Notes under the pieces: generated by a model | Database searches by the model: none | Seen by the model: only the letters and a program-made list of their open reading frames with translations | Told to the model about the DNA's origin: nothing | Part shown: positions 1 through 64,000 of the stretch, piece by piece | Layout of the letters: each line of letters opens with the position of its first letter | Numbering within the stretch: position 1 is the stretch's first letter | Program-made: the position numbers and the translations under genes | From: a virus | Length of the DNA: 64,000 bases | IMG/VR virus record: IMGVR_UViG_3300037245_001077 | Coordinates: 32,001-96,000 of that record | Direction: 5' to 3' (one strand)

Positions 1-1
1 A

Positions 2-931
2 AATTATCTACTGAAGGAGATCGTCAAATTTAAGCCTGACCTTATCCTAGCTCTGGGAAAGACCTCCCAGATCGTGCTGCTGAGTAATACTGCGCCCCTG
101 TCCAAGACCCATGGTAAAATATTCGAGGCGAAATTCGAGTTAGAGGATGAGGTTTTCGAGACGAAGGTCATGCCTATCGAGCACCCATTCAGTGTGTTGC
201 AATCCCCTGCTAAACTAGATCCATGGTTGTCTGATTTGCGGCGTGCAAAAGCTGTATTTTATGGGGAAGGAAACCCCTACTGGTCGGAGGATAAGCTCTC
301 CCGATTCAATTTCCAAGTGATCAAGTCTGAGCGTCATTTCAAAGAGGTGGCGAGATATCTAACCGGTAAGTACAAGGGTAGCTGTCTCTCAATAGACATC
401 GAGGCGTCTGGGCTTGATGACGCTATTCTCCGTGATGAGTTTAAGGTGTATTGCGTTCAGTTCGGGATTGTGGATTTAGAGGATCGTGTTGAGAATGAAC
501 GACTTCCGGTATATGTTCTCCCCATCCAGTCTGAGCAGTTCGCTGTGTGCTCTGACTCTATGTGGGTGGATAAGTGTAGGTTTCTGCTTAATAATTTCTT
601 CAGCGAGCGGTATTTCCGACTCGTCGGTCACAATCTGAAGTACGACCTTAAGGGGCTGCGTAGGCTAGGCGTGTCTGCTTATGGCCATTGGGACACCATG
701 ATGCTCTGGGCCAACACGCATGGTGAAGCTCCGATGTCATTGAAGGAAATCGCTTATCAGGTGTCAGATTTAGGTGGTTATGAAGAAAAGATGGTTGAGT
801 ATTTTGAAGAACATGGGACTTACGACGCGCCGGAAGAGATCTTAGTTACGTATAGTGCTCTGGATATTGTGGTTACGCGGTTGTTGATGTACGATATGAA
901 TCAAGGTATTCTACAGGAGGTAAAGAAATGA
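2..931 (+). CDS. Split DNA polymerase, N-terminal part (5' truncated): UDG family-4-like C-terminus plus DnaQ-like 3'-5' exonuclease
   Basis: Frame is open from nt 2 (NYLLKEIVKFKPDLILALGK...MPIEHP, UDG-F4/SPO1-pol-like); ExoI DIEASGL, ExoII HNLKYD, ExoIII YSALD. Confidence 0.85.
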   Translation, partial: NYLLKEIVKFKPDLILALGKTSQIVLLSNTAPLSKTHGKIFEAKFELEDEVFETKVMPIEHPFSVLQSPAKLDPWLSDLRRAKAVFYGEGNPYWSEDKLSRFNFQVIKSERHFKEVARYLTGKYKGSCLSIDIEASGLDDAILRDEFKVYCVQFGIVDLEDRVENERLPVYVLPIQSEQFAVCSDSMWVDKCRFLLNNFFSERYFRLVGHNLKYDLKGLRRLGVSAYGHWDTMMLWANTHGEAPMSLKEIAYQVSDLGGYEEKMVEYFEEHGTYDAPEEILVTYSALDIVVTRLLMYDMNQGILQEVKK

Positions 932-1377
932 ATGAGAAAGAAATGAGTGAGTATGAAGAAGAGGTTCAGGGGATAATCAATCGTGAGTTGCTGATTCGGT
1001 TGCTTTATCTGTCTGTTCAGTTCGGGCTGATCTGGGGCACTATCAGGTTTATCATGATTGGTAACTCTCTTGCGGGTCTCACCTGCTTCTTAGGGTTCCT
1101 GGGTCTTGGGGTTCTTATTATGTCTAAGCTTGCTCTTAATCTTCTCTCTCGTTTGAATGTGCTGGTGGAAGTAGGGGTGAAACGTTCTTTCTTTGATAAG
1201 ACGCTGGGCCGACCGAATCCTGGGCAAATTGATCGTCTACTTCGATGTGAGTGTGATGAGTGTCAGGAAATGCGTGACCGTTTTGAGTTACCTAACCGTA
1301 TAGATTTAAACTCTCTGCTTACTGAGATGGAAGAAGAGGATGATGCACAAATGGAGAAGAAGTTGACGGAGCATTAG
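928..1377 (+). CDS. Hypothetical membrane protein inserted between the polymerase halves
   Basis: AGGAGG SD, ATGA overlap with the upstream gene, two hydrophobic helices, CxCxxC. Confidence 0.75.
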   Translation: MNEKEMSEYEEEVQGIINRELLIRLLYLSVQFGLIWGTIRFIMIGNSLAGLTCFLGFLGLGVLIMSKLALNLLSRLNVLVEVGVKRSFFDKTLGRPNPGQIDRLLRCECDECQEMRDRFELPNRIDLNSLLTEMEEEDDAQMEKKLTEH

Positions 1378-2853
1378 ATGGCAGGATTTTATAGCTTTGC
1401 GGAAGGCGGCTCTCCACGCTGGTTGTGTGACTACCAACGTCAACTCTTGAACGCCTTTGTGGATATAGAAATGACGGGATTTCCGTTCTCTCCTGTGGTC
1501 CACCAACAGTTCATTGGTAATGCCAAGAGGATCTACACCGATTACGAAAATCGTTTGCGGAGCAACAAGGATTTCCAAAGGTACTGTCAGCTCAACGATA
1601 TCCCAACTGCTCCCGATGATAAGAAGCGATTTAACTTTGGGTCGCCCACCCAGCTCCGTGAGTTCCTTTTTGCAGGCCAACTTCAAGGAGGCCAAGAGTT
1701 AGAGGCTATCAAGGTGAGTAAGGCTACAGGGGCAGCCAGTACTGACCGGGAATCGTTAGAGCATTTTGCGGAGGAAGGCAATGAGTTCTGCGCTGATCTC
1801 CTCGTCATCCGTAACTTCGGCAAGCTCCTGAGTTCGTTTGGTGAACCGCTCCTGTCCTTTTACTCTACGCGCACGGGGGCGTTGCACCCCACGTATTTTT
1901 TGGCGAAGGTGATTGATGGAACCGGGGTAGCCGGTGGTACACATACGGGGCGTCTTAGCTGTAAGCACCCGAACATGCAGCAGATCCCTAAACGAGACAA
2001 GGATGAGGAGGGGATAGGTTTAGCTGGTGTAGATGTACGGCGGTCATTCGTACCGATCCCAGGTCATTTACTTGTCGAGGTAGATCAGAGTCAGGTCGAG
2101 GTCAGGGTCGCAGGCATGTATTCGTTAGATCAGAAAATGGGAGAGTTCTTCAAGGCCGGTGGAGATTTCCATACTCGTGTAGCCAGTCAGGTGTTCAAGC
2201 AGGATTTCGACGAGCTTACACTTATCCTCAAAGATAAGGACCATACCGATTATTCAGTGGCTAAGAAGTATAGGTCCGCAGCTAAGACATTTACGTTCGG
2301 GCTTATGTTTGGTATGGGCCTCGGGAAGCTCACACGACAGAGTGGGTTGACTGATGAGGAGGGAGAAGCGTTCATGGAGGAGTACTTCAATACCTTCCCT
2401 GAGTTCGCACGGTGGCGAGAGGGCATGATCGAGTGGGCTAAGGAGGAGGGCTATGTCACTACCCTCTTTGGTCGTAGGCGCATGATTAAGATTTCTGGGT
2501 ATGCTACAGACGACGGTAGAGAGGAGAGAATAGGGGTCAACACTCCAATTCAGTCAGCGGCAGCAGATATTACATTGTACGGATTGTCGAGGGTTTGGCA
2601 GTTTATAACAGAGAATAAACTGGAAACCAGAATTCTTGGAACAGTTCACGATAGTATAATATTTTCGATGCCACCTGCCGAGGTGAACGAGATACTGCCG
2701 AGGATAGCTCAGATGATGATTCGTCCTCCGAATCTGGAGTGGCTCCTTGATGAGGTGCCGGTGCCGCTATCTGTAGGAGTAGACATCGGAGAAAATTTTC
2801 GAGATATGAAAGAAGTTTCACTTGACAATGTACTAGCGGGAAGGATTATTTGA
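1378..2853 (+). CDS. polA: DNA polymerase family A, polymerase domain
   Basis: TGRLSCKHPNMQQIP, motif A DQSQVEVR, motif B RSAAKTFTFGLMFG, motif C VHDS. Confidence 0.95.
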   Translation: MAGFYSFAEGGSPRWLCDYQRQLLNAFVDIEMTGFPFSPVVHQQFIGNAKRIYTDYENRLRSNKDFQRYCQLNDIPTAPDDKKRFNFGSPTQLREFLFAGQLQGGQELEAIKVSKATGAASTDRESLEHFAEEGNEFCADLLVIRNFGKLLSSFGEPLLSFYSTRTGALHPTYFLAKVIDGTGVAGGTHTGRLSCKHPNMQQIPKRDKDEEGIGLAGVDVRRSFVPIPGHLLVEVDQSQVEVRVAGMYSLDQKMGEFFKAGGDFHTRVASQVFKQDFDELTLILKDKDHTDYSVAKKYRSAAKTFTFGLMFGMGLGKLTRQSGLTDEEGEAFMEEYFNTFPEFARWREGMIEWAKEEGYVTTLFGRRRMIKISGYATDDGREERIGVNTPIQSAAADITLYGLSRVWQFITENKLETRILGTVHDSIIFSMPPAEVNEILPRIAQMMIRPPNLEWLLDEVPVPLSVGVDIGENFRDMKEVSLDNVLAGRII

Positions 2854-3131
2854 TGGCACAGCGACACACGAAAGTTACCCGGAGACCAGGGCGGAAAAAA
2901 TGCTCCAGTAAGGCTAAGCAGCAGAATAACCATAGGAGGCAGAAGAACTGGTTGCGGCATGAGTACACTCGGAAGTTAGCTCGGAAATTGTCAAAGATGG
3001 CTACTCTTATTGACAAAGGTGAGTACCAAGGGATTGCGAATAGTCCTCTGCTCCATTTGAATTGGGATTATGTGATCAAGAGATCCCTGCTAGCAAATTC
3101 ATCTTGGAAGAAGTCCCTACAAAAGAGTTGA
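2850..3131 (+). CDS. Basic hypothetical protein
   Basis: ORF coupled to the polA stop. Confidence 0.55.
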   Translation: MMAQRHTKVTRRPGRKKCSSKAKQQNNHRRQKNWLRHEYTRKLARKLSKMATLIDKGEYQGIANSPLLHLNWDYVIKRSLLANSSWKKSLQKS

Positions 3132-3156
3132 CATTATCAACCACATCGTGTACGTT
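3128..3156 (+). promoter_or_regulatory. Sigma70-type promoter
   Basis: TTGACA-N17-TACGTT. Confidence 0.55.
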
Positions 3157-3197
3157 GTATAAGAGGGCGACAATATAATGACTGTTTGGAGGTATCA

Positions 3198-4679
3198 ATG
3201 AAACGGGTTTTATCAATTTGGTTTGTGTTAATTTTAGTGGTTGTGGGCTTTGGGTATACGGAGACATCCGACTACCCAGGTCAACGTGCTATGAGGCGAG
3301 TTCCTGTTGAGGGAGCTTCTAGTTGTGGCGTTACTCCGTTATATGCGGGGCAAGATACTCAGGTTGGTTATGCCCAGGTGACTTGGTTGCCGGATGTGGT
3401 TAAGATCACCTATACCATCGATCAACCAGGCTGGCATATGACCACAGGCTACGTGGGCTGGTGGTATCCTGATGAGGAGCTTCCCCCAAAAGCAATTCCC
3501 GGTTGTGGTGCTAATAAAACTAATTGCGTTGGTACTGAGCAGCCAGATTCCCCAACAAGTCATACGTTTACGATTGATCGTAGCCTAGTTGATCCTGCTT
3601 GTATTTTTGCTATCCATGCTGATGTTATTGGCCCTTGTGGTGAACAGAAGACGCAGAAGATAGCGTACTACGATGGCTTTACTTTCCCCGACGAAGTGTT
3701 GATGAGAGTGTTTAATGTCGGGGCGCGTTCCTATTTCAGAGTCCAAATTGATGGTGACGGTGTAAGTGGCTCCGGGTATAATGGCTGGTGCTTGGATAAG
3801 CAACAAGATATCACGCCTGGTTACTGGTACAGAGCAAACGTTATCCAAGAGTGGGCTGATCTTGCATATCTTCTTGATGATCCCGAACATGACCTACCTC
3901 TGATTGAGTGGATTGTGAAAGAGCGTATGGTTGGTCGAATTATCATTAACGATGTGATTGTCACGCGAAGGCATGTACAGAATGCCATTTGGTATATCCT
4001 AGGGGATATTAAAAATACTGGTTCCGTAGCAAGGTCCATTGCGGACGCTGCTGAAGATGCTGTTTATGCCATGGCTTTTGAGTACGGCTCAACTACTAAA
4101 GACTACGAGCGTGGTTGTTGGAAATGGGCCGGGATGATAGTTCTCGATCCTATGTTTGATGCCCCATGGTCAGGTGGTGAGGCTCATGCTCAGCCTATCC
4201 TGGTTCCTATCATGCACCAGATCCCGTGTGAAACACCTACTCCTACTGAGACGCCTACCCTTACTCCTACTCCACCCCGCAGAACAAGGACTGCAACTGC
4301 TACTGTTACGAACACCCCCACGTCTACTAGCACTCCTACAGCTACAGACACTCCCACGGTAACTAATACTCCCACAAAGACTCAGACACCTACAGGCACA
4401 CGCACACCTACGACAACGGCAACCGTGACCCGTACTCAGACACCTACGAGCACTAGCACTCCTACGAGCACTCAGACGCCTACGAGCACTCGAACATCTA
4501 CGGATACGCCTACGCATACCTCCACACCTACTCAGACGGCTACGTGGACGTTTACGCCTACGCAGACGGCTACCTTTACTCCTACTCCTCCCCCAATGTG
4601 TGGGGAGACAGCATGGGCGTTTGGTCAGTATCCCTTTACTCAATCCTGGGGTTGGTTCTATGAATGTTGTCCTGAATAA
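3198..4679 (+). CDS. Secreted protein with a Thr/Pro-rich linker
   Basis: GGAGG SD, signal peptide [19 protein letters not shown], ~120 aa of TPT repeats, C-terminal ETAWA...WGW motif. Confidence 0.85.
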
Positions 4680-4741
4680 GTTTGATCACTGAGCGGTGGT
4701 CAGGGGGGAGTTAATGCTCCCCCCGTTTACTAGGAGGTAAA

Positions 4742-5209
4742 ATGAAGATTTCGATGAAGGTGGGCGGTCAGAAGTTCGACTATGATATCGAAAAAGAGTT
4801 AAATTTCGATCCAGAGTTCGTGTTTGATGTCCTCGGGGAGCAACCTGGGAAACAGGTATGGTGGTGGCATTTGGTGAGCATGAAGGAGCGTGAGGTTGAA
4901 GATTTCAAGGTCAACATGGATGCGGAGCTTGCCCAGATTGAGTTGAATTTCCGTGCAGATGGTAGTGTTCTTGAGGCTCAGTACGGCAAGGTTACAGAGT
5001 CGGTGATCCGCTCAGCAGTAGCCATCCATCCCGACGTTATCACCATCCATAAGAAGGCCAACGCCATGAAGCAGGATCTGAATATGCTCAAGGCTGCGGC
5101 TCGGGGATTTGATGCTCGTGGTCCTCTGCTCTGTACTGCGGGATCAGCGCAGAAAGCAGAAGTCCAGGCTCGGCTCCGGCAACTGGTAGGAAAGGCAAAA
5201 AAAGACTAG
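4742..5209 (+). CDS. UvsY-like recombination mediator
   Basis: Helical 155 aa protein (KVTESVIRSAV...) directly upstream of SSB and RecA. Confidence 0.55.
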   Translation: MKISMKVGGQKFDYDIEKELNFDPEFVFDVLGEQPGKQVWWWHLVSMKEREVEDFKVNMDAELAQIELNFRADGSVLEAQYGKVTESVIRSAVAIHPDVITIHKKANAMKQDLNMLKAAARGFDARGPLLCTAGSAQKAEVQARLRQLVGKAKKD

Positions 5210-5235
5210 ACAAGCTTGACATCGTGTGATACATT
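5207..5235 (+). promoter_or_regulatory. Sigma70-type promoter
   Basis: TAGACA-N17-TACATT with an upstream TG. Confidence 0.45.
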
Positions 5236-5295
5236 ATGGCTGTCTCGTATTTGTAAACGTATTTGTTAACCCGTAAACGTAAAGGAGAAAGTAAC

Positions 5296-6282
5296 ATGAG
5301 TCGTAATAGTAAGTTGGCTGAAGCTCTCCGGAAGAACAGGGAACGGTCCTCAGGACAATTCCTTCCGTTCTTCAAGTTCCCCTCAGGAAAGACAGTGATC
5401 CGTATCCTGCCTGCGTCCGCAAAGGATGATGATGGCGACTGGTTCCTGCCTGTGGGATTTCACTATAACGTGGATGATAAGCGTCCTATTACCTGTCGGT
5501 ATGAGACTCAGTGGGCTGAGGATAACTGCCCTGTCTGTGACATGGTACGTGAGCTTCGCTCGGATGGTATGAATGATGAGGCCGGTAGGATCGCTCTACG
5601 GCGTCAGTTCATCGTTCGTGCAATCGTGCGTGGTGAAGAGGATAAGGGAGCGCAGATGATTCGTTTGCCCTCTACTCTTTTCCAGGCTGTCGGTGAGATC
5701 ATCCGTGACGAAGAGACGTTCGGTGATGTGCTCCACCCCGGACCTAAGGGCAGGGATATCATCGTGGTCAAGACCGGCGCGAATCTCCAGACGGAGTATC
5801 AGGCGAACGCTCATCCCAAGAACGTTCCAGCTCTCCCCACACCTGAGGAGACTAAAGCTCTTATTAGTGCTTTCCCCGTTATCGCAGATCTTGTGACCGT
5901 TCCCGATGAGGAAGAGGTTGCTGGTGTCCTCAAGGCCAAGTTTGGATACGTCTCGGCCATGGGTGACGTATACGAGGAAGAGGATGACGATGATGATAAC
6001 ACTTCGTGGGAAGGTGATAACGATGTTCCTTACGGTGGTGGTGTAGAGACTACCGAGGAGAATGCGCCTAGCGAGCCTGAGGCCAAAGAAGATGATGGTG
6101 CCTTGGATGCTTGGATGGCATCGGATGGTGAGGAGGAGGATGACGGTCCTAGTGTCTCTGAATTGGCGCGAGCAGATCAGGAAGGGGCTAAGGTCTCTGG
6201 TTTGAAAGATGACCTCAAGGACAAGAAGACTCCTCCTAAGAAGCGTCGTGGGCGCACGAAGAAGACGCAGCCCGTAGCGTAG
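5296..6282 (+). CDS. T4 gp32-like single-stranded DNA-binding protein
   Basis: IRILP...FHY...C...CPVC zinc site, GRDIIVVKTG, long acidic tail. Confidence 0.8.
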   Translation: MSRNSKLAEALRKNRERSSGQFLPFFKFPSGKTVIRILPASAKDDDGDWFLPVGFHYNVDDKRPITCRYETQWAEDNCPVCDMVRELRSDGMNDEAGRIALRRQFIVRAIVRGEEDKGAQMIRLPSTLFQAVGEIIRDEETFGDVLHPGPKGRDIIVVKTGANLQTEYQANAHPKNVPALPTPEETKALISAFPVIADLVTVPDEEEVAGVLKAKFGYVSAMGDVYEEEDDDDDNTSWEGDNDVPYGGGVETTEENAPSEPEAKEDDGALDAWMASDGEEEDDGPSVSELARADQEGAKVSGLKDDLKDKKTPPKKRRGRTKKTQPVA

Positions 6283-6288
6283 TCAGTC

Positions 6289-7383
6289 ATGGGTAGACGG
6301 AAGTCTGTTGATGAGCCAGAGGTAGTGAAAACTGCCTCTGGTTCTTCTATTATCCTTGATTTAGTCAAGTACTTACAATCCGAAAGCGATGTGGATGTTG
6401 GGATCTTGGGCGATGACACTGGAGTAATCGCCAATCCGAAGTTCCTACCCACTGGGTTGCCTATCATCGATCATATGCTCGGTGGGGGTATACCCGCAGG
6501 CAGGCTGACGGAACTATTCTCCAAAGGTCAAGGGCTTGGGAAGAGTAGCCTTGTTGCTCGGTTGATGGTGGAGATGCAAGCGCAGGGTGGCGAGGTGATC
6601 CTTATGGACACTGAGCATGGTTTCACTAACGAGAGACTAGAACAGCTTGGCGTGGATCTGAATAGAGTGATCAAGGTTCAACCGGAGTACATTGAACAAG
6701 GTGCATCAGAGATTAAAAAGATCTTGAAATTCCTCAAGAACAGCAAGACCAAGCGCGAAGACAAGACGCTTATCGTGTGGGATAGCATTACAGCTAGTCC
6801 CAGTAAGCAGGAGTTCGAAGCAGAGTATGGTGACATGCAAATTGCCAGTGCTGCTCGTGCTTGGAGTTCAATAATCAAAATCTTAAAAGATCAGGTGGCT
6901 AGGTCTGAGGTGTACATAGTTCTTGTCAACCAGACACGTACCAACATCATGCAGATGTTTGGAGAGAAGCAGAAGTCCACAGGTGGTATTGCAATCAAGT
7001 ACTACGTGGGGGCCAGTCTGGTACTCAGTCGAGGAGCCAATGCGTGGTTGAAAGAGGGGCCGCAGCGAGTAGGATTCAAAGTGACTATGATGACTGAAAA
7101 GTCTCGGGTGGCTGCTCCGTACAGAGTGGCCGAGGCACATTTCCTATTTGACTCAGGCTATGACAGATGGCGAGCGTTGTTTGATCTACTCATAAAGCTC
7201 CATATTATCAAGGTAAACGGAGCATGGTATGAGTTGTCTGGGGTGTCTAAGTCCTTCCAAGCGAAGCAATTTGAGACTGTAATCACCTCATTATCTGATC
7301 CATTTAGGAAAGAAGTAATTGAGGCGTTGCGTGAAGCACGCATCACACCCGAAGGTATAGCGTACTTTTTCCCTGACGAATAG
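6289..7383 (+). CDS. recA: RecA/UvsX recombinase
   Basis: GGGIPAGRLTE, Walker A GLGKSS, DTEH, Walker B IVWDS, NQTR, STGG. Confidence 0.92.
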   Translation: MGRRKSVDEPEVVKTASGSSIILDLVKYLQSESDVDVGILGDDTGVIANPKFLPTGLPIIDHMLGGGIPAGRLTELFSKGQGLGKSSLVARLMVEMQAQGGEVILMDTEHGFTNERLEQLGVDLNRVIKVQPEYIEQGASEIKKILKFLKNSKTKREDKTLIVWDSITASPSKQEFEAEYGDMQIASAARAWSSIIKILKDQVARSEVYIVLVNQTRTNIMQMFGEKQKSTGGIAIKYYVGASLVLSRGANAWLKEGPQRVGFKVTMMTEKSRVAAPYRVAEAHFLFDSGYDRWRALFDLLIKLHIIKVNGAWYELSGVSKSFQAKQFETVITSLSDPFRKEVIEALREARITPEGIAYFFPDE

Positions 7384-7391
7384 GGGGCAAT

Positions 7392-8504
7392 ATGAAGTTC
7401 TGTGTGATCGGTGATCCGCACTTTGCGAATCGCAAGGTCTTTGCACGTCCTACCAAGGTGACAGGCGTCAATAGTCGTCTGTTAGCTACCCGACATACAT
7501 TTGAAACCATTGGTGAAGATCTGGAAGAGGACATTGAACATGTCCTTGTTTTAGGTGATATCACCCATGACCATGGGATACTGACTCCTGCTGTCTACTA
7601 CATGGCCAATTCTGCGTTGTGGGATCTCGCCTGTAATGACCGTGTGGTTCGTGTCCTCTCAGGCAATCACGATATTGATGCCTACGGTATGAGTATCGTC
7701 CCTGTTTTTGAGTATTGGGATGATAATGGAGAAGAGAAGATAGAGCACGTCCAGGCCGGTCAGATGATCTCCCATATGCCTGACGCTGAGGAATGGGTAG
7801 TTTACGGTATCTCCTTCATGTCTCATGCTAGAACTATAGACGCTCTTGAGAGTATGGAGAAACACTTTATGGATAAGCGTGTGGTTCTCTGTATGCACCA
7901 CCACTTTGATGGAGCAGAGCACGGAGTCCATGAGTTCCAGCCAGCCGGTGGGCTTAACCCTAGCGATATCCCTGACTGCGTCGAGGTGGTGCTGAGCGGG
8001 CATTACCACAAGAGGCAAAAGATTGGGAAGCGCATCCTCTATGTAGGTGCTCCGATGCAACAAGATTTCGGAGAATCCACCTATACCCCCGGCTATACAA
8101 TAGTCAAGCTCCTAAACGGTAAACCACCTAAAATCGAGTTCCGAGAGATACCAGCAACGGTAGCGCCCAGATTCCATATCCTGCCTTATAACCTACCCAC
8201 TGCGGACATACCTGGGTTGCCGGAGTCTGACTATTATCGTATCGACATCCCCTATGATTGCAATATGAGTGAGGCACATACGCTGGCGAAGAAACTCAAG
8301 TATGCAGCAGTACGAGTTGTTCCCGTTACATCAGTCCTTCGTTCCCGTGTCGAGAAGCACTTGGCAAAGGAGGGGAAAGAGGGTAAACTGGAACTCGGTG
8401 ATATCATCGAGGCTTACGCGGCTATGAACGCTGAACCAGGACACGTGGATGAGCTTGTTGATCTTGGTATGGACATCGCTAATAAGGTAATCAATGAGGA
8501 GTAG
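7392..8504 (+). CDS. sbcD: Mre11/SbcD (gp47-like) nuclease
   Basis: Metallophosphoesterase motifs GDPH, GD, GNHD, GHYH, YVGAP; adjacent to a Rad50-like gene. Confidence 0.9.
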   Translation: MKFCVIGDPHFANRKVFARPTKVTGVNSRLLATRHTFETIGEDLEEDIEHVLVLGDITHDHGILTPAVYYMANSALWDLACNDRVVRVLSGNHDIDAYGMSIVPVFEYWDDNGEEKIEHVQAGQMISHMPDAEEWVVYGISFMSHARTIDALESMEKHFMDKRVVLCMHHHFDGAEHGVHEFQPAGGLNPSDIPDCVEVVLSGHYHKRQKIGKRILYVGAPMQQDFGESTYTPGYTIVKLLNGKPPKIEFREIPATVAPRFHILPYNLPTADIPGLPESDYYRIDIPYDCNMSEAHTLAKKLKYAAVRVVPVTSVLRSRVEKHLAKEGKEGKLELGDIIEAYAAMNAEPGHVDELVDLGMDIANKVINEE

Positions 8505-8506
8505 TC

Positions 8507-8704
8507 ATGGCTCAGCTTACAGTTGTCGGTGAAGAGTTTTTGCGGGCGATCCAGGGGGCCGTAGGTGATGAACTACGAGAATCGCGTGGCCCTTATGAAA
8601 TAGTCACTAATCAGGATATCGATTGGTACATGGATCAAACAGCTCAATGGTTAGTGAAACAATACTTTAGGAGTAGAAATGAAGTTCCTGAAGATAAAGA
8701 TTAA
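8507..8704 (+). CDS. Hypothetical protein
   Basis: GAGGAG SD, fills the gap between sbcD and sbcC. Confidence 0.5.
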   Translation: MAQLTVVGEEFLRAIQGAVGDELRESRGPYEIVTNQDIDWYMDQTAQWLVKQYFRSRNEVPEDKD

Positions 8705-10619
8705 AGACTTCCTAGCTATTGGGTATATTGATCTTGACTTTACGGATAGCACCCGTCTCCTTTTGGGTAAGAACCTAGATAGCCTCGCAGCCGACGACAA
8801 TGGCGCAGGCAAATCCAGCATCGGAGAAGCTATCCGTTGGTGCCTCTATGGGGAGACGGTACGCTCTGCAATTGACAAATCACTTGACGTTCAGCATGTG
8901 ATCCGTAAGGGAACCAAGAAGGCATGGGTGACTCTTGAGGTTGAAGTGGATGGTGTCCTTTACGAGATCTATAGATCGAGGATGAAGAGTAAAGGCGAGT
9001 TCGAGGTGAGGCAACCAGGAGGAGTGGTATACAAGGCGCAGGCAGCGCAGGAAGCGTTAGTTGACCTTTTACCTATAGATGTGGTGCAGTTCGCCAACCT
9101 CGTACATCTCGACGGCTCATACCCTCGGCTCTTTGCGCCCAGCACAGACAGAGACCGTAAGGAGATCCTTGCTGACCTTGTTGACATCGCCATTACCCAG
9201 CAGATGCAGGAAGAAACGACCCAGAGGTTAAGCCCATTGATAGCTCGGGGAGTGTCATTACGGCACAAGATTGATATTCATGTTGCTGATATCGCACGAG
9301 CCAAGGATAAGCAAAAAACCCAACAAGAAGAGGGCAAGGAGTTTACCAAGAAAATCAAGGGTATGGAGGGGTATTTACTTGGTGCTGCGGCAGAGCAGAT
9401 GAGGTTAGAAGGAGAGCAGCTTCGTCTACACAGTGCGTTACAGCAGATGGAGGATGAGGCGGTAGTTGAGCTTGAGAAATTAAAAGATGAGTACAATGAA
9501 CTGGTGGATAAGGTGGCAGAGAACACCCTAGTACTGGAGGTTTGTACGGATTCTTACTTGATGTCTGATCTGGAAGAAGCTGAGGAGCAGCTTAATTCTA
9601 TACGTACTCAACGGGATATCCGAATTAGTAGAATTGGAGACATGCAACAATTACAGCAGTTGAGTAAATGTCCAACCTGTGGCCAGGACACCACGGAAGC
9701 GTTGGAAGCGGATATCCAGTCGCTCACGTCCCAGACAGAAAGGTTTAACGATGAGCTTGCAGGAATCTCAGATGCTATTGAAGGCATTACAGAAAAGCGG
9801 CAATCCAAAATTAGTAGGGCCAGGGATCGTCGCAACAGTCTCGAATCTGAGCGAAATGCAATCGACAAAGAAATCCAATCGCTGGTGGACGTTCCCGAAA
9901 GAAAAGAAACCTCACACCAGCTTACCGAAGTGAGGGCAGACCTCAAAGAAGCAGAGGGGCGAGTCTCGTCTCTCAAAATTAAAATCAACACTAAGAAGGC
10001 TTTGGTAGCACAACTCAAAGATCAATACCTAGATGAAGAGAAATGGATCAAGGATAAGCGTGAGTATCTGGCCTATGCAGAGGTAGAGCTTATCGACACG
10101 GATAAGAGAATAGAGCGCCTGAGTTTCTGGAAGAAGGGATTCGGGCCTAAAGGCGTGCCTAGCCTCTTCATCGAAACGGTGTTGCCTCAGATCTCTAAGC
10201 GGATCCAGAAGTATGCTGACATCCTCACTGGTGGGGATGTACTGGTGGATCTCAAGGCGTACAGTGAAACCAAATCCAATACAATCAAAGAGGCCATCCA
10301 GATCAGTGCAGTCAACACAAAGGGGGCTGCCGTCTACGGTGCTAACTCAACAGGAGAGCGTAACCGTATTGATTTAGCAGTAACGTTGGGTCTCATCGAC
10401 TTCTTCAAGGACACTGGAGCTTTCGAGAGCAACTTGCTGGTGTGTGATGAGATATTCGACGGGTTAGATGCCACGGGGGTAGAGCAGGCACTCATTGCTT
10501 TGGACAAGGCTGACATACCCTCAGTCATTGTTGTCTCACACCATGAGCACTTAAAGCCTTTATTCCCTGAGACTTTGTATGTTCAGAAGGAACATGGCAA
10601 AGCGGAACTAGTGGTATAA
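8679..10619 (+). CDS. sbcC: Rad50/SbcC (gp46-like) ATPase
   Basis: NGAGKSS, coiled coil with CPTCG zinc hook, STGE signature, DEIFDGLD, H-loop. Confidence 0.93.
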   Translation: MKFLKIKIKDFLAIGYIDLDFTDSTRLLLGKNLDSLAADDNGAGKSSIGEAIRWCLYGETVRSAIDKSLDVQHVIRKGTKKAWVTLEVEVDGVLYEIYRSRMKSKGEFEVRQPGGVVYKAQAAQEALVDLLPIDVVQFANLVHLDGSYPRLFAPSTDRDRKEILADLVDIAITQQMQEETTQRLSPLIARGVSLRHKIDIHVADIARAKDKQKTQQEEGKEFTKKIKGMEGYLLGAAAEQMRLEGEQLRLHSALQQMEDEAVVELEKLKDEYNELVDKVAENTLVLEVCTDSYLMSDLEEAEEQLNSIRTQRDIRISRIGDMQQLQQLSKCPTCGQDTTEALEADIQSLTSQTERFNDELAGISDAIEGITEKRQSKISRARDRRNSLESERNAIDKEIQSLVDVPERKETSHQLTEVRADLKEAEGRVSSLKIKINTKKALVAQLKDQYLDEEKWIKDKREYLAYAEVELIDTDKRIERLSFWKKGFGPKGVPSLFIETVLPQISKRIQKYADILTGGDVLVDLKAYSETKSNTIKEAIQISAVNTKGAAVYGANSTGERNRIDLAVTLGLIDFFKDTGAFESNLLVCDEIFDGLDATGVEQALIALDKADIPSVIVVSHHEHLKPLFPETLYVQKEHGKAELVV

Positions 10620-10861
10620 TGGGTAGGCGGGCTGAGGTTGGTTGTCCTTGGTGTTGTCAAGGAATACCTATACTAAACCAGGCACAGATACCTAAGAAGG
10701 TGTGTGTTAACTGTCGTGAGTTATATGACTATGAACGCGAGAAAGCCCCTAAGGATAAAATGGCAGAGGGGTTTCATCTCCTGAAAGGAGATTGTGATGC
10801 GAAAAATGATATTACTTATGTCGCTGCTACTCACGAGCTTACTGATCGTGAGTCAAAGTGA
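10619..10861 (+). CDS. Small Cys-rich protein
   Basis: Coupled start; CPWC and CVNC motifs. Confidence 0.5.
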   Translation: MGRRAEVGCPWCCQGIPILNQAQIPKKVCVNCRELYDYEREKAPKDKMAEGFHLLKGDCDAKNDITYVAATHELTDRESK

Positions 10862-11351
10862 GGCTCAGCAAATACGAAGCACGTCTCATCGGTCAGCCTA
10901 TCGAGGTGGCCACTCTGTCCATTATGGTGGACACTCCCGAGGCTATCGTGGGTATTATGGTGGACATCGTGGCTATGGTGGCTATGGTGGCTATGGTTGG
11001 TATGGTGGGTCTCACCGAGGCTGGAACTCTGGTTGGTATGGAGGCGTGCGTGTTGGTGTAGGTGTTGGTTGGGGGTTTGGTTGGGGATACCGTTCCCCTG
11101 CGCCCTTACGTGTCTACCACAGTGTTCAGGTTAACCCTTACTACGTGGCCCGTCCACCTCTGGTAGTGGACACCACCTACACTCCTCAGTACTATGTGAG
11201 GGAAGAGACAACAGGTACTGCGGTGGCTGAGAAGGTAGAGATCGTGAAGCTCAAACCAGGAGAGTCAATCCAGAACGGTGGTGTAGTCATCACCAACATT
11301 AACGGTAAGCTCGTAATACTCCAGGCGGTGAAAGACAATGGTTCAGAGTAA
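10797..11351 (+). CDS. Secreted Gly/Tyr-rich protein
   Basis: Signal peptide ending SEA-Q, GGY/GWY low-complexity region. Confidence 0.7.
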   Translation: MRKMILLMSLLLTSLLIVSQSEAQQIRSTSHRSAYRGGHSVHYGGHSRGYRGYYGGHRGYGGYGGYGWYGGSHRGWNSGWYGGVRVGVGVGWGFGWGYRSPAPLRVYHSVQVNPYYVARPPLVVDTTYTPQYYVREETTGTAVAEKVEIVKLKPGESIQNGGVVITNINGKLVILQAVKDNGSE

Positions 11352-11928
11352 GCCTAAAGGCAATTCTTACGAAAACGTGATTGCGACTAAAATCAGAAAA
11401 CATTTTGTGCCTGCTAAGTTCGAGGGTAAGACGGCGCATAACCTAGTTCACCGCACCCCGATGAGCGGTGGGCATGTGGAGAAGGGTGACATCATTATCA
11501 AGCCACCTATCCTCAAATGGTTTCCCTGGTTCATCGAATGCCGCAATCGAGAGTCTTGGTCGTGGAAGAATGTTATGGAGAAGGGGAGAGAGAGTGTCAT
11601 TGGCACGTGGTTCTGGGAGGACGCAGAAGAAAAATGTCATGCTTATGACCATGACGCCTCGTACCCTCGTTACCCTCTCTTGGTGTTCACGAAGAACTTC
11701 GAGAAGAACTATTTTTGTGCAGAGATAGGAGATTTCATAGAGGTTCTTTTCACGGATGTCAGTGGTGCTACCCGAGAAGATATCATGCTCGCCCTTAACC
11801 CTTCTTGTCTTTGGATAGGACGCTATTGGGTGATTGGACGGTTTAGCACGCTCATGGTGTTACACAACAACCCCCCTGAGGCAGTAGCGCAGGGTATCCA
11901 TGAGTATTTGGGAGAGAGCAATGAGTGA
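11338..11928 (+). CDS. PD-(D/E)XK Holliday junction resolvase-like protein
   Basis: SKPKGNSYE...GDII...IECRNRE pattern. Confidence 0.7.
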   Translation: MVQSKPKGNSYENVIATKIRKHFVPAKFEGKTAHNLVHRTPMSGGHVEKGDIIIKPPILKWFPWFIECRNRESWSWKNVMEKGRESVIGTWFWEDAEEKCHAYDHDASYPRYPLLVFTKNFEKNYFCAEIGDFIEVLFTDVSGATREDIMLALNPSCLWIGRYWVIGRFSTLMVLHNNPPEAVAQGIHEYLGESNE

Positions 11929-12529
11929 GAACGTACTGGTCCTCGTGGACGTGCAGAACGTGTTCTACGGCTCTAAGAGCTATTCCAATAACCAACAGCA
12001 GGTTGACTACGAGAAGTTGTTGGAGGTGATCAATGAAGAGGTAGTGGATTACTTTGACAACGCTATAACTGAGGAGTCTAAACTCTTTAGTTATCATGGG
12101 CTGTCTGACTTAATGTCGGGGGTAGTGGCTCACAGGACTGAGATACATATGGAGGTGCGTGGGTATGTGGTGAGAACTCCCAAGTATCGTGGAACCGCAC
12201 TGTTTGCCTTCCTACGTAAGATCGGGTATAGCCTCTGCGTGCGCTATTTCCCTGACGACCACCGCGAGGATGATGAGTGGAAGGGTACAGTCTCCAACAT
12301 CATGCAAATGGACCTCATTCAAGAGTGTGTGAATTACGATGCTGTTGTGGTAGTATCAGGCAATGGAGTATTCGAGCCTGCGTTCAAGGCGATGGAGCAC
12401 AACTGGAGTCATGTACACCGTATTATCTGCGCCTTCAAGGACACTCTTCATGAGACCTATACGAGGCGAGATGACTTGGTAGACCACATTATTCATTTGG
12501 ATGACCGTGTATTGCGTAACAGCAAGTAG
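11921..12529 (+). CDS. NYN/LabA (PIN-like) domain protein
   Basis: VLVDVQNV, VDYEKL, VVSGNGVF. Confidence 0.75.
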   Translation: MSENVLVLVDVQNVFYGSKSYSNNQQQVDYEKLLEVINEEVVDYFDNAITEESKLFSYHGLSDLMSGVVAHRTEIHMEVRGYVVRTPKYRGTALFAFLRKIGYSLCVRYFPDDHREDDEWKGTVSNIMQMDLIQECVNYDAVVVVSGNGVFEPAFKAMEHNWSHVHRIICAFKDTLHETYTRRDDLVDHIIHLDDRVLRNSK

Positions 12530-12537
12530 GAGTTAAG

Positions 12538-13326
12538 GTGGTTAAGAAGGCAGTATCTCGCACTAAAAAATCTACTGCTCGCACGAAGAAGACGCGCAAG
12601 CTCAAGAATCCTAACACGGGTAAGATCGTTGTGATCAAGGCGTATGACCGATACCCCGAGGAGTTCCGGTACATAGCTAAGATGATGTATATCACCGGAA
12701 GAGCTGGCGTAACTGAAATCTCCAAGCAGCTCAACATCCCGAAGAGGACGTTGGACACCTGGCACCGCAGAGATAAGTGGGTACTGTTACGTCGTAAGGT
12801 TCAACGGTTAGCTAACAAAGATGCGGTGAAGATAGCCCGTAAGTCAATGAGCGTCTACGTTAGAGACATTGATAGAGGGCTGAACACCATGATGGCTAAC
12901 CTCAACACGCGCCTGGATGAGATAGAGGATGACAACAAGATCAAGAGCGAGGCGGTTATCTACAAGAACCTCCTCGACCTTTGGCGTATAAAGATTGCTT
13001 TGATACGAACACTCACCTATGGTGTACAGGGCAAAGCATTTACGCCTCATCCCACAAATATGTTATTCGATGGTACAGAGGCACAGGCAAATCAGCCACA
13101 ACAGAAATTATTCTCAGCTAGTGCAGTTGAAGATATAATGCAGGTTATCCCTGATTATATGCAGGAAGCAGCCAAGCTAATCCTGGGCGTTGGGCCAGAG
13201 GATTGGGACGATAATGTACTTGATGCCGTCATAGAGTATCTGGACGAAGCCGAGGATGAGGGTCTAGGCGAGGACGGTACTACCGTGACTAATATGTTAA
13301 TGGAAGACGAAGAGGAGAACCAATGA
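12538..13326 (+). CDS. HTH protein, possible terminase small subunit
   Basis: EISKQLNIPKRTLDTWHRRDKW HTH followed by helical and acidic regions. Confidence 0.5.
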   Translation: MVKKAVSRTKKSTARTKKTRKLKNPNTGKIVVIKAYDRYPEEFRYIAKMMYITGRAGVTEISKQLNIPKRTLDTWHRRDKWVLLRRKVQRLANKDAVKIARKSMSVYVRDIDRGLNTMMANLNTRLDEIEDDNKIKSEAVIYKNLLDLWRIKIALIRTLTYGVQGKAFTPHPTNMLFDGTEAQANQPQQKLFSASAVEDIMQVIPDYMQEAAKLILGVGPEDWDDNVLDAVIEYLDEAEDEGLGEDGTTVTNMLMEDEEENQ

Positions 13327-14006
13327 GTATCAATGACCCCAAGAGGTTCGTGAAGAAGATCGTGACACCTGGAGAGGCAGCACACCAAGCGGCCTTGGGA
13401 CTTCAAGGCAACCCACAAGGCGAAGAGTTGAAGCGTGTCAAGGATGACATGGTTAGGATGATGCAGCAGAGTAAGGCCACCGCAATACGGCTCAATGCAG
13501 TCATGGACTACATGGGCTACATCGGTATGTTCCTGACTCAAGAGCTAGATGAGAAGGGTTTCCCCAATGGCCCAACGTCTACGCCTCTCAGTTGTTCTAA
13601 CATGATCTTCGAGGGGCTGGTTGACAAGGGTTTGATCAGTTGTATGCCTGAGTATGGCTTTGATGCCTTCTTCGTAGAGCATCAGAAGCTCTCGGATGTA
13701 TTGATTCTGTTGAACCAGGCGCGTCACCAGGGCAATGCCACTATGAAAGATTTGATTGGTGCAGCACGCGAGTTCAATGATGATCCTAAGCGTATTACCA
13801 AGATACGTGGTGAGCAGATTGGGCTAGTTGAGTATTTGAATACCAACCCGGATAAACTCATAATGGATGACGTTGTCGCTCTTGGTAAAGAGTTTGAGTT
13901 GAACATCGACTTCACAAAAGAGGAGGATGAGGATGCCACAACTGACCAAGAGGACGAGAACAAGGAGACAGAGGGAGTGTCGTCTGGGGAAGATACTCCG
14001 CAATAA
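13323..14006 (+). CDS. Hypothetical protein
   Basis: 227 aa, AGGAG SD, coupled start. Confidence 0.75.
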   Translation: MSINDPKRFVKKIVTPGEAAHQAALGLQGNPQGEELKRVKDDMVRMMQQSKATAIRLNAVMDYMGYIGMFLTQELDEKGFPNGPTSTPLSCSNMIFEGLVDKGLISCMPEYGFDAFFVEHQKLSDVLILLNQARHQGNATMKDLIGAAREFNDDPKRITKIRGEQIGLVEYLNTNPDKLIMDDVVALGKEFELNIDFTKEEDEDATTDQEDENKETEGVSSGEDTPQ

Positions 14007-14160
14007 AATAATGGCTTACATCACCTTGGCTGAGGCCATAGATGTGGGAGAGAATACTGTTGGTCAATGGGTAGCAGGTAAGACAGTACCAAATGCACTC
14101 GTAATGGATGACGTGTGCCAATATCTTAGCTGCAAACTAAACGATATCTATCCACAGTAG
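13933..14160 (+). CDS. XRE/Cro-like HTH regulator
   Basis: TLAEAIDVGENTVGQWVAGKTVP...LSCKLNDIY; overlaps the upstream gene by 74 nt. Confidence 0.75.
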   Translation: MPQLTKRTRTRRQRECRLGKILRNKIMAYITLAEAIDVGENTVGQWVAGKTVPNALVMDDVCQYLSCKLNDIYPQ

Positions 14161-14171
14161 AGGAGGACGCT

Positions 14172-14351
14172 ATGTTCGAGAAGGGTCAACGTGTTGTTAT
14201 TCGTACCCCTAACAAAGAAGAGGTGGTGCTGGTTGAGGAGATTCTAACTGGTGATAACGGGCAAATGCTCCGAGTGAAGGATCCTATCACGGGTCGTAGC
14301 AGGGTGGTGAACCCCGTCAAAGAGACCATCGTTGAGCATCTTGAAGACTAA
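14172..14351 (+). CDS. Small hypothetical protein (59 aa, not in the ORF track)
   Basis: GAGGAGG SD, MFEKGQRVVIR...HLED. Confidence 0.65.
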   Translation: MFEKGQRVVIRTPNKEEVVLVEEILTGDNGQMLRVKDPITGRSRVVNPVKETIVEHLED

Positions 14352-14377
14352 TTTACTCTCACACTGGAGGTAAAACA

Positions 14378-15289
14378 GTGTCCAATATCGAAGTAAAAAC
14401 CGTGAAATTTGGGAGTATAGAATTACAATACATTGAAGAGGAGACTGGTGTCCTTCTTTTTTCTGTTCAATCATTAGCTAAGGGTTTTGAGATCAGGGAT
14501 GGTCACTCAATTTGGTACCGCAAACCAATTCAAAAGTATATTAGTTTCCATAAGACAGAACGGGGTAAACGGGCGCTTCGGTTCCTTACGAAGGAAGGTG
14601 TCTACCAACTACTTGCATGGCGACACCCTGTTTGGGAAGTGGATTTCTATAAAACCTTTGAGGCAAAGGATCCCTTGGATTCTTTGATTGATCCCTTGGG
14701 TGTTATACCCCCGGATAACCTGGAGAATGGCCCGATTAGCCCGATTAATGTTGTGCCTACTCTTATACGGTTGGATGAGCGTCAGGACAAGATGGACATC
14801 AAGTTGGACAAGCTGATTGAGCTGGTGGGTACACCGACTGCTGCTGTTGTTCGTAACCCCAAGCTCATTCCTATTTGGGGTACCGAGAGCATGGTGCGTG
14901 TACCTTCAAAGGCTGAACATCTTTTCATAAATATGGGTAAGGCTCGAATGTGGAATAGAACTCCTCGGGTATTGAATGGATCTCCTATGTATACTCATGT
15001 TGAGGGTTATCGTACCTACAAGGAGATGCTTGCTGTTGCTGGATTGGATATCCTCATCAGTACCCAGAAGGGACGTGATCTTTCTCGTCGAATGGCAATG
15101 CTTGCTCGGAAGCATGGAATCAGTTACTATTTGGTAGTGGATGCTCTGCGCTATCATCAGAACCATCTTAAAAATAAGCCGACCACGTTGCATATTGGTA
15201 CATACAGTATCAATGCGTACCCCAAGGAGCTTTGGGCTGTAGTGGAGCCAGTCGCACAGAAATATCTTGACGAATTGAGTAATGGCTGA
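14378..15289 (+). CDS. Bro-N/antirepressor-like DNA-binding protein
   Basis: FSVQSLAKGF...RFLTKEGVYQLL resembles Bro-N. Confidence 0.5.
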   Translation: MSNIEVKTVKFGSIELQYIEEETGVLLFSVQSLAKGFEIRDGHSIWYRKPIQKYISFHKTERGKRALRFLTKEGVYQLLAWRHPVWEVDFYKTFEAKDPLDSLIDPLGVIPPDNLENGPISPINVVPTLIRLDERQDKMDIKLDKLIELVGTPTAAVVRNPKLIPIWGTESMVRVPSKAEHLFINMGKARMWNRTPRVLNGSPMYTHVEGYRTYKEMLAVAGLDILISTQKGRDLSRRMAMLARKHGISYYLVVDALRYHQNHLKNKPTTLHIGTYSINAYPKELWAVVEPVAQKYLDELSNG

Positions 15290-15313
15290 TACTATCCATA
15301 AATAGGAGGACAA

Positions 15314-15697
15314 ATGGCCGAAGAGAATGAAGATCCTGAGTATCCTGAAACACCTGAGTTAGACAAGATGGCTCAGTTCACGGACAAGTCTCAGCATATC
15401 GGGGAGTTCCTTGACTGGCTGTTGGGGGAACGTAACCTCATGTTCGCTAGATGGCCTGACGAGGATGAGGAGAGTGAGTGGTCGTTAGACAGCCCCATCC
15501 CTGAGTGCCTAGACATCAATGGGCTTCTAGCAGAGTACTTTGGAGTTGACTTGGTGAAGGTAGAAAACGAGAGACGTAGCATCCTTGAGTATCTGAGAGG
15601 GAAGTGGAAGGATGAGCCAGTACCTCCAGTAAAGGTTGTCGTTACCTCTGGTGATGACGTAGAAGAGACCGAGATCAAAGGAGAACCAATTGCGTAA
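15314..15697 (+). CDS. Hypothetical protein
   Basis: AGGAGG SD, 127 aa. Confidence 0.7.
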   Translation: MAEENEDPEYPETPELDKMAQFTDKSQHIGEFLDWLLGERNLMFARWPDEDEESEWSLDSPIPECLDINGLLAEYFGVDLVKVENERRSILEYLRGKWKDEPVPPVKVVVTSGDDVEETEIKGEPIA

Positions 15698-16079
15698 CGA
15701 TGTAAGAGCGTGGGGCGACATCGGAGCCATGATGTGCATCCATCCAAGGACTTGCGCCAAAGCCAAGTATGCCCGAGCCATCATCGCTTGGGTTCCTGCT
15801 TTGGGTGAGGCTATGGACCAGGATAACTTGAGAGGTCAAGTCCTCCGTGGTCTCCACTGGGTGACTCCGTTGTTCATCGGACCACGTATTGTTCAGTGTC
15901 TCGTCTGTGGCTCCCTCGTGTTCATGAACAAGATGAGTAGAGAGATCATGAAGGGTATCCGATTTGTGTTTGACCCCGAGGTAGAGTGGTACGAGAGCAT
16001 CCTGTTGATGGCAGAGGATGTGGATGCGTGGGGCGAAGACTTCTCGGATAAGGCAGGACTCAAAGCTACCAAGCATTAG
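15690..16079 (+). CDS. Hypothetical protein
   Basis: AGGAG SD, TTG start. Confidence 0.6.
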   Translation: MRNDVRAWGDIGAMMCIHPRTCAKAKYARAIIAWVPALGEAMDQDNLRGQVLRGLHWVTPLFIGPRIVQCLVCGSLVFMNKMSREIMKGIRFVFDPEVEWYESILLMAEDVDAWGEDFSDKAGLKATKH

Positions 16080-16080
16080 G

Positions 16081-16109
16081 TTGACAAGTGGTTGACGATG
16101 TGCTGTAAT
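16081..16109 (+). promoter_or_regulatory. Sigma70-type promoter
   Basis: TTGACA-N17-TGTAAT with an extended TG. Confidence 0.6.
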
Positions 16110-16145
16110 GGTTGATGTGATCGATAACTTCTAAAGGAGAGGCTA

Positions 16146-16436
16146 GTGAAGATCAAAGAAATCACAGTGGGTGGATCGTACACGTTCCAGCCCCAGGCTT
16201 ACCACTCCGCAAGGGGTGAGGCATCCTTCACAATAGAGTTGGAGGAGGGAGATGATCTTGAGCAGATCGAAGAAGAGGTTCGTAGCCGAGTCGTCCAGAC
16301 CATAGTGAGAAGTCTCGCAGGTGTGGATGAGGTACACCAGAAGCTCGCCGTGCAGGGTTTAAGCCCAAGCGACTTGGTGGAACAAGACCCCGAGGATGAC
16401 ATCCTCACGGGTGACGAAGGCAGCGAGTGGTTATAG
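16146..16436 (+). CDS. Hypothetical protein
   Basis: AGGAG SD, GTG start. Confidence 0.7.
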   Translation: MKIKEITVGGSYTFQPQAYHSARGEASFTIELEEGDDLEQIEEEVRSRVVQTIVRSLAGVDEVHQKLAVQGLSPSDLVEQDPEDDILTGDEGSEWL

Positions 16437-16449
16437 AAGGGAGCCAAAC

Positions 16450-16650
16450 ATGGATCAGGAAAAGGTATTTGATGCAGAGGTAGTAGATGATGCGTTGCAC
16501 GCGGTACAGGAAGGAACCATGCCAGCCATCTTGAAAATGTACGGTGCGGGCTTGCTGGTGGCCATGTTGCTGACATTGGTCACTTACACGTTGAAATTTG
16601 TAGCTGGTGGTGGACTGACAAGCGTTATCAACCCAGGCGACTTTAATTGA
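16450..16650 (+). CDS. Small membrane protein
   Basis: GGGAG SD, one TM helix. Confidence 0.6.
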   Translation: MDQEKVFDAEVVDDALHAVQEGTMPAILKMYGAGLLVAMLLTLVTYTLKFVAGGGLTSVINPGDFN

Positions 16651-16654
16651 GTGA

Positions 16655-16760
16655 GGGGGATAGAGGAGCATCACGCGGAATCGTTCTCAGCAGACAATTC
16701 TTAGAAAGGGCTACCTCCTTACTGATGCCTTTCTAGCGTAATCCCACTATCCCCCATTTT
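16655..16760 (+). ncRNA. Putative structured small RNA
   Basis: Closing stem GGGGGATAG/CTATCCCCC plus inner stem TAGAAAGG/CCTTTCTA, followed by a U-tract. Confidence 0.4.
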
Positions 16761-16771
16761 TGGAGCACGTA

Positions 16772-16939
16772 ATGCAGATCAGAATCCTTGAGGACACCGA
16801 ACTAAAGATCACAAAGAAGAGGGGGCATCGTGCCCCCTCTCGTACTAGGAAACATAGGTATGTGAAGAGATATCTACAGGTTAAGAACAGCAAGACATTC
16901 ATCAGAATAGAGCTTGATGAAGACCTTGACAAGATGTGA
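16772..16939 (+). CDS. Small basic protein (55 aa)
   Basis: GGAG SD, MQIRILEDTELK... Confidence 0.5.
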   Translation: MQIRILEDTELKITKKRGHRAPSRTRKHRYVKRYLQVKNSKTFIRIELDEDLDKM

Positions 16940-17154
16940 TATACTTCAATCATGAGATTCATAGATAGAAGTCCCTGGCCCCATCACCATAATCCAAACA
17001 TGACGATGAGTCAGGCCCACCATACGTCCCACCATACTTCCATCCATAACAACCCACCAACAATACCGGGGACTTCTATCGCCTCTATAGCTATACCACT
17101 GTATAACCTTCAGAGCATGAACAAAATCACCATGCCTAAAGCAAGAGGAACACC

Positions 17155-20100
17155 ATGACATTATCAGACATTATCAAGCATAAGCTGAGAAACAAGTATG
17201 CTACCACTAGACAGCCTTATCTTGTTGATAACAAAGTAGTTAAGTTTGCAACACCCGATCCTGAAGCAGGAAAAGCTTGTATGTCCTGTTGGCTCTATCA
17301 TTTACGAACAGAGCTACCCATAGATACACCGCCCCCCGAGCACAAGCCAGTGACCTTAATAGAGGACATAAAGCCCTACCGTAGTAAGGAGCCTAACCTA
17401 GAAGGCTTTTGTATACTCAACCACCCCATCATAGTAACCAACGTACCACGTGACTATGGTTGCCCTTATCAGTTGGGGAAGGCCAAGGAGCTACAGTTCG
17501 AGGATGACTCCATAGAGGATGGTACTGATCTCTTCGCTGGACCCATAGGTAGGAAGCCTGTAGGCAGAGACCCCATAGGGAGGAAGTGATGGGCTGGTGG
17601 GCAGGCATGACCAAGTGGCAAGAGGAGCAAGCACTTGAAAAGGCCAACAAGAGGTCGATGCTTACGAAGCATCCCACTCAAGAAGAGGAAGCGATAATGC
17701 GTAAAGTGCGTAGAGCTAGCACCGAGAAGATTACGAGGAAGCAGTTCCCCAGCTACGAGGAGCAAGAGGAGTACGACAGGTGGGCAGAGCACGCATTACA
17801 ACGCCAGATAGCCCAAGCCCAGTCAGATATGTGCCAGAGGACTGTTGGGTCAAACCTCACCACAAAACAGGTGAATGAGCTAATGAACATCATACGAGAA
17901 GACATGGAGCTAAAGTACAAGTACGACACCCTGTCCGATACAACAAAGAAAAGGATGGCTGAGGTGGCCAGCGTTGATCTTGATAGCTACACTTGTAAGG
18001 ACAAGCACGACACCCTGCCTGCTACACAAGCATCATCTAACCCAAAGCAGAGGCCCTACACTAAAGAGGAGTTAGACACCTTCGCTAAGCTGAAAGAGTT
18101 GAAGTTCGACTACAAAGCCTTCAAAGGTATGTCACCACCAGGGTACGAGTCGTATATAGATAAGAACTACCAGTACGTAGCACCGGATTTGACCAATGAG
18201 GATACGATCAAGGATATACCCGAGGAGCTGATATGATGAACCCCCAAACTAGGGAGCAGGACTTTGGTGGGCTGTACATCGAGCCTGACATCAACCACAC
18301 TCCCTACCCTGAGGACATGGAAGACATTGCGTATGTGATGTACGACCCTCAGATGGGCCTCAAGATGATCAGTATGTACATGCAGCAGGCGTATGAGTAC
18401 TATGGGCAGGTAGATGACCTCAAGGGTGAGAACGGACGCATAAGGCAGCGCATGGAGCAGCTAACAGAGTCCACCCCTGAGGAGGTGGGTAAGCTCAAGC
18501 GTGATATCAATGACCTCAAAGAAGCGAATGCCCGGTTGGTACGCATAGAGAAAACTGCAACCGAGCAGCTTAAGGATACACGCAGGGACTTCATGCTCAT
18601 CGGGAAGGAGAACCAAGAGATAGGGCTTAAGTGCTCTGATACTATCCATGAGGTGTTCGATGCCCTAGAGGGTATGGTACGTGGTATGGCCAAACACATG
18701 AGTGAACCAGGGATGCGTGACATTGATGAGCTGTGGATAGAGGAGAGCAAGACCATGGCTATGGTTGTACTCAACAAGCTGGATACGCTCAAGAAGGAGA
18801 AAACGATATGAGTGACTACAAAATACTGTGCCAGGACTGTGGTAAGCCAATAGGTGAGTGGATGGGTGACTTCTGTCCTAAATGTGATGGTAAGCGTGTT
18901 GCAGATAAGCTGGTAGAGGAGTTCAAGTGGAATCTCCTCAACTGGATGGGACCACCAGGGATCAACGAGTGTGCGAAGCACCACAAGAAGGAGTGGATAT
19001 CCAAGAACTGTCCTTACTGCGCCCTTGCTGAAGCAGAGTCCAAGCTAAAGGATGCCAGAAATGAGATCAAGCGCCTCAAGGCTATTGAGATGATACGTAG
19101 TAATTGTGAGATGAAGGTAACAAAGTTCAATGCAGAATGTAAAGGAGGGAAGTACTGATGCATCTTCTGTTCTGTGATGAGGGCTTCTATATTGACCTTC
19201 ACATTGATGTTGAGAACGATGAGGGTGAGATAGAGCACCCCGAGGTAGATCTACCTGATGACGTGAACCATGAGCTGACTCGCCTAGAGGACAAGATCAG
19301 TGGCTTGGAGACTGAAGTAGAGGAGCTTGGGCAACGACTCCAAGCTCGTGAAGACAGAACCAATGCCCCCTGTGCTGATGCCCTCGACAAGCTCTGGAAG
19401 GCCATCATGCCCGAGAACTACGGTGATTGGGAGTATGCAGGCCAAGCGTACAGACACCTACTGTGCGTGTACAATGAGCAGAACGATAAGATCAAGCAGA
19501 ACGATAAGGTCAAAGAGCTTGAAGACGAGATTAGTGGTAGGGACGAGACCATCAACCATCAATCTGACATCATTGGGGAATTGGACGAGCGGATCAAGGA
19601 TCTAGAGAAAGGAAATGACAATGATATGGATTAATTTCACCCGTAGTAGATACAAGGAGTTCACCTTTTTGGGACGTAACTTCATGATGTTCCGCTTCTT
19701 ACACCATAAGGAGTGGACACCGTTCGTGTGGTTGGTGTAGCCATGAATGAGATAGCCAGAAAGCTACGTGAAGCAGTAGGCAGGGATGAGCAGGGTATTG
19801 TCGTTAAGGGCAATTGCCCTGAAGACGACTATGATATTGAGTGGCTTGTAGGTGATGCTGCTGATGAGATCGAGCAGTTACAACAGTGGAAAGACGGTGT
19901 TAGGGGCTTCCTGGGACAGTTTGGGGTAGAGAGCATCTCAGCCATGCTGAACATCATGGAGACAGCTAGAAGGTGGGTACACTGGTGTCGTAAGGGATCT
20001 ATTCACACGATAGACGAGAGATCTGAGGAGCTTGGAGCTAGGAGTAAGCTTTGTGAGGCTGTGGAAGCTTACGATGCTATGGTAGCCAAGAGAGAGGAGG

Positions 20101-23100
20101 AAAGATGAAAGAGCAACATCAGAGAGAGTTATTGAAGCGGATACTCCGCTACTCGCGTAAGAACTACACTGAGTCATTCAAGCGCTATGCGTTGTTGATG
20201 TCGAGTGGTGGGCGTGCTGGTCCCACACTCGGAGCAGCAGGCAAGGCAGAGACATGGGGGCAGATAACCCGATACATGGAGGGCCTAATGCGTGAGCTGG
20301 ATGAGGCTATCGAGATCAATGAGTCCATAGTAGATGAGCTTTTATCCATAGCAGAGGCAGACTCAGACACGGAGGAGAGTGATGAAGAAAGTTAAAGACA
20401 GTTACATTGATGAAGAGGTTTGGATACTCATACGTCATGGTGAGGTATCGTCGATATGTAACAACGAGCAGCACGCTAAGAACTCGGTTAGGTACCTACA
20501 CACTGTTGGGGGAGAAGATGCTGAGTATGCTAAAGCCACAGTAACCTGGGAGGATGAGTAATGCTTACAGTTGTAGCCTTCATTGTTGCCTATGGTATGG
20601 GGGTTGGTGTATGCCTCGCTATCCACCAAAAGGTATTGGGTTCTTGGGAAGGGGTAGAATTCATAGTTGCTGCCTTTTGGTTTGTGGCCCTCCCAGCTAT
20701 GCTGATGTGGTGGGTGGTGTCCTCATGGATAGGGAGGAAAGATGATTGAGATCTTAGCCTGGAGTATCTTGCTTGTTGCTGTGGTCTGTGCTCTATGGGC
20801 CATTGAGGTACCTCTTAGGAAGCGTAAGATTGCTAGGATGAATGAAATCATCAAACTGAACGAGGAGAACATAGCTAGGCTAAAACGTTTAATAGAAAGG
20901 TTTGACAATGTATGAGTACGTAGCCTGGATGAGTGGTGTTATGGTTGTGGTCTGCATCTTGTGGGCCTCAAAGCTAATTCGTGATATACGTGAAGTCAAC
21001 AAGTCCATTGAGCAGAGTAAAAAGAACATAGCTAGGTGTGAAAAGAACATAGCTAGGTTACAACGTGCAATAGGGGATCTTGACAATGAATAACGATGAC
21101 TTTGCAGCTATCCTCCACTGTAGGGCCAGTGGTGACGAGGTGTATCAAACCTATGTTATTGTCAGCAAGAGTGAGCTACATGATGCAGCTAGAAGGATAC
21201 AAGATGGCACTACAAGGCTCAGGAAGATATGCTACAGCGTGTTGGACTGCGTAGAGGCTAAAGCCCTACACGATAGAGCACGGGAGCTACTGGAGGAGAT
21301 ATGAGAGTGTTCGGAGACGCATACGACAAGAAACAACCTAAGTGTAGAGGCTGTGGTGAGAGAGCGTCAGTGATCAATGAGAGCACTGGTACCCACCCAT
21401 TACCTGGGTGCTATGAGGCTTATATCGTGAAGCTCATCCAAGACAAGGACTTCTGGGCTAGGACGGCCAAGGCGTATAAGGATGACTACAATGAGGTGAT
21501 ACGTGAGGGGCCTAATAAGAAGATTGAGCAGTTAGAGAATCAGCTTACTGCGAGTCTGATGCGTAATCGTGAGCTGGAAACCTCAGGTACTATAGCCATG
21601 GATAAGGTAGAGAAGCTCGAAGGCCGGGTTGTACGGGTGTTCGAGCGCAACGAGGACTTGAGGGAGCAGGTGATAGAGTTGAAAGACGAAGCCATCCACA
21701 ACGAGGGTGTGATGGTTGCACTCAAAGAGGGGTATACGGAGGCCAACACGCAGGTTGAAGAGTTGTTCAAAATCAATCTTGATCTTAGAGTCAACCAGGG
21801 CAGCACCGAAACCATTACAAACCTACCGTGTCCAAGCCACCACGTCACCCCCAAGATGATCGACGAGGCTGCGAAGCTTGCTGAGATCGAGAAGAAAAAT
21901 AGGGGTTCGGAACTTATTTGGATAGCATTGGAAGAACTTCACATCTTCCGGTGCGAGGGGTGTAAAAGCTGCTGCCCGAAGTGTGTGGATCAGGGGATGC
22001 AGTACATTAGAAATCGCCCCGACTGCAACGGTCACGGATGGATAATTCGAAAGGAGAAAGATGATGGCTAAGGTTCTAACGAAAACGAAGTGGGTAGAGA
22101 TTGAGCACAATGGAATCACAGTATATGCGGTGGACTTCCTCAATGGAGTAATGATCGAAATTGAAGGTCAAATAGTTTCTTGGCCTGGGTACTGCATACG
22201 AGAAGTACGTGGTGATACGGATGGGCCTACGCTGTGGAAGAGGCCGAATGCACCAAAGGAGTTCTCTCTTAAGCTGACAGAAGAGAAGTAGATGAATGAG
22301 CGCCTGTGGATACGCTTCAAGAACAGCATCTACCTGATAGGTGTCACGTACATACTATGCGATATAGCCATCAACAACCTGGGGATCATCTATGAGTTGT
22401 TGTTCTTCAGGGAGAACCTATACGCATTCATAACCCTACAGCTCACACTAATGTTGCTTCCCATATGGGCGTTGAGCGTAGGACAGATCGTAAAACAGTG
22501 GAGATTGGAGTTGAGCTATGACCAGCAAACGAAAGATTATCTATCAAGCAGTAGCAGCTAGCGCAGCCCTCACATTCGTGGGGGTGACGTACAACATGAT
22601 TAGCCTGACAGTACCAGCAGATAAGGAGGTAGCCATACGCTCTGTGGCCCTAGAGCATGGTGAGCCTCGTTCCGAGACATTAGCCCTACCTGAGCGAGGA
22701 GTAGGTGGTGTACTCCCACTAGAGGTAGAAGAGTATATCCCTGCTGGTGAACCTAAGCTAGACAGAGCTGCTGGTATTAAGCGTGTAGAGGACATCTACA
22801 GACGCTTGGAGGAACCGGGAGTACCTCTAGTGGAGCGGGAGATGCTCGAAAAAGAGAAGGAGGGGATACTATCGTCGTATTACCCTGCGGGCGCTGGAGA
22901 CGGAGAACCTGAGCTTGCCTCTGTACCAGAGAATGGTGATAATGGTGATGAGGCTGTTAGTGCATTCGGAGGTCTTGATATCAACAACGTCTTTAACAAG
23001 GTGTGGGGGCTATTACAGGGTATAATAGTAGCCTGGGTGAGCGTGAAGCTCGGCCAGAGGAGTAGACAAAGCACTTGACACCATAGGAAAAGGGTGATAG

Positions 23101-25705
23101 TATGAGGAAGATCGGAGAGTACTTTATGCTCCCAAGCAAAGAGGATGCCGAGATGGAAGTTAAACTGGCCGAGACAATCATTGATGCTACGAAGAATATA
23201 CAGAAGCTACACCAAGCGAATGACGTGATGTCATCTATGCTTGCTAGGATATCCACCTTGGTGAATGAGGAGAACATCTCCTCTTCAACAATGGTTGAGT
23301 GCATTAGGGATCTGCTCAAATGGTATGACATGTACCAGGCCGGTGTGCTCAATGCGGATCTCGTGGGTACCAAGCTGAGCGAGAAGAGCAAGTGATGAAA
23401 CAATCTATGTACTGTAAGGATTGTGGCCTTACATGGGTAGACCAAGATGGCTGTTGCGTACACTGTGGGGTAGAAGCTACTATAGTAGACGTAGTGTTGA
23501 TTACTCTAGAGCAAATAGAACAAGCTAAAGAACTGTTGAAGGACAGGCTAAGGACACCTGACTGGTATGATGGTATAGCTCAAGTACTAGAGCTGTTTAA
23601 GGTGAATAATGGGTAATCAAATATTCATAGACGAGAACATACTAGCCACCCTGGAGATGGTTGCAGTAGAAGCAGCCATAGAGCACCCACTAGAGGGTGA
23701 GGGGATGTGCTGGTGTCCTCTTAGCGTTGGTATCAACGAGTTTGGGCTACATACAGGCCACTGTCAAGTCTTACGCAAGCATTTCGAAATCAAGAGGGAG
23801 AAAGATAATGGATCCTGAGCTGCAACGAATATTGGTGTATGGTGGATTGGGTATACTCGCTTTTGTGTCTACGGCTCTCGTAATAGTGTGGGCCACAGTG
23901 GGGCGCATAGTTTGGAAGAGCTTTAAGAAGATCGGTAAAGACTTCTAATGCGAGTAATGAACCATGGTGACGCACAGTTCGATGAGGCAAAGTTCGTTCT
24001 TGTTGACAGGAATAGCCTTGTTTCAATACAAGCATTGTTGAATAACGTAATGTCCTACCTCTATGACAACTCCCCTGTACAGGCTGCCTTTAGACTACAA
24101 GAAGTGCAAGACGTTATCATCATATACCGAAGTGAGAACCAACGGCTGCTCACTTTTGATGGACAGGGGGAGGCGTAACATGTCTGATGCGGAAGAGATG
24201 ATGCTTGCAATGGATGATACTAGCGAGAGGTTCAATACAGCTAGCCATGTGGTTACGTCTCGTGAGGGTATGTCCGACTTACGCCGTAGGCTACAGGGCG
24301 CGGAGAAGCATATGAAGGACCACCGTATCGTAGAGGCGTGGATAGCCTTGAAGTATGTACGCGATCAGGTAACTTTCTTGGAGTTTCATGAGCGTAGAGC
24401 GTTGCCTTTGGTAGAGGAGGAAGAGGAAGCATGAGAGAGACTCATAAGTTCGATCTGGATGAGAGTAACTGTGTTACCGTCAGTGAGGTGCCACAGGGTG
24501 AGTATGCCAAGGATAAGATCCTGCTCATGCTGGAGCATACAAAGGGGAGCAGTATGGCTCTTGTGATGCATAAGAACGAGGCGTGGGCCATTGGACGTAT
24601 CATGATGCACCTGGGTTACGTGTCGGAAGAACGAACACTAGATCCTGCCCTCGACCCTGTAGAGTATTTCGAATGGAGGAAGAAGAATGAAGCTAGTAGG
24701 AGTTAGGCACAAGGGGCACACGTATATAATGAGGCTGTACCCCGAGTACGACGTTGCGGAAGAAGAACCACATATGCTCGACAAGGTGGATGAGATCTAC
24801 GCTCCTCCTACTGAGGGTGGGACACAGATTTGGGTGCATATTATTAGGTACTTACCTAAGAACAAGGCAATTGAGCTGCGGGTGAGGACATTGGAATGTG
24901 ACCAGTTCATGTATTTGAAAGAAGACGATGAAACAGGAGGATAACATGGGTAATAACAATAAGTTCGTGGCGTGGGTGAAGAAGCAACGTGTCTACCTCA
25001 GGGTAGATGAGAAGGGGTATACGTTTGGTGTCACGCATGGCGTGGTGTGGACGAACGCCCTCTTCATAGCCTTCCTCGCCATCTGGCGTATTGTGCTCTG
25101 ATGAGTAGACGAGTGGACATGCACCCGTCTACGCTAGATCCTGGGCATGACGTTATAGAGTACCGGGACGATGGAGGCTATCTACTCATGAGGGACAGTG
25201 AGCGTAGGCAGTTGATTACTTGGATCGAGAAGACAGCCTTCTCCACATACGCCGGGTATGCTGATGTACTGTCCCTGCTACAGGGAAAGAAGACACAATG
25301 AAAGAGAAAGTGCTCTTTAAAAGCAAGGAGTATGGCCTTGGTGGACACAACAAGCTCGAACTCAGAGTACTTGGAGATGGTGGGTTGCGACTGTGGGTAC
25401 AGGATGGTGAGACTAACTCGCTCATCTGTATGGACAGACGCGACTTCAAACAGTTGGCAGAGCTGCTGGCCAAGCACGCCCGTCAAGCTCCGACTAGTGT
25501 GGAGCCATACGATTTCTCTAAGTCTCTTAAACGCAAGAAGGTCGAGACTGTATCAGATACTAATGGGTTACGCAAGAAACGAAAGACTCGCTCAGACAAA
25601 GGGGTCAAGCGCAACAACGTGAAGTGTGATATACTAGGTGAAATGGTGGGTGATATCAAAGGCATCGACCAGATCAAAGCGGAGGCAATGGCGGAGGCGA
25701 TGTGA
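17155..25705 (+). other. Array of about 30 small, mostly translationally coupled hypothetical ORFs (e.g. 17155-17589, 17586-18236, 18233-18811, 18808-19158, 19158-19634, 20105-20395, 21301-22071, 22518-23078, 25298-25705)
   Basis: Contiguous + strand ORFs with SD sites and ATGA/TGATG overlaps; several coiled-coil, Zn-finger or single-TM proteins. Confidence 0.7.
23075..23103 (+). promoter_or_regulatory. Sigma70-type promoter
   Basis: TTGACA-N17-TAGTAT with an extended TG. Confidence 0.55.
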
Positions 25706-26631
25706 ACAGAACACAATGGCCGTTGTTCAATAGAGCTAGGATCAAGGGGGTTTCTGCTGACGTATCTGGGCGGGGCCATCTCTTGGATGACCTAGGGGTA
25801 GTCCCTATAAACATTCAATACGCTTGGGACAGTGCTCCATTGCGCCACGACAATGAGACCGCTATAGACCGAAACATACGTGTCTTTGCTGGCAGTACAC
25901 TCAGGTCACCTTTCCCTGTTGTGTGGTTTGAGTGGCGAGAACCTCTTGAGGACTGTAACATCAAGGAGATGAATGCTGATCCTTACCCTGATCTGAAATT
26001 CACGTCTGACTGTTTTGGTTTGTTAATAGATAACCCTAAAGACCCGGATAGCTTCGTGTTGAACATAGGGTGGTCTGGATTCTCAGAGAGACAAAACCTG
26101 AAAACCTTTCCGGCTATCATCTATGGTAATCTCCGAGGGAACTACTCTTCCTTCAGCAAAGAAGGAGAAGAGTTCCTAAAGGCATCGGTGATGGAGATAG
26201 CAATCTCTGACGCAATCATAAAAGAACTCGGTGATGACCCCTTGCGACTAGAACAATTCAAATCTGAGTTGCTTGGGTCAGCGAATACTATTTTCTGGTC
26301 ATTACTCCTGTTGATGTGTAACAATGTCACTACAGTAGAGTCACAACCCTGTTATCGGAATAACAAGCGACAGAAAGACCCCTCTCGTGTGATCTACAGG
26401 GAATTACATGTGGAAGTACCTCCTGGGGGCAGTCGCAGTCATAGCGTCTCTGAGGGGGCTGGAACAATGGGTACGGCATTCCATATTAGAAGGGGTCACT
26501 TCGCTGACTACACCAAAGGCAAGGGCCTATTTGGTAAGTACCATGGGAAGTACTGGATACCATCCACGGCTGTGGGGGATAAGGACTATGGTACAGTGCT
26601 CAAGAGCTATAGATTAGAGGGAGTAAACTAA
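25702..26631 (+). CDS. Hypothetical protein with a C-terminal HxRRGH motif
   Basis: 309 aa, FHIRRGHF...YWIPSTAVG. Confidence 0.75.
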   Translation: MNRTQWPLFNRARIKGVSADVSGRGHLLDDLGVVPINIQYAWDSAPLRHDNETAIDRNIRVFAGSTLRSPFPVVWFEWREPLEDCNIKEMNADPYPDLKFTSDCFGLLIDNPKDPDSFVLNIGWSGFSERQNLKTFPAIIYGNLRGNYSSFSKEGEEFLKASVMEIAISDAIIKELGDDPLRLEQFKSELLGSANTIFWSLLLLMCNNVTTVESQPCYRNNKRQKDPSRVIYRELHVEVPPGGSRSHSVSEGAGTMGTAFHIRRGHFADYTKGKGLFGKYHGKYWIPSTAVGDKDYGTVLKSYRLEGVN

Positions 26632-27014
26632 TGAGTGACAGATATCGTATCCGACATTTTTTCGCCCCAAACGAACCGGGTTATGGGGGCTATACTACCG
26701 TGGTGGATATGGAGGCTAAAGTTGTAGGCATTGCAGTATGCTCCATCAGGGATCAATTTGCTCGTAAGAAAGGTGTAGCTATAGCCAAGGAGCGTATCCA
26801 GGCATACCTTGATGTGGGGTCGAGTACCTTTAGTGAAGAGTGTGCAGCGGTTATAGGCCCCCGTGTTCATGGGGAAGGCCGGTATCTTGCTCGTAATGCT
26901 CTTTACCATGCAGGGGCATTCATCTTTGACCATTTCCCTGAAGTCCACATTATCCAAACCGTGATTGAGGTACCAAGGGTTAATGAGAAAGTGAAGTGGA
27001 TTGATGCAGGGTAA
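26631..27014 (+). CDS. Small phage protein with a GIAVCSxxDxFxRKKG motif
   Basis: SD and coupled start; motif recurs in phage accessory proteins. Confidence 0.6.
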   Translation: MSDRYRIRHFFAPNEPGYGGYTTVVDMEAKVVGIAVCSIRDQFARKKGVAIAKERIQAYLDVGSSTFSEECAAVIGPRVHGEGRYLARNALYHAGAFIFDHFPEVHIIQTVIEVPRVNEKVKWIDAG

Positions 27015-27486
27015 ATGCCGAACCGGGTGTATTGGTATCAGGGATCTCCACCGGGGGTTCTGTGGCAGTTGTTTGAAGCTCAAGGGTGTGAAGCAGGTGC
27101 TGGCACATGAGAGTCAGGCATGGAAGAAGGAAGCGTTGAGGGCTATTCGTGCAACCGCAGGCAGGTACATTACCTTCACGGCAGATCAGGTGAAGGACAC
27201 CGCAGACACTATGGGTTTATCTGAGCCTCATCACCCTAACTGCTGGGGTGGCATTTTCCACTCTGCCTTGAAAAAAGGCTACATGCACCAGACAGGCCAG
27301 TTCATTGCGAGTACCAGGGCCAAGCACCATAAACAACGTATTGCAGAGTACCAATCCGGGGTCAAGCCCCCAGTGATCCAGACCGAGGAAGAAAAATGGA
27401 AGGCCAGGGCTATACAGGCCAGGGGGAGATATTGGGAAGCTCAAGAGAAGATCGATCAGCTTGAGAAGGAGTTAGAGGATGGTTAA
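27004..27486 (+). CDS. Hypothetical protein, possible winged helix
   Basis: TFTADQV...PHHPNCWGGIF. Confidence 0.6.
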   Translation: MQGKCRTGCIGIRDLHRGFCGSCLKLKGVKQVLAHESQAWKKEALRAIRATAGRYITFTADQVKDTADTMGLSEPHHPNCWGGIFHSALKKGYMHQTGQFIASTRAKHHKQRIAEYQSGVKPPVIQTEEEKWKARAIQARGRYWEAQEKIDQLEKELEDG

Positions 27487-27724
27487 GTACACAGTTGGTC
27501 CTATGGAAGCGGATGATATTAACAACAGGTTCACCTACCACAAGCCCAAGGATGATCAGAACAAGCGATATGTGGGACTACGTGAAGCGGCACGCATGTT
27601 GGCGTGGAGCTTTCACGAGTGTTGCCCTCCGTGCAGGGAGCGCAGCCTAGCTATCACCAAGCTTGAGGAAGCGATCTTCTGGGCCAATGCCTCTATAGCG
27701 AGGAATGAGCACGAGATACCATGA
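27479..27724 (+). CDS. Acb2/Tad1-hairpin family protein (putative nucleotide-signal sponge)
   Basis: NRFTYHKP...RERSLAITKLEEAIFWANASIARNE. Confidence 0.7.
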   Translation: MVKYTVGPMEADDINNRFTYHKPKDDQNKRYVGLREAARMLAWSFHECCPPCRERSLAITKLEEAIFWANASIARNEHEIP

Positions 27725-30700
27725 AGATCAGGGTTGACGTACCTGAGTGGGACGAGGAGAAGGAGACAAGGTACAACAAGCCTCGTGATGGTGTACGTGT
27801 GGCCCTGTTCGTGGAGATCTTCAATAAGCTTACGGATGAGAATGGTGAGGTGGAAATAGACGATAGTATCCTCCCCTCTAATGGTACGACTATCATCTAT
27901 AGGGCGCGTAGTCTGGGCACACTACCATTCGAAACGGTCTTCGAGGACAGGAAGGATTACATGATTCTGGTGGTTAAGCCTGACCCTATAGTGGAAGGCT
28001 ATATCGCGTACACAGAGCAAAAGCAGGAGGAGAAGCTCTTTGCTGCTGAGTGGATGCGTAAGCGATATATGGGACTACGTGAGATGTGGGGTAAGTTCTT
28101 CGGAGGCGACCGTGATTAAGAAGATCCTGATGCTATTAGCCATTTCGGGTATAGCTAGCCTAGCTATGGCGCAAGAGGTGAGGAGACCAAGTGGGAGAGT
28201 GATGCCCTCTGTGGTGGACTCCAGGTGTCAGTACGTAGAGAGCATGTGGGGTTCCAGGTGTGAGGTGACACCAGAGATATGTCTTTTGACTCTAGTTCCC
28301 CTGTTCGTCGAGACCACCAATACCCGTGTCGTGGTTAAGCTGCTGAATAACATCTCTGTGGAACCAGAGGAAACCGTTATCAACTTCAATATCGAATCCA
28401 CCATGGCGATCAAGTACACGTGGGTGGGTAGTGAGAAGGTGAAGTGGGTGGAGTGGTATACCCGTGACCCAAGTAGGGAGTATCCTGAGCTACCCCTACA
28501 AGGTTGTTACTGCAACGAGTTAGAGGCCAAGATATACATCTGTAGAAGTGGACAGGTGGAGGAGGAATGATGGAGACTAGTTGGTTCAATCCGTATCCGG
28601 CATGGATGGGGTGGGTAGCCCTTAGTGTCGTCTTTACTATTATAGCGTTCGTATGGTATCGGTTCCGTAAGAAGAAGGCCATCAAGACCCCTTCCAAGTA
28701 CTGGCGGGTGCCTGTAGATGGCTTTGCTGATGTGTTCGTCACCAAGAGCTACTTCGTGGGGGAGCTTAAGATAGAGTACACCAAGAAGATGGCCGAGGAT
28801 TTGGCTGATAGCTTGTATGAGGAGATGCAAGGAGTGTGGATCGCGTGTGCGGCGGTATACGAGACCACTCCCAAGCATGGGTGGTGTGTGGGCAAGATAG
28901 TGGTGATGAAGGAGGGTATGCCTATCGCTCACCCGCACGTAGTGTGGGGAGCACCTCATGGTAATATCAGGCTTTTGTTGCAGGACCAAATGCTCTACTG
29001 GTTCGCTCGTGAGTGTCACAACGTCTTTCGCTATAGGGCGTATGGTATGGATTGGATCTACAATGACAGGGACGCAGAGGACAAGAAGAAACATGCCGAG
29101 GTAGAGGCGTGGATTGATAAGAGATATCTACATGGAGAGTAGGGAGGCAGTTTCGATGGTTAAGGTGCGGCTCTACTGTGATGAATGTGGAGGTCGTATG
29201 AAGAGCACAGGCTATGTGCAAACCACCTACCCCCCGAAGTACCCTCACAAATGTGCTGACTGTGGGTGTATAGGTACTTACAATAAACAATACCCTTACT
29301 ACGAGGAGGATGAGTAATGCCAATAGCTAATGATCCGTGGAAGCATCGTTCTAAGTTCATGTTGTGTCAGACGTGTATGCACTTTGTGCTCAAGGTGGCT
29401 AGTACGCCCCCTGAGCAGGGTACGCGCATTGGTAGGTGTCGTAAGCGTGCTCCTACTATGGACGGCTACCCAGTGGTGTTTGAGGCTGACTGGTGTGGTG
29501 ACCACAAGATCGATGAGGAGAAGTACTGATGGATAACATCAAGCGTTACGTGGTGACCCGTGACGGTGTTGAGTTCAGTAGTGACGCTAGCATAATGGTG
29601 TGGGTGGAGGGGGCTGACCCGAAGCTCAATAAGGAGAGCCTTTGGGAAAGTACTGACTCAAAGAGTTACGTGGATGAGTTATACGCAGAGGAGTTTAAAA
29701 AGGAGTATAACCTGAATCCTCCTGGTATTGGGGCCAAAAGAGTAATGATAGTCACTTACGCATGGGAGGAAAAATGAACCACGAACAGATTGATCCTGTC
29801 GTTGATGAGCTTATTAGTGTCATACGTGTGGCTATTGCGGGTGAGGGCGGAGATCTCATTGTTGAGAACAAAGAGTTGCAGAACAAACTAGATACCTTCA
29901 CCGCAGATAACAAGGATCTACAGCGTAGGCTCAAGGGCATGTCCTCCACGCTCGCACGCATACGTGTCAAGTGTGACGTAGCCACTGGGCTGGATCGTAA
30001 TGTGCCCTATGACGACCAGGGACGCTCGTGTGGTGCTGAGGGGGCTGTGGACAGGCTCTTAGCCATTGCGTTGGGTAAGGTGGTTCGTAGGAACCTACAG
30101 GGCATACACGAGGAAGTGAAGCTGTATGATCGTGTTGTGGAGCTTGAGAAAGAGATAGTCAGTACGGAGGCTCTAGGTGGAACACAAGACGAATAACACG
30201 ATGCTGTGGACTGCGCTATTGCTCTTCATCATCTGGGCGATAGCTTTCTCCTATACGTCTTGTCCTATAGGGTAAGCGTGTGGATAAGAAAGAACGCCAG
30301 GGTATGTCTCTGGCCGAGGTAGTTGTAGTTCTCATCATCATCACGCTCATAGTTCTTTACACCTTTAACAAGTTGTGATACTGTCAAGCAGTAGGAGGCA
30401 ATATGGCTAGTGACACCTGGGCCGGTGGTTGTCCTGGTTGTGGCGGTGATCCTCACACTGGTGGTTTCTTCCACTCTGAGTACTGCCCCAACAACCCCAA
30501 TAGAATCCATCCTTTACCTTCTTTCGATCCTTTACCCCCTTTCCCCGCTACGGTTGTAGGTACAATTACCTTTGCTCCCACCCCCACAGTTCCCACATTT
30601 CCAGATTACGGATGGGTATGCCCCAAGTGTGGGGCTGTGTACGCTCCTTTCATGCCCTATTGTGATAACTGTAGGGGGCAGGACAAGTTTACCACTATAA

Positions 30701-32033
30701 CGACAGGTAGCACAGAGGAGAAGGAAGACGATGAATAGACGAGGGTTCTTTGGGACGCTGGTGGGAGTCCTGCTAGGCTCTATGGTAGTCCCAGCAGCCG
30801 CTCAACAGTGGCAAGGCCCCGGTGGTATCAAGATACAGAAGAAGGCAGGCAAGTGGTACGTCACAGGCAACAGACACCGTATAGAGGATGTTGAGTGGGC
30901 TATAAGACATATCGATCAGGACTTGGCGTTGTCAGAGCGTAGACCCACTATAACTATTGAGGGTATTGAAATAGTTTACCCGAGGAGATAGCAATGGCCA
31001 AGAAAGCAGAGCACTGGGATGACAACTGGCGTATGAGTGAGTCATGCAGCAACTTTACTAAGGATGACATGAATGAGTTTGGGTACTGGGTAGAAGGGAT
31101 CATATCTACTAGGTATGGTTATGTGACTACTTACTCGCAGGAAGACCATACAGATATCCGTTTCATTTGGGACGGGCGCATGTATTCTCGTGGTTGGCAG
31201 AGGGAGTATAGCCAACAGTTCATAGTGACATTGGCCAAGCGGTTCGTGCGTGAGATCACTGGACATGAGCAGGTGGGATGATGCAGGAGAAATTAGACCC
31301 CGAGAAGAAGTTGGACGGCATACAGAAGATAGATTGGACTAACGAAGCAGAGCGGCCCCACAAGGGGCTGCTTAACATGTTACCCAAGTTCATGCGTAAC
31401 TGGAGTGCTCCCAAGGGTTACAACTACGATAGGGAGATGGCTCGTAGACGCAGGCAGATTGAGAGTGGCACTCTCAAGAAAGAGAATGGTTTGTATGACG
31501 GATAAACGAGAGTACTCACCAGGATGGGGTGATGGTAAAGAGGCGGTTATTGCCGATGATATCTTCAGGGCAGAGATAAACTACAACGGCGCTCACCCAC
31601 ATCTGCCTGGTGACTTCATACGGCGTAAGGTGGATGGGGAGTGGGTGCTTATCAAGGGGGAAAAGTTTGACAATCTAAGAGCGGCCATACGCTGGTTGGA
31701 AGAGTACTGGACGGGGTGTGCCCCATGGAAAGAGGATTTGGACGACTATCAGATCAGTGAGATGACTAGGCGCATAAATGCGCTTAGAAAGATGGTGGGG
31801 GTATGAAGGTTAAATTCGAGTTGAATGGTGAGACTTATGAGGTTGACCCTTGCCCCAATTGTGGTAGTGGTAATCTATTCTTTGATGCGGGTATGTTGGC
31901 AGGGACCATTAAGTGTATTGGTTGTGACTATCGGGTTGTACATGAGGATATCTTTGAGGCTATTATTTATTGGGGCGGTGGGAAAATGAAGGTATGCCCA
32001 AGGTGTAATGGATTAGGGAAAGTGGAAGAATGA
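27721..32033 (+). other. Array of small hypothetical ORFs (27721-28119, 28112-28570 secreted, 28567-29142, 29317-29529, 29529-29777, 30403-30738, 30731-30991 with Tat-like RRGFF signal, 30994-31281, 31803-32033)
   Basis: Coupled + strand ORFs with SD sites. Confidence 0.65.
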
Positions 32034-32428
32034 AAGCTTTAGTGTGTGGTGGGCGTCACTACGTGAATGGTAATCACGTGTCCTCTGTGCTCGACAAGTT
32101 TGACCCTAATGAAGTAGTATGCGGGGGTGCGAGTGGAGCGGACGACCTTGCGGTGGAGTGGGCCAAGAGGCACGGGAAGGTCGTTCACATCTACTTCCCT
32201 GACTGGGACAAAGAAGGAAGCGCAGCGGGGCCACTGAGGAATCAGAAGATGTTGGATGGGGAAAAGCCTGATGTTGTGATAGCTTTCCCCGGTGGCAGGG
32301 GTACGGACGATACGATTAGAAGGGCGCATAAGGCAGGCATTTGCGTATGGGTGTCGAAGGATCCCTCGAAAGAGACATGGGACTTCACGCCCACTTGGAG
32401 TAACTATGAGAAGGATCCTAAGCAATAA
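32030..32428 (+). CDS. SLOG family (YspA/DUF2493-like) protein
   Basis: VCGGRHY, GGASGAD, AGPLRNQKM, AFPGGRGT. Confidence 0.85.
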   Translation: MKALVCGGRHYVNGNHVSSVLDKFDPNEVVCGGASGADDLAVEWAKRHGKVVHIYFPDWDKEGSAAGPLRNQKMLDGEKPDVVIAFPGGRGTDDTIRRAHKAGICVWVSKDPSKETWDFTPTWSNYEKDPKQ

Positions 32429-32624
32429 GGCACAGTGTCTCCGTTGTGGAGACATTATTGAGTCCAAGCACCGTCACGATTTCGTGTGGTGCTCTTGTAA
32501 GGGTATCGCTGTTGATGGCGGTAGGGACTACTTGCGTAGGGTGGCTAGTGATATGGCCCTCCTCAAAGACTTGAGTGAAGAAGAAGTGTACTTTGAGGAG
32601 GGTGAGGATGACAGTCGAGATTAG
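32406..32624 (+). CDS. Zn-binding conserved phage protein
   Basis: NKAQCLRCGDIIESKHRHDFVWCSC..IAVDGG.DYLRR. Confidence 0.7.
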   Translation: MRRILSNKAQCLRCGDIIESKHRHDFVWCSCKGIAVDGGRDYLRRVASDMALLKDLSEEEVYFEEGEDDSRD

Positions 32625-33691
32625 TCTTATAGGTCTTTCGGCGGTTTTGCTAGTTATAGCCTTTTTTATCAGTTACTTACTGTATCTTGTAAGGGCTAAC
32701 CAGCATAGGTTTAACAAGGAGCGTCGTGTAATGACAGACCGTCATATAAGAGATCTTCTAATCCTTTCGAAGGAGTATTCGCGGGTGTTGAAGAAGAGTA
32801 GAGCGTGGAAGCAGACTGCCAAAAAGTATTGCAACCTATACAAGGAGAAAGCCAATGTTTGAAGAGATGGATGACGTGTTCGACGTAGAGCATGACTTGA
32901 GTGATCTGGAGAATGAGGCACGGGAAGAAGAGGGCAGCATCATTGTTTCTGCTCGTGTTCTGGAGAACTTACTAGAACAGATTCGGTTGGTTCAAGAAGA
33001 GCTGAACGACTACCATATCAGGGATGCCGAAACGGAGGGATGGGTGTCTCTCCCGAGGAATAGGTATCTGCGACTCTTAGGTCTTGATTTGGAAAATCGT
33101 GATCTTATTCGTAAGAATGAAGAGTTGACAGAAGAACTTGAGGACTGGGGTCAACCTGATCAATTCATCGAGCAACCTCCTTCCCAGGAAGAGATTGAGT
33201 TTGATGGACCGTTAGGTACCTTTGATACTACTAGTGTGTCTTCACAGATGGACCCTAACAAGTACAGAGTGTATAGCCCTATGGGGCATGTAGATGCGAG
33301 TGGTTTGGGCATGGGTGTTAATACTCCACCTCTGTTGTGGAAAGATACCTCTATGCTTGGTGAAAAGGATATTCAGATAATTGTTGACGAGGTGATGCGT
33401 AAACTGGGTAGGAGGGAATAATGGTTGAATTTGCTGGTATGACTGAGGAGCGGTACGAACAATTACTTGAGAGTAGCCCACTTGAGCGTAGGGGAGCCTC
33501 TGAGGAGATCTGGGCTGACCTCAAGCGCGTGCGTGGGGTGCTCACCGAGATCCGTAGGGCACACTATCTGCCTTTGGACTGGCCGATCAAAGAGGATAAT
33601 CCGGAGATTACGGACGAGGAGTATACCAACCGGGTGTTCCATTACCGGGAACGTGGTATTGCTTGTGTAGGAGACTTGAGGTAGGAACTCG

Positions 33692-33720
33692 TTGACATTA
33701 CCTAGGACTTCTGGTACTGT
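33692..33720 (+). promoter_or_regulatory. Sigma70-type promoter
   Basis: TTGACA-N17-TACTGT with an extended TG. Confidence 0.55.
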
Positions 33721-35775
33721 AAAACGTAGGAGGTAAGATGACGGTTGATGAACTAAGAGAAGCCCTCATGTACATGGACTCGGACGCAGAGGTGTTACTG
33801 ACTGATGGTGTTCATTTCCTGCGTAGATTTGCTATTGACCGAATGGAAACAGATAACGCTAATTCTGTGCATAAAGTCCCTCCTGTTGTCCTTGTGGCTA
33901 AAGAACCTCCTGAAGTCCCTTGGTGGGATGAAGCTCATCGGGAAGAGCATGGATATTAACACCTTCGATGATGTGGAGAAGTTCTTGGATAAGTTCCAAG
34001 ATCCCACACGTGAGGAAGAACTCATCCTAGAGACATTAGGTATCGATCCTACTGGAATTCAGATTTATTTCATGCGTAGACTACTAATGAAGACTTACCG
34101 TTATGGTAAAGAGCATGGATATGCTGGATCGTTGGATGTGATACGGAGGAGATGATGATGGGTTGGGATAGACTAGAAAACAGATATAGGGCAATAGTGT
34201 TGGCCGTAGTAGTTGTGCTCGGGGGAGCTAGTATACTTGTAGCTATCGCCATGACGTTCAACTGGCACCTACACAGGGCTTCTGTAGAGGAGTTCATGGC
34301 TAAGGAAGCGGGTGAGCACCAGAAGCTTATTGCAGAGCATGAGGTTGACTGTCCTGCTCTAAAGGGTGATACTCATTACGTTATCTTGACGGAAGAGGAG
34401 ATAGCTTTGAGGAATACTGCCAGGGTAAAGCGAGTAGAGTTTATTCGGCACGCTAGTGAGGCTTTGGGGGCTGAGTGGGAGGAACCTGACGTGAGGAGAT
34501 TTATCATGTATGGAGAACCGTTAGAATAATGACTACAATCATTATAACCCTGTTGGTAGTGTTCGTTCTTGGGGTTGCATTAATAAGTGTTGGTAAACAA
34601 TTACTTACGAGCCTTGTAACCGCGATCATACACATCAGGGAGGAACGAAAGTGAGCGATCTACCAGAGCTGTTACAGATAGTGTGGGAAGACTTTAAGGC
34701 ATCAGACGACTCGTATATGTGGCGTGTGGTGCTTTTTGGCGTTTTAGTAATTTCGGTCATAGGGATAGTGGGGTTAGCTATTTATGCCGCATAAAGATGG
34801 GAAATGGTATATCATGGGGCGCGAGGGTGTTGAGGTCTCAGGCACGCGAGGTAAGTCAAAGGATGAGACCACAAGTAAGCTCTGCGAGCAGATGGATATG
34901 CTGGATGGTATCCATCACGATTGGATCTTCTGGAGTAAGCGAGGGTATAAGCTCCGAAAGGACTAGTATGAAGCTGACACTCAACAGGCTATGGTTCTAC
35001 GCGGAGATTGCAGACGAGTGTAGATACCTGGCCGAAGACTTCAATAACGTCGTTAAACGGTACGACATAGACTTCAGGGTTAGTGATACTGAAGATGTCT
35101 TTGTGAACATGAAAGACAAGCTCATAGAGATCACTGGGAGCTATACGACGTATAACTCAGGTGGGTACGCCGACTACCAAGATTACACCATTCAGATCCC
35201 TTTTGGGTTTATTGAAGACCCAATAGAGTGGCAAGATGAATGGGAAGAGAAGCAGCATCAGGAGATGCTGGATAAGATCCAGAAAAAGGTTGAGGACAAG
35301 CGGAAGAAAGAAGATAGCCTTGAGGCCCACGACAGGGCCGAGTATGAGCGTTTGAGGGAGAAGTATGAAGATCTATGAGGGAGTACCTAAACATGTTGAT
35401 GAGTTGGTGGCTATGACGTGTGATAGGTGTGGTCGTAAAGCAAAGGTTAGTGATGTCGCGCTGATCAACAACTTTCAGACCATCACGGCTGTAGGGGCCT
35501 ACGGCTCTGAGCTGATTGGAGACCTAAGGAAGGTGGAAGTAGACTTATGTGAGAGCTGCTTTGACGCTACTCTTGGCCCTTACTGGAAAGTGGTTGAAGA
35601 GTGTGTGGACATGGGAGGGATATGAGAATTGCAGAACGTCAGATCTGGTATCTGTTGAATACCCTTAGAGATACGTTGACTATCGAGGGGGGGATATTTT
35701 CGGTCTCTCGGGAGTCACGGTTGGCTCTTTACAACGATATCATCAACCAACAGCCCAACGTAATCAGGGAATTTG

Positions 35776-35805
35776 TTGACAATACCGAGCTTTGTGTGGT
35801 ACAAC
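35776..35805 (+). promoter_or_regulatory. Sigma70-type promoter
   Basis: TTGACA-N18-TACAAC with an extended TG. Confidence 0.45.
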
Positions 35806-36302
35806 AAGAGGGTGATGAAAAAGGAGAGTCCAATGCAGTTACAGAAGACGACCAATAAGGCTAAGATTGTGAACGTGAAGCCTTTGAAGAAGGGCACCAA
35901 GGTCCAGTGGTCCTCACAGGCCGGTGGTATGCGTACCACGAAGACCGGGACCATTGTATGCGTGTTGAAGAAGGACACGAACTACTACGGGGGTAATAGC
36001 TTTCCGCAGAACTTCATGATCCCGTTTTTCCGTGAGCGCCATAATGACACTATTGCAGAAGCACAAGTGCAATTTGCCGAGGGGAATGTGTGGAAGAATG
36101 AGTGGGCGATGCAATCCGTGTATCGCATGAAGTTTGACCTTCGTGGTGAGATGTATCGTAATACCGTGCATTATCTTGTAGCTGTAGAGCAAGGTCACGG
36201 ACAGAAGCCGCATTTGTATCACCCGGCGAATTACACGGCGCTCAAGGTTGTGAAGTAGTTGTTCCTTCTTTGATTCCTTCCTTTTCGAGGAACACTTCTT
36301 CG

Positions 36303-36337
36303 GCCCGCACGGGCGTTATGACCTCGTGCGGGTTTTT
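36303..36337 (+). terminator. Intrinsic terminator
   Basis: GCCCGCACGGG...CTCGTGCGGGT followed by a T-tract. Confidence 0.65.
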
Positions 36338-37152
36338 GTTAAGGAGACAAGGTGACCAATTACCACTATCGCAAGTATGAAGGCGCTCCTCATAGTGAGA
36401 AGAAGCGCCACGCCGCTCAACCCCCCTCCAAGCTGGGTCCGAGAAAGACTTCACATGATCGTCCTGTTCGACACATTAAGAGTCTCTCCTCTCTAGCCCC
36501 TCATGATAGTCGATGGTGGTGGTCGTCGCGTAAACGCTCCTCCCCCATCAATCCTCATGTAGGCTACCCGCTATCCACCTATCAGCTCTACAGCGCAGCA
36601 GAGCACGTTATACGTCGCCTGAAGGCTAATTTGATAGAGGACACTACTCTTAAGATCTATTGGGTAGAGGCGCAGGCTACTCATGCTCAACTCACTCCAG
36701 TCTTTCATAATTTCACAGGTATAGTTAGTTGGTTGTTATACGAGGGCTTATCCCGAGGGTGGCTTACAGTAGAAACCTACTGGACTCCCAAGTCCACTTG
36801 GAGGGGTAAGGTTCACCCTGCCGAGCACCTCGCAAAGCTCAATAAGCGGTGATGACAAGATGCTTTTGCGCTTGATTAAGTGTGTGGTATTTTTTCCTGT
36901 TTTAGCAGGAGCACAAAGGCAATATGCAGTTAGGACAAATCATGAGTATACGACCTTCCAAACAAATACGGGAGCAAGTACGAGTTGCTTTCGAATCCAA
37001 TCCTACGCACGGTTATAAGCCTGCCGAGTTAGTAGCAAAGGTGGGGTTACAAGCAGGAACAGTAGCCATGGCAGTTTGGGATCTAATAGATGCAGGGGAA
37101 ATTTTCATCAACAAAGAGAAGAGGATGGAACTTACCACTGATGAGACGTTGA

Positions 37153-37353
37153 ATGCCTCTCTATCCGTATAAATGTGAACGGTGTGGGGGAATGAAAGAG
37201 GAAATTCAGCCAGTGGGGGCTGCTCCTCTTGTCTGTTGCGGTGTAGACATGCAACGGGTTATTTGTGCGCCTGCTATTAAGTTTCTTGGTAGTGGTTGGT
37301 ATGTTAATGATTCGCAGCCGACAGAGGTAGCCCTAGAGCAGGAGGACGTATGA
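37153..37353 (+). CDS. FmdB-family zinc-ribbon protein
   Basis: MPLYPYKCERCG...FLGSGWYVND. Confidence 0.85.
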   Translation: MPLYPYKCERCGGMKEEIQPVGAAPLVCCGVDMQRVICAPAIKFLGSGWYVNDSQPTEVALEQEDV

Positions 37354-37557
37354 AGAGAGAGCTATTAGACCGTGTTTACGCTTTTCTGAACGAAGTGACT
37401 CCTGTTACTACCAAATCAACTACGGGTAGGGTTACGCAGAATATGCCTGCTGTCTCAGCTAGAGGTAGCTCTGAGGCGAGTAAGCATGGTAAGTCTGCCA
37501 ATACCATGACCCGGAGAGCACTTAATGTGAAACCAGTGGCCGGTATAGGAGAATAGG

Positions 37558-37914
37558 ATGGATGTTTTCATGTCGGATGACCCAGAAGTACTGGTCTTCC
37601 ACAACCCTATCTTTAGGGAACATGACCTAAACACCACCGTTCGCCCAGGTACGGAGTTGGCTGCCAAGCTAGAGCTTGGAATGGCATTGCGTGTTGAGGA
37701 TGGAACGGGTGAGTTAGTAGGGACGGCAAACGTGGAGGGCATTTTAATAACTCACGTAGAGACAGTGCCGAGTAGTTGGTTGTTGTGTGACCATGACCCT
37801 TTGTGCAGAGATCTATCAGGGTTGATACGTGAAATGCGTAGGTGTTACGGCAACCGCAGTGTTATTGACCCAGTAACAGTAATTCTGTTCACATATACTC
37901 CTGAAGGAGAGTAA
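37558..37914 (+). CDS. ASCH/PUA-like domain protein
   Basis: NTTVRPG...MRRCYG...VTVILF. Confidence 0.45.
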   Translation: MDVFMSDDPEVLVFHNPIFREHDLNTTVRPGTELAAKLELGMALRVEDGTGELVGTANVEGILITHVETVPSSWLLCDHDPLCRDLSGLIREMRRCYGNRSVIDPVTVILFTYTPEGE

Positions 37915-37915
37915 A

Positions 37916-40683
37916 GTGTACGACGACAATAGCCGTATGGGGCTACATTTTCACATGTACTTCATTCCGTATATGCCACCTGCCGAGGTGACTAATCTAA
38001 TTATTGAGCAAATGGCTAAGGAGTATCGTAACCTTCAGATAAAGTGCAAAGCTTTTGATGATGCCTTAGCTGATCTGGAAGACCGTTATGCCGAAGAGAT
38101 GTATCCCAATCCAGATTGGGAAGAGAAAGATCTGTCAGAGAGGGACCAGGACTTGGTTTCCCGCATTAAAGGACAGACCGTTAGACTAGCTTGTGAGAAG
38201 CTCCGAAAGACTGCTGAGGAGCTGTGCAAGGCCAACGGGGTTATAAAAAGCTGAAAAACACTTGACTACATCCGCATCTTCATGTACCGTGGTACCTGGA
38301 GATGTGGAGTTGTGCCATGAGTGATTTCAAAGGAACCCTTGTTGTGACTATGCGATTCGACATACCTGTGCGTGCAGGTATGTACCAAACGGTGTTGAAG
38401 GAGAAGGGCGTAGTAACGCCTGACGATATCATTCGCATCGAAGAGCAGAATTACCTGGACAATGCGGACGACTACCTTGAGATCATGGGGGATCATGTGT
38501 CTGAAGTGTCATTTGATTTTCTGCCAGAGTCGAAAGGGGTAAAGCGTGAGTGACGATCTGTTGATTGACGATGATGAGTTGCTACCGGGTGAACTTGCTT
38601 TCACTTCTGCGGATCTCGAACGGCAAATAACAGACTTAACTGCGGTTTTGAAAAGGAAAGACGAGGAAGCCGAGCGTAGCTTGACTCAACTTCAACTCGA
38701 CGCTAACGCTGAGTATAAGCTGATAGTGAAAGAGCGACAGATGATTGAGGAGGAGCTAAATACTCTCAAAACCAACTTTGGGCGGTTAGAGGTAGAGGGC
38801 GAGAATATAAGTCTCGAAGGTAAACAGGTATTTGACCGTCTCGTGGAATTGGATAAAGAACGCATGATTGGGGTTCTGGCTATCCGCTTTCTCGCTCGAC
38901 GGATATCTGATGGTTTGATTTCTGTAGGTGCCTTACCCAATATCGACAAGAATATCTATGTGGCTCTTAGGGCGTGGGCAGAGAAAGCCACACCCCCCTT
39001 CTTTGAGGATGGCTGGCCCGAGGACAAGGCTCTTGGTGAGATACTAATGGAGATGTTTAAGGTTACTGGTACAACAGGTTCATATGCAAACATGTCTGGA
39101 AGGATCCAAGAGCTATTGACAGAGGATGAGAGCGAAGACTTCCAGAAGTACATGGACAAGGTACCGATTATTGACCCTCTTGGTATTACGAGTAAGACGG
39201 CTAGGCTGTACGCGAAGATTTCCCCTGAACTGGCAGGTGTCATACCTAAAGCACAAAGCTGGAAGCCTAGGGGGGCAGATGATATTTGAATGTGCAACTG
39301 ATGGATGTACAACTAAAACAGAGCGTAGAAGCCCTAGGCACAAGTACTGTGATGTATGTGCAACTAAAAGGAAGACCGACTATAATAAGGTTTGGTATGA
39401 AACTATTGGTGCTGAATGGAAGAGGATAAACTACTTAGAGAGCCGAGGGGGTATCCTTGTTACACCTAGAACACCGGAAGCTAAAGAGAAGACTAGACAA
39501 AGAGCTTTGAAAAGACACAGAGAGTACCAACAGCGGCCTGAGGTTAGAGAAAGACGTAAAAAATATGAGCAGCGGGCTAAAGTAGAGGAGCGTAATATTG
39601 GTTTGAGGGCAGAAATTATTGTTCTCCGCAGAGAACGCCGTCTTCAAGAGGAACGTGACGGTGGGAGACGTTTTTTTAGACGAAGAGCTAAAATTAGTGA
39701 GCCATATCTGCCAAAGCACCTTATATGGGGAAAGCCAGAAGAGGATGAAGTATCGTGAGCAAATCACAGGTTAGTAAGGAGCAGGTGGAGCACTTACATA
39801 AGAGTTGGCGCGGTAGGGGTGGGCGCAGTTCTCTGTATAACCTTGCTAAGAGACATGGAATAACCCTCAATGAAGCTTACGTGATTTTGAGTAGTCCCTT
39901 GCACGCTGCCACGAAGAGAGTGGAGATGGGGAAGAAGTTCGTGTCCTACAGGGAGAGATAATGCGAATCAAGGTCAATTGGTTTGTACGCTTCGTGGCTA
40001 AGGTGGCTAGAGTTGATCTTGATAGCTACGCCTGTGAGGACAAGAAGGACAAGAAGAGAGGCAGTGTAGACTTCAGTAAGGTAATGGCACAGCCGTTGCT
40101 ACCTCCCCGGCTTCAGTCAGACCTTAAGAGGATCATAGAGGAACAAGCAGAGCTAGCTGAGAAAATCACGGGGGTTAACCAACCACATACGGGAAGATCA
40201 CTAACGCAGGCTGGACAATGGAATGAAACAACCTTCACGGTTGGTACGGCTGAGGATCCCCAAGAGCTGTTAGAGAACATCTACTGGCCTGTGACTAAGG
40301 GTAATGGCCCTGGTGAGGTTACAGTAGACCCGTTGTCACAGGCGCGTGAGGATGCCCTTGAGGAGATCAATAGGCAGTACGCTATCCCTAAGGAGCTATG
40401 GGATAAGTTCAGGACTGAGGAGCAGATGGGGAAGTACTACCGGGAGCAGTTAGAGGAGTACATCCTTGCTAACGCACAGTCCGATGCCCCTCCACGTACT
40501 ACAGCGAAAGAGTATGCCGAGGTGGTGTATAGAGCCTTACAGAGAATGAGTGGTGTAGAGACTCCTCCCCGGCTTCAGTTCTCCCCCACACAGGACAAGC
40601 TGATAATCAGCCCTCCTCCGCCTGATCTAGAAGATGATTTGGGCGTAGATGGATGCGAGATACCAGAAGAGATGTTTGATTAG
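37916..40683 (+). other. Hypothetical ORFs (37916-38254, 38317-38553, 38546-39289, 39279-39758, 39755-39961, 39961-40683)
   Basis: Coupled + strand ORFs. Confidence 0.65.
38262..38290 (+). promoter_or_regulatory. Sigma70-type promoter
   Basis: TTGACT-N17-TACCGT. Confidence 0.4.
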
Positions 40684-41016
40684 TATTATGTTATGTATAC
40701 ACATGACATAGTTATTAACTATAGAACTTCTTTGTTTTCAGCCACTTACAAAAAGCCATGTCAGTTTTGTATATAAACGTACTTGCAGTATGTCCAATTT
40801 ACCGAGGTTACCCGGCGTTATAAGGGTATTTTATTACATAAAATGCATTTAATGTTATTATGTGTATGAGTTACAATGATTATAATCTGTAAGTTCTTTA
40901 GAATCAAGAGGTTAAAAAGTAATAAATACTACATTTAAGATACATAAGGTTTATAAGCCCGGATAACCTACATAGTTATCGTTCATTAGATGCTTTTAGT
41001 GCGAATCAAAAATGAG
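40684..41016. other. AT-rich non-coding region (candidate origin or recombination site)
   Basis: No ORF, strongly AT-rich, IHF-consensus AATCAAGAGGTTA at 40902-40914. Confidence 0.35.
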
Positions 41017-41017
41017 T

Positions 41018-41091
41018 ACCCCTGTAGCTCAATGGTAGAGCGTGGTCCTTATAAGGCCGTGACCCGAGTTCAACTCTCGGCAGGGGTACCA
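41018..41091 (+). tRNA. tRNA-Ile(UAU)
   Basis: Acceptor ACCCCTG/CAGGGGT, loop CT-TAT-AA, encoded CCA. Confidence 0.85.
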
Positions 41092-41092
41092 C

Positions 41093-41122
41093 TTGACAAC
41101 TTCGATACTTAGGTGGTATCGT
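41093..41122 (+). promoter_or_regulatory. Sigma70-type promoter for tmRNA
   Basis: TTGACA-N18-TATCGT with an extended TG. Confidence 0.55.
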
Positions 41123-41144
41123 GTTCCTAGCTTATACAGCACGA

Positions 41145-41175
41145 GGGAGGAAGGACGCGATGCGACCAACCTCCC
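41145..41175 (+). repeat. Conserved stem-loop motif, copy 1
   Basis: GGGAGG-AAGGACGCGATGCGACCAA-CCTCCC; second copy at 42897-42929. Confidence 0.55.
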
Positions 41176-41195
41176 GCCATGGTCTTTCAAAATAT

Positions 41196-41536
41196 GGGGG
41201 CGCACTGGTTTTGACAGGGATGTTTGACGAGAGGGAGAAGCGTGTCGTGTTTGCTTTCGGCGTTAACGAAGGCTACTCGTTTAGTTGACGAATTTGAACA
41301 ACTACCCTTAGCGGCATAGTTCCGCTAACGTGGTCCTAGAAACTCCACCTATCTGGAGACCACGCTATTAGGTGGGCTGAGGTTTCCGTGCTCCATTTGC
41401 AGAGGAAGGCGTAAAGCTCATGTAGGTTAACTTCCTCATCTTAAAAGTAGGGCTTGCTTGAGCCTATCAAGCTACACACGTAGAAGGCTCTTAGATCCTT
41501 CCTTGGACGTGGGTTCGATTCCCACCGCCTCCACCA
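41196..41536 (+). ncRNA. ssrA: tmRNA, tag peptide (A)DEFEQLPLAA*
   Basis: 5' GGGGGCG..TTTGAC, 3' GGTTCGATTCCCACCGCCTCCACCA, G3-U70 pair, tag ORF 41287-41319. Confidence 0.95.
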
Positions 41537-41554
41537 ATTTTTTAAGGAGACAAG

Positions 41555-41872
41555 ATGAAGTTAATCACACAAATTCCCGAGGTAGGTATCCTTCCGAATG
41601 GTTTGTGGTGGAAGTATGTCCCCGTAAGGGATGATTTTTTTCATTTCGCTATAGGTTTTTGTTGGCGTTGGGGGAAACCCTACTACGATGAGTTTGATAT
41701 GAAGGAGAAGGACTTCTCCAGAGGGTTTCGCACGTCTTTACGATTGGTGAAAAAAGGTAGAGAGTATCGACTTATTCCTGAGCTTTTCTTTTGGGAAGAA
41801 GGCCAACAGTATGGGACGAAGCAGTGGTTTGATCGTAAGCTTTGGAGAACGACCGAAAAAATATCGGATTAG
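41555..41872 (+). CDS. Hypothetical protein
   Basis: AAGGAG SD, 105 aa. Confidence 0.65.
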   Translation: MKLITQIPEVGILPNGLWWKYVPVRDDFFHFAIGFCWRWGKPYYDEFDMKEKDFSRGFRTSLRLVKKGREYRLIPELFFWEEGQQYGTKQWFDRKLWRTTEKISD

Positions 41873-41875
41873 GGG

Positions 41876-41940
41876 TTGACAAATCCTAAAACATATCCGA
41901 TACTAACTACCTTGCATGTAAATGCAACGATCTTTGACAT
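41876..41940 (+). promoter_or_regulatory. Promoter plus boxB/boxA-like antitermination leader
   Basis: TTGACA-N17-GATACT; hairpin TTGCAT-GTAA-ATGCAA; GATCTTTGACAT. Confidence 0.6.
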
Positions 41941-41944
41941 TCAG

Positions 41945-42815
41945 GATATGGCCACATGGGGTCATTAAGGAAACAGGGGAGTAATCCCCTGGAAGGGGTA
42001 ACGAGAGTGTTACGCTCGCCCACCTATCTTCGGGTAGGCCCATCCATGAGAATCGCGGGTAGCCCGAGCCACGGGTGGGTACGTGTGCCCTAACCTGAGG
42101 AGCAAGGTGATTGTACGGTGGTGCTAGATAAGGGACAAACCGGGTCTTCGGGCCACAAGGTAGCTCTTATCGATTCCTAGCAGGGATGCTAGGTAATCAT
42201 CGATCCAATTGTGAATCAGGCCACTCCTAAGCGATAGATACCTTAGTCCGAGGAAATGGCAAACCTAGGGCGGGGTAGCAGTACCATTGAGGTTTGGGCG
42301 GAATTCCCAAAAATCAAGAAGTACGGGTAAAGGGACAGCTAGTCTCGAATGCCAGGGCGCGTGTTGTATTTTGTGGCTCAAAAGGCTACGAAGCGATGGA
42401 CAGGGCACGAACCCAGTGACATTATCACCGTGAAATTCGCCTAATAGCAAGGCGTTTGGCCTTAGGACCAAAAGATGAGGGTGCAATTCCTTCATTTCAC
42501 TTCAAAACGATAAGGAAAGTCCCTGTCGGTCGCTAAGCGAAAGGGGCCTAAGCCTCTCCCCGCAAGGGAAGGGAGGCCACCGAAGCTCCCAAGGCTGAAA
42601 GTGGTCAATGTGGAAATGAAGACCTTGAGACGGCCATCTCAGGACGGACTGGAAACATCGAGTCGCGGAGCGATGACGAAGGAAATGCTACCTTCTTAAA
42701 AAAGCGGTCCTGGTCGAATACTGGAGAGATCCGGTGGATAAGTTGTTAACTGAAGGATGGAACCTTAGGGTACGGCAACAAAAGGTTGACCACAATAATG
42801 GGTAGTCTCACCATT
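41945..42815 (+). ncRNA. Large structured ncRNA, GOLLD-like (boundaries approximate)
   Basis: ~870 nt with no credible ORF, many tetraloop hairpins (UUCG, GCAA, GUAA), own promoter, next to tRNAs, internal tRNA-like domain; family assigned from recalled sequence features. Confidence 0.7.
42430..42504 (+). pseudogene. Degenerate tRNA-like element inside the large ncRNA
   Basis: GTGAAAT/ATTTCAC acceptor, D and T arms, 8-nt loop CCTTAGGA, ends TCA rather than CCA. Confidence 0.65.
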
Positions 42816-42896
42816 TTCTTTTATTCTCTACCAGTGGTAGGGAATCTTCAAAGGCTCGGTGGTGCCCGCCTGGACGAAACCACCCTATTTTGTCCC

Positions 42897-42929
42897 TAGC
42901 GGGAAGAACGCGATGCGCCTAACCCGCTA
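42897..42929 (+). repeat. Conserved stem-loop motif, copy 2
   Basis: TAGCGGG-AAGAACGCGATGCGCCTAA-CCCGCTA. Confidence 0.55.
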
Positions 42930-42946
42930 AATTTTGGTTGTAGTGT

Positions 42947-43021
42947 CGCGGAGTGTAGCAGCGGTAGCTAAGCTGGCTCATAACCAGATGGTCGGGGGTT
43001 CGAATCCCCCCTCCGCAACCA
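42947..43021 (+). tRNA. tRNA-Met(CAU), initiator-like
   Basis: C1:A72 mismatch, loop CT-CAT-AA, CCA. Confidence 0.85.
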
Positions 43022-43070
43022 AGTTTAGGGGGTGTTCTTTCACCCCTTTTCTTTATTGTCTGGAGAGAGT

Positions 43071-43223
43071 ATGACCCGCAACGCTTTGATCCAGGCTATT
43101 ATCGAGATGGTTACATCTTCTTTACCCAAGAAGATAACGTTGACCAAGAAGATTGGCAAGGATTTGTGGGTAACGGATACGAAGAGAATGCTCGCCCTTA
43201 TGAAGAAGAAGAGGAAGAAGTAA
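43071..43223 (+). CDS. Basic protein, MTREELIE family
   Basis: MTRNALIQAIIE N-terminus, Lys/Arg-rich. Confidence 0.65.
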   Translation: MTRNALIQAIIEMVTSSLPKKITLTKKIGKDLWVTDTKRMLALMKKKRKK

Positions 43224-43224
43224 C

Positions 43225-43590
43225 ATGACCCGCGAAGAGCTTACCGAAGCCATTGTTGAAGCAGTTATCGGTTCGCACGAGGCGGGTGTAGCTATCAATA
43301 CCATGTACAACCAGCATCCAAAGCTCTTTAAGAAAATAAACAAGTGGGAATCAGGGAAACGACGGCGTTTGCAGGTTATGAGAAAATTACGGTTGTCTAA
43401 GGATGACGATTTTGATATTAATGATAAGGCGGTAAGCCACTCTACACGCAAAGCGCATAAGTGGTTGTCTAAACGAAAGAATCCGTTAAATCGGACGTTT
43501 CAGGATCGGGTAAAGGCCGTAACTCGTAAGCCTTCAAAGCAAGTAGCGAAGGACGCGCATTACAATATGCGTTCTAGAATGACTTATTAG
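43225..43590 (+). CDS. Basic protein, MTREELIE family
   Basis: MTREELTEAIVE N-terminus. Confidence 0.8.
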   Translation: MTREELTEAIVEAVIGSHEAGVAINTMYNQHPKLFKKINKWESGKRRRLQVMRKLRLSKDDDFDINDKAVSHSTRKAHKWLSKRKNPLNRTFQDRVKAVTRKPSKQVAKDAHYNMRSRMTY

Positions 43591-43600
43591 AGGAAATAAC

Positions 43601-43642
43601 ATGTTCGTGACAACGATTAAAACCGAGGAGGAAAAGATCTAG
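43601..43642 (+). CDS. Leader peptide 1 (MFVTTIKTEEEKI) of tRNA operon 1
   Basis: GAGGA SD; the last 10 codons are Thr/Ile/Lys/Glu, matching the downstream tRNAs. Confidence 0.85.
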   Translation: MFVTTIKTEEEKI

Positions 43643-43647
43643 GATAG

Positions 43648-43698
43648 CCCTGGACATACCTTCGGTGTATCTCCAGGGACCGTAAGGTCTCTTTTTTT
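43648..43698 (+). terminator. Attenuator 1
   Basis: Antiterminator CCCTGGA/TCCAGGG overlaps terminator AGGGACC-GTAA-GGTCTCT-T6. Confidence 0.85.
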
Positions 43699-43708
43699 GT
43701 GTCTATGA

Positions 43709-43782
43709 GCCGGTGTAGCATAATGGCAATGCGCGTCTCTTGTAAAGACGGAGATCCAGTTCAACTCTGGCATCCGGCTCCA
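43709..43782 (+). tRNA. tRNA-Thr(UGU)
   Basis: CGTCT-CTTGTAA-AGACG; slightly irregular acceptor/T junction. Confidence 0.8.
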
Positions 43783-43787
43783 ATATT

Positions 43788-43862
43788 CACCCTGTAGAAC
43801 AATGGTCAGTTTACCGGGCTTTCAACCCGATGATCGGGGTTCAACTCCCCGCAGGGTGACCA
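43788..43862 (+). tRNA. tRNA-Glu(UUC)
   Basis: Loop CT-TTC-AA, CCA. Confidence 0.85.
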
Positions 43863-43866
43863 ACTT

Positions 43867-43942
43867 GGCGGTGTCTGCTAACGGTTAGGCAACATGGTTC
43901 TCACCCATGAAATGGCGGGTTCGATTCCCCCCACCGTCACCA
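43867..43942 (+). tRNA. tRNA-Glu(CUC)
   Basis: CATGG-TTCTCAC-CCATG, CCA. Confidence 0.85.
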
Positions 43943-43954
43943 TAGGAGATCAAC

Positions 43955-44107
43955 ATGAACGGCGACCGAAACGACAAGATGTCCGAACTCATGCGAGCAA
44001 TTCGCTGGGGGTGGGACTGTATGTACCCTGTCCGTATCAAGGGTAGTGAGAAACGTCGTTTGCGTCGAAAATACCGTCACGATGCTAAACGTGAGATAGC
44101 CCTGTAG
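43955..44107 (+). CDS. Small basic protein (50 aa) ending inside tRNA-Ile
   Basis: AGGAG SD, MNGDRNDK...REIAL*. Confidence 0.55.
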   Translation: MNGDRNDKMSELMRAIRWGWDCMYPVRIKGSEKRRLRRKYRHDAKREIAL

Positions 44108-44172
44108 CTCAGTGGTAGAGCAGAGGGTCGATAACCCTCGTGTCCGTGGTTCGAATCCACGTGGGGCTACCA
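44098..44172 (+). tRNA. tRNA-Ile(GAU)
   Basis: GAGGG-TCGATAA-CCCTC (C33), CCA. Confidence 0.85.
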
Positions 44173-44179
44173 TTTACAC

Positions 44180-44255
44180 ACCCCCATGACGCAACTGGCA
44201 GCGTAGCTGGCTCTTAACCAGTATGTTGAAGGTTCGACTCCTTCTGGGGGTACCA
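44180..44255 (+). tRNA. tRNA-Lys(CUU)
   Basis: Loop CT-CTT-AA, CCA. Confidence 0.9.
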
Positions 44256-44258
44256 TGT

Positions 44259-44333
44259 GGGATCGTGGCGCAATGGAAGCGCAACAGGCTTTTAACCTGA
44301 ATGTTGAGAGTTCGAGTCTCTCCGGTCCCACCA
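44259..44333 (+). tRNA. tRNA-Lys(UUU)
   Basis: Loop CT-TTT-AA, CCA. Confidence 0.9.
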
Positions 44334-44365
44334 CCTTCTTCCTTCTTTATTTCTTGGGAGATGCT

Positions 44366-44599
44366 ATGACCCGAGAAGAACTTATTGAAGCCATTGTTGA
44401 AGTGATGCAGCGAAGTAAACATCCTCTAACGGGTGGTCATTTCAGTTTTCCTCCTCCTATGAAAACAAGAGCAGGGCAGTGGACAAGACGGAAGCGTTTG
44501 AGGGTTGTTTCTGGTGCTATGACAGGTAAAGACCCTAGCATAACGAAATCTATGGCTTTTGCTTCTGAAATAGCTCGAAGAAAACGAGCAAACAAATAG
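44366..44599 (+). CDS. Basic protein, MTREELIE family
   Basis: MTREELIEAIVE N-terminus. Confidence 0.8.
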   Translation: MTREELIEAIVEVMQRSKHPLTGGHFSFPPPMKTRAGQWTRRKRLRVVSGAMTGKDPSITKSMAFASEIARRKRANK

Positions 44600-44610
44600 A
44601 GGATTAAAAT

Positions 44611-44844
44611 ATGACCCGTGAAGAGATTATTGAAGCCATTATCCTTACTGAGTTCGAGCCTTTGACTATGATTGCTGCTGGTGCGGCTACTGGTTACGCG
44701 GCTAGAAAGTTGAGAAACCGTTATAGCGTTAAAGGAGCCACAGGTGCGGCTAAGAGAAGTTCGGCTATCTCGAAGGCATATGCGAAGAAGGCTGAGCGGC
44801 ATACCGCAAGGGCAAAGTTCCTTACTGCTAGAAAGAACGCATAA
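44611..44844 (+). CDS. Basic protein, MTREELIE family
   Basis: MTREEIIEAIILTE N-terminus. Confidence 0.8.
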   Translation: MTREEIIEAIILTEFEPLTMIAAGAATGYAARKLRNRYSVKGATGAAKRSSAISKAYAKKAERHTARAKFLTARKNA

Positions 44845-45944
44845 TGACCCGAGATAAGATTATTGAAGATATTGTTGAAGGCTACGTCAAAGATGTGCTC
44901 ACTTACGATTTGAGTAAGCATCATCCTAGACCCCATGAGCGCTTCCGCTTCAACAACGCAGCCCGTAAAGCCAAAGAGAAGGCACGGGAAGTGTTTAGGA
45001 ACAAAGCCAAGAGCGCACATGATACTCAACCTATTGACGTTTCCAAGTTTGTATCCAAATCTACAGCTCGTAGGGCACCGGGGATCAAAGTCCCCAAAAG
45101 CTATCGCCCTAAACTTAAGATGAGTTCAGCTAGGCGAAAGGGTCCAACCGTTCGCCAACAGCAGGGCAGAAAAGCAGTGTTGGGTGCAGCGGCAGCTATT
45201 GGTGCGGGTATGGTGGCTCATAAGGCGTACAAGTACCATAAGGCCAAAAAGAAAAGAGAGATGCGTGAAGGCTTGATTGAGGCCCTTTCTACTCATAAGG
45301 TCTACAAGGCTAGGATGTTTTCAAAGAAGCCACAATCTTATGCTAAAACAATGACTTATTGGCAAACTCCAGAACAGAAGAGTTTAAAAGCTGTTAAGAA
45401 AAAGATTCCCGTGGTTTCTTTAGAGTTAAGGAGTAAAAAGGATAAGTCTACCCATCAGGTGTCGCTTGCTCCAGATCCTCGTAAGAGGCTTTGGGGGAAA
45501 TTGGCAAAGATGCAGGGGTTTGACCCTAAATCAAAGAAAGCAACGCTTAAACGACGGGCGTTTTATCGTTTGCGTAAGAACAAGTACAAGGTTGTTGAGG
45601 GTGACCTAGGGGACTTCGCTGTAGCCCCAACCGCAGCCGTAGACGCTTCCCCGATCCATAAAGAGCAGAGGGATCGGTATTGGATGATCAAGAACCGTAA
45701 GAAGATCAAGAACATGATAGTGAAAGAGGTTTTTGACGACACCTATGGTTCGAGCGTGCTTGACCGAGCAGCACGGGTGGAAAAATCTACAAACTTTATT
45801 GCTAAGGCGAAAAAGCTTAAAAGCCTTGTTGGTAAGGCGAGAAAGCTTACTAAGGATTATGAGCTTGGTATGTACCACGGTGCGGGCAAAATGTCTAAGA
45901 TGAATATCTCTTTGGGTAACAAAAAATTTGGGAAGATAGGGTAG
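44844..45944 (+). CDS. Large basic protein, MTREELIE family, with internal copies of the motif
   Basis: MTRDKIIEDIVE; internal MREGLIEAL and RKKIKNMIVKE. Confidence 0.85.
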   Translation: MTRDKIIEDIVEGYVKDVLTYDLSKHHPRPHERFRFNNAARKAKEKAREVFRNKAKSAHDTQPIDVSKFVSKSTARRAPGIKVPKSYRPKLKMSSARRKGPTVRQQQGRKAVLGAAAAIGAGMVAHKAYKYHKAKKKREMREGLIEALSTHKVYKARMFSKKPQSYAKTMTYWQTPEQKSLKAVKKKIPVVSLELRSKKDKSTHQVSLAPDPRKRLWGKLAKMQGFDPKSKKATLKRRAFYRLRKNKYKVVEGDLGDFAVAPTAAVDASPIHKEQRDRYWMIKNRKKIKNMIVKEVFDDTYGSSVLDRAARVEKSTNFIAKAKKLKSLVGKARKLTKDYELGMYHGAGKMSKMNISLGNKKFGKIG

Positions 45945-45952
45945 GGGTTAAC

Positions 45953-46225
45953 ATGACACGCGAAGAAGTGATTGAAGCCATTGTATACGAGATGACGCAA
46001 GAGAAAAAAGATAAGTGGAAGTCTCGTGCCAAGAAAACTGCAATCGGGGCTGGTATAATTGGAGTAGGTGTTCTTGCTACGAAAGCTCCTAAAGCTAAGC
46101 GTTATCATGCTTTAGGTAAAAAGGTGTCTTCTACGGTGGATAGTAGCGCTTACAGACAAGCTTTGGTTTCTAAGAACAAATATGGATTGCATGTTGACAA
46201 ATACTATGGTTCTTCTTCTTTTTAA
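45953..46225 (+). CDS. Basic protein, MTREELIE family
   Basis: MTREEVIEAIVYE N-terminus. Confidence 0.8.
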   Translation: MTREEVIEAIVYEMTQEKKDKWKSRAKKTAIGAGIIGVGVLATKAPKAKRYHALGKKVSSTVDSSAYRQALVSKNKYGLHVDKYYGSSSF

Positions 46226-46228
46226 GGC

Positions 46229-46257
46229 TTGACAACGGTAACAAAAGATGCCATACT
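46229..46257 (+). promoter_or_regulatory. Sigma70-type promoter of tRNA operon 2
   Basis: TTGACA-N17-CATACT with an extended TG. Confidence 0.7.
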
Positions 46258-46266
46258 AAATCAGTA

Positions 46267-46326
46267 ATGAAGAATTTTCTATATACCCTCGTTGATTGTG
46301 TAGCCCACTTTGATAGTTGGCTTTAG
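46267..46326 (+). CDS. Leader peptide 2 (MKNFLYTLVDCVAHFDSWL) of tRNA operon 2
   Basis: 13 of 18 codons are F/L(CUN)/Y/V/D/C/A/H, the downstream tRNA set. Confidence 0.85.
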   Translation: MKNFLYTLVDCVAHFDSWL

Positions 46327-46377
46327 GGGGGTTTTTGTCTTTTCGTCTTTGACACCCCCTGCACAAGGGGGTTTTTT
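46325..46377 (+). terminator. Attenuator 2
   Basis: G-run at the stop codon can pair with ACCCCCT; terminator ACCCCCT-GCACA-AGGGGGT-T5. Confidence 0.85.
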
Positions 46378-46384
46378 AGTATTC

Positions 46385-46461
46385 GGGGGTGTAGTCTAGT
46401 AGAGTAAGGCCCTGGATTGTCAGTCCAGTGATCGCCGGTTCGAGTCCGGTCACTCCCGCCA
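46385..46461 (+). tRNA. tRNA-Asp(GUC)
   Basis: CTGGA-TTGTCAG-TCCAG, G73, CCA. Confidence 0.9.
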
Positions 46462-46462
46462 A

Positions 46463-46474
46463 GTTCTTTGAAAA
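46463..46474 (+). promoter_or_regulatory. boxA antitermination site
   Basis: GTTCTTTGAAAA. Confidence 0.65.
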
Positions 46475-46481
46475 TTAGTGT

Positions 46482-46566
46482 GCTGAGGTGGCGAAGTTGG
46501 TAGACGCGCTGGTCTTAGGAACCAGTGTCTTCGGGCGTGTGGGTTCGAATCCCTCCCTCAGCACCA
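46482..46566 (+). tRNA. tRNA-Leu(UAG)
   Basis: CTGGT-CTTAGGA-ACCAG, long variable arm. Confidence 0.92.
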
Positions 46567-46577
46567 AAATATCGTGT

Positions 46578-46653
46578 GGGCTGTCATGTTCCAAGGGGGC
46601 GAGGAGCACTTGCAATGCACCTGTGGAGGGTTCGATTCCCTTGCGGTCCACCA
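46578..46653 (+). tRNA. tRNA-Ala(UGC)
   Basis: G3-U70, loop CT-TGC-AA; atypical D arm. Confidence 0.78.
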
Positions 46654-46657
46654 AGTT

Positions 46658-46731
46658 GTGAGGGTAGTGTAATGGCAGCACGAGAGTTTGTGGCACTCTC
46701 AGAGCGGATTCAAATTCCGTCCCTCACCCCA
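46658..46731 (+). tRNA. tRNA-His(GUG)
   Basis: AGAGT-TTGTGGC-ACTCT, C73; position -1 is T, not G. Confidence 0.85.
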
Positions 46732-46811
46732 GTTTCGGTTTTGGGGGTCCGACACAGTGTTACAAGCTACCTCAGAGGTAGTTCAAGGGCACTCTACAAA
46801 ATCCCCATTTG

Positions 46812-46885
46812 AGGGTGGTGGCCGAGAGGCTAGGCAGGGGACTGCAAATCCTTTTACGCGGGTTCAAATCCCGCCCACCTTTCCA
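46812..46885 (+). tRNA. tRNA-Cys(GCA)
   Basis: Loop CT-GCA-AA, U73. Confidence 0.9.
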
Positions 46886-46886
46886 T

Positions 46887-46972
46887 GCCAGTATAGACCT
46901 CTATGGAGGGGGGACGGGTTGTAGCCCCGTTGTTGCAAGGCCCGCAAGGTTCGATTCCTTGTACTGGCACCA
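46887..46972 (+). tRNA. tRNA-Tyr(GUA)
   Basis: ACGGG-TTGTAGC-CCCGT, long variable arm. Confidence 0.85.
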
Positions 46973-46975
46973 TTT

Positions 46976-47051
46976 GCCTCTGTAGCTCAGGTAGTAGAGC
47001 GCGAGACTGAAGATCTCGGCGTCGGGGGTGCAAGTCCTCCTGGGGGCACCA
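46976..47051 (+). tRNA. tRNA-Phe(GAA)
   Basis: CGAGA-CTGAAGA-TCTCG. Confidence 0.9.
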
Positions 47052-47054
47052 TTT

Positions 47055-47130
47055 AGGCAGGTAGCTCAGTTGGTAGAGTTGCTGGTTTACACCCAGTCTG
47101 TCATCGGTTCGAATCCGGTCCTGCCTACCA
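47055..47130 (+). tRNA. tRNA-Val(UAC)
   Basis: Loop TT-TAC-AC, CCA. Confidence 0.9.
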
Positions 47131-47192
47131 TTCACTTTATTGTTTGGGGTATGTATGTTTCGTGAAGATTATTTTATAAAACGGGATAAAAT

Positions 47193-48068
47193 ATGACGGA
47201 TAGAAATTTAGATTATGACTATGCTGCAAAGCAACGAGATATTACTCGTGAGCAGTATGCTAAAGGAACATATATTTATGCTGGTTATAGTCCTGCAACA
47301 CCTTTAGTGTGGAATGTTGAGGATCAGCCGATTGGCTCAGGTGCTCCGGCAAACGTGTTTGACGCCTGGGGCGAGGACTTGGAGGTCCGGGCGATCCCTG
47401 TGGATGGGAAAGAGCCGCTGACGCCGTTCACCAAGGAGCTTCATGCAAAAACAGGGAACCCTGGATATCTCTATGGGCTGTACTTCACATTATTGCTCGA
47501 TGGTTTTGATATTGATTTGAATAATGGTAAATTCCGGGTTGAAATTGTGGCTCGGCATGTTGTCCCAGATCCAGAATTTCAGCCCGGTCAATACTTACAG
47601 CTTGGTGAGGACGACTATTACCCAGAATGGGATACGTGGCGCATGTTCAAAGCCGGGTTTCTTTCTGAAGAGTCCGGCGAAAGTGATGTTCAATCTTGGC
47701 ATTGGGAGTTTGGTGGTGAACTATATAATTCGTTCTATGACTACAAGGTAAACTGGGAGTTCGGAACACCAATTGTCGGATACACTATCCACCAGATCGA
47801 GGTGGATTTCCAAGCTGGCGTGTTCGAGCAACGCATCGTTGGTCATTGGGCAGGAGATCAAGGAGAGCAATCATCTTGGTGGGTTAAGGCTCCTCGCGCC
47901 GCTGAATTTCCGGCTGGAGAACAGTCAGCACAGACGCTCATATTATGGCTTCAAGATAAAAACAGCGGAGAGGCGATGGTTACTCAGCTTTGGCTTGGCC
48001 CAATTACTGACCCATTCCCAAATGGCGCGGTTTTGACATCGAATATCGGGTTTGGAAATAGTTCTTGA
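47193..48068 (+). CDS. Aromatic beta-rich protein, paralog of 52656 and 53515
   Basis: Shared C-terminal W-x-G-x3-D-x-F/W-P motif. Confidence 0.7.
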   Translation: MTDRNLDYDYAAKQRDITREQYAKGTYIYAGYSPATPLVWNVEDQPIGSGAPANVFDAWGEDLEVRAIPVDGKEPLTPFTKELHAKTGNPGYLYGLYFTLLLDGFDIDLNNGKFRVEIVARHVVPDPEFQPGQYLQLGEDDYYPEWDTWRMFKAGFLSEESGESDVQSWHWEFGGELYNSFYDYKVNWEFGTPIVGYTIHQIEVDFQAGVFEQRIVGHWAGDQGEQSSWWVKAPRAAEFPAGEQSAQTLILWLQDKNSGEAMVTQLWLGPITDPFPNGAVLTSNIGFGNSS

Positions 48069-48093
48069 CAAGCCCTTTATTGGGTGTTAGAGT
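48065..48093 (+). promoter_or_regulatory. Sigma70-type promoter of tRNA operon 3
   Basis: TTGACA-N17-TAGAGT with an extended TG. Confidence 0.7.
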
Positions 48094-48102
48094 GATTAAG
48101 TT

Positions 48103-48171
48103 ATGAAGAGATTATCCTCAAGGTTGTGGCAACAGAGCGGCTCGAATCCGAGTCGCCCAGGAGAGCTGTAA
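48103..48171 (+). CDS. Leader peptide 3 (MKRLSSRLWQQSGSNPSRPGEL) of tRNA operon 3
   Basis: 18 consecutive codons for R/L(UUR)/S/W/Q/G/N/P, the downstream tRNA set. Confidence 0.88.
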   Translation: MKRLSSRLWQQSGSNPSRPGEL

Positions 48172-48172
48172 C

Positions 48173-48236
48173 TAAGGGGTAAAGATGCCAATTCGCCCGT
48201 TCCGTTCTTACCCCCTAGTACAGTAGGGGGTTTTTT
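48173..48236 (+). terminator. Attenuator 3
   Basis: Antiterminator GGGGTAA/TTACCCC overlaps terminator ACCCCCTA-GTACAG-TAGGGGGT-T5. Confidence 0.85.
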
Positions 48237-48246
48237 ATTGATCTAA

Positions 48247-48258
48247 GTTCTTTGAAAA
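48247..48258 (+). promoter_or_regulatory. boxA antitermination site
   Basis: GTTCTTTGAAAA, identical to 46463. Confidence 0.65.
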
Positions 48259-48271
48259 CAAAAAGTTATGT

Positions 48272-48348
48272 CCGAGAATGGCGCAGTTTGGCAGCGCACT
48301 TGGTTTGGGACCAAGGTGTCGAAGGTTCAAATCCTTCTTCTCGGACCA
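48272..48348 (+). tRNA. tRNA-Pro(UGG)
   Basis: CTTGG-TTTGGGA-CCAAG. Confidence 0.92.
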
Positions 48349-48349
48349 T

Positions 48350-48434
48350 GGAAGGTACCGTCTATGGAGACAAGCGGTTTTGAACACCGTAGGCACGTGT
48401 AAGCGCGGGGGTTCGATTCCTCTACCTTCCTCCA
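48350..48434 (+). tRNA. tRNA-Ser(UGA)
   Basis: Loop TT-TGA-AC, long variable arm. Confidence 0.85.
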
Positions 48435-48444
48435 AGTTGTGTGT

Positions 48445-48519
48445 TCGGGCATGGTGTTAGTGGTAGCATACGAGGTTTCCACCCTCTGGGGCCGGGTTCG
48501 AGTCCTGGTGCCCGAACCA
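48445..48519 (+). tRNA. tRNA-Gly(UCC)
   Basis: Loop TT-TCC-AC, CCA. Confidence 0.85.
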
Positions 48520-48529
48520 AAATTTATGT

Positions 48530-48603
48530 AGGGGTATAGTGAAATGGTATCACGGCAGATTCCAGACCTGCTTTTCCGGGTTCAAATCCTGGTACCTCTG
48601 CCA
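48530..48603 (+). tRNA. tRNA-Trp(CCA)
   Basis: Loop TT-CCA-GA, G73. Confidence 0.88.
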
Positions 48604-48609
48604 AAGATT

Positions 48610-48698
48610 GGAAGGGTGGCTGAGTGGTAACAGCGCCGGGTTGCTAACCCGAGGCCGCGCTTCGGCGTGCGAGGGTTCGATCCCCTCTCCTTCCTCCA
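48610..48698 (+). tRNA. tRNA-Ser(GCU)
   Basis: Loop TT-GCT-AA, long variable arm. Confidence 0.9.
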
Positions 48699-48703
48699 AG
48701 TGT

Positions 48704-48816
48704 TGAACGGTGTGGCGTGGCAGCGTCAGGTTTTCCGTTAAGGAGATCATCCCTCCACTGCCTAATCGGAGAATGATGGGAGCTGGGTGGGGAATCCAGC
48801 CACCGTTCACTTTTTT
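48704..48816 (+). ncRNA. Unidentified structured RNA inside tRNA operon 3
   Basis: Closing stem TGAACGGTG/CACCGTTCA, internal hairpins, T6 tail; not a cloverleaf. Confidence 0.5.
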
Positions 48817-48818
48817 GA

Positions 48819-48895
48819 GGCCCTGTAGCTCAGCGAACAGAGCATATGGCTACGAACCATAGTTGTCGGGGGTTTGAATCCCTCCAGGGCTTCCA
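48819..48895 (+). tRNA. tRNA-Arg(ACG)
   Basis: TATGG-CTACGAA-CCATA. Confidence 0.88.
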
Positions 48896-48898
48896 TTT

Positions 48899-48974
48899 GC
48901 ACCCGTGGTCTAATGGCAAAGGCACTGCGTTTCTACCGCAGCAGATGTGGGTTCGACTCCTACCGGGTGTTCCA
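48899..48974 (+). tRNA. tRNA-Arg(UCU)
   Basis: CTGCG-TTTCTAC-CGCAG. Confidence 0.88.
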
Positions 48975-48984
48975 AAACTTATTC

Positions 48985-49063
48985 GGCACGGTAGCTTAGC
49001 ATGGCCTAAAGCAGTAGTTTGTTAAACTAATGATCGTAGGTTCAAATCCTACCTGTGCCGCCA
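48985..49063 (+). tRNA. tRNA-Asn(GUU)
   Basis: Loop TT-GTT-AA, G73. Confidence 0.88.
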
Positions 49064-49069
49064 AATTTT

Positions 49070-49156
49070 GCTGGAGTGGCTGGAATTGGTATACGCAGGG
49101 GACTTAAAATCCCTGGCCGAAAGGTCGTGTGGGTTCGACTCCCACCTCCAGCACCA
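49070..49156 (+). tRNA. tRNA-Leu(UAA)
   Basis: Loop CT-TAA-AA, long variable arm. Confidence 0.92.
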
Positions 49157-49161
49157 GCTAT

Positions 49162-49238
49162 GCCGCTCTGGGCCAATTGGTAGAGTCGGGGGTCTCAAAA
49201 GCCCTTTGTTCCGAGTTCGAATCTCGGGGGCGGCACCA
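49162..49238 (+). tRNA. tRNA-Leu(CAA), short variable loop
   Basis: Loop CT-CAA-AA, A73, 5-nt variable loop. Confidence 0.82.
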
Positions 49239-49241
49239 TTT

Positions 49242-49317
49242 AGCGGAGTAGCTCAATTGGTAGAGCACTGGACTCTGAATTCAGTTGTTGTAGGTTCAAA
49301 CCCTACCTCCGCTGCCA
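49242..49317 (+). tRNA. tRNA-Gln(CUG)
   Basis: Loop CT-CTG-AA. Confidence 0.88.
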
Positions 49318-49392
49318 TTTTGATTGCAGAAACTGACACTTTTTGGTAGGTTACGCGAATGAAAAGCACTGTTTGTGGTCATAATGACTACT

Positions 49393-49468
49393 AGGGGAGT
49401 AGCTCAATTGGTGGAGCAACAGGCTTTGAACCTGTTGGATGTGAGTTCGAACCTCACCTCCCCTTCCA
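49393..49468 (+). tRNA. tRNA-Gln(UUG)
   Basis: ACAGG-CTTTGAA-CCTGT. Confidence 0.88.
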
Positions 49469-49497
49469 TGTATACTTTATTGAAGGCCATGTGTGCT

Positions 49498-49677
49498 ATG
49501 GACACTTTTATCGTTTTGCTAATTGGGGTTGTCGCTTTGATAGCGATTGCTATGGGGTTGAGTGACCGATACTCTCCTCCTTGTCCGAAATGTGGAAAGG
49601 GTCTTAAGATTCTAGGAGCAGACTATCTATGTATCTCGTGTGACAGGGTTTACTCAGAGGATGAAATTCCAACTTAG
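49498..49677 (+). CDS. Small TM plus zinc-ribbon protein
   Basis: TM helix then CPKC...CISC; start codon uncertain. Confidence 0.5.
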   Translation: MDTFIVLLIGVVALIAIAMGLSDRYSPPCPKCGKGLKILGADYLCISCDRVYSEDEIPT

Positions 49678-49693
49678 TTGTGGCTGCAAAGGC

Positions 49694-49722
49694 TTGACAA
49701 ACAACCCTACACCATCTATGAT
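49694..49722 (+). promoter_or_regulatory. Sigma70-type promoter
   Basis: TTGACA-N17-TATGAT. Confidence 0.7.
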
Positions 49723-49810
49723 TCTAGTGCTATGACAACTGGAATTCTTCACCAATCTATTCATTTGCCCGCCTCTTTAGGTGGGCCTTGCTGTTTAAGG
49801 AGGAAAAACA

Positions 49811-50194
49811 ATGAAGTTGTATGTTTTGTTTGAGCAACCGGATGAAACGTATCCGGGGCAGTATGCGCCGTTAGCCGTTACGGTACTCGATGAGTACACT
49901 GTGGATAATTCCGGAAGATCGCTTCACGAGGCTCAGGAGGCAGAACTTGCTCGTCTTTCTATGAAGGAAGGGTTTGATCCTACAGATGCTAAGTGGGCCT
50001 GGGTTGAGGTGGATCTTGGTGTGACTGAACAGTTGATCCGAGATGCTATTCTTCAGCCTGCCCTCGCTGTCCAAGGTGTAGTAGCAGTTCCGGCTGCTCC
50101 TCAAGGGCAGAAACACCCTTCTTATCAGGCCATTACCGTGACTAGAGGAAGGCCAGGAGCAGGAAGAATTGTTGACGATGAAATTGTGGAGTAA
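49811..50194 (+). CDS. Hypothetical protein
   Basis: AAGGAGG SD. Confidence 0.75.
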   Translation: MKLYVLFEQPDETYPGQYAPLAVTVLDEYTVDNSGRSLHEAQEAELARLSMKEGFDPTDAKWAWVEVDLGVTEQLIRDAILQPALAVQGVVAVPAAPQGQKHPSYQAITVTRGRPGAGRIVDDEIVE

Positions 50195-50197
50195 CCC

Positions 50198-50500
50198 ATG
50201 CCCAAGTATAAACGTTATGGGTATGTGGTGGTGGAAAGGTTCTCAAAGCCTTTCGGATTAGTGGCATGTACAAATGTTGGCTTTCACCTTAATCCCCAAA
50301 AAGCGCAGGAACAGGTTGATGCTATAATCGAGTCCGCTGGAGAGGGTAAAGTCGTTGCAGATGAAACAGTTACAGGCAAAGACGATTTTGTCCCCTCTAT
50401 CCGTCGTCATGTCTTAATTGAATACCCTGGTCACGAGACTCTCCAGGTTCTCATCCAGCGATGGTATGTGGAGGTTGGGAGAGATCGCCATGGGGGATAG
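50198..50500 (+). CDS. Hypothetical protein
   Basis: GGAG SD. Confidence 0.65.
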   Translation: MPKYKRYGYVVVERFSKPFGLVACTNVGFHLNPQKAQEQVDAIIESAGEGKVVADETVTGKDDFVPSIRRHVLIEYPGHETLQVLIQRWYVEVGRDRHGG

Positions 50501-50888
50501 CTATTATGAGAGTGCGCTGTTACGTCTTCGAAGGGTAGCTGCCTACTTGTCCTTGCGGTATGGCGACGTTGTCAAACACAAAGGTCTTACCCCAGTTCAG
50601 TATGAGGTTTTACTCTACGTGGATTCGTGCTTTCCCTTTTGTTCGGTGTCTGAAGTAGCGCAATTTATGGTGGTAGATAAGTCCACCTCGTCACGGGTGC
50701 TACGTGGGATCGAAGGAAAGGGACTCATACGTATTGTTCACGATACCGAAGATCGTAGAAAACGCCAAGTCATATTGACGAATGAAGGAACAGGCGTTGT
50801 GGACGATTGTCGTAAAGCGTGGATGGTGGTTGAGAAGGATGTTAGGACTAAATACGACGATGCCATTGAGCATCTGGAAATCACTTAG
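50490..50888 (+). CDS. MarR-family transcriptional regulator
   Basis: GLTPVQYEVL...VDKSTSSRVLRGIEGKGLI...EDRRKRQVILTNEG. Confidence 0.9.
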   Translation: MGDSYYESALLRLRRVAAYLSLRYGDVVKHKGLTPVQYEVLLYVDSCFPFCSVSEVAQFMVVDKSTSSRVLRGIEGKGLIRIVHDTEDRRKRQVILTNEGTGVVDDCRKAWMVVEKDVRTKYDDAIEHLEIT

Positions 50889-50900
50889 GGGGTAGAGCAC

Positions 50901-51392
50901 GTGGCGCATAAGGTAACTTTCGAAAAAAAGGTGGGCGGTGACTGGAAACCTATTCCTTCGGTTGAGCTTCGAGCGGGGGACGTAACACGGATGATAGAAA
51001 ACGGGGCTATTCTAACAGCAGAAGATGGGCGTACTACCGAGTACCGCGTTGCTAAGTTGAACGGGGTGGACCCTGATAGCCACCGGTCTTTTGACTTGGG
51101 CTTAGAACCTATTATTACCTAGGAGGAAATTTTGGACGCAGTTGTAGATGTGGTTAGAGAAAAGTATGGTGATGAGGCGGCAGAAAGGCTGGCAGAAGCT
51201 TTAAAGTCGTCAGGGGGAACGCCAATCTCCCCGCAGTCCAGTCTCGACACGAGGGTAGTTCTTGCTATTCTCGCCTCGTGTGCTTTACTGATTGGGAAAG
51301 ATCCTGCGACTGTGGACGTAGAGGACATCGCAGAGGTAGCGTTCTCCCTTAGCAATAGAATGCTTGATCCATATGGTAAAACTAAAGAGTAA
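50901..51392 (+). other. Two small hypothetical ORFs (50901-51122, 51132-51392)
   Basis: SD sites, same strand. Confidence 0.55.
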
Positions 51393-51414
51393 ACTTTTAG
51401 GAAAGAGTACTTTG

Positions 51415-51447
51415 GAGCCGGGTTTTTGACCCGGCTTCTTTATTTTC
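51415..51447 (+). terminator. Intrinsic terminator
   Basis: GAGCCGGGT-TTTTG-ACCCGGCTT followed by a T-rich tract. Confidence 0.6.
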
Positions 51448-51462
51448 TGATAGGAGATTATT

Positions 51463-51783
51463 ATGAGTAGTAAATATGCTGGTGCGATGTTGAAAGCAAC
51501 CAAAGTTGGTGGTAGGCGTTACACCACGGTAAAATCTTTGAATAAGGCTAGAGCACTTGTTCAGGCTGCTGAGAAAGCTTCTCATGGTAAGGTTATCCAA
51601 GCCAGTGAGATTTACCGTGATGACCTTATTGAAGTTCTTGTGGACACACTTATGGAGAAGGATAAGTGTGATGACAAGAAGGACGACAAGGACGACAAGA
51701 AAGACAAGAAAGACAAGAAAGAGAATCCCTTCGCTAAGTTCAAGAAAAAGAAGAAGAAAGATGACGAAGAGGATGACGATTAA
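51463..51783 (+). CDS. Charged protein with an internal RDDLIEVLVD motif and K/D repeats
   Basis: AGGAG SD; motif resembles the MTREELIE family. Confidence 0.7.
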   Translation: MSSKYAGAMLKATKVGGRRYTTVKSLNKARALVQAAEKASHGKVIQASEIYRDDLIEVLVDTLMEKDKCDDKKDDKDDKKDKKDKKENPFAKFKKKKKKDDEEDDD

Positions 51784-51986
51784 TGAATCGTGAAGAGTTA
51801 ATCGAGCTGTTGGTGGAAGAAGCTCTCAAAGACTTCCCTGGTAATGACAAAGAATCAAAGTACAAACGTATGAAGCTTCATATCATGGCAAGTGCCCGTA
51901 AAGGTCGTAAGAGTGGAAAAGACTTTAAGGCTTACGTGTACGGAGCAATGAGAAATCGTGGGTGGAAGCCCACAAGAGAGAGGTAA
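51783..51986 (+). CDS. Basic protein, MTREELIE family
   Basis: MNREELIELLVEE N-terminus. Confidence 0.75.
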   Translation: MNREELIELLVEEALKDFPGNDKESKYKRMKLHIMASARKGRKSGKDFKAYVYGAMRNRGWKPTRER

Positions 51987-51989
51987 GTT

Positions 51990-52652
51990 ATGCCCTTCCA
52001 ATCAGATTTTGAAAAAAGCCCTATTGATGTACTGGCAACCCATTATGGCCCTAAGCCTTTTGGTCCTTGGACTAGTCTTATCAGCACCCAGCTTTCTGTG
52101 TTAACGTCAGCTAAGACGCTCTCTGAGCTTCTTGCGGCGAATGACACCGATGTAGTGAACGAGGTCGTAGTAGCGGCTGACGGCACTACAATGAGCTTCT
52201 CAGGCACATTGGCCCCACATACTACTATTCCCCGTACTTCGAACATCGAAGACGGTGATTCAGTGACTTTTACAGCGACCGTGAGTTCGGGTGGTGTGGA
52301 TATCACAGATGCTGCTACTCCTGGTATTCTTGCGGGTACCAACTGCACAGGAACTATCGACTACATCACAGGTGAGTGGACCTTGGTGTTTACGGTTACT
52401 GCTCCTGATAACGCTACGAATATTGTAGTGGATTACACGTGGTTCTTTGTCCTTCCTGATACGATACAAGGCTTGTGGATGTATCCTGCTGGAGATATTA
52501 GAGCTACCTTTTCGGAAAACGGTGTTCCTACGGCTGCAACAGGTATGCTTATAGGTGAGGCTATTTTCCTAGCGGGGCAACGAGGGCTTATAGCCAACGC
52601 ATCGTTTATTGCAGGATCGACCACATTGTTAGACGTTGAAGTCATGGTGTAG
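51990..52652 (+). CDS. Putative virion structural protein
   Basis: Beta-rich, GTIDYITGEWTLVF motif seen in tail/sheath-associated domains. Confidence 0.6.
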   Translation: MPFQSDFEKSPIDVLATHYGPKPFGPWTSLISTQLSVLTSAKTLSELLAANDTDVVNEVVVAADGTTMSFSGTLAPHTTIPRTSNIEDGDSVTFTATVSSGGVDITDAATPGILAGTNCTGTIDYITGEWTLVFTVTAPDNATNIVVDYTWFFVLPDTIQGLWMYPAGDIRATFSENGVPTAATGMLIGEAIFLAGQRGLIANASFIAGSTTLLDVEVMV

Positions 52653-52655
52653 CCC

Positions 52656-53504
52656 GTGGGCACTAGACTCCATCTCCCGTCTTATCCTTCAGCGGAAGTT
52701 GGCGGGTTACAGACTGCTTTTCGTCAGAATCCTGGTGGAGGTGAAATTCTGGGGTTTGAGGCGTTTCAGTTCGACTTCAACGATCTGACGGCAGACGCGC
52801 CACCACCGAACGGCTCGATCCCGACGAAGTTCGGGGTGGCCCCGCTGGTCTCAATCGTGATGAAACAGCAGAGTAAGTACCTAACTGGCGGTCCCTGGAA
52901 TCGAACCCTCAATTTTCCGCAACCGGGCGAGACCGGCTTCGAGAATTCGACAGGCTGGGCGTTCGACGCTCGTGACTACGGCAACGGCGTGGACCTGCCA
53001 TTCGAGGGCTGGAAGTGTCAATTCTACTGGGGCTGTTATCAGACTGGCGGGCAGGATATGAGGTGGGGCCAGTTCAATATGTACGCTGGCACAATGACCG
53101 ACCTAGACGTTTCGAATCCAGGCGCGGGATACAGATGTCTTCTCAGCGTGGGCACCACGAACGTCCGGCACTACAACCGGCATCTGATCGACAATGTGCA
53201 GATCCATCTCTCAGATCTCCAGCCCGCTGGCGCGTCTCAAACGAACTATTTCGTGTGGCAAGAAATCGTGGCCGACTACACCAACCGAACAATTCAATCA
53301 ACCATCCACGATCTACAGCAGGCCGGGGAAACAACTAGCGGTGTCATCTCGATCTCAGATGTGGAGACGTTCCCGCTGGTCGCCTACAGGTATTTCGGTT
53401 TCCACTCCGGGGCCGACGCAAACAACTGTGGAGTGAAACTACATCACGGATGGTTCGGCAAACTGTCGGATGACTTCCCAGCACATCTGTCGCTGACTAC
53501 ATAG
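52656..53504 (+). CDS. Putative virion or receptor-binding protein (paralog A)
   Basis: N-terminal LHLPSYPS..GGLQTAFRQ.PG shared with the next gene. Confidence 0.7.
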   Translation: MGTRLHLPSYPSAEVGGLQTAFRQNPGGGEILGFEAFQFDFNDLTADAPPPNGSIPTKFGVAPLVSIVMKQQSKYLTGGPWNRTLNFPQPGETGFENSTGWAFDARDYGNGVDLPFEGWKCQFYWGCYQTGGQDMRWGQFNMYAGTMTDLDVSNPGAGYRCLLSVGTTNVRHYNRHLIDNVQIHLSDLQPAGASQTNYFVWQEIVADYTNRTIQSTIHDLQQAGETTSGVISISDVETFPLVAYRYFGFHSGADANNCGVKLHHGWFGKLSDDFPAHLSLTT

Positions 53505-53514
53505 ATGAAAGACC

Positions 53515-54300
53515 ATGATTACTAAACTTTATTTCCCATTTTATCCTTCAATGAGTGACGGTGGGTTGCAGCCTGCTTTCCGTCAATACCCTGGTGATGG
53601 TGGGGGTGGTAATTTTCTAAGTTTGCCCGTTTACCACCACTGGAACGGTGAAACAGTTGGAGAAATCCCATCATACAGCACAAAGCCGGATTCGGTTCCA
53701 GCACTCCTGATTCATGGGGATCATCCGACAAATTGGACTCACTGTGCGAGGGGGCCGACTGTAGCTGCCGCTGACGGTCTGCTTGTAGACCTCGGTGGAA
53801 CACTTTCTCCAAACATGTCTGGAATAAGGGTGCTCACACTCCACCGGACGCAGGGTACGGCGTTAATGTGGTGTGATGTCCAGCTCACAGCGGGACCGAC
53901 AGATCTTTTTGGTAATGATTATGTGTTCTGGGAGATTGCAGAGAATGTCAGCCCGGACGAGCGTGTTCATAGAAGGATTATTGGCGGTGTCGAAGATTTC
54001 AACGAAGTTTACACCGGGCACGGAGAGAACAGAGCCAAAGGAAATAGCTGGAGATATGTGTTCTACGAGCAACTGAAGAACGGCGACACAACCTGGAGTG
54101 TTTACAATGAGAGTGGAACCCTGGATTATACTGGGTCTCGGGCGTACCAGGGAACAGCCGAGGTGTTTCCTGAGAACATGCGGTATCTCGGACTCAGGAG
54201 TTGGAATAACGGTTCAGAGTTTGCCCAAATCTGGGTTGGTACGAGTGATGATGCTTGGCCGAGTCTGCCGATGACCCCGATTTCTAATCTAGGTATATAA
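53515..54300 (+). CDS. Putative virion or receptor-binding protein (paralog B)
   Basis: N-terminal LYFPFYPS..GGLQPAFRQ.PG. Confidence 0.7.
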   Translation: MITKLYFPFYPSMSDGGLQPAFRQYPGDGGGGNFLSLPVYHHWNGETVGEIPSYSTKPDSVPALLIHGDHPTNWTHCARGPTVAAADGLLVDLGGTLSPNMSGIRVLTLHRTQGTALMWCDVQLTAGPTDLFGNDYVFWEIAENVSPDERVHRRIIGGVEDFNEVYTGHGENRAKGNSWRYVFYEQLKNGDTTWSVYNESGTLDYTGSRAYQGTAEVFPENMRYLGLRSWNNGSEFAQIWVGTSDDAWPSLPMTPISNLGI

Positions 54301-54301
54301 C

Positions 54302-54329
54302 TTGACACCCTACATTATAAGAGTATGAT
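54302..54329 (+). promoter_or_regulatory. Sigma70-type promoter (probably a leaderless mRNA)
   Basis: TTGACA-N16-TATGAT, ATG 8 nt downstream. Confidence 0.5.
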
Positions 54330-54336
54330 AAGATTC

Positions 54337-56439
54337 ATGAAGAATGTTGTTGTTCTTGCTGTTCCGGTTCTAGCATTAACTTTGATAATTGCAGCCTTCA
54401 GTTGTGGAGGGAACGGTACACCTCCCCCTAACGCAACGAAGACACCTACAGCTATCATTTCACCGACTGCTACTGCAATCCCTCCGACCGAAACCCCTGT
54501 GCCACAGCCTATTCCTGAGCTTATCCCTCCTTTTCCGAAGGTGATGGGAATGGTTCAGCTTGGAGATATGGCAGATCCTCTTGACACTAATACCTATAAC
54601 TTCCAGTCGAATGCGGAGACTGCTAATCAGCTATTGGCAAACGGATTTCAAGCTATCCAAATTTGGCCGCACGAGAGAGTTATGTCCCAAGATGTAGGGT
54701 TAGTTATCTGCAATCCAGGTATCAAGGTTATTGCTATTCGTCCACTGGCTCGTGTGTCTATGGATTCAGGTACTTGTATAGAGGGTACGCAGAATCCAAC
54801 TTGGGAGAATGCTGACTTTGGTCAGATTGCGTATGATCTTCTTGAGCAGTATGGAGATCTATCGTGCCGAGGTGGAGAACCCTTGGATATCATCTTGAAT
54901 AACTGGGAGATCGACTGGCAGTACAAAGGACCGTTTTGCCGAGAAGCTACTCCTACTCCTTATCGTTATCAAAAAGTTACTGAGATGTTGAAGACTCGTC
55001 AGATGGGGGTTGAGTGGGCAAGATCGGTCTTTCCTGATGCCTTATTGAGAGTCCTCCATGGTATTGTGGTTAACCATCATGAAGCAACTTACGCCTTTAG
55101 TTTTAGCCGAGATGTGTTGCCAGGGCTTATTGCTGATGGGTATGGACCACACGTTATTGGTATCTCTTTCTATACTAAGCAGTGGACTTTCACACAGGTT
55201 GTAGAGGTTCTCAAACTTCGTACAGGGTACCCGGTAAGCCGGATGTATGTTGCTGAGCATGGTGAAAATGAGAAGTGGCCTGGAAGACAGCGCGGTAGAT
55301 TTGAGCAAACGCTTCCTCGCATGGATGCTGCGGGTATCCGTGTTGTTTTCATGTGGACATGGAAGCAATTTTGGCCGGGAAGTATAGCAGAGGATGGTTC
55401 CCGTACTGGTGGGTGGCATGGTTTATGGGAAGTTGACGAGAATTTGGGACTTCCAATCCAGCGTAGTTTTACAGGTAGATGGACTTCAGGTTTACGTTTT
55501 GTTCAAGAGTTCAGAATGCGCTTTGACGAGCCACCACTACCTGCTATAACGCCACCAGTAGGAAATACGCCGGTACCTAGTCCGACACCACCAGGAGGAG
55601 GAGCTACACCTACGCCTACACCCACGTCTGTCCCCCCTACTGAGACGCCTAAGCCACCTCCAACAGGGACGCCTATGCCACCTACACCAACGTTTGTACC
55701 CCCTACTGAGACGCCCGTAGATACTCCTACTCCTCCAGTAGCTACTGAGACTCCTATCCCACCACCAGTCTACACATTTACTCCTACTCCTGATCCTTGT
55801 GCAGATTGTCCTATACCTGGGACTATTTGGTGTGATATGTACCCCGAGGTGTGTGCTCAGTGTTGGGAAGACTGTGGTCAGCCGATGAGTACTCCTACTC
55901 CTGGGCCTCCAACTAATACTCCTACTAAGACGCCTACTCCTGGGGCACCAACACCTACTCCTACTTCTGTACCGGAAGATTGTGATGGCTGCCCGCTACC
56001 TGGGACGCTGTGGTGCGAGATGGCACCGGACGCTTGCTATCAGTGCTGGGAAGACTGTGGTGAACCGCTACCTACACGTACTCCTACGCCAATCCCTACT
56101 ATTACACCAACGCCTACTCCTCCTTGGTCAAATAATCCAACGTTTTCAGTATACCCAGACGCTACTCCAACACATTGTGTGTGGGTTTTCACGCATGATG
56201 AGTCTGGTACTGTTATTTCTGAAGAAGTTGCTCTCTGTGCGGACATGAACCAGACGTTTGGCTTAGAGGGTTGGTGGACTATAGAGATAATGACACATTA
56301 TAATCATGGGGCTGTAGGGATTCAGACTGAGCCGAATGGCGATAAGCATGGAGACCTTGATGGTGACGGTATGTACGAGTATTGGCATAGTCAACCGTTA
56401 GAAGTCTTACCCAAACCGGCTGTTCCTATTTTCATTTAG
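54337..56439 (+). CDS. Lipoprotein with a clan GH-A-like glycoside hydrolase domain, Pro/Thr linkers and two Cys-rich repeats
   Basis: Lipobox AFSC, NNWE acid/base, YVAEHG nucleophile, VFMW; CxxCP.PGT.WC...CWEDCG twice. Confidence 0.65.
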   Translation: MKNVVVLAVPVLALTLIIAAFSCGGNGTPPPNATKTPTAIISPTATAIPPTETPVPQPIPELIPPFPKVMGMVQLGDMADPLDTNTYNFQSNAETANQLLANGFQAIQIWPHERVMSQDVGLVICNPGIKVIAIRPLARVSMDSGTCIEGTQNPTWENADFGQIAYDLLEQYGDLSCRGGEPLDIILNNWEIDWQYKGPFCREATPTPYRYQKVTEMLKTRQMGVEWARSVFPDALLRVLHGIVVNHHEATYAFSFSRDVLPGLIADGYGPHVIGISFYTKQWTFTQVVEVLKLRTGYPVSRMYVAEHGENEKWPGRQRGRFEQTLPRMDAAGIRVVFMWTWKQFWPGSIAEDGSRTGGWHGLWEVDENLGLPIQRSFTGRWTSGLRFVQEFRMRFDEPPLPAITPPVGNTPVPSPTPPGGGATPTPTPTSVPPTETPKPPPTGTPMPPTPTFVPPTETPVDTPTPPVATETPIPPPVYTFTPTPDPCADCPIPGTIWCDMYPEVCAQCWEDCGQPMSTPTPGPPTNTPTKTPTPGAPTPTPTSVPEDCDGCPLPGTLWCEMAPDACYQCWEDCGEPLPTRTPTPIPTITPTPTPPWSNNPTFSVYPDATPTHCVWVFTHDESGTVISEEVALCADMNQTFGLEGWWTIEIMTHYNHGAVGIQTEPNGDKHGDLDGDGMYEYWHSQPLEVLPKPAVPIFI

Positions 56440-56441
56440 GA

Positions 56442-56975
56442 GTGTGCATGTCAGCTAGAGAAGCAGTAGAGGCGTATATTGATGCGCTAAGAGATGTGGG
56501 CGCAGATATCCTAAAGTACCAATTTCGGGTAATAGATGGCAAGATCTGTTTGGGTCATGTCTGGGGTGTAGGGTTAGATGAGATTCAGTGGGCCATGATA
56601 TGGCATACCCCTGAAGAATTTTCTAAGATGGCGAGAATGCGTCGGTTGGATTCCCGTCCTACCAGTAAAATAGGAAATCGTTTTGTAGAGGTTGACAAAG
56701 GAACCTCTTGATGGTATCCTTGAGTTCGGAGGTAATTGATGGTTAACCCAGTACGACAACCAACGTCTAGATTTGAGAAGTTCCTAATGGGGCTTAAAGT
56801 TATTGTCCAGGCTCAGCCTGGAGCGCAGATGGACTTTGGAGCTAGGGGAGCTTTCCTCGTGGGCAACACCGAAGATCCATTCGTGACCAAGGGGATGAGG
56901 GACTATCTCTCCGGGCTAGGTTTCAGTGTGGATAGTGACAAGGAGATGTTCTCTTTCCAAGTTAAAAATGAGTAA
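56442..56975 (+). other. Two small hypothetical ORFs (56442-56711, 56736-56975)
   Basis: SD sites; promoter TTGACA-N17-TATCCT at 56692-56720 between them. Confidence 0.55.
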
Positions 56976-57348
56976 GCAGGTAAAGCTAAAGCGTAACGCG
57001 CAACGGATTCATTTCAGGCGCAGGGTGTTTGAACGGTTGGGTTACGAAATCCGCCCTGAAGAAGTAGGGAGAATTAAGCAGGAGATCCGGAGTGGAACGG
57101 GGGAACTTCTTACCCGCCCAAATAAACGCTTATCACTTTGGCGCATAGAGGTTGGAAACCGAAAGGGGTTTGTGGTAGTATATGACGCTGAAACGGAAGA
57201 ACTGGTTACCTTAATGACAGATAGTATCTGGCAAGAACAAGACATGTGTAATTCACCTCACGTATCTGATAGTGCTGAGCTTAAAGGTAGCCTGTCAGAT
57301 CATCGTGGGGCTGAATCTTTGTTGGAGTTACGGAAGAAAATCGTATGA
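56968..57348 (+). CDS. Hypothetical protein with an HxxRRxxER motif (RelE/DUF4258-like fold possible)
   Basis: IHFRRRVFER...VVVYD....LVTL. Confidence 0.5.
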   Translation: MSKQVKLKRNAQRIHFRRRVFERLGYEIRPEEVGRIKQEIRSGTGELLTRPNKRLSLWRIEVGNRKGFVVVYDAETEELVTLMTDSIWQEQDMCNSPHVSDSAELKGSLSDHRGAESLLELRKKIV

Positions 57349-57360
57349 AAGGAGTATGTA

Positions 57361-57864
57361 ATGGCGAGGAAAGCAGATGATATCAAAAAAGAGTTAGCTC
57401 GTCGTTCTTTAGAGCGAAAAGAAAGTGCTAGTAAACCTGACGTAGTAGAGAACGGTGAGGTCGAAGAGCTAGAGACAGAAATGCTTACAGATATGGAAGA
57501 GGTTCTTGAAGAGGGGGAGGAAGATTACGAAGACATCGGAGATTTCGATGCTTTAATTGATCTAGCCCACGAGGAGGGTTACGGTGCTTACTACGAGGGG
57601 CAAGAGGTAACGTCCAATCCCTACACGATGTTTGAAGATGAGGATGCTGACGCTCACAACCTGTACGTTGCTGCTTGGGAAGAGGGTTGGGTGGACGCAC
57701 ATCGAGAAGGTTGTCTCACTGACGTAGTTGTCGCTGCATACAAGCTTGTAAAGGCAGGGACAGAGGAAGAAGCCACTAAGATGTTTTCCCACTTGGAGGA
57801 AAGTCTTACTGCTCTCGGGGAAGTTTCAAATCTTGATGAGCTGGAAGAGTCTTGGGGCGAGTGA
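57361..57864 (+). CDS. Acidic protein with an Rmf/CrpP-like motif
   Basis: EEGYGAYYEG...NPY...AWEEGW. Confidence 0.55.
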   Translation: MARKADDIKKELARRSLERKESASKPDVVENGEVEELETEMLTDMEEVLEEGEEDYEDIGDFDALIDLAHEEGYGAYYEGQEVTSNPYTMFEDEDADAHNLYVAAWEEGWVDAHREGCLTDVVVAAYKLVKAGTEEEATKMFSHLEESLTALGEVSNLDELEESWGE

Positions 57865-57884
57865 ACACCTTTGAGGTTAGTAGG

Positions 57885-57914
57885 ATAAAGACGCCTCTAG
57901 GCGTCTTTATTTTT
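57885..57914 (+). terminator. Intrinsic terminator
   Basis: ATAAAGACGCC-TCTA-GGCGTCTTTAT-TTTT. Confidence 0.7.
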
Positions 57915-57931
57915 GTGAGGAGACATGGCTC

Positions 57932-58354
57932 ATGAGTGACGAATACACTTCGCAACAATTGCTTACACGAGCTTTGGAGCTGCTCTCGGATCAGTACAAC
58001 ATTGATATGGATACCTTTTTCTTGATCGTCACGAAGGACGCTAAGAAAGAGGATGATGGCCTACCGGGTACCCAGATTGTAGTTGGAGAGTTGGAAACCC
58101 GTGCTGTTTTGACCTTCATTATTCATGCTATCCAGCAGCTTAGTTCCGTGAATGGAGTTCCACCGTATGTGTTTATAAGCCGCCATATCCTTGGTCATTT
58201 CATCGACGAGGAAAAACAAGCTATTACTATGGCCCTTAACGCAGATACTTTTAGTGAAGATGGGCCAGAAATTAGCTTGGAAGACGAAAGAGTGGAAGCG
58301 GCTATACCCAATATGCTTGTCTACGATAAGAAGCTGATGGACAACGAAAACTAG
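57932..58354 (+). CDS. Hypothetical protein
   Basis: GAGGAG SD. Confidence 0.7.
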   Translation: MSDEYTSQQLLTRALELLSDQYNIDMDTFFLIVTKDAKKEDDGLPGTQIVVGELETRAVLTFIIHAIQQLSSVNGVPPYVFISRHILGHFIDEEKQAITMALNADTFSEDGPEISLEDERVEAAIPNMLVYDKKLMDNEN

Positions 58355-58426
58355 TCTCTTATTTTTGTACCGGAGTATCTAGCAGCTCGAAAGGGCTGCT
58401 TCTGTTTATTCAATGGAGAGAACTAG

Positions 58427-60007
58427 ATGGCCGTAACCGTAACAGCAAATCTGGCATTAGCTTCTGATGCTGACACCGAGGACTCTCAAGGTTCTTGGGT
58501 TGGTAACTCTGGGGATACTGATCCTGAGGTTTATATCCAGGGTAACGGCTCCTATACCTGGCAAGCGAGTAAAAACGCTCGTACTGACTGTACATTCACT
58601 CCTACAACCAACCTAAATATGAGCGCAGCGGGCACCCACCTGTATTGGTGGGCGCAAAACGCTGTAGCAGCCTTCATGGAGCCAAAGGTTGAGACAGGAA
58701 ATGACCCCGGTTACACCCTTCGACTGACGGATGGTTCTGGAAATTACGTGGAGTGGTACGTTGCCGGAAGTGATACTTGGGGTGGTGAGTGGCGGTGTTT
58801 TGTTATAGATGTGAACGACACCACTGACATTTATGCCAGTAGCGGCACGTTACAACTGAATGATATTGCTGAGATTATGTGGCAGGTGGACATTAGTAAC
58901 TCTGGTCAAATCCGAATTATTGACAACCAATGGAACGATGTAGTCCGTTTTGGTACTGGACTAACGGCTACGGGTACAGACTTTGATCTCACAGATATAG
59001 CTGATGACGATGAATTGGACGCTAATAAATATGGCATCTTAGAGATTAAAGATGGTGTATTGTTTTGTCAGGGACAGCTTCAAGTTGGAGACGGTGCAAC
59101 AACTACCACGTTCACGAGTGCTGATGAAGTATTGGTATTTAAGGATCGTAATGCTAACGGCTCTGGAATGGTGGCATCAGGCTTCTATAAGCTCTTGTTT
59201 ACCGGTTCAGGGTTAACCGCAGATGTTGATGGGTTGGTAGCTAAGGGCGCGGGAATCCCTGATACCACTCGTTTTATCTTCGATGCGAGCGATACAGATA
59301 TAACCTCGGATATCGCTGGTTCAACGTTTATTCGGGCCTCTGCTGTTACTTTTGCTGCGGGTGACTCAATTACTAACTCGGTGTTTAACAACTGTGGGCA
59401 GGTAGTTCCGAGTACTTCCATATTTGCTAACAACACGCTGTCAAATTATGTAGGCTTAGAGGGTGGAGCATTGCTTTTCCCCACTGACGACACAAATATT
59501 GGTAGTATCACCTTCATCAATAATGATGATGGTGTTGAGTATGATGGCACTAGCGATTCTACAACTCCGACGTTTAACAATTTCAACTTTGATGACGTTG
59601 GTGGGAAGTACGATGTCAACAACACGTCTGGTGGTGCGGAGACAATTTCGATTGTTAACACCCCAACAGGTGGCGCGAACTCATACAACCCAGGTGGTGA
59701 TGTAGTTACCTTTAGTGCTGATGTGGCCTTAGTAGTCACGGTTGTGGATACTGGTGGTATTGCAGTAGTTGCGGCACAGACGGCAATTTATACGGTATCT
59801 GGTGATACTGAGCTTATGAACAAGGATACGATTGCTGGGGGTATCGCGCAAACATCATATAACTATGCTGGTGAGACTCCTGTGTATATCCGGGTTAGAA
59901 AAAGTAGTACAGGAGACACGCGATATAAGAACGCTTTTGCAGGTGGAACAATTACTGGAGATGGACTTAATGTAAGAATTACTCTCACTGAAGAGGGCGT
60001 GTCGTAA
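58427..60007 (+). CDS. Putative tail or virion beta-rich protein
   Basis: 526 aa, G/T/D/N-rich, beta-helix-like C-terminal half. Confidence 0.75.
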   Translation: MAVTVTANLALASDADTEDSQGSWVGNSGDTDPEVYIQGNGSYTWQASKNARTDCTFTPTTNLNMSAAGTHLYWWAQNAVAAFMEPKVETGNDPGYTLRLTDGSGNYVEWYVAGSDTWGGEWRCFVIDVNDTTDIYASSGTLQLNDIAEIMWQVDISNSGQIRIIDNQWNDVVRFGTGLTATGTDFDLTDIADDDELDANKYGILEIKDGVLFCQGQLQVGDGATTTTFTSADEVLVFKDRNANGSGMVASGFYKLLFTGSGLTADVDGLVAKGAGIPDTTRFIFDASDTDITSDIAGSTFIRASAVTFAAGDSITNSVFNNCGQVVPSTSIFANNTLSNYVGLEGGALLFPTDDTNIGSITFINNDDGVEYDGTSDSTTPTFNNFNFDDVGGKYDVNNTSGGAETISIVNTPTGGANSYNPGGDVVTFSADVALVVTVVDTGGIAVVAAQTAIYTVSGDTELMNKDTIAGGIAQTSYNYAGETPVYIRVRKSSTGDTRYKNAFAGGTITGDGLNVRITLTEEGVS

Positions 60008-60087
60008 AAACAGAGGCTTAATGGCTTTATTTCATGATATGAATCGGCGTGCCCGTGCGCCATTACTAAGAACATAGGGAGGTTCCA

Positions 60088-62499
60088 ATGGCTGGAACAA
60101 TTTTGAGTGATGATTTCACCCTCTATCACAAGAGTGAAAATCGTCAGATGCGAATTGTGTGGACAGGTGGCACAGGTGAGACTGATACTCGTACCATGAA
60201 AGAGTGGTATTTAGCGTTGCAGGATTACTTCGATGAGCCTGGACGAATGGTTGAAGGCGAGCCGATGTCAGCGCAGACGCCTACTGATTACACCCTTGGG
60301 ATCATTGATCCCTTCGAGGTTGAGCCTTGGTTTGTAGATCGAACTACTATGGAGCACCTAACAGGTGGTGCGCTCCAGACTGCTAGTTGGAAGCGTACTG
60401 TGGATTCGAACACAGGAGTTATCAAGTTAACGGTGGATAATACTGACATTGTTACTGGTGATATCGGGGAAACAATCACCGGAGATGCAGACTCTGATGA
60501 AGGTGTTCTGCTTGATGTGCAGGGAACTGGTTCGGGTTCGGAGCTTTGGGTGCGACCGCTGACTAGTGCGATTGGGAATAGCTTCGACAATAATACACAG
60601 GCTCTTACGTGTAATACGAATACGGCTGTTCAGGAAGCAGATCCAGAAGATGGTGAGACTCTGTGGGCTGGTGTTTTCACGCAGGGCAACTTGGAAGATC
60701 TTACCCACATTTACGTGTACCAGGATGGTACTCGTTTGACTGAGTACAAGGATGCTTCTCCGGTTGAGGACTGGTGGGAAGATGGCCACATTGACAAACT
60801 ATACTTAGTCAAAGAGGTGGATACCCTTATTGACGAGGGCTTCATCACTGTGTTGGCGCGTCAGTTCACTACCCTTTATGCATATTGGGAAGTGGATCTT
60901 TCCGCTGGTGGAAGAAACGCGGTCCCGGTTACGACCGGACCCGACATTAACAACCTCGTTGGCTACAAGATCATTACAACTGACGCCGATCATACTGGAC
61001 CGTTCACAATCGGTGAGGAGATCACTGGCGGAACGTCGTTTGCTCGTGGGGTGGTCACTGCCTTCGTGGACGATGCGTCGATTTCTTACTACCTGATTGG
61101 TGAGTCGATTACGGTGGACTTCCAGTCTGGTGAGGTGATCACCGGGACGGATTCAACCTTCTGGGCCACTTCGAATGGTGCTCCAGGGGACGCTGGACCG
61201 GCTTCTCTTTCTGGTCTGTCGATCACACACGCTAGTAACAACACGTTTGACATTGATGAGGATGGTAACGACGAGTACTACTCTATTGTCATTGATGTTT
61301 CGAATGAGTTGGTTACATTGGCTTACCCGTGGTCGCAGTATATCCAGATGCGTGGTCAAACTGGTACAACCGATACGGATGGTGTGCCCGCTGAGGCGTA
61401 CCTGGGTACTGATTACCGGCTAGGTTACACTACACTGTCTGGATCTATTGCTGAGGGTTCTGTGGTTATTGGCGCGGAGAGTGGCGCGACCGCTACTGTA
61501 GTTGCTCACCACTTGACTCCGAAGATTCTTATTCTTCGGAATACTCGTGGAGACTTTAACCCGGCTGAGCAGGTTGATGAGGGTGGTAACAACGTGAGTA
61601 ACGTGGTACCCACCAAGCTTACTCCGGTTTCAGTTGCTCCATATGGCACCTTTGCTGGTGGCACGTGGTACTGTGCTCCTGGTGTAGTGCTTGATAACGT
61701 CAACACTAACGACACTAATAAGTGGAATACTACGGATGACGAAGGGTTCGCTAAGCAGCGTCCGACTAAGGTTCCTATTGAAATCACCAACACTCGTATT
61801 GGTGACTGGCTTGCTCTGTGGCGTTTGAAGGGTTCTGGTCTTGACATCGATATCGACGAGTACACCATTGATGGGACTCAGGGTGCAGCTCCGCAGACTA
61901 CTGTTAAAGTGGACCCGGCTATCACGCCGGATACCCCGGCAGCAGGACGAATTGTTCTGCGGGACATCTCGACTGGTGTTGAGTACATTCATCGCTACAC
62001 CTCGTGGACAGGTGATGAGTTCACCCTGTTTGGTGCAGCTTCGACTACGAATGAAAGCGCAGATGAGAATAGCATTACGGATACCGGAGCTTTCGGTTCG
62101 ACCTTGGTTGGAGATCTTGTCTGCAACACTGACCGTTCGAATCAGGTGGCCTATGTCACCGAGGTGACTTCGGCTAATGAGGTGCAGATCGCACCGCCGA
62201 TTACTGGTCAGACTAATGGGGATGCCTACGTGCTCGGCTACACAGCGGATTACACCGCTCTTGCTGTCGAGGATTACGCCTACGTTCCGTTCATGTTGGT
62301 CTATGAGACCACTGGTACTGATGGTTCACCTGGGACTGAAAGCACTGAGATAACGTACTCTGGTTCAATTCCGGTTCTGCTTCGTGCTCGTAACGCCGCA
62401 GGAACTGGTTACAACATTAAACCTTTCGCCACTGAGGTTGCTATCGGTGGAGGTGGTCTAGCTCAGGGTGTTATTCGTAACCCGGAGACAATTTCATAA
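60088..62499 (+). CDS. Putative tail or virion structural protein
   Basis: 803 aa, repeated GExITGxxS.A.G.V beta modules. Confidence 0.8.
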   Translation: MAGTILSDDFTLYHKSENRQMRIVWTGGTGETDTRTMKEWYLALQDYFDEPGRMVEGEPMSAQTPTDYTLGIIDPFEVEPWFVDRTTMEHLTGGALQTASWKRTVDSNTGVIKLTVDNTDIVTGDIGETITGDADSDEGVLLDVQGTGSGSELWVRPLTSAIGNSFDNNTQALTCNTNTAVQEADPEDGETLWAGVFTQGNLEDLTHIYVYQDGTRLTEYKDASPVEDWWEDGHIDKLYLVKEVDTLIDEGFITVLARQFTTLYAYWEVDLSAGGRNAVPVTTGPDINNLVGYKIITTDADHTGPFTIGEEITGGTSFARGVVTAFVDDASISYYLIGESITVDFQSGEVITGTDSTFWATSNGAPGDAGPASLSGLSITHASNNTFDIDEDGNDEYYSIVIDVSNELVTLAYPWSQYIQMRGQTGTTDTDGVPAEAYLGTDYRLGYTTLSGSIAEGSVVIGAESGATATVVAHHLTPKILILRNTRGDFNPAEQVDEGGNNVSNVVPTKLTPVSVAPYGTFAGGTWYCAPGVVLDNVNTNDTNKWNTTDDEGFAKQRPTKVPIEITNTRIGDWLALWRLKGSGLDIDIDEYTIDGTQGAAPQTTVKVDPAITPDTPAAGRIVLRDISTGVEYIHRYTSWTGDEFTLFGAASTTNESADENSITDTGAFGSTLVGDLVCNTDRSNQVAYVTEVTSANEVQIAPPITGQTNGDAYVLGYTADYTALAVEDYAYVPFMLVYETTGTDGSPGTESTEITYSGSIPVLLRARNAAGTGYNIKPFATEVAIGGGGLAQGVIRNPETIS

Positions 62500-62810
62500 T
62501 GAGTAGAACTACTTATGATGCTGTTGAAGCTCGTACAGTTAAAGTCTGCCGTGATGGTCATGACATTAAACTGTACTTTCGACACACTGGAATGCTCCAG
62601 GTGTTTCATAACGGTGAAATGGTTCTAGAAGATGGCCCACGTGATTACTCGGTAGCCTTGGCAAAGATCAAGGCTATCGGGATGCAATCAGAGCCTAAAC
62701 TTGAGCCTAACGATAGTGTCACGGATAGGTCCGTGCGTCGTGGGAAGAAGACTAGAACTAAGAAGGCTGTTGCGGAAAAAGCAGCGACTATGAGAGAAAT
62801 TGAGAATTGA
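62499..62810 (+). CDS. Hypothetical protein
   Basis: Coupled TAATG start. Confidence 0.6.
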   Translation: MSRTTYDAVEARTVKVCRDGHDIKLYFRHTGMLQVFHNGEMVLEDGPRDYSVALAKIKAIGMQSEPKLEPNDSVTDRSVRRGKKTRTKKAVAEKAATMREIEN

Positions 62811-62821
62811 GGTGAGGACTA

Positions 62822-62998
62822 ATGCCTGATGAAGATGGATACACAATTGAAGACATGGAAAAATGGCAAGAAAAATCAGAATCGAATATCGCTCGGCTAG
62901 AAGAAGGAATCGAGCGTGAGCGTGAAGCCCATCGCCGCGCTCAGATCATAATTGACGATTTGAAGGCGAAGAAGGCTGAAAGTGACAGTTCGGAATGA
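62822..62998 (+). CDS. Small coiled-coil protein (58 aa)
   Basis: GAGG SD, MPDEDGYTIEDMEKW... Confidence 0.55.
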   Translation: MPDEDGYTIEDMEKWQEKSESNIARLEEGIEREREAHRRAQIIIDDLKAKKAESDSSE

Positions 62999-63719
62999 TA
63001 TTTGGATCGACTGGAAGGTGTCTCCTAGAATCATAACGGTGGGGGCACCTTCTGTTTTAGTCGATATCCAAGATCTTTCCGACACTATCAGAATGTTGGA
63101 AGGGTTGCGGGTTTGGGCTTTAACCCGAGATTATATTCTCGACAATGAGGGTAAATTCGATCTCGGGGCTAAGCTAACCGGTATCTCTTTGCGTCTTGTC
63201 AACGCCAAGCTTGCATTTGAGGCTCGGCTTGGTCCTGATTGGGCCGAGTGTCAAGTTTCTGGTGGCAACCTTGCAGCTACAGACAGTGGTGGTTCTGCTG
63301 TTTGGCCTATCGAATTCACCAACTACACTTCAGTAACCTTTGAGTCCGATGTTTCGGCTGCGCTGATTCCGGGCACGGGCGGTCTTACGCCTGAGCAGGA
63401 AATCGAGCTGACGACCGCTGCAACGGAGTCTACCGGTGCCCATACCGAGGCCACAGCTTCAGCCATAGACGCAGCCACAGCCGCTACAGAGGCCACAGGA
63501 GCGCATACTGAGGCTACAGCGGCTGCTATCGACGCTGCTACCGCAGCAACCCAAGCAGCTATTGCGGCTGTTGAAGCTACCCTTGCCCGAAAACTCGACT
63601 CCAACAAAGCGATTGTCTCCCTAGACGACCTTACGGCTACCATCTACGACGATGATGGCAACACAGAGCTTATTGTGTTTGATATCTCAATAGACAAGCG
63701 TCAAAGGATACCCCAATAA
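62982..63719 (+). CDS. Putative virion fibre protein with Ala/Thr repeats
   Basis: 21-aa repeat TAATE.TGAHTEATA.AIDAA. Confidence 0.7.
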   Translation: MTVRNDIWIDWKVSPRIITVGAPSVLVDIQDLSDTIRMLEGLRVWALTRDYILDNEGKFDLGAKLTGISLRLVNAKLAFEARLGPDWAECQVSGGNLAATDSGGSAVWPIEFTNYTSVTFESDVSAALIPGTGGLTPEQEIELTTAATESTGAHTEATASAIDAATAATEATGAHTEATAAAIDAATAATQAAIAAVEATLARKLDSNKAIVSLDDLTATIYDDDGNTELIVFDISIDKRQRIPQ

Positions 63720-64000
63720 TGCTGCCTGGAGCTTATCCTCATTGGTTGATGGGTACGCCTAGTGTGCTACCTGAGTGGCTAGGTGTATACCGCGATGAGA
63801 TAGAAGAGGGGATACGTCTTGTCGAAGGGTACATTGTGGACCCTTGGGGCAGACCAGTTAACGGGCGGGTGACTTTCAAAAGACTGCTTCGTCAGTACCC
63901 CCCTAACGTTTATCCGGTTGAGTATGAGGCAGAGGTGGTGGCTGGTTACTACTCTATCGAGTTAGCCGATGACCGGTGGTACGACATCCTAGTTGTGGAT
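63719..64000 (+). CDS. Hypothetical protein (3' truncated)
   Basis: TAATG coupling, frame open to the window end. Confidence 0.55.
   Translation, partial: MLPGAYPHWLMGTPSVLPEWLGVYRDEIEEGIRLVEGYIVDPWGRPVNGRVTFKRLLRQYPPNVYPVEYEAEVVAGYYSIELADDRWYDILVVD

Follow-up and report, generated by a model that had tools for sequence, protein, structure and literature searches.

Several amino-acid operons of enterobacteria are preceded by a short leader ORF rich in regulatory codons, as in thrL (Thr and Ile), ilvL of ilvGMEDA and ivbL of ilvBN (Ile/Leu/Val), trpL, hisL, pheL, and leuL. These attenuators rely on mutually exclusive RNA helices (1:2, 2:3, and 3:4), with a terminator positioned before the regulated genes. 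The leader stop codon allows a ribosome that has finished translation to block the antiterminator, and a ribosome that stalls within the leader brings about read-through. T-box riboswitches of Gram-positive bacteria also report the supply of charged tRNA through a terminator/antiterminator switch; they bind uncharged tRNA directly, without a ribosome, and control genes for aminoacyl-tRNA synthetases and amino acids. In mycobacteria, leaderless short ORFs that encode polycysteine are Cys-responsive attenuators, in which the translation speed of a tiny 5' ORF sets downstream expression (bioRxiv 10.1101/834739). Those ORFs contain runs of a single codon and act on cysteine-related protein genes.

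The purpose of tRNA genes in phages has been debated for decades, the proposals being codon compensation, replacement of a degraded tRNA pool, and evasion of tRNA-cutting defences. Two studies indicate that phage tRNAs replace host tRNAs that were cut by defence nucleases (eLife 2023, PMC10264068; Nature 2024, PMC11464382). As far as the available text of these studies goes, they concern the function of the tRNAs, and they offer a motive for making tRNA-Lys and others on demand. Here, we describe a phage locus in which tRNA genes stand behind what appears to be a trp-type attenuator.

The window that we analyzed is a stretch of 64,000 nucleotides (bases 32001-96000) from a 176.5-kb IMG/VR phage record. 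Public sequencing runs that contain DNA of the window or of its relatives are marine-sediment and marine metagenomes, and there is no RNA run among the runs on record with window DNA. All tRNA genes of the window, 26 by ARAGORN, together with a tmRNA gene, lie in a single island (41018-49468), which also contains a GOLLD RNA (Rfam). The cluster of interest (cluster 1, 43709-44333) reads, in order, Thr-UGU, Glu-UUC, Glu-CUC, a 50-aa ORF, Ile-GAU, Lys-CUU, and Lys-UUU. It is preceded by a 13-codon leader ORF (leader 1) and a set of inverted repeats, which we call attenuator 1; the features of this and of two sister elements are collected in the table.

Features of the three putative attenuators and their surroundings (window coordinates).
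Feature	Position	Strand	Remarks
Upstream 121-aa ORF, MTREELTEAIVE... family	43225-43590	+	stop TAG at 43588-43590
Shine-Dalgarno GAGGA	43590-43594	+	6 nt before leader ATG; read from sequence
Leader 1 ORF, MFVTTIKTEEEKI then stop	43601-43642	+	13 codons, Shine-Dalgarno-led
Region 1 (anti-antiterminator 5' strand)	43622-43643	+	pairs with 43649-43666; minimum-free-energy fold
Antiterminator hairpin 1 (regions 2:3)	43648-43678	+	outer stem CCCTGGA (43648-43654)/TCCAGGG (43672-43678); inner stem capped C(UUCG)G
Intrinsic terminator 1 (regions 3:4)	43675-43698	+	7-bp stem 43675-43692, GTAA loop, then U-run (TTTTTT) to 43698; AGGG (43675-43678) common to antiterminator and terminator
tRNA-Thr(UGU), tRNA-Glu(UUC), tRNA-Glu(CUC)	43709-43942	+	ARAGORN, Rfam
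50-aa ORF	43955-44107	+	AGGAG Shine-Dalgarno; within tRNA block
tRNA-Ile(GAU), tRNA-Lys(CUU), tRNA-Lys(UUU)	44098-44333	+	ARAGORN, Rfam
Sister attenuator 2	46229-46378	+	before Asp, Leu, (Ala-like), His, Cys, Tyr, Phe, Val tRNAs
Attenuator 2 promoter		+	TTGACA-17-TGcCATACT
Leader 2, MKNFLYTLVDCVAHFDSWL then stop	46267-46326	+	
Attenuator 2 G-run	46325-46331	+	complementary to terminator C-arm
Terminator 2 (T-run follows)	46354-46372	+	
Sister attenuator 3	48065-48237	+	before 12 tRNAs (Pro to Gln)
Attenuator 3 promoter		+	TTGACA-17-TGtTAGAGT
Leader 3, MKRLSSRLWQQSGSNPSRPGEL then stop	48103-48171	+	
Attenuator 3 antiterminator arm	48172-48182	+	pairs with 48207-48217
Terminator 3 (T-run follows)	48210-48231	+	

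Leader 1 reads ATG TTC GTG ACA ACG ATT AAA ACC GAG GAG GAA AAG ATC TAG, so that codons 4-13 specify Thr, Ile, Lys, or Glu throughout. A sequence-only reading of this DNA had proposed this leader, the two arms of the antiterminator, the terminator stem, and their shared AGGG, and each is present in the sequence as claimed. The same reading held that the leader contains the exact codon for all six downstream tRNAs, which is borne out (ACA, GAA, GAG, ATC, AAG, and AAA), and that it lacks ATA, consistent with an Ile-UAU gene elsewhere; indeed, there is no ATA codon, and the Ile-UAU gene lies outside cluster 1, at 41018. The antiterminator 5' arm starts 5 nt past the leader stop codon, and 10 nt separate the end of the terminator from the start of tRNA-Thr. 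We noted a further element that the sequence-only reading did not contain: region 1, the 3' half of the leader, is predicted to pair with the 5' half of the antiterminator, and this predicted pairing completes a trp-like scheme of alternative 1:2, 2:3, and 3:4 helices. The structural criteria of leader-peptide attenuators are hence met, namely a start signal, codon enrichment, a terminator, an antiterminator that excludes the terminator, and an anti-antiterminator formed in part by the coding region. By contrast, the criterion that the regulated genes serve biosynthesis or aminoacylation is not met, the genes behind attenuator 1 being six tRNA genes and the 50-aa ORF. An Rfam cmscan of 40000-50500 (E up to 0.1) returned only tRNAs, tmRNA, GOLLD, and chance hits; in this interval, neither the Rfam leader families (Thr_leader, His_leader, Leu_leader, Trp_leader, and others) nor the T-box gave a match.

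The leader had also been described as possessing a Shine-Dalgarno sequence and no obvious promoter, and hence as an internal attenuator of an upstream transcript. GAGGA is in place, and a search of the + strand from 42425 to 46229 yielded no sigma-70-like promoter. The stop codon of the 121-aa ORF lies 10 nt before the leader ATG, and in a related contig (L013, see below) the leader ATG is only 1 nt past the preceding stop; both the spacing and the missing promoter fit the description. Attenuator 1 is preceded by one or two small ORFs, themselves located after a tRNA-Met gene and an imperfect terminator.

The codon content of leader 1 is not due to chance. Finding six exact Watson-Crick codons among 12 non-start codons has a P of ~1e-4 for random codons drawn at the genome's codon usage. 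Nine of the 12 codons belong to the set of the cluster under standard wobble (binomial P 5e-5), or ten with four-box U34 wobble (P 2e-5), and the joint P of codon match and coverage is ~1e-5. Among the 1,247 short ATG ORFs on both strands of the 176.5-kb genome, leader 1 ranks first for the cluster 1 tRNA set. An unbiased pipeline that considered every ATG ORF of 8-35 codons within 260 nt before each tRNA cluster returned leader 1 as the sole candidate in the 260 nt upstream of cluster 1 (P 2.8e-5).

Two further tRNA clusters of the island are preceded by elements of the same kind. Leader 2 covers all seven of its tRNA species (Asp, Leu(UAG), His, Cys, Tyr, Phe, and Val), and leader 3 all twelve (Pro, Ser, Gly, Trp, Ser, Arg, Arg, Asn, Leu(UAA), Leu(CAA), Gln, and Gln). 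Each of them ranks first of the 1,247 ORFs for its own tRNA set, and in a 3x3 table of leaders by clusters both cover few tRNAs of the other clusters. Terminators 1, 2, and 3 end 10, 6, and 34 nt, respectively, before the first tRNA gene. Since no promoter lies in between, the tRNAs behind them could be made only by read-through. The sisters differ from attenuator 1 in their start: each has its own promoter, with a TTGACA box, a 17-nt spacer, and an extended -10 hexamer whose end is separated from the leader ATG by exactly 9 nt, and the sister transcripts are therefore inferred to be nearly leaderless, whereas attenuator 1 has a Shine-Dalgarno sequence and no promoter of its own.

Next, we modeled the equilibrium folding of the nascent RNA while masking a 28-nt ribosome footprint. 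For attenuator 1, the calculated free energies are -10.1 kcal/mol for the terminator, -16.3 kcal/mol for the antiterminator, and -15.7 kcal/mol for the anti-antiterminator (43622-43643 with 43649-43666); the latter combined with the terminator reaches -25.8 kcal/mol. The predicted probability of the terminator was 0.95 without a ribosome and 0.96 with a ribosome at the stop codon, and it fell to 0.17-0.59 when the A site was placed on the codons from ATT to AAG. With the ribosome on the non-matching codons TTC and GTG, it was 0.93. Masked folding had been proposed in the sequence-only reading as a check on the attenuator, which a terminator indifferent to ribosome position would refute; in the model, the terminator does depend on ribosome position. 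When the sequence upstream of the terminator was dinucleotide-shuffled 150 times, no shuffle reached the switch amplitude of 0.45; for leader 3, the amplitude was reached by 1 of 150. The switch of leader 2 is ambiguous in the equilibrium model, its terminator being stronger than its antiterminator. The terminator of the E. coli trp attenuator is also stronger than its antiterminator, and the choice between the two is kinetic.

We then compared the locus with three related contigs that represent two distinct sequences: L011 and L012 (Logan assemblies), which are ~92% identical to the window, and L013, a JGI metagenome contig found by searching metagenomes for the leader-core pattern. In the alignment, the core of nine codons of leader 1, from ACA to AAG, is invariant in L011, L012, and L013. 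This absence of change is not significant against the synonymous rate of the neighboring gene (P 0.12). The two non-matching leader codons carry synonymous changes in L011; the 121-aa ORF differs from that of L011 by 26 synonymous and 1 non-synonymous codons. All seven pairs of terminator 1 are kept, with one compensatory change of A-U to G-C and two G-C/G-U swaps, and all 12 antiterminator pairs are kept in all relatives. For the 1:2 helix, 97.8% of the cells scored in relatives are paired, and three variable loop positions have changed on one side only and are still complementary to the invariant leader. As there are just three distinct sequences, these covariation counts have no statistical weight, as judged by shuffle controls. 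Contigs of four other runs (X2-X5) carry variants of attenuator 1; of the differences in the terminator, the three with the best support (43679 A>G, 43689 C>T, and 43690 T>C) all keep the pairing. We also noted that contigs of runs X4 and X5 span leaders 2 and 3. The modeled switch is as sharp in L013 as in the window. In L011 it is weaker and shifted, with a terminator probability of 0.46 without a ribosome and 0.87 at ATT/AAA/ACC. Read-through upon stalling, and termination with a ribosome at the stop codon or without a ribosome, is a prediction only, which the model supports for the window and L013 and supports less well for L011.

The genes around the switch are less constant. In L012 and L013, other ORFs take the place of the 50-aa ORF. 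Joints seen in contigs of the relatives' runs hint that some relatives have a single Lys tRNA gene resulting from a merger of the two, or have lost them. In L012, only the Thr and Glu(UUC) tRNA genes follow the leader before a promoter and a protein gene, after which the contig ends; the Ile and Lys codons remain in its leader.

Our preferred reading, to which we assign a probability of about 70% on in silico evidence alone and without RNA data, is that leader 1 and its switch constitute a trp-type leader-peptide attenuator that senses how Thr, Ile, Lys, and Glu codons are decoded, and thereby gates transcription of the tRNA genes. It is supported by four independent computational lines: the repetition of the arrangement at two other clusters, a modeled switch that beats shuffled sequences, the retention of the leader core and of helix pairs in relatives, and the linkage to the tRNA genes in L013. 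Because a codon-matched mini-gene is wired to an RNA switch, the phage probably transcribes the six tRNAs only when decoding is slow.

We envisage the following sequence of events. RNA polymerase would come from upstream, given that no promoter of attenuator 1 was found, and a ribosome either fresh off the upstream ORF or bound at GAGGA would translate the leader. For the same reason, ribosome and polymerase would have to be kept in step through coupling with the upstream ORF. Quick decoding of the Thr, Ile, Lys, and Glu codons would bring the ribosome to the TAG, where its footprint would cover the 5' arm of the antiterminator; the terminator stem and its U-run would then form and stop the polymerase ahead of tRNA-Thr. 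Without any ribosome, the 3' half of the leader would pair with the 5' half of the antiterminator (1:2), and the terminator would again form. If the charged form of any member of the set is scarce, the ribosome would stall on codons 4-12 and mask region 1, so that the antiterminator (2:3) could form, take the AGGG, and let the polymerase read into the six tRNA genes. The new tRNAs would lift the stall, and the circuit would thus amount to demand-driven negative feedback on tRNA supply, with an OR gate over six tRNAs. Leader 1 contains just one to three codons per tRNA, and a transient slowing of decoding may be too short to keep the ribosome in place.

Attenuator 1 shares with the enterobacterial attenuators the codon-rich leader, the scheme of helices (here predicted), and the position of terminator and stop codon. 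The phage elements differ in that they would regulate tRNAs, which means that the sensed molecule would also be the product. Furthermore, the phage leaders sample up to 12 tRNAs, mostly once each, instead of presenting runs of a single codon, and attenuator 1, without its own promoter, is coupled to an upstream ORF. Unlike a T-box, the phage switch would need translation. The likeness to the mycobacterial polycysteine ORFs, to which the nearly leaderless leaders 2 and 3 come close, lies in a tiny ORF at or near the 5' end whose translation speed would set downstream expression; leader 1 differs from them in having a Shine-Dalgarno sequence.

It remains conceivable, if unlikely, that translation of the leader works through a different mechanism or in the opposite direction, for instance by shielding the RNA from Rho or RNase or through a structure-melting ribosome, and that the overlap of the helices is incidental. 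We identified no RNA polymerase pause element, and the equilibrium behavior of leader 2 does not fit the simple model. Moreover, the cultured phage XacN1 has a Lys/Tyr-rich mini-ORF before its Lys-Lys-Tyr tRNA genes, without a canonical terminator. Against this, all three elements of the window have a canonical hairpin and U-run, and in all three a segment complementary to the terminator 5' arm begins 0-5 nt past the leader stop. The modeled switches of leaders 1 and 3 beat shuffles, and the compensatory change keeps the terminator stem.

We judge it improbable that the same wiring responds to starvation for amino acids or to poor tRNA charging in a nutrient-poor host, and not to tRNA shortage itself. 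A stalled ribosome cannot distinguish a missing tRNA from an uncharged one, as follows from the trp, his, and thr attenuators, and the structure predictions are equally compatible with both signals. However, a shortage of the amino acid is not cured by additional tRNA, and the signal would therefore persist despite the output. The leaders are also matched at the level of isoacceptors: leader 1 has both Lys and both Glu codons and no ATA, and Leu is split by codon box between leaders 2 and 3. Such matching points to tRNA species over amino acids.

A plain intrinsic terminator of the upstream protein-gene transcript, combined with a chance mini-ORF and leaky read-through into the tRNA genes, is strongly disfavored. 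In its favor, the element stands directly behind a protein gene without its own promoter, and the fold of the whole stretch is no better than that of shuffles (z -0.89), the switch behavior alone standing out. Nevertheless, leader 1 is the best of 1,247 ORFs for its tRNA set, and the two other clusters have rank-1 leaders too, with promoters of their own, so that the sister terminators end no upstream transcript. L013 lacks the 121-aa ORF owing to an indel at a TAACATG repeat and keeps the leader, the switch, and the tRNA genes, which assigns the element to the tRNAs and not to the upstream gene. The control phages were negative as well: ~80 tRNA clusters in nine phages (S-CRM01, Csp-D17, Cyrano, the distant relative G001, XacN1, Atu_ph07, CBB, KVP40, and Bxz1) yielded one comparable leader codon match, that in XacN1. 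Two codon-match flags in Atu_ph07 were rejected as artefacts, the loci being too short for a background. Least probable of all is a functional role for the 13-residue peptide itself. It is identical in L013 and only one residue off in L011 and L012, but that residue is the last (Ile to Ser in L011). Beyond each listing its own cluster's amino acids, the three leaders have no sequence in common, and the 21 codons used by leader 3 are all different.

Trp-type attenuation of tRNA genes, as we infer it here, is apparently unpublished: a full-text literature search returned no account of leader-peptide control of tRNA genes. The GenBank phage collection contained no near relatives by DNA or by one large protein, and a search of IMG/VR with three neighboring proteins and three leader-core patterns found nothing. 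The DNA polymerase led to two distant relatives at 67% identity, one with four tRNAs and no informative leader and the other without a tRNA in its available part. Homologues of a 291-aa protein were set aside since they lie in unrelated contexts; a 90-aa protein had no relatives, and a metagenome scan with a 240-aa protein found nothing.

If a tRNA operon is preceded by a list of its own codons, the implication is that the phage gauges the decoding speed of precisely these codons and makes the tRNAs on demand; this reduces the debate on the role of phage tRNAs to a simple reporter experiment. It would also extend trp-type attenuation to a case in which the sensed molecule is the product, and yield a small, naturally occurring device that senses the supply of as many as twelve tRNAs. 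In addition, the genomes of other phages can be screened for the codon-matched leader as a marker. Cleavage by an anticodon nuclease such as PrrC or AriB is a plausible motive for such a circuit; as a trigger it is speculation, with no test in its support. We put forward only tentatively, as a possibility that we consider doubtful, that large phages possess a general "tRNA audit" circuit, in which a leader lists the codons of its own operon and a replacement set is made when the pool fails, the nuclease trigger again being speculative. If this were true, the audit would include host tRNA-Lys, tRNA-Glu, or others that are cut by defence nucleases, and phage tRNA genes would be an inducible counter-defence and not a constitutive supplement to codon usage.

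A codon-matched mini-ORF also stands ahead of tRNA genes in the cultured phage XacN1, which served as a control. It lies ~90 nt upstream of the Lys(CUU), Lys(UUU) and Tyr(GUA) tRNAs, and its codons match the tRNAs behind it at 7 of 12 positions (P = 1.5e-6). This well-structured stretch (z = -2.6) lacks a canonical hairpin with a U-run, and the mini-ORF is possibly a cultured analogue with a different working mode. In the distant relative G001, whose DNA polymerase is 67% identical to that of the window phage, a strong hairpin precedes a lone tRNA-Gln without a convincing Gln-rich leader.

Cluster 2 contains a tRNA-like sequence with anticodon loop CUUGCAA, a G3:U70 pair, a normal T-arm and an odd D-arm. 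Its minimum free energy fold did not yield a cloverleaf, and it scored low (19 bits) against a tRNA-Sec model. If this were a real tRNA, cluster 2 would comprise eight tRNAs, and the GCC codon of leader 2, the mini-ORF before this cluster, would also be matched.

Six small or basic ORFs alternate with the tRNA blocks. All share the N-terminus MTR(E/N)(E/A)(L/I)I(E/Q)AI(V/I)E and diverge downstream; among them, the 121-aa ORF is an indel with TAACATG on its flanks. Contig joints in relatives coincide with these N-termini (e.g. 44397 joined to 43218), and modules may be shuffled by recombination at this common ORF start. Two spacers between tRNA genes are cleanly missing from related-phage contigs, one in metagenome run X2 (46731 joined to 46812) and the other in all four runs (48698 joined to 48816); possible explanations are an insert or a tRNA that has decayed.

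Features in the window and in related or control phages
Feature	Position	Strand	Remark
tRNA-like sequence, anticodon UGC (Ala)	46578-46650	+	not called by ARAGORN
mini-ORF MNKPYYKRYYAKA*	L023:1429-1470 = AP018399.1 30428-30469		Xanthomonas phage XacN1 (cultured jumbo phage)
GC-rich strong hairpin + T-run	L009:7150-7209 (G001)		ends immediately 5' of tRNA-Gln
phage-encoded tmRNA	41196-41536	+	tag peptide DEFEQLPLAA
GOLLD RNA (Rfam RF02032)	42354-42814	+	161.5 bits vs cut-off 150
six small or basic ORFs	starts 43072, 43225, 44367, 44611, 44844, 45953	+	
spacer, 80 nt	46732-46811	+	between tRNA genes
spacer, 117 nt	48699-48815	+	between tRNA genes

The GOLLD RNA is flanked by a TTGACA promoter (41876) and tRNA-Met, and embeds a tRNA-like element (42430-42501); the related metagenome contig L013 has just a short structured stretch at this position. 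The phage tmRNA is preceded by a TTGACA promoter of its own (41093). A tmRNA alongside tRNAs that cover 19 or 20 amino acids suggests that the phage invests heavily against translation stress.

Follow-up and report, generated by a model that had tools for sequence, protein, structure and literature searches.

Each of the three tRNA blocks of this 177-kb phage genome (6, 8, and 12 genes) lies 3' of one leader ORF and a terminator. All three blocks are located in the window, the 64,000-nt stretch that was analysed (positions 32,001 to 96,000 of IMG/VR record IMGVR_UViG_3300037245_001077), and all features described here are on its plus strand. Operon 1 (43709–44333) encodes Thr-TGT, Glu-TTC, Glu-CTC, Ile-GAT, Lys-CTT, and Lys-TTT; operon 2 (46385–47130) Asp-GTC, Leu-TAG, a non-canonical Ala-TGC, His-GTG, Cys-GCA, Tyr-GTA, Phe-GAA, and Val-TAC; operon 3 (48272–49468) Pro-TGG, Ser-TGA, Gly-TCC, Trp-CCA, Ser-GCT, Arg-ACG, Arg-TCT, Asn-GTT, Leu-TAA, Leu-CAA, Gln-CTG, and Gln-TTG. 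The initial annotation had described 26 clustered tRNAs in three operons, each behind a tiny ORF and overlapping hairpins, and ARAGORN, Rfam, and folding agree with this description. With default settings, ARAGORN detects 25 tRNAs within 43709–49468, and Rfam concurs; the count of 26 requires tRNA-Ala(TGC) (46578–46653), which surfaces only at a relaxed ARAGORN threshold and carries a G3:U70 pair (identified by eye).

The leader ORFs comprise 13, 19, and 22 codons plus stop (43601–43642, 46267–46326, and 48103–48171; the starts of the latter two had originally been placed one base off), with 12, 18, and 21 sense codons after Met. Codons 4–13 of leader 1 all specify Thr, Ile, Lys, or Glu (10/10), codons 4–16 of leader 2 specify Phe, Leu (CTN), Tyr, Val, Asp, Cys, Ala, or His, with the exception of Thr at position 7, and codons 3–20 of leader 3, a leader in which every codon is unique, are all cognate to its 12 downstream tRNAs (18/18). 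When U34 is allowed to read whole family boxes, the own-operon matches are 10/12, 13/18, and 18/21, as initially reported, although the second value depends on tRNA-Ala(TGC) and drops to 12/18 without it; under strict wobble, the second matching rule, 9, 9, and 16 codons match. Only 0–3 codons of a leader match the two other operons, which makes the match matrix diagonal, and even under strict wobble, none of the 26 tRNAs is without a codon in the leader of its operon, just as had been claimed. The proposed partition of the leucine codons holds with a single exception: the Leu-TAG operon has CTA, CTC, and CTT in its leader and the Leu-TAA/CAA operon has TTA and TTG, but the last codon of leader 3 is CTG. 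ATA is absent from leader 1, and Ile-TAT is encoded elsewhere.

Each leader matches the codons of its own operon far better than chance would allow. The binomial probabilities for leaders 1, 2, and 3 are 2e-5, 1e-3, and 2.5e-6, and those of a random leader covering all tRNAs of its operon are 0.02, 0.002, and 5e-5. The permutation suggested in the initial annotation points the same way, as none of 100,000 random tRNA partitions reached the observed match total. For every array, a blind scanner chose the respective leader as the best ORF upstream. It is nevertheless conceivable that they are chance ORFs beside ordinary terminators whose sole effect is to shield the tRNA blocks from transcription that arrives from upstream, given that the genome contains about 7,000 ORFs of 8–35 codons and that the enrichment of leader 2, taken by itself, is only moderate (P ~1e-3). 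With a combined probability of ~1e-12 to 1e-13, the outcome of the permutation, and a pattern that is conserved in relatives, this explanation is exceedingly improbable, the more so since leader 1 comes first and leader 3 second in 20,982 tests of short ORFs against operons across the 176.5-kb genome, each being located exactly in front of the operon that it matches.

The anatomy of the elements is complete, consisting of a promoter or Shine-Dalgarno sequence, an ORF, an antiterminator that overlaps a strong terminator, and the tRNAs. Leader 1 has a Shine-Dalgarno motif (GAGG, 43590–43593, read from the sequence) that overlaps with the stop codon of the preceding ORF (43225–43590); scans of the sequence for consensus elements did not reveal a promoter dedicated to this leader. 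For leaders 2 and 3, an independent consensus scan identified the promoters P2 (46229–46257; TTGACA, 17 bp, CATACT) and P3 (48065–48093; TTGACA, 17 bp, TAGAGT), both with an upstream TG. In each case, the ATG follows 9 nt downstream of the promoter, so that the mRNA of leader 2 would be nearly leaderless. Both leaders lack a Shine-Dalgarno sequence, and their putative reliance on leaderless initiation counts against attenuation. The terminators have stems of 7 bp (terminator 1, 43675–43699, scan hit 43675–43692, with a GTAA loop), 7 bp (terminator 2, 46354–46378, scan hit 46354–46372), and 8 bp (terminator 3, 48210–48237, scan hit 48210–48231), each with a T-run.

Folding predicts a competing antiterminator for each of them. 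Antiterminator 1 (43648–43678) pairs CCCTGGA (43648–43654) with TCCAGGG (43672–43678) around an inner hairpin and has AGGG in common with the terminator. In antiterminator 2 (46326–46359), a G-run (46326–46332) pairs with GACACCCCC (46351–46359), the 5' arm of the terminator. In antiterminator 3 (48165–48223), a 5' strand (48165–48184) that extends from the final two codons through the stop to GGGGTAAAG pairs with the 5' arm and loop of the terminator (48207–48223). The 5' strand had been reported to start close to the stop codon in all three cases, and indeed it begins 5 nt past the stop in leader 1 (43648), on its last base in leader 2 (46326), and at 48165 in leader 3, where it spans the stop together with the two codons before it. 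In each leader, the 5' arm of the terminator can pair alternatively with this strand at or adjoining the stop, and only a terminating ribosome would mask the strand.

A simulation that used a 28-nt ribosome mask and a transcript taken before synthesis of the 3' arm of the terminator agrees with such a switch. The 5' arm of the terminator is sequestered with the ribosome at codons 2–12 (leader 1), 2–16 (leader 2), or 2–19 (leader 3) and is not released until the ribosome has arrived at the last codons and the stop. The non-cognate codons are located mainly at positions 2–3 or among the last one to three codons, largely as the initial annotation had stated, and those at the 3' end (positions 17–18 of leader 2 and 21–22 of leader 3) fall exactly where the mask frees the terminator arm, as they do also in relatives. 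A ribosome stalled on these last codons would mask the antiterminator like a terminating one. Full-length equilibrium folding yields the classical attenuator pattern for leader 1, which also has an anti-antiterminator pairing, and in part for leader 3. For leader 2, folding revealed no clear anti-antiterminator; the antiterminator is predicted without a ribosome, and the probability of the terminator is 0.3–0.5 with the ribosome at codons 4–6 and 0.7–0.97 at codons 7–19. Because equilibrium favours its terminator at most ribosome positions, leader 2 would fit only a kinetic, co-transcriptional decision.

Sequence comparison with relatives from metagenomes supports selection on the leader codons. 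Between the window and the lineages L018 or L017, 33 of the 41 cognate codons but 0 of the 10 non-cognate codons are identical (Fisher P = 3e-6), and all changes at cognate positions within the sensing window (7/7) remain in the codon set of the operon. In L018, all ten cognate codons of leader 1 are identical, and the ORF otherwise differs only by two synonymous changes, which affect the two non-cognate codons; the Shine-Dalgarno sequence and the switch are conserved as well, next to upstream sequence that cannot be aligned, and the stem of terminator 1 is preserved through a CU-to-UC change in its 3' arm. The equivalent of P2 in L017 has the same 17/9 geometry, that of P3 in L023 the same promoter geometry, and the gene order of operon 3 in L017 is that of the window. 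Leader 2 was compared with three other lineages; the G-run at or adjoining its stop occurs also in L017, L038, and L039. In the distant L038, the residues of leader 2 are reordered with the same set of amino acids, and the leader is accompanied by a promoter and a Shine-Dalgarno sequence as well as by a terminator and a G-run that follows its stop.

In keeping with attenuation, the Val codons of leader 2 decrease from two to one to none as tRNA-Val goes from adjacent (window) to ORF-separated (L017 and L038), a trend that covers three lineages only and is weakened by the spacer between tRNA-Phe and tRNA-Val in L038, where no terminator or promoter was noticed. In L039, leader 2 has no Asp codon although tRNA-Asp heads the block, and 8 of its 20 codons are non-cognate, which counts against the attenuation reading, as does the replacement of the window's Ser-TGA by Ser-CGA in L021 and L022, whose leader yet retains TCC and TCA.

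The core of leader 3 (51 nt), which contains a stable hairpin at 48138–48155, is 92–100% identical in three other lineages, whereas the tRNAs there share only 64–88% identity. This very high nucleotide identity could stem partly from constraints on RNA structure rather than codon identity. Together with the hairpin and the lack of Shine-Dalgarno sequences in leaders 2 and 3, it is compatible with structured RNA elements, such as processing signals or binding sites for proteins or tRNAs, that control termination without translation and whose reading frames are incidental. Such elements would predict neither a codon-level match restricted to the own operon nor a variability limited to non-cognate codons, nor the reshuffled leader of L038, nor that the core remains in frame in four lineages that differ in their starts (leaderless ATG, Shine-Dalgarno plus ATG, Shine-Dalgarno plus GTG), their N- and C-terminal codons, and the positions of their stops. 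Rfam detected no T-box or other known cis-regulator within 40000–50500, and incidental reading frames are very unlikely also in view of a leader from another phage that is non-homologous to those of the window but follows the same logic.

This leader belongs to the cultured, unrelated Caulobacter phage CcrColossus, where a trp-like, four-segment attenuator that includes an anti-antiterminator pairing and 13 consecutive cognate codons precede an array of 11 tRNAs; the next-longest cognate run is 7 in about 74,000 codon positions. Two weaker cases are present in the 735-kb phage LR756501. By contrast, no such leaders were found at the tRNA arrays of KVP40, T5, Bxz1, and Atu_ph07, and most arrays in other scanned phages also lack them, which counts against the attenuation reading.

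Sequence analysis establishes the ORFs with their codon bias, the promoters, the terminators, and the competing pairings, and shows that relatives have conserved or re-created these features. Judging from these features, it is quite likely that ribosome-mediated leader-peptide attenuators tie each tRNA operon to the decoding speed of its own codons, and a block is probably made only when ribosomes decode its codons slowly. The core of the initial annotation, one attenuator per operon with the codons of its own tRNAs as regulatory codons, is thus supported by sequence statistics, folding, and relatives. Host RNA polymerase would start at P2 or P3, or read into operon 1 from upstream, and a ribosome would translate the leader. 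If decoding is fast throughout, the ribosome at the stop would cover the antiterminator strand, allowing the terminator to form and preventing transcription of the tRNAs; a shortage of any cognate aminoacyl-tRNA would instead stall the ribosome in the middle of the leader, and the antiterminator would form first and let transcription proceed into the tRNA block, whose products would relieve the stall. The logic of an OR gate with negative feedback would follow from this architecture. We infer that the leaders are translated and that stalling alters read-through, and likewise what causes the scarcity in nature: a host tRNA pool unsuited to phage codons, tRNA synthesis by the host that is lost late in infection, starvation for amino acids, or cleavage of tRNAs. 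The literature searched contained no paper on leader-peptide attenuation of tRNA genes, in line with the earlier statement that such control is undescribed for phage tRNA arrays.

Cleavage is central to a refinement of the attenuation reading that is compatible with it, namely that, as the initial annotation had proposed, the attenuators act as counter-defence sensors, which would fire when anticodon nucleases or other tRNA-targeting immunity of the host (PrrC, RloC, VapC-like toxins, PARIS, or retron effectors) cut host tRNAs and would thereby release a replacement set. The architecture would report the loss of any of 6–12 tRNA species, which is the effect of such nucleases, and tRNAs of phages are able to take the place of host tRNAs that have been cleaved. 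However, nothing in the window links the leaders to defence, the sampled codons are not confined to the known nuclease targets, which are Lys and a few others, but extend to almost every amino acid, and ordinary control by supply and demand explains the same features, so that a role in counter-defence is possible but rather doubtful.

The closest counterparts of the proposed attenuators are those of enterobacteria, where thrL senses Thr and Ile, ilvL of ilvGMEDA senses Ile, Leu, and Val, and trpL, hisL, pheL, and leuL each sense a single amino acid. Like these, the phage leaders are short, rich in putative regulatory codons, and followed by alternative hairpins between which the position of the ribosome would decide; their stop codons are placed such that a terminating ribosome would mask the antiterminator strand, and leader 1 and the leader of CcrColossus share the anti-antiterminator pairing. 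Unlike in enterobacteria, the targets are tRNAs instead of biosynthetic enzymes, so that the sensed molecule would be the direct product. Moreover, instead of containing runs for one to three amino acids, the phage leaders sample 4, 8, and 8 amino acids, corresponding to 6, 8, and 12 tRNA species, most of them represented one or two times. They discriminate at the codon level (Leu CTN versus TTR), are phage-encoded, and in two of three cases are located on near-leaderless transcripts. The pheM leader of the pheST operon of Escherichia coli, which controls an aminoacyl-tRNA synthetase, likewise represents leader-peptide attenuation of the translation machinery rather than of amino-acid synthesis, but it responds to a single amino acid, its target is a protein gene, and it has neither a multi-codon checklist nor downstream tRNA genes. 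T-box riboswitches also report the state of a specific tRNA by transcription antitermination; they bind the uncharged tRNA directly via a specifier codon and the T-box sequence, independently of translation, whereas the phage elements contain translatable ORFs. A leader peptide on a leaderless transcript, whose transcription start is the start codon of the leader, precedes ilvB of Corynebacterium diphtheriae (PMC5784534). It resembles leaders 2 and 3, whose putative leaderless start is deduced from the 9-nt spacing between promoter and ATG, but controls a bacterial operon for branched-chain amino acids (PMC5784534).

The tRNA genes of the viral genome (176,533 bp, 47.8% G+C) are all located within the window. 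The initial annotation had counted 26 clustered tRNAs; 25 of them (43709-49468) are called concordantly by ARAGORN and Rfam, but the 26th, a non-canonical tRNA-Ala(TGC) at 46578-46653, is called solely at a relaxed ARAGORN threshold. With this gene included, the cluster consists of three blocks of 6, 8, and 12 genes, which we refer to as operons 1, 2, and 3. A short leader ORF lies just upstream of each operon (43601-43642, 46267-46326, and 48103-48171), and between each leader and its tRNAs there is an intrinsic terminator (43675-43699, 46354-46378, and 48210-48237), with a stem of 7-8 bp followed by a T-run; all three terminators were also recovered by an independent consensus scan.

The region contains several other elements. 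On the 5′ side of the 25-tRNA cluster, ARAGORN and Rfam identify tRNA-Ile-TAT, a tmRNA, a GOLLD RNA, and tRNA-Met-CAT. The phage tmRNA (41196-41536) encodes the tag peptide DEFEQLPLAA and is preceded by a promoter-like site (41093-41122) immediately 3′ of tRNA-Ile-TAT. The GOLLD RNA (42354-42814; Rfam score 161.5 bits, above the gathering score) is located between the tmRNA and tRNA-Met and contains a tRNA-like element at 42430-42501; a metagenome relative (L018) has a tRNA-like call in the equivalent position (L018:5520). Six paralogous ORFs of 50-366 aa (43071-46225) start with Met-Thr-Arg and an acidic/hydrophobic motif, followed by a Lys/Arg-rich part. They have no match in Pfam, are confined to this stretch of the genome, and are interspersed with the tRNA operons; a member is present also between tRNA-Phe and tRNA-Val of another relative (L038). 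A role related to RNA or the ribosome is a guess. Operon 1 contains an Arg/Lys-rich ORF of 48 codons (43956-44102), which occupies the 155-nt gap between Glu-CTC and Ile-GAT and extends into the tRNA-Ile gene. Operon 3 harbors a strongly structured insert of 120 nt (48699-48818; -45 kcal/mol) between Ser-GCT and Arg-ACG, which resembles a terminator because of its long-range closing stem and the T-run that follows; it is not present at the equivalent position of L017, a relative that carries operons 2 and 3, and could divide operon 3 or represent a mobile or processing element.

The codons of each leader match the tRNAs of its own operon. When U34 is allowed to read a whole family box, G34 to read C and U, A34 to read U, C, and A, and C34 to read G, the sense codons cognate to the own operon amount to 10 of 12 in leader 1, 13 of 18 in leader 2, and 18 of 21 in leader 3, compared to 0-3 for the other operons; the recount thus gave the same values as those originally claimed. 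Every tRNA has at least one codon in its own leader, which likewise had been claimed and is true even under strict wobble rules, where the matches number 9, 9, and 16, respectively. Measured against the codon usage of the phage itself, the binomial probabilities of such matches are 2e-5, 1e-3, and 2.5e-6, and a random leader would cover the complete tRNA set of the operon with probabilities of 0.02, 0.002, and 5e-5 (leaders 1, 2, and 3). The permutation of leader codons against operon anticodons that the initial annotation had proposed points in the same direction, as none of 100,000 random partitions of the tRNAs (group sizes 6, 7, and 12, with the Ala gene left out) reached the observed match total. 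Leaders 1 and 3 are the top two of 20,982 combinations of short ORFs and operons across the whole genome. A scanner that is given the positions of the tRNAs alone selects precisely these three ORFs, with a terminator behind each, and finds nothing ahead of the solitary tRNAs of this genome.

The match extends to individual codons. CTA, CTC, and CTT occur in the leader of the operon encoding Leu-TAG, and TTA and TTG in that of the operon encoding Leu-TAA and Leu-CAA, which bears out the proposed partition of the leucine codons, although a non-cognate CTG in leader 3 departs from it. The 21 sense codons of leader 3 are all different, and leader 1 lacks an ATA codon. As proposed, most non-cognate codons are located at positions 2-3 or near the stop (Ser and Trp in leader 2, Glu and Leu-CTG in leader 3), with the exception of a single Thr at position 7 of leader 2. 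Within the sensing windows, the cognate match is 10 of 10 (leader 1), 12 of 13 (leader 2), and 18 of 18 (leader 3).

In all three leaders, the 5′ arm of the terminator has an alternative pairing partner, the 5′ strand of an antiterminator, close to the stop codon, as had been described. This strand starts 5 nt past the stop in leader 1 and at the last base of the stop in leader 2, and spans the stop and the two codons before it in leader 3. The ribosome was modeled as an unpaired mask of 28 nt centered on each A-site codon, which is a test of geometry only. Equilibrium folding of the full transcript yields the classical pattern for leader 1, where the probability of the terminator is 0.97 without a ribosome, 0.02-0.11 when codons 6-8 are occupied, and 0.96 with a ribosome at the stop. 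Leader 3 shows the pattern partly (0.61 without a ribosome). For leader 2 (0.29 without a ribosome), the switch was not reproduced, and this folding was not counted as support. Because attenuation is decided during transcription, the transcript was folded also in the state before the 3′ arm of the terminator exists. In this nascent model, the 5′ arm of the terminator is sequestered as long as the ribosome is located at codons 2-12 (leader 1), 2-16 (leader 2), or 2-19 (leader 3), and its release requires a ribosome on the stop or on one of the one to three codons preceding it. It is exactly in this blind zone that the 3′-terminal non-cognate codons of leaders 2 and 3 are placed. Hairpins within the coding parts of leader 2 (46303-46321) and leader 3 (48138-48155) could be pause sites; an origin of the latter as a remnant of a tRNA T-arm was discarded because the pairs could not be fitted. 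A search for T-box riboswitches between 40000 and 50500 gave no Rfam hit at E <= 1.

Translation of the leaders would be initiated in different ways. Leader 1 is placed after the stop codon of the gene upstream and has a Shine-Dalgarno motif (GAGG). The geometry is the same for leaders 2 and 3 (promoters at 46229-46257 and 48065-48093), in that TTGACA, a 17-bp spacer, and a TG-extended -10 element are followed after 9 nt by ATG AAG; judged by this spacing, the transcripts would start 2-3 bases 5′ of the ATG. Among the 36 TTGACA-type promoter matches on both strands of the whole genome, an ATG is equally close in five. Two of these five head full-length genes, so that leaderless initiation seems to be in use in this phage. 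A leader peptide on a leaderless transcript has been documented for ilvB of Corynebacterium diphtheriae (PMC5784534). A third promoter of the same geometry, in the interval 49694-49833, opens an ORF of 33 codons, which starts at 49732, encloses a hairpin (49767-49786), and extends over the beginning of the next gene (49812); the arrangement may serve to control a protein gene in the manner of a leader.

Searched at the level of both DNA and protein, the GenBank phage collection yielded no relative of the region, and all matches of the DNA polymerase were below 33% identity. IMG/VR relatives identified via the recombinase (58% identity) have either four scattered tRNAs or none and are without leaders. 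A search with a 291-aa ORF located between operons 2 and 3 retrieved one sequence of unrelated context (L009) and a near-identical contig with one SNP (L010), which was not informative. In IMG/VR, neither the alignment of the Met-Thr-Arg paralogs nor the leader-core patterns found a match, and the region of GOLLD and tmRNA as query matched only tRNA-Met. Four metagenome relatives were found via homologs of the 366-aa ORF that separates operon 1 from operon 2, and a degenerate pattern of the leader-3 core retrieved three further metagenome contigs; one of the four metagenome hits of this pattern (L020) is without tRNAs and was dismissed as a chance match.

In L018, which carries operon 1, the sequence 5′ of the Shine-Dalgarno motif can no longer be aligned, and all 10 cognate codons of leader 1 are unchanged. 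The ORF differs just at the two non-cognate codons, in both cases synonymously, and the stem of the terminator is retained through a change from CU to UC. Over the three pairwise comparisons of the window with L018 and L017, 33 of 41 cognate codons are identical, compared to 0 of 10 non-cognate codons (Fisher P = 3.4e-6). All seven changes at cognate positions inside the sensing windows (Phe to Val, Val to Ala twice, Ser to Asn, a synonymous His, and an exchange of AGA and AGG) remain within the codon set of the operon.

Leader 3 is represented in four lineages, whose 51-nt core is 92-100% identical, with 64-88% identity for tRNA-Pro, -Ser, and -Gly and 55-80% for the flanks. The relatives retain an in-frame leader start, whose type varies; for leader 3, it is a leaderless ATG, a Shine-Dalgarno motif with ATG, or a Shine-Dalgarno motif with GTG. 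The first one to three and the last two to eleven codons differ, the loops cannot be aligned, and the stop is located before or after the G-run, with the frame always open. The G-run at or adjoining the stop is still complementary to the C-arm of the terminator, and an antiterminator complementarity of -15 to -25 kcal/mol is retained in the four lineages despite their unalignable loops. Duplexes between lineages are not clearly worse than those within lineages; a clean signal of covariation is absent, since the G-run and C-run common to the lineages pair whichever way they are combined. When the nascent mask model is applied to the relatives, a ribosome at the stop masks the antiterminator but one at the regulatory codons does not. 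In one of the contigs (L023), an ORF with Cys pairs, an HNH-like motif, and its own promoter-like site lies between attenuator 3 and tRNA-Pro (L023:820-1222, in the orientation of the leader), which looks like a homing endonuclease inside the regulated unit.

Leader 2 is likewise known from four lineages. In L038, where the neighboring protein is only 31% identical, the order of the residues is wholly different, and the set (Leu(CTN), Cys, Phe, Ala, Tyr, Asp, and His) accounts for 13 of 18 codons, with a G-run 4 nt past the stop and then the terminator. The suggested test of whether leader codons change with operon content was possible for tRNA-Val. Leader 2 of the window, whose operon has an adjacent tRNA-Val, contains two Val codons, that of L017, where tRNA-Val is located behind two ORFs, contains one, and that of L038, where an ORF intervenes and the distance is about 700 nt, contains none. 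This trend, the only testable change in operon content, runs in the predicted direction in the three lineages on which it is based. There are counter-examples: leader 2 of the relative L039 lacks an Asp codon and has more non-cognate codons, and the relative L021/L022 has Ser-CGA in place of the Ser-TGA of the window but still TCC and TCA in the leader. The TTG codon is missing from leader 3 of the L021/L022 lineage.

When the same blind scanner was run on unrelated genomes, Erwinia phage Kaldavass, KVP40, T5, Bxz1, and Atu_ph07 yielded no significant leader, and neither did four of the five arrays of Caulobacter phage CcrColossus and most arrays of LR756501, a 735-kb uncultured phage. As most of the scanned arrays are without a leader, the design is not universal. 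The remaining array of CcrColossus is a clear case, with an attenuator (L030:349-502; NC_019406.1, 68148-68301) whose ORF (L030:349-444) contains an uninterrupted run of 13 codons specifying Arg, Asn, Val, Gln, Ile, or Phe, and these six amino acids are precisely those served by the downstream array of 11 tRNAs; the next-longest cognate run among approximately 74,000 codon positions is 7. The RNA is predicted to form a four-segment attenuator of the textbook type, in which segment 2 is nearly a copy of the 3′ arm of the terminator; the probability of the terminator is 1.0 in the absence of a ribosome, drops to 0.3-0.7 when a ribosome occupies codons 4-13, and returns to 1.0 beyond them. In the genome paper on this phage family, there is no mention of attenuation or of leaders (PMC3556154). 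CcrColossus is a cultured phage of the model host Caulobacter crescentus and offers a place to test the idea. LR756501 contains two weak cases among approximately 17 arrays, namely a Glu/Met/Gln-rich ORF with a strong terminator ahead of a Glu/Met/Gln/Gln block (L011:17270-17329; adjusted P 0.03) and a Leu-rich ORF ahead of five tRNA-Leu genes (L013:3090-3158; adjusted P 0.012). The presence of two tRNAs with a CTA anticodon suggests that its genetic code may differ.

Several elements of an attenuator are found here: an ORF with a plausible start, regulatory codons, an intrinsic terminator, a mutually exclusive antiterminator, and a geometry that, in the mask model, covers the antiterminator at the stop codon. 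Most likely, these are leader-peptide transcription attenuators that make the transcription of a tRNA block depend on how quickly its own codons are read. The sequence features and their evolutionary behavior are read from the DNA itself; from these we infer that the leaders are translated, that stalling affects read-through, and that there is a natural trigger. The circuit would act as an OR-type sensor with feedback by its product. A link to anticodon nucleases is possible; the same circuit would also respond to a codon use of the phage that does not fit the tRNA pool of the host, or to host tRNAs decaying after shut-off. It is a tentative and rather doubtful generalization that large phages repeatedly evolved leaders reading the decoding speed of up to 12 tRNA species each as an infection-time alarm, in which the loss of any one of these tRNAs to host immunity (e.g., anticodon nucleases) or host shut-off turns on the matching replacement block and the recovery of decoding turns it off.

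The findings bear on how phages control the timing and the amount of their tRNAs, whose genes are usually seen as constitutive cargo. Here, a regulatory logic is legible in the DNA, with expression predicted to be set block by block by the decoding speed of phage codons. If true, this would be the first case known to us of leader-peptide attenuation over tRNA genes and would widen multivalent attenuation, which otherwise covers two or three amino acids, to eight amino acids and 12 tRNA species. It would also provide a natural sensor of tRNA supply that is usable as a reporter, and the view of phage tRNAs as an answer to tRNA depletion or cleavage would become directly testable.

A full-text search of the literature found leader peptides only for amino-acid operons, which agrees with the initial claim that such control has not been described for phage tRNA arrays. 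Known leader-peptide attenuators regulate genes for amino-acid biosynthesis, transport, or aminoacyl-tRNA synthetases, whereas those of this phage precede 6, 8, and 12 tRNA genes. The mechanism itself is of a known kind; the differences from the described attenuators concern the tRNA target, the extent of multiplexing, the way in which codons are divided among the operons, and the presence in a phage.

Follow-up and report, generated by a model that had tools for sequence, protein, structure and literature searches.

An element ahead of eight tRNA genes in an uncultured phage (unit 2; 46229–46377) is likely to be a functional multivalent leader-peptide transcription attenuator that gates the whole tRNA block, a judgement that we make without expression data. 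Its anatomy, the match between its leader codons and the tRNA genes, and its alternative hairpins were computed. We conclude that production of these tRNAs is probably confined to times when ribosomes are slow in reading the codons listed in the leader; this function has not been shown experimentally. The initial annotation had already read the region as an attenuator, and computation alone now supports that reading on five counts: the block-specific codon match, the layout of the element, its mutually exclusive hairpins, the occlusion expected from a ribosome at the stop codon and the repetition of the arrangement at two other tRNA blocks.

The window that we analysed is a stretch of 64 000 nucleotides, bases 32001–96000 of a single virus contig of 176 533 bp (a 176.5 kb phage genome). 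The contig has 47.8% G+C and nearly all of its genes lie on the + strand, as do all of the features described below. A major head protein and a tail sheath mark the phage as a myovirus; the closest capsid from a cultured phage shares only about 35% identity with its own. ARAGORN and Rfam place an RNA island at 41018–49468, containing 27 tRNAs (by ARAGORN), one tmRNA and one GOLLD RNA; the phage-encoded tmRNA lies 5 kb upstream of unit 2. The tRNAs are arranged in three blocks, with Ile-UAU and Met isolated: block 1 has the order Thr-Glu-Glu-Ile-Lys-Lys, block 2 the order Asp-Leu-(Ala)-His-Cys-Tyr-Phe-Val and block 3 comprises 12 tRNA genes. Sister units precede blocks 1 (43601–43698) and 3 (48065–48237).

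Unit 2 begins with a sigma-70-like promoter (46229–46257; 10/12 consensus matches), in which the −35 hexamer TTGACA (46229–46234) is separated by a 17 nt spacer from a −10 hexamer, CATACT (46252–46257), that is extended by a preceding TG. From this spacing alone transcription is predicted to start near G46264, giving a 5′ UTR of ∼3 nt before the ATG. The leader ORF has 19 codons (MKNFLYTLVDCVAHFDSWL; 46267–46326, with the ATG at 46267 and the TAG at 46324–46326). There is no Shine–Dalgarno sequence ahead of the leader ORFs of units 2 and 3 and, with so short a predicted 5′ UTR, translation of these leaders is assumed, not shown. Codons 7–10 contain a candidate region 1, ACCCUC GUUGA (46285–46295). 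Region 2, the antiterminator 5′ arm (46324–46339), consists of the UAG stop fused to GGGGGG-U and then UGUC. The fusion of the stop codon to a G-run had been recognized in the initial annotation and stands, with six Gs of which the first belongs to the TAG; the start of the run, previously given as 46325, is corrected to 46326 (46326–46331). Region 3, GACA plus ACCCCCU (46351–46360), serves both as the antiterminator 3′ arm and as the terminator 5′ arm. The intrinsic terminator itself (46354–46377) has a 7 bp stem with five G–C pairs, formed by the arms ACCCCCT (46354–46360) and AGGGGGT (46366–46372) around a 5 nt loop, followed by a T6 tract.

Only 7 nt separate the end of the terminator from the start of tRNA-Asp at 46385, and a promoter between the two was rejected because a gap of this size leaves no room for one. 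In all three units the terminator lies 7–40 nt ahead of the first tRNA without an intervening promoter. This bears on an alternative account in which the terminators are insulators or the ends of sRNA genes, the tRNAs are expressed constitutively by leaky read-through or from phage-specific promoters, and the match of the untranslated ORFs to the tRNAs is a product of chance or composition. A promoter-to-terminator unit of ∼110 nt has the shape of an sRNA gene, and the missing Shine–Dalgarno sequences of units 2 and 3 also agree with such an account, but the lack of space for a promoter between terminator and tRNA counts against it.

Downstream of the terminator, seven canonical tRNAs are found by ARAGORN at default settings and by Rfam: tRNA-Asp(GTC) (46385–46461), tRNA-Leu(TAG) (46482–46566), tRNA-His(GTG) (46658–46731) and, beyond an 80 nt structured spacer between tRNA-His and tRNA-Cys (46732–46811), tRNA-Cys(GCA), tRNA-Tyr(GTA), tRNA-Phe(GAA) and tRNA-Val(TAC), which extend to 47130. 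The eighth, a non-canonical tRNA-Ala(TGC) (46578–46653), is below the default thresholds; ARAGORN reports it at -ps80 only and its best Rfam match, to a tRNA-clan model, reaches 19 bits (E = 0.17). This gene has G3:U70, a good T arm and a CCA end, but its D stem is weak and its anticodon stem contains an A/A mismatch. It is the only alanine candidate in the phage genome and would complete a 20-amino-acid set. A gene for a 291-aa protein lies at 47193, and no terminator was seen between tRNA-Val and this gene.

In the unit 2 leader, the downstream tRNAs read codons 4–6 and 8–16 (F L Y. L V D C V A H F D) as well as codon 19, so that 13 of the 18 non-start codons are served by block 2 and all eight of its tRNAs are represented, most by only one or two codons. 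The earlier claim that the leader covers the eight downstream tRNAs is thus borne out, the 13 codons listed for it being correct, with the proviso that the tRNA-Ala is non-canonical. The count takes U34 as reading a whole four-codon box; strict wobble lowers it to 11, and the GCC (Ala) and CUC (Leu) codons require U34–C reading. The other two leaders match their own blocks in the same way: ten of the 12 codons of unit 1 (MFVTTIKTEEEKI) are served by block 1, with all six tRNAs represented, and 18 of the 21 codons of unit 3 (MKRLSSRLWQQSGSNPSRPGEL), which are all different, are served by block 3, with all 12 tRNAs represented. Scored against blocks 1, 2 and 3, the leaders give a sharply diagonal matrix (10/2/0 of 12 for unit 1, 2/13/3 of 18 for unit 2 and 2/1/18 of 21 for unit 3). 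Among 1729 ATG ORFs of 10–30 codons in the six frames of the whole genome, each leader is the only one to reach its score for its own block. Under the codon usage of the phage itself, the match combined with full coverage has P values of 1e-5 (unit 1), about 7e-5 (unit 2) and below 3e-6 (unit 3). The joint P value is <1e-13, without the small adjustment that the number of candidate ORFs would call for: there are two or three ATG ORFs of 7–45 codons in the 320 nt upstream of each block, and only two for block 2. A chance origin of the unit 2 leader ORF was rejected on its uniqueness among the 1729 small ORFs and its P value. Nothing comparable was found before any of 16 tRNA groups in Aeromonas phage 65 and Vibrio phage Luma, two unrelated phages taken as negative controls.

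The unit 1 leader is A-rich, a composition that favours Lys, Glu, Thr and Ile codons and to that extent would suit a match by composition alone. The joint P value under the codon-usage null, the uniqueness of each leader and the diagonal matrix argue otherwise, and we regard insulators or sRNA genes with untranslated ORFs as a very improbable explanation of the three units. One further feature of the codons does not survive analysis. The initial annotation had drawn attention to U-ending wobble codons; six of the seven G34-read codons of unit 2 have U as their last base where the genome share is 0.52, a difference that is not significant (P of about 0.08), and we rejected this bias as a meaningful feature.

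The sister units have the same components. Unit 1, which precedes the Thr, Glu, Glu, Ile, Lys and Lys tRNAs, has a GAGG Shine–Dalgarno sequence 7 nt upstream of its leader start, an antiterminator at 43648–43678 and a terminator at 43675–43692 plus T7. Unit 3, ahead of 12 tRNAs, has a promoter at 48065–48093, a leader at 48103–48171, an antiterminator that begins at 48171 and a terminator at 48210–48231 plus T6. Units 2 and 3 have in common their promoter spacing, a GU(A/U)AUGAAGA start (encoding MK), a stop codon followed by a G-run, and the terminator, while the bodies of their ORFs are completely different and unrelated; this suggests a duplicated frame that was rewritten for a different tRNA set.

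The pairing of the G-run with the terminator 5′ arm, ACCCCCT at 46354–46360, had been proposed from complementarity, and it is the predicted minimum-free-energy fold of the full unit 2 leader; the segments TGTC (46336–46339) and GACA (46351–46354), by which the pairing was said to be extended, are both present. When the hairpins are taken alone, the energies of the antiterminator and terminator are −16.6 and −9.9 kcal mol−1 in unit 1, −14.1 and −12.9 kcal mol−1 in unit 2 and −15.4 and −14.1 kcal mol−1 in unit 3. With the terminator arm held fixed, the antiterminators exceed those of shuffled sequences with P values of 0.016 (unit 1), 0.0055 (unit 2, above 99.4% of shuffles) and 0.001 (unit 3), and in every unit the antiterminator 5′ arm begins 0–8 nt after the stop codon. 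The whole-leader terminator and antiterminator states differ by only about 0.7–2.2 kcal mol−1 across the three units, near-equal energies such as a switch should have. When unit 2 adopts the terminator state, its G-run folds back onto ACCCUC-GUUG within codons 7–10, both in folds of the growing transcript and in the fold with the terminator enforced (−31.1 kcal mol−1); this region 1 pairing may explain ACC, the single internal non-matching codon of the leader, although this is an inference. For free unit 2 RNA that is not being translated, the antiterminator state is slightly favoured (−33.2 versus −31.1 kcal mol−1), unlike in classic attenuators, which terminate without translation. Strong hairpins also occur within the leader ORFs.

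Equilibrium folds in which the ribosome footprint was masked gave a textbook result for unit 1, in which a ribosome at the stop codon led to termination and stalls at codons 4–8 and 10–12 led to antitermination, and a partial pattern for unit 3. For unit 2 they are not decisive: most still favour the terminator by 2–3 kcal mol−1, and a switch in this unit must therefore be kinetic, with the antiterminator forming first during transcription. The failure of unit 2 to flip cleanly leaves some room for a codon-matched, translated leader that acts by another route (protection from Rho or RNase, stall-triggered cleavage with the phage tmRNA, or polymerase pacing), in which competition between the G-run and the terminator is not the switch. 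That the phage encodes its own tmRNA 5 kb upstream is compatible with this, and the intra-ORF hairpins could be pause or processing sites. We nevertheless think such a route unlikely: three independent antiterminators abut stop codons and outperform shuffles, the two states are nearly isoenergetic, and the terminator of unit 1 has been kept by compensatory changes in a relative (see below).

The positions of the non-matching codons are also accounted for by the simpler classic model without a further route. If a ribosome is assumed to reach about 12 nt past the first base of its A site, the antiterminator arm is left free for stalls up to codon 12 in unit 1, codon 16 in unit 2 and codon 20 in unit 3, and the 3′ non-matching codons fall exactly beyond these limits (17–18 in unit 2 and 21–22 in unit 3). 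We infer that a ribosome stalled on the last two or three codons would itself mask the antiterminator arm, and that a stall at the other non-matching codons, 2–3, would allow region 1 to pair with the G-run and keep it sequestered. This geometry was not built into the codon test.

Relatives are informative for unit 1 only. Two Logan contigs carry a version of unit 1 that is 87% identical over 650 nt. In the upstream 121-aa gene 26 of 122 codons differ synonymously and one differs non-synonymously, and in the leader codons 4–12 are unchanged, the only differences being synonymous ones at codons 2 and 3 and an Ile to Ser replacement at codon 13. Three changes would fall on exactly those three of 12 codons by chance once in 220, a figure qualified by the fact that the third irrelevant codon (13) was defined after the alignment had been seen. 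The conservation of the core codons at synonymous sites is not what would be expected if the ORFs were untranslated. The terminator of this relative keeps its seven pairs through an A–U to G–C double change and a G–C/G–U swap, and one G–C pair of the antiterminator stem has become G–U. On its contig a promoter and a gene follow the second tRNA, although the leader keeps its Ile and Lys codons.

No diverged relative of unit 2 was found by way of its flanking proteins, leader DNA patterns or relatives of the capsid. One other readable copy of unit 2 exists (JGI contig L024) and is identical, and there is thus no covariation to assess; Logan contig SRR11832402 carries the same unit 2 flanking protein. 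Searches of viral contigs and of the protein collection with the flanking 291-aa and 240-aa proteins yielded no useful relatives, the only homologue being located in an unrelated structural module, and the 90-aa upstream protein returned identical copies only. DNA patterns based on the leader 2 peptide gave no match in viral contigs, as was also the case for the leader 1 pattern; 23 matches to the leader 2 pattern in metagenome contigs lay inside unrelated genes and were rejected as chance. Cluster members at 90% identity are present in one Logan sample, and contigs of ERR10503220 and SRR26538804-6 carry relatives at 87–95% identity. Relatives found through the capsid, at 76–90% identity, are either fragments without tRNAs or have four scattered tRNAs without leaders. 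The latter is the case for a distant relative with 81% capsid identity, in which a plain terminator stands just before tRNA-Gln and a leader is absent, an arrangement that would sit well with terminators acting as insulators.

The mechanism that we propose for unit 2 follows from this layout; that the leader is translated, that stalling throws the switch and what triggers it in nature are all inferred. Transcripts would start from the promoter at 46229–46257 and ribosomes would translate the 19-codon leader. When all codons are read promptly, the ribosome would arrive at the UAG, where the antiterminator 5′ arm begins, and while terminating would mask the adjoining G-run; ACCCCCU would then pair with AGGGGGU and RNA polymerase would terminate 7 nt ahead of tRNA-Asp. 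When a matching tRNA is scarce or uncharged, the ribosome would instead stall at a Phe, Leu, Tyr, Val, Asp, Cys, Ala or His codon in the middle of the ORF, leaving the G-run free to capture ACCCCCU once it has been made, so that the terminator would be blocked and transcription would read through into the tRNA genes. The new tRNAs would be predicted to relieve the stall and so to close a loop of negative feedback. With one or two codons for each tRNA, such a leader would be best suited to sensing the severe loss of any single tRNA.

What the attenuator would report is less certain than its existence. We tentatively suggest, as a possibility that we would put at somewhat short of even, an on-demand replacement circuit in which 'codon checklist' leaders detect the loss of any listed tRNA and switch on the phage copies, closing the loop; on this same tentative footing the three sensors together would cover 26 of the island tRNAs. 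The triggers could be host anticodon nucleases, phage-induced decay of host tRNAs or host shut-off, for example; these, like queuosine status or ordinary charging as the quantity sensed, are pure inference. A classic attenuator that reports general amino-acid starvation, so that output of the tRNAs and of the 291-aa gene downstream follows host nutrition instead of defence, makes the same sequence-level predictions, and the two readings cannot be separated by sequence because a ribosome stalls alike on an uncharged and on a missing tRNA. As no terminator was seen before it, the 291-aa gene at 47193 may indeed be co-regulated with block 2. However, additional tRNA is of no use when the amino acid itself is missing, which would make the feedback futile, and we infer that single codons per tRNA fit an all-or-none loss better than graded charging; a starvation sensor of this kind therefore seems to us quite unlikely.

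As predicted from its sequence, unit 2 satisfies the structural requirements for a leader-peptide attenuator. It resembles the enterobacterial attenuators (thrL for Thr/Ile, ilvL for Ile/Leu/Val, trpL, hisL, pheL and leuL) in having a short ORF enriched in regulatory codons, an antiterminator 5′ arm that adjoins the stop codon, mutually exclusive antiterminator and terminator hairpins, and operon read-through as the output. The pairing of region 1 with the G-run is the counterpart of the optional 1:2 pairing within the ORF of the trp leader. Unit 2 differs from these systems in that it is viral, in that units 2 and 3 appear to be nearly leaderless and in that eight amino acids are represented in its leader, each by one or two codons, instead of one to three amino acids by runs; with single codons it should be less sensitive than the his or phe leaders with their codon runs. 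The main difference lies in what is regulated. The genes behind unit 2 are eight tRNAs and not biosynthetic enzymes, and the scope of all described leader-peptide attenuators, which regulate enzymes of biosynthesis or synthetases, is thus not met; the choice of tRNA genes as targets is the point of novelty and not a mechanistic failure. The nearest parallel is the pheM leader of the Escherichia coli pheST (phenylalanyl-tRNA synthetase) operon, in which attenuation acts on the translation machinery and the supply of aminoacyl-tRNA is fed back on its own supply chain. Like pheM, unit 2 applies leader-peptide attenuation to a component of that machinery, whereas pheM is cellular, controls a synthetase and senses one amino acid through a run of Phe codons.

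T-box riboswitches share with unit 2 a 5′ leader, a choice between terminator and antiterminator, the reading of tRNA status and the control of translation-related genes. Unlike unit 2, they involve no ribosome: a specifier codon and a conserved T-box sequence make direct contact with the uncharged tRNA. The unit 2 leader is also far too short to be a T-box. A T-box or other known riboswitch was rejected, as there is no Rfam cis-regulatory match in 40000–50500 at E values of up to 0.1.

Phage tRNA sets have been proposed to replace host tRNAs that are degraded or are cleaved by anticodon nucleases, and such replacement would be the likely biological reason for an inducible full set of phage tRNAs. 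To our knowledge, accounts of these sets treat their expression as part of the normal temporal programme and describe no demand-sensing leader, and we know of no response of tRNA genes other than to growth-rate and stringent control. Full-text searches of the literature turned up no account of tRNA genes, in phages or elsewhere, being controlled through a leader peptide. Being small (about 150 nt) and self-contained, the element lends itself readily to reporter assays, and it could be put to use as a compact sensor of how much tRNA is available. If confirmed, it would extend leader-peptide attenuation to tRNA genes, would show a virus measuring the decoding capacity of its host codon by codon and would give a mechanistic answer to the question of when and why phage tRNAs are expressed; it thus bears on the debate as to whether phage tRNAs serve to match codon usage or to replace host tRNAs that are destroyed in infection or defence.

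The RNA island is undergoing quick rearrangement. In L023, one of two Logan contigs from a relative 87% identical in the unit 1 region, tRNA-Glu(UUC) is followed at 1245–1421 by a promoter (TTGACT and TATAGT, 17 nt apart), an AGGAGG motif and a Cys-rich ORF, which together take the place of the tRNA-Glu(CUC) of the window; the flanking gene is far less diverged between the window and this relative than tRNA-Thr is. GOLLD RNA (42354–42814; Rfam RF02032, 161 bits), with a tRNA-like element embedded in it at 42430–42501, is flanked in the window by the phage tmRNA on one side and tRNA-Met on the other. It is absent from L022, the second contig of the relative, since the end of the tmRNA there directly adjoins tRNA-Met.

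The tRNA blocks alternate along 43071–46225 with ORFs for a family of small, very basic proteins (starting at 43071, 43225, 44366, 44611, 44844 and 45953), which share the start MTR(E/D/N)..I(E/Q)AI(V/I) and diverge beyond it. A 285-residue protein of L022 carries a copy of this motif in its interior. The 366-residue member, the only one scanned, and against Pfam alone, gave no match. A MarR-family regulator gene (50418–50888; Pfam PF12802 and PF01047) lies about 1 kb 3′ of the last tRNA; in a Logan relative it again adjoins the genes for the 127- and 100-residue proteins, so that the arrangement is conserved.

A small ORF at 40876–40938 (MIIICKFF…) has ATT-ATA-ATC as codons 2–4 and stands 80 nt 5′ of a lone tRNA-Ile(UAU). 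There is no terminator 3′ of this ORF, and the Ile codons before the tRNA are therefore probably due to chance. In L021 (8140–8210), a contig from a more distant relative whose capsid is 81% identical, tRNA-Gln resembles the tRNA blocks of the window in having a strong G+C-rich terminator directly 5′ of it, but it has no codon-matched leader.

Within unit 2, tRNA-His and tRNA-Cys are separated by an 80-nt spacer (46732–46811) whose predicted fold is a hairpin both long and stable (−25.2 kcal/mol, z = −2.8); neither ARAGORN nor Rfam recognizes this spacer as a tRNA. A strong hairpin is also found within leader 3, the small ORF before the 12-tRNA block, at 48134–48157. Its sequence includes GGCTCGAATCC, which differs from the T-loop consensus of tRNAs, GGTTCGAATCC, at a single position; the hairpin may be a fossil tRNA or a structure at which the polymerase pauses.

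The phage-encoded tmRNA itself (41196–41536; tag peptide DEFEQLPLAA) is located just 5′ of the tRNA blocks and could rescue ribosomes that stall on the loss of tRNAs.

Follow-up and report, generated by a model that had tools for sequence, protein, structure and literature searches.

A putative leader-peptide attenuator ahead of a 12-tRNA operon in an uncultured phage

An uncultured phage with a 176-kb genome carries, in the window analysed here (64,000 nt of its DNA), a promoter, a mini-gene with an 18-codon run and a switchable terminator ahead of 12 tRNA genes. We consider it fairly likely that this locus gates the 12-tRNA operon as a ribosome-mediated leader-peptide transcription attenuator and places tRNA supply under feedback control. 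Since a promoter, a mini-gene of cognate codons and a switchable stop precede the tRNA genes, the tRNAs would probably be made only while ribosomes decode the codons of the run slowly. An earlier note on this DNA had proposed an attenuator here, and all the sequence features it named are present. Sequence analysis establishes the anatomy of the locus, the codon match and the conservation of the open reading frame (ORF) and of the alternative pairings, and from these we infer that the ORF is translated, that termination is regulated and what the physiological signal is.

Why phages carry and deploy tRNA genes has been debated for some 50 years (PMC10264068). Phage tRNAs are described as replacing host tRNAs lost or cleaved during infection (in passages of PMC10264068, PMC11555353 and PMC11464382) and as rescuing infections from tRNA-targeting host defences (in passages of PMC11555353 and PMC11464382). 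The full text of PMC10264068 mentions no attenuators, leaders, promoters or terminators, the relevant passages of the other two papers treat tRNA function rather than the regulation of tRNA genes, and the literature searched gave no match for attenuator-type control of tRNA genes and did not address how their expression is matched to need. If our reading is correct, the locus would be the first known attenuator controlling tRNA genes, a natural multiplex sensor that covers 12 tRNA species within 54 nt and a direct link between tRNA depletion and phage counter-measures; because its read-out would be codon-specific decoding capacity, it could also serve as a compact synthetic-biology part. With somewhat less confidence, we lean towards the broader view that phages run self-regulating tRNA sub-operons, in which each tRNA block stands behind a codon-checklist mini-gene that gauges decoding speed and is switched on only when one species becomes limiting, and which would also sense when host tRNAs are depleted or are cut by anticodon nucleases.

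Layout of the leader and the tRNA operon

The features of the locus are as follows.

48033–48062, + strand: possible upstream promoter P1 (TTGACA, 18 nt, AATAGT; 10 of 12 matches in a consensus scan)
48065–48093, + strand: sigma-70-type promoter P2 (TTGACA, 17 nt, TAGAGT, with TG upstream; consensus scan)
48103–48171, + strand: leader ORF (ATG, 21 more sense codons, 22 in total, and TAA)
48109–48162, + strand: 18-codon run without a repeated codon, every codon in a box that the 12 downstream tRNAs serve
48112–48130, + strand: region 1, predicted 5' strand of the protector (anti-antiterminator), from folds of the growing transcript
48137–48156, + strand: predicted apical 8-bp hairpin within the ORF, tetraloop AATC (RNA folding)
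48165–48182, + strand: region 2, putative antiterminator 5' arm, containing the final sense codon, the stop and the G-run
48208–48223, + strand: region 3, putative antiterminator 3' arm, equal to the terminator 5' arm plus loop
48210–48236, + strand: predicted intrinsic terminator (8-bp stem at 48210–48231, 6-nt loop, T6; -14.5 kcal/mol)
48248–48258, + strand: conserved motif TTCTTTGAAAA in the spacer from the terminator to tRNA-Pro
48272–48698, + strand: tRNA genes Pro-UGG, Ser-UGA, Gly-UCC, Trp-CCA and Ser-GCU (ARAGORN, Rfam)
48699–48818, + strand: 120-nt insert inside the operon, with a long closing stem followed by T6
48819–49468, + strand: tRNA genes Arg-ACG, Arg-UCU, Asn-GUU, Leu-UAA, Leu-CAA and Gln-CUG, a 75-nt spacer and Gln-UUG (ARAGORN, Rfam)

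The -35 hexamer of P2 overlaps the stop codon of an upstream ORF of 291 aa, and the leader ORF starts 9 nt past the -10 hexamer, so that transcription from P2 would yield a leaderless or almost leaderless mRNA. Use of P1 would give a 5' untranslated region (UTR) of about 35 nt; this promoter is absent from the homologs compared and is thus a weak candidate. Together, the 12 tRNA genes span positions 48272–49468, and the fold of the 120-nt insert between them is not significant (z = -1.44). The spacer motif TTCTTTGAAAA recurs after tRNA-Asp at position 46464; we considered it as a general phage promoter and rejected this, as there are just three exact copies in 64 kb.

Match between the run and the downstream tRNAs

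The ORF (48103–48171) and the run (48109–48162) read exactly as the earlier note had given them, and its claim that the run is served by the downstream tRNAs is borne out. All 18 codons, no two of them alike, fall into cognate boxes, and each of the 12 tRNAs is sampled at least once and at most twice. Under strict standard wobble, the downstream anticodons account for 16 of the 18 codons; the other two, TCC and GGC, would be decoded only if Ser-UGA and Gly-UCC, both U34 tRNAs, read all four codons of their boxes.

This match is not explained by chance. Short ORFs are plentiful in the genome (2,658 of 12–45 codons), which is the point in favour of an accidental arrangement, in which an ordinary promoter and the terminator of the upstream gene happen to flank one of them. 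The leader ORF, however, is alone among the 2,658 in having 18 matches and alone in sampling all 12 tRNAs, and its run is the one fully cognate window among 352,960 18-codon windows in the six frames of the whole genome. Composition-preserving shuffles of the 54 nt never reached 18 of 18 (0 of 100,000; maximum 16), and only 1 in 100,000 sampled all 12 tRNAs. The match is, moreover, restricted to the adjacent cluster: 18 of the 21 codons of the leader match its own tRNAs, only 2 and 1 of 21 match those of the two other clusters, and the agreement does not extend to the phage's other 15 tRNAs. The two other leaders in the same island show the reciprocal pattern, each matching its own tRNA set. 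This replication, and the fact that the unit is conserved alongside the tRNA operon and not alongside the upstream gene, leave an accidental arrangement barely credible.

Homologous units in metagenome contigs

Metagenome contigs yielded seven homologous units (L011 and L014–L019), which precede tRNA genes in the same order. L011, which carries the identical order of 12 tRNAs, was found independently through a neighbouring protein, and L014–L019 through a 23-mer scan, so that six of the seven homologs required 23 nt of the run and its invariance there is partly a matter of ascertainment. The 127-aa protein encoded downstream had no viral-contig match and yielded useful metagenome relatives, while the contigs P0004, P0005, P0008 and P0009 contributed no leader sequence. 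Other routes were less productive. The upstream 291-aa protein had no viral-contig matches and no syntenic relatives, the sole long contig with a homolog being a structural module without tRNAs; the 803-aa protein had one relative, on a 38-kb fragment without the tRNA island; and UvsX (58% identity) led to two uninformative relatives, one lacking tRNAs and the other having four tRNAs without a leader ORF. In cultured phages, DNA similarity was confined to the tRNAs and UvsX was at most 32% identical. Viral and genome contigs returned nothing for the 23-mer of the run, for a third-position-degenerate pattern that would catch its synonymous variants or for the 3' end pattern of tRNA-Pro, and a scan with a tRNA-Arg 22-mer returned only an unrelated 318-kb phage.

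The leader unit moves with the Pro...Gln tRNA operon, and the genes upstream differ. The MarR-family gene just downstream of the island keeps its synteny with the island in all relatives. Small anticodon changes are not tracked by the leader, as seen for Ser-CGA in L015/L016, Arg-UCG in L018 and the missing Gln-CUG in L017/L018. The junction at which the 120-nt insert lies in the window is empty in L011 and L014.

The ORF is retained in all eight units (the window and its seven homologs), and the indels inside it are all multiples of three (+6, -3, a -3/+3 pair and +3). The new codons that appear in the run (AGG, AGA, AAC, CCT and TCA) are all cognate. One lineage reorders the run, with TCA AGG becoming CCT and an extra TCA following TGG; others swap AGA and AGG, replace AGC by AAC or drop TTG, and keep the cognate set. 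The earlier note had predicted that homologs would conserve the codon set and leave order and peptide free. The first part stands, in that every change stays cognate; the second is borne out only in part, in that one lineage reorders the run but most of it is invariant in nucleotides and the peptide is conserved with it. The outcomes that the note had named as speaking against its proposal, loss of the ORF or a peptide kept without its codon set, were not found among the seven homologs, where ORF and codon set are both conserved.

Between the window and L011, identity reaches 94.4% in the run (51 of 54 nt), against 76.5% in the 12 tRNAs and 61% in the remaining leader. This pattern bears on a reading in which promoter, ORF and terminator form a unit of their own for a functional peptide of 22–32 residues, with constitutive read-through or a different promoter supplying the tRNAs and with an incidental codon match. 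The peptide core is indeed conserved in all homologs, and L019 and L015/L016 have extra DNA between the terminator and tRNA-Pro, which in L019 carries a promoter-like site of its own. Selection on the peptide alone, however, predicts synonymous drift of the kind seen in the neighbouring gene, where the same codon is used at 28 of 67 conserved residues (42%), whereas 15 of the 18 run codons are identical. The C-terminal part of the peptide and the position of the stop codon vary freely among the homologs, the match concerns the adjacent cluster and not the other 15 tRNAs, and the end of the ORF overlaps the antiterminator in every homolog. We therefore regard a peptide gene of this kind as unlikely. 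The invariance of the run, which exceeds that of the tRNA genes, is better explained by codon and RNA-pairing constraint than by protein-level selection, in support of the codon checklist that the earlier note had preferred to a selected peptide.

The -35 hexamer of P2 is invariant in all eight units despite the differing upstream genes. In five of the eight it lies exactly 38 nt from the ATG, a distance also found in leader 2 of this genome and, by counting on the sequence, in leader 2 of L011. The residues of the latter leader are changed, and it is still rich in cognate codons. Three of the eight units have a longer 5' UTR with a Shine-Dalgarno sequence. The five units that lack one would need leaderless or near-leaderless initiation in the host.

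Alternative pairings and comparison with known leaders

The elements of an attenuator follow one another in the correct order: promoter, ORF, protector, antiterminator overlapping the end of the ORF, and terminator with T6. As the earlier note had pointed out, GGGGTAA (48176–48182) is complementary to TTACCCC (48208–48214), which is part of the terminator 5' arm. The extended antiterminator duplex of 48165–48182 with 48208–48223 has a predicted energy of -19.6 kcal/mol and is mutually exclusive with the terminator; its 5' arm, region 2, overlaps the 3' end of the ORF, and the 5' half of the ORF can pair with that arm, as happens in the trp leader. The protector pairs 48112–48118 with 48176–48182 and 48122–48130 with 48165–48173, and is predicted thermodynamically to form first as the transcript grows. 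In a folding model with a ribosome mask, the antiterminator is predicted with the A site on codons 2–20 and is lost at the final three, exactly the positions of the non-cognate GAG, CTG and TAA; in L016, L014, L018 and L017, the model loses it one codon beyond the end of the run.

These pairings recur in the homologs, where a protector equivalent is predicted in every case (-10 to -21 kcal/mol) and the antiterminator duplex has -18 to -22 kcal/mol. In the terminator, 88.9% of the cells across the eight units are paired, and one pair is seen as GC, CG and AU. A swapped-arm duplex test for covariation of the antiterminator gave no discrimination, the G-run and the C-run dominating the energy. 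The ribosome-free minimum-energy fold contains the antiterminator in four of the seven homologs, so the default state of an untranslated leader would hinge on kinetics.

The proposed attenuator would work as follows. After transcription from P2, a ribosome would initiate on the promoter-proximal AUG. Fast decoding of the 18 test codons would bring it to the last codons or the stop, where it would cover the G-run arm, region 2; the terminator could then form and halt RNA polymerase before tRNA-Pro. Were one of the 12 tRNAs in short supply, uncharged or cleaved, the ribosome would linger within the run and keep region 1 off region 2, which could then pair with the terminator 5' arm as antiterminator, allowing polymerase to read through and the tRNAs to be made. 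Their output would in turn speed the sensor, closing a negative feedback on decoding capacity. As the run tests no tRNA more than twice, slow decoding at one codon would need to hold the ribosome back for long enough.

Near-total nucleotide invariance could also stem from a role of the RNA or DNA unrelated to codon sampling. One such reading treats the conserved 130-nt structure of protector, apical hairpin, antiterminator and terminator as a riboswitch-like or factor-binding element, or as an element for the processing or stability of the tRNA precursor, with an untranslated ORF. It would account for the invariance of the run beyond what codon choice needs and for the fact that much of the run is base-paired, and it agrees with the lack of a Shine-Dalgarno sequence in five of eight units and with frames +1 and +2 being largely open as well across this short stretch. 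Neither structure nor composition, however, explains why all 18 codons match and all 12 tRNAs are covered; the indels keep the frame, the start codons are retained with either a fixed promoter geometry or a Shine-Dalgarno sequence, and no Rfam family, T-box or tRNA-like element matched even at E <= 10. We consider an RNA-only leader improbable, if the least so of the alternatives. A degenerate tRNA or tRNA-like pseudogene, suggested by the resemblance of GGCTCGAATCC to a T-arm, was likewise rejected, with no ARAGORN call and no Rfam match at E <= 10.

Among known leaders of enterobacterial amino-acid operons, trpL is the archetype of the attenuator, thrL senses Thr and Ile, and the ilvGMEDA leader senses Leu, Val and Ile. 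The phage leader shares with these a promoter-proximal short ORF with the control codons in region 1, mutually exclusive 1:2, 2:3 and 3:4 pairings (predicted for the phage leader) and an intrinsic terminator before the first gene and, with the latter two, the sensing of more than one amino acid. In those leaders the stop codon is placed so that a finishing ribosome masks region 2; in the phage units its placement differs. The ORF reaches or passes the G-run in every unit, and in the window, L015/L016, L017 and L019 the stop is within 4 nt of the G-run or the last codons contain the G-run, whereas in L014, L018 and L011 the stop lies 13–14 nt past it, where a waiting ribosome would cover the G-run only in part. 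In contrast to the enterobacterial leaders, the output consists of tRNA genes rather than biosynthetic enzymes, so that the leader would sense what its operon produces; in place of single-codon runs, sampling extends over 12 tRNA species and eight amino acids, once or twice each and with no codon repeated; most copies have a leaderless-type start geometry; and the phage leader is related to them neither in sequence nor through Rfam. Its only matches to curated Rfam leader families (His, Thr, Leu, Trp and others) were terminator-like chance matches far below gathering scores.

Two further systems control components of translation. In E. coli, pheM is the leader of the pheST operon for phenylalanyl-tRNA synthetase and acts by leader-peptide attenuation; as proposed for the phage leader, it couples a component of the translation apparatus to the decoding speed of cognate codons, but it controls a protein gene of the host, responds to a single amino acid and senses charging rather than the supply of tRNA bodies. 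T-box riboswitches similarly couple tRNA status to the choice between terminator and antiterminator ahead of translation-related genes, but they bind uncharged tRNA directly, through a specifier codon and a conserved T-box sequence, and have no ORF; the phage leader is much shorter, and Rfam scans at E <= 0.1 and E <= 10 found no T-box in it.

The apical hairpin at 48137–48156 may possibly act as a pause hairpin for RNA polymerase. It also invites a reading at the DNA level, in which this 20-bp inverted repeat binds a regulator, such as the MarR-family protein, and forms a roadblock to transcription. The repeat is near-palindromic as DNA, the arm 48139–48156 does not vary in any homolog, the independently found L011 included, and the MarR gene is syntenic with the island. 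The repeat is, however, single-copy in the genome and missing from the other two leaders, and an operator would leave the codon match, the conservation of the ORF and the antiterminator unexplained, which makes it very unlikely next to the attenuator. Position 48137 is a G, or an A in four homologs, in which the closing pair of the hairpin is lost.

A codon run matched to its tRNA block

The IMG/VR virus record spans 176.5 kb and carries T4-like replication genes (DNA polymerase, a gp32-like protein, UvsX and gp46/47-like proteins), with no close relative among cultured phages (best UvsX identity ≤32%). Its RNA island holds 27 tRNAs, a tmRNA and a GOLLD RNA, and the last block of the island consists of twelve tRNAs with a leader, here leader 3, in the 200 nt ahead of them.

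Features of the island and of leader 3 (window coordinates)
41.0-49.5 kb: RNA island
48065-48093: predicted sigma-70-type promoter, ending 9 nt ahead of the ATG
48103-48171: leader-3 ORF, ATG start
48109-48162: run of 18 different codons, from the third codon on
48112-48130: region 1, protector strand in the 5' half of the run, able to pair with region 2
48137-48156: 8-bp hairpin capping the structure
48165-48182: region 2, 5' arm of the antiterminator (last sense codon, stop and the G-run after them)
48208-48223: region 3, 3' arm of the antiterminator (5' arm of the terminator plus loop)
48210-48231: predicted strong intrinsic terminator, followed by T6
48272-49468: twelve tRNAs

The earlier note had described a run of 18 unrepeated codons, all for amino acids served by the downstream tRNAs and sampling twelve of these, and re-reading the sequence confirms this description. 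All 18 codons lie in served boxes, 16 by standard wobble, and the remaining two, TCC and GGC, depend on four-way reading by the U34 tRNAs; all 12 tRNAs are sampled, and the non-matching sense codons of the ORF are three, the second and the last two. Of the 352,960 windows in the six frames of the genome, no other gives an 18/18 match, and among the genome's 2,658 short ORFs that of leader 3 alone has 18 matches and alone samples 12/12 tRNAs. None of 100,000 shuffles of the run's own 54 nt attained 18/18. Each of the island's three leaders is matched to its own tRNA block, at 10/12, 12/18 and 18/21 codons, against at most 3 for other blocks. Given this uniqueness, the shuffles and the leader-block specificity, the match is neither chance nor composition.

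Leader anatomy and the attenuator reading

From the sequence, we consider it fairly probable that leader 3 is an attenuator of the leader-peptide type, with the codons of the operon's own tRNAs as its control codons, an interpretation put forward in the earlier note and supported by the codon match, the anatomy and the homologs. Slow decoding of the run would lead to read-through and thus to more tRNA, and this output, acting on decoding, would close a feedback loop. The reading is directly testable, hence its high interest.

The four-segment logic of the leader resembles that of the trp leader. Regions 2 and 3 are predicted to form an antiterminator of 15 bp, and in folds of the growing transcript the protector pairing forms first. 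In a simple model, a 28-nt ribosome footprint was masked and the transcript folded as far as the terminator loop. With the A site anywhere from codon 2 to codon 20, this model predicts the antiterminator; the prediction is lost at the last three codons, exactly the non-cognate ones. Two points weaken the attenuator reading: the outcome without translation is ambiguous in the folding model, and most tRNAs have a single test codon in the run.

In its proposed mechanism leader 3 resembles thrL and ilvL; what sets it apart is its checklist design and an output of tRNA genes. No Rfam family, including T-box, curated amino-acid leaders and tRNA, matches leader 3. Full-text literature searches turned up no relevant paper on tRNA genes, of phages or otherwise, under the control of a leader peptide or an attenuator, and the full text of PMC10264068, on phage tRNAs, mentions no attenuators, leaders, promoters or terminators.

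In leader 2, another leader of the island (46229-46267 in the window, about 2502-2540 in the metagenome contig L011), the -35 hexamer likewise lies 38 nt from the ATG (counted by hand from the sequence in L011), which suggests a leaderless-type start design common to leaders 2 and 3.

An unrelated 318-kb phage contig, L024, has a short ORF (9277-9330, minus strand) with a Shine-Dalgarno sequence ahead and six AAA codons, leading straight into a tandem pair of tRNA-Lys(UUU) genes, with no terminator seen at this locus.

Homologous units and constraint on the run

The 127-aa protein encoded immediately downstream of the operon has eight metagenome relatives, one of them (54% identity) on the 17.8-kb contig L011, which carries the twelve tRNAs in identical order, the preceding tRNA block, and a homologous promoter-ORF-terminator unit ahead of tRNA-Pro. 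A 23-nt core common to the window and L011 units led to six further contigs (L014-L019), all with tRNA-Pro and the same onward tRNA order downstream. Upstream genes differ between the contigs, and the leader unit therefore belongs with the tRNA operon.

The eight units, of five distinct types, bear out the expectation that the codon set is kept. The leader ORF is open in 8/8 despite internal length differences (+6, -3, a -3/+3 pair, +3), and the codons newly introduced into the run (AGG, AGA, AAC, CCT, TCA) all fall in cognate boxes; in one lineage the run is reordered. The post-run part of the ORF varies freely in sequence and length, always reaching or passing the G-run, and terminator, antiterminator and protector pairings are kept in all eight despite differing sequences. 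In five units the spacing between -35 hexamer and ATG is exactly 38 nt, the other three having a longer 5' UTR and a correctly spaced Shine-Dalgarno sequence; these look like two routes to one start. Against the attenuator reading stand the variable stop-codon position, a run that does not follow small anticodon differences in relatives, and the leaderless-type initiation that most copies would require.

Between the window and L011, nucleotide identity is 94.4% in the run, 76.5% in the twelve tRNA genes and 61% in the rest of the leader, and a neighbouring gene uses the same codon at 28 of 67 conserved residues. By these comparisons the run is the most constrained sequence in the whole operon, with constraint on nucleotides beyond the peptide alone; since the search that gave six of the seven homologs demanded 23 nt of the run, the invariance of that part rests mainly on L011. 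An extra RNA or DNA function could lie behind the conservation of the run; joint constraint, with each base held in a required codon and a required helix, would also explain it.

L019 (minus strand) and L015/L016 have additional DNA between the leader-3 terminator and tRNA-Pro. In L019 it is an ORF that has Cys pairs and a TTGACA promoter-like site of its own, possibly a homing-endonuclease-type insertion. Such inserted DNA could bypass the attenuator.

Other elements of the RNA island

The motif TTCTTTGAAAA (48248-48258 and 46464-46474) lies 7-13 nt ahead of a tRNA 5' end. One copy comes just after the leader-3 terminator, where the homologs have it too, either unchanged or with 1-2 changes; another comes after tRNA-Asp. 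Its three exact copies in 64 kb are too few for a general promoter, and a role in processing or binding is possible. A 120-nt insert with a long closing stem followed by T6 separates tRNA-Ser(GCU) from tRNA-Arg(ACG) (48699-48818); it is missing from this junction in L011 and L014, and its fold is not significant (z = -1.44).

The phage tmRNA (41196-41536, tag peptide DEFEQLPLAA) is preceded by a promoter-like site at 41093, between it and tRNA-Ile(UAU). The GOLLD RNA matches Rfam at 42354-42814 (161.5 bits, above the gathering score), between the tmRNA and tRNA-Met; it probably begins at about 41950 and embeds a tRNA-like element (42430-42501). Six paralogous small basic proteins are interspersed among the tRNA blocks (ORF starts 43071, 43225, 44366, 44611, 44844 and 45953), with the common N-terminus MTR-E/D/N-E/K/A-hydrophobic-I/T-E/Q-A/D-I; no Pfam family matches the 366-aa member. 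Where L011 has a tRNA-Ala(UGC), the window (about 46570-46657) has a T-arm-like stretch ending in CCA, called as a tRNA by neither ARAGORN nor Rfam and possibly a decayed or atypical tRNA-Ala. Some 1 kb past the downstream end of the island lies a MarR-family regulator gene (50466-50888), whose synteny with the island is kept in every relative found (L011, L012 and L020-L022).
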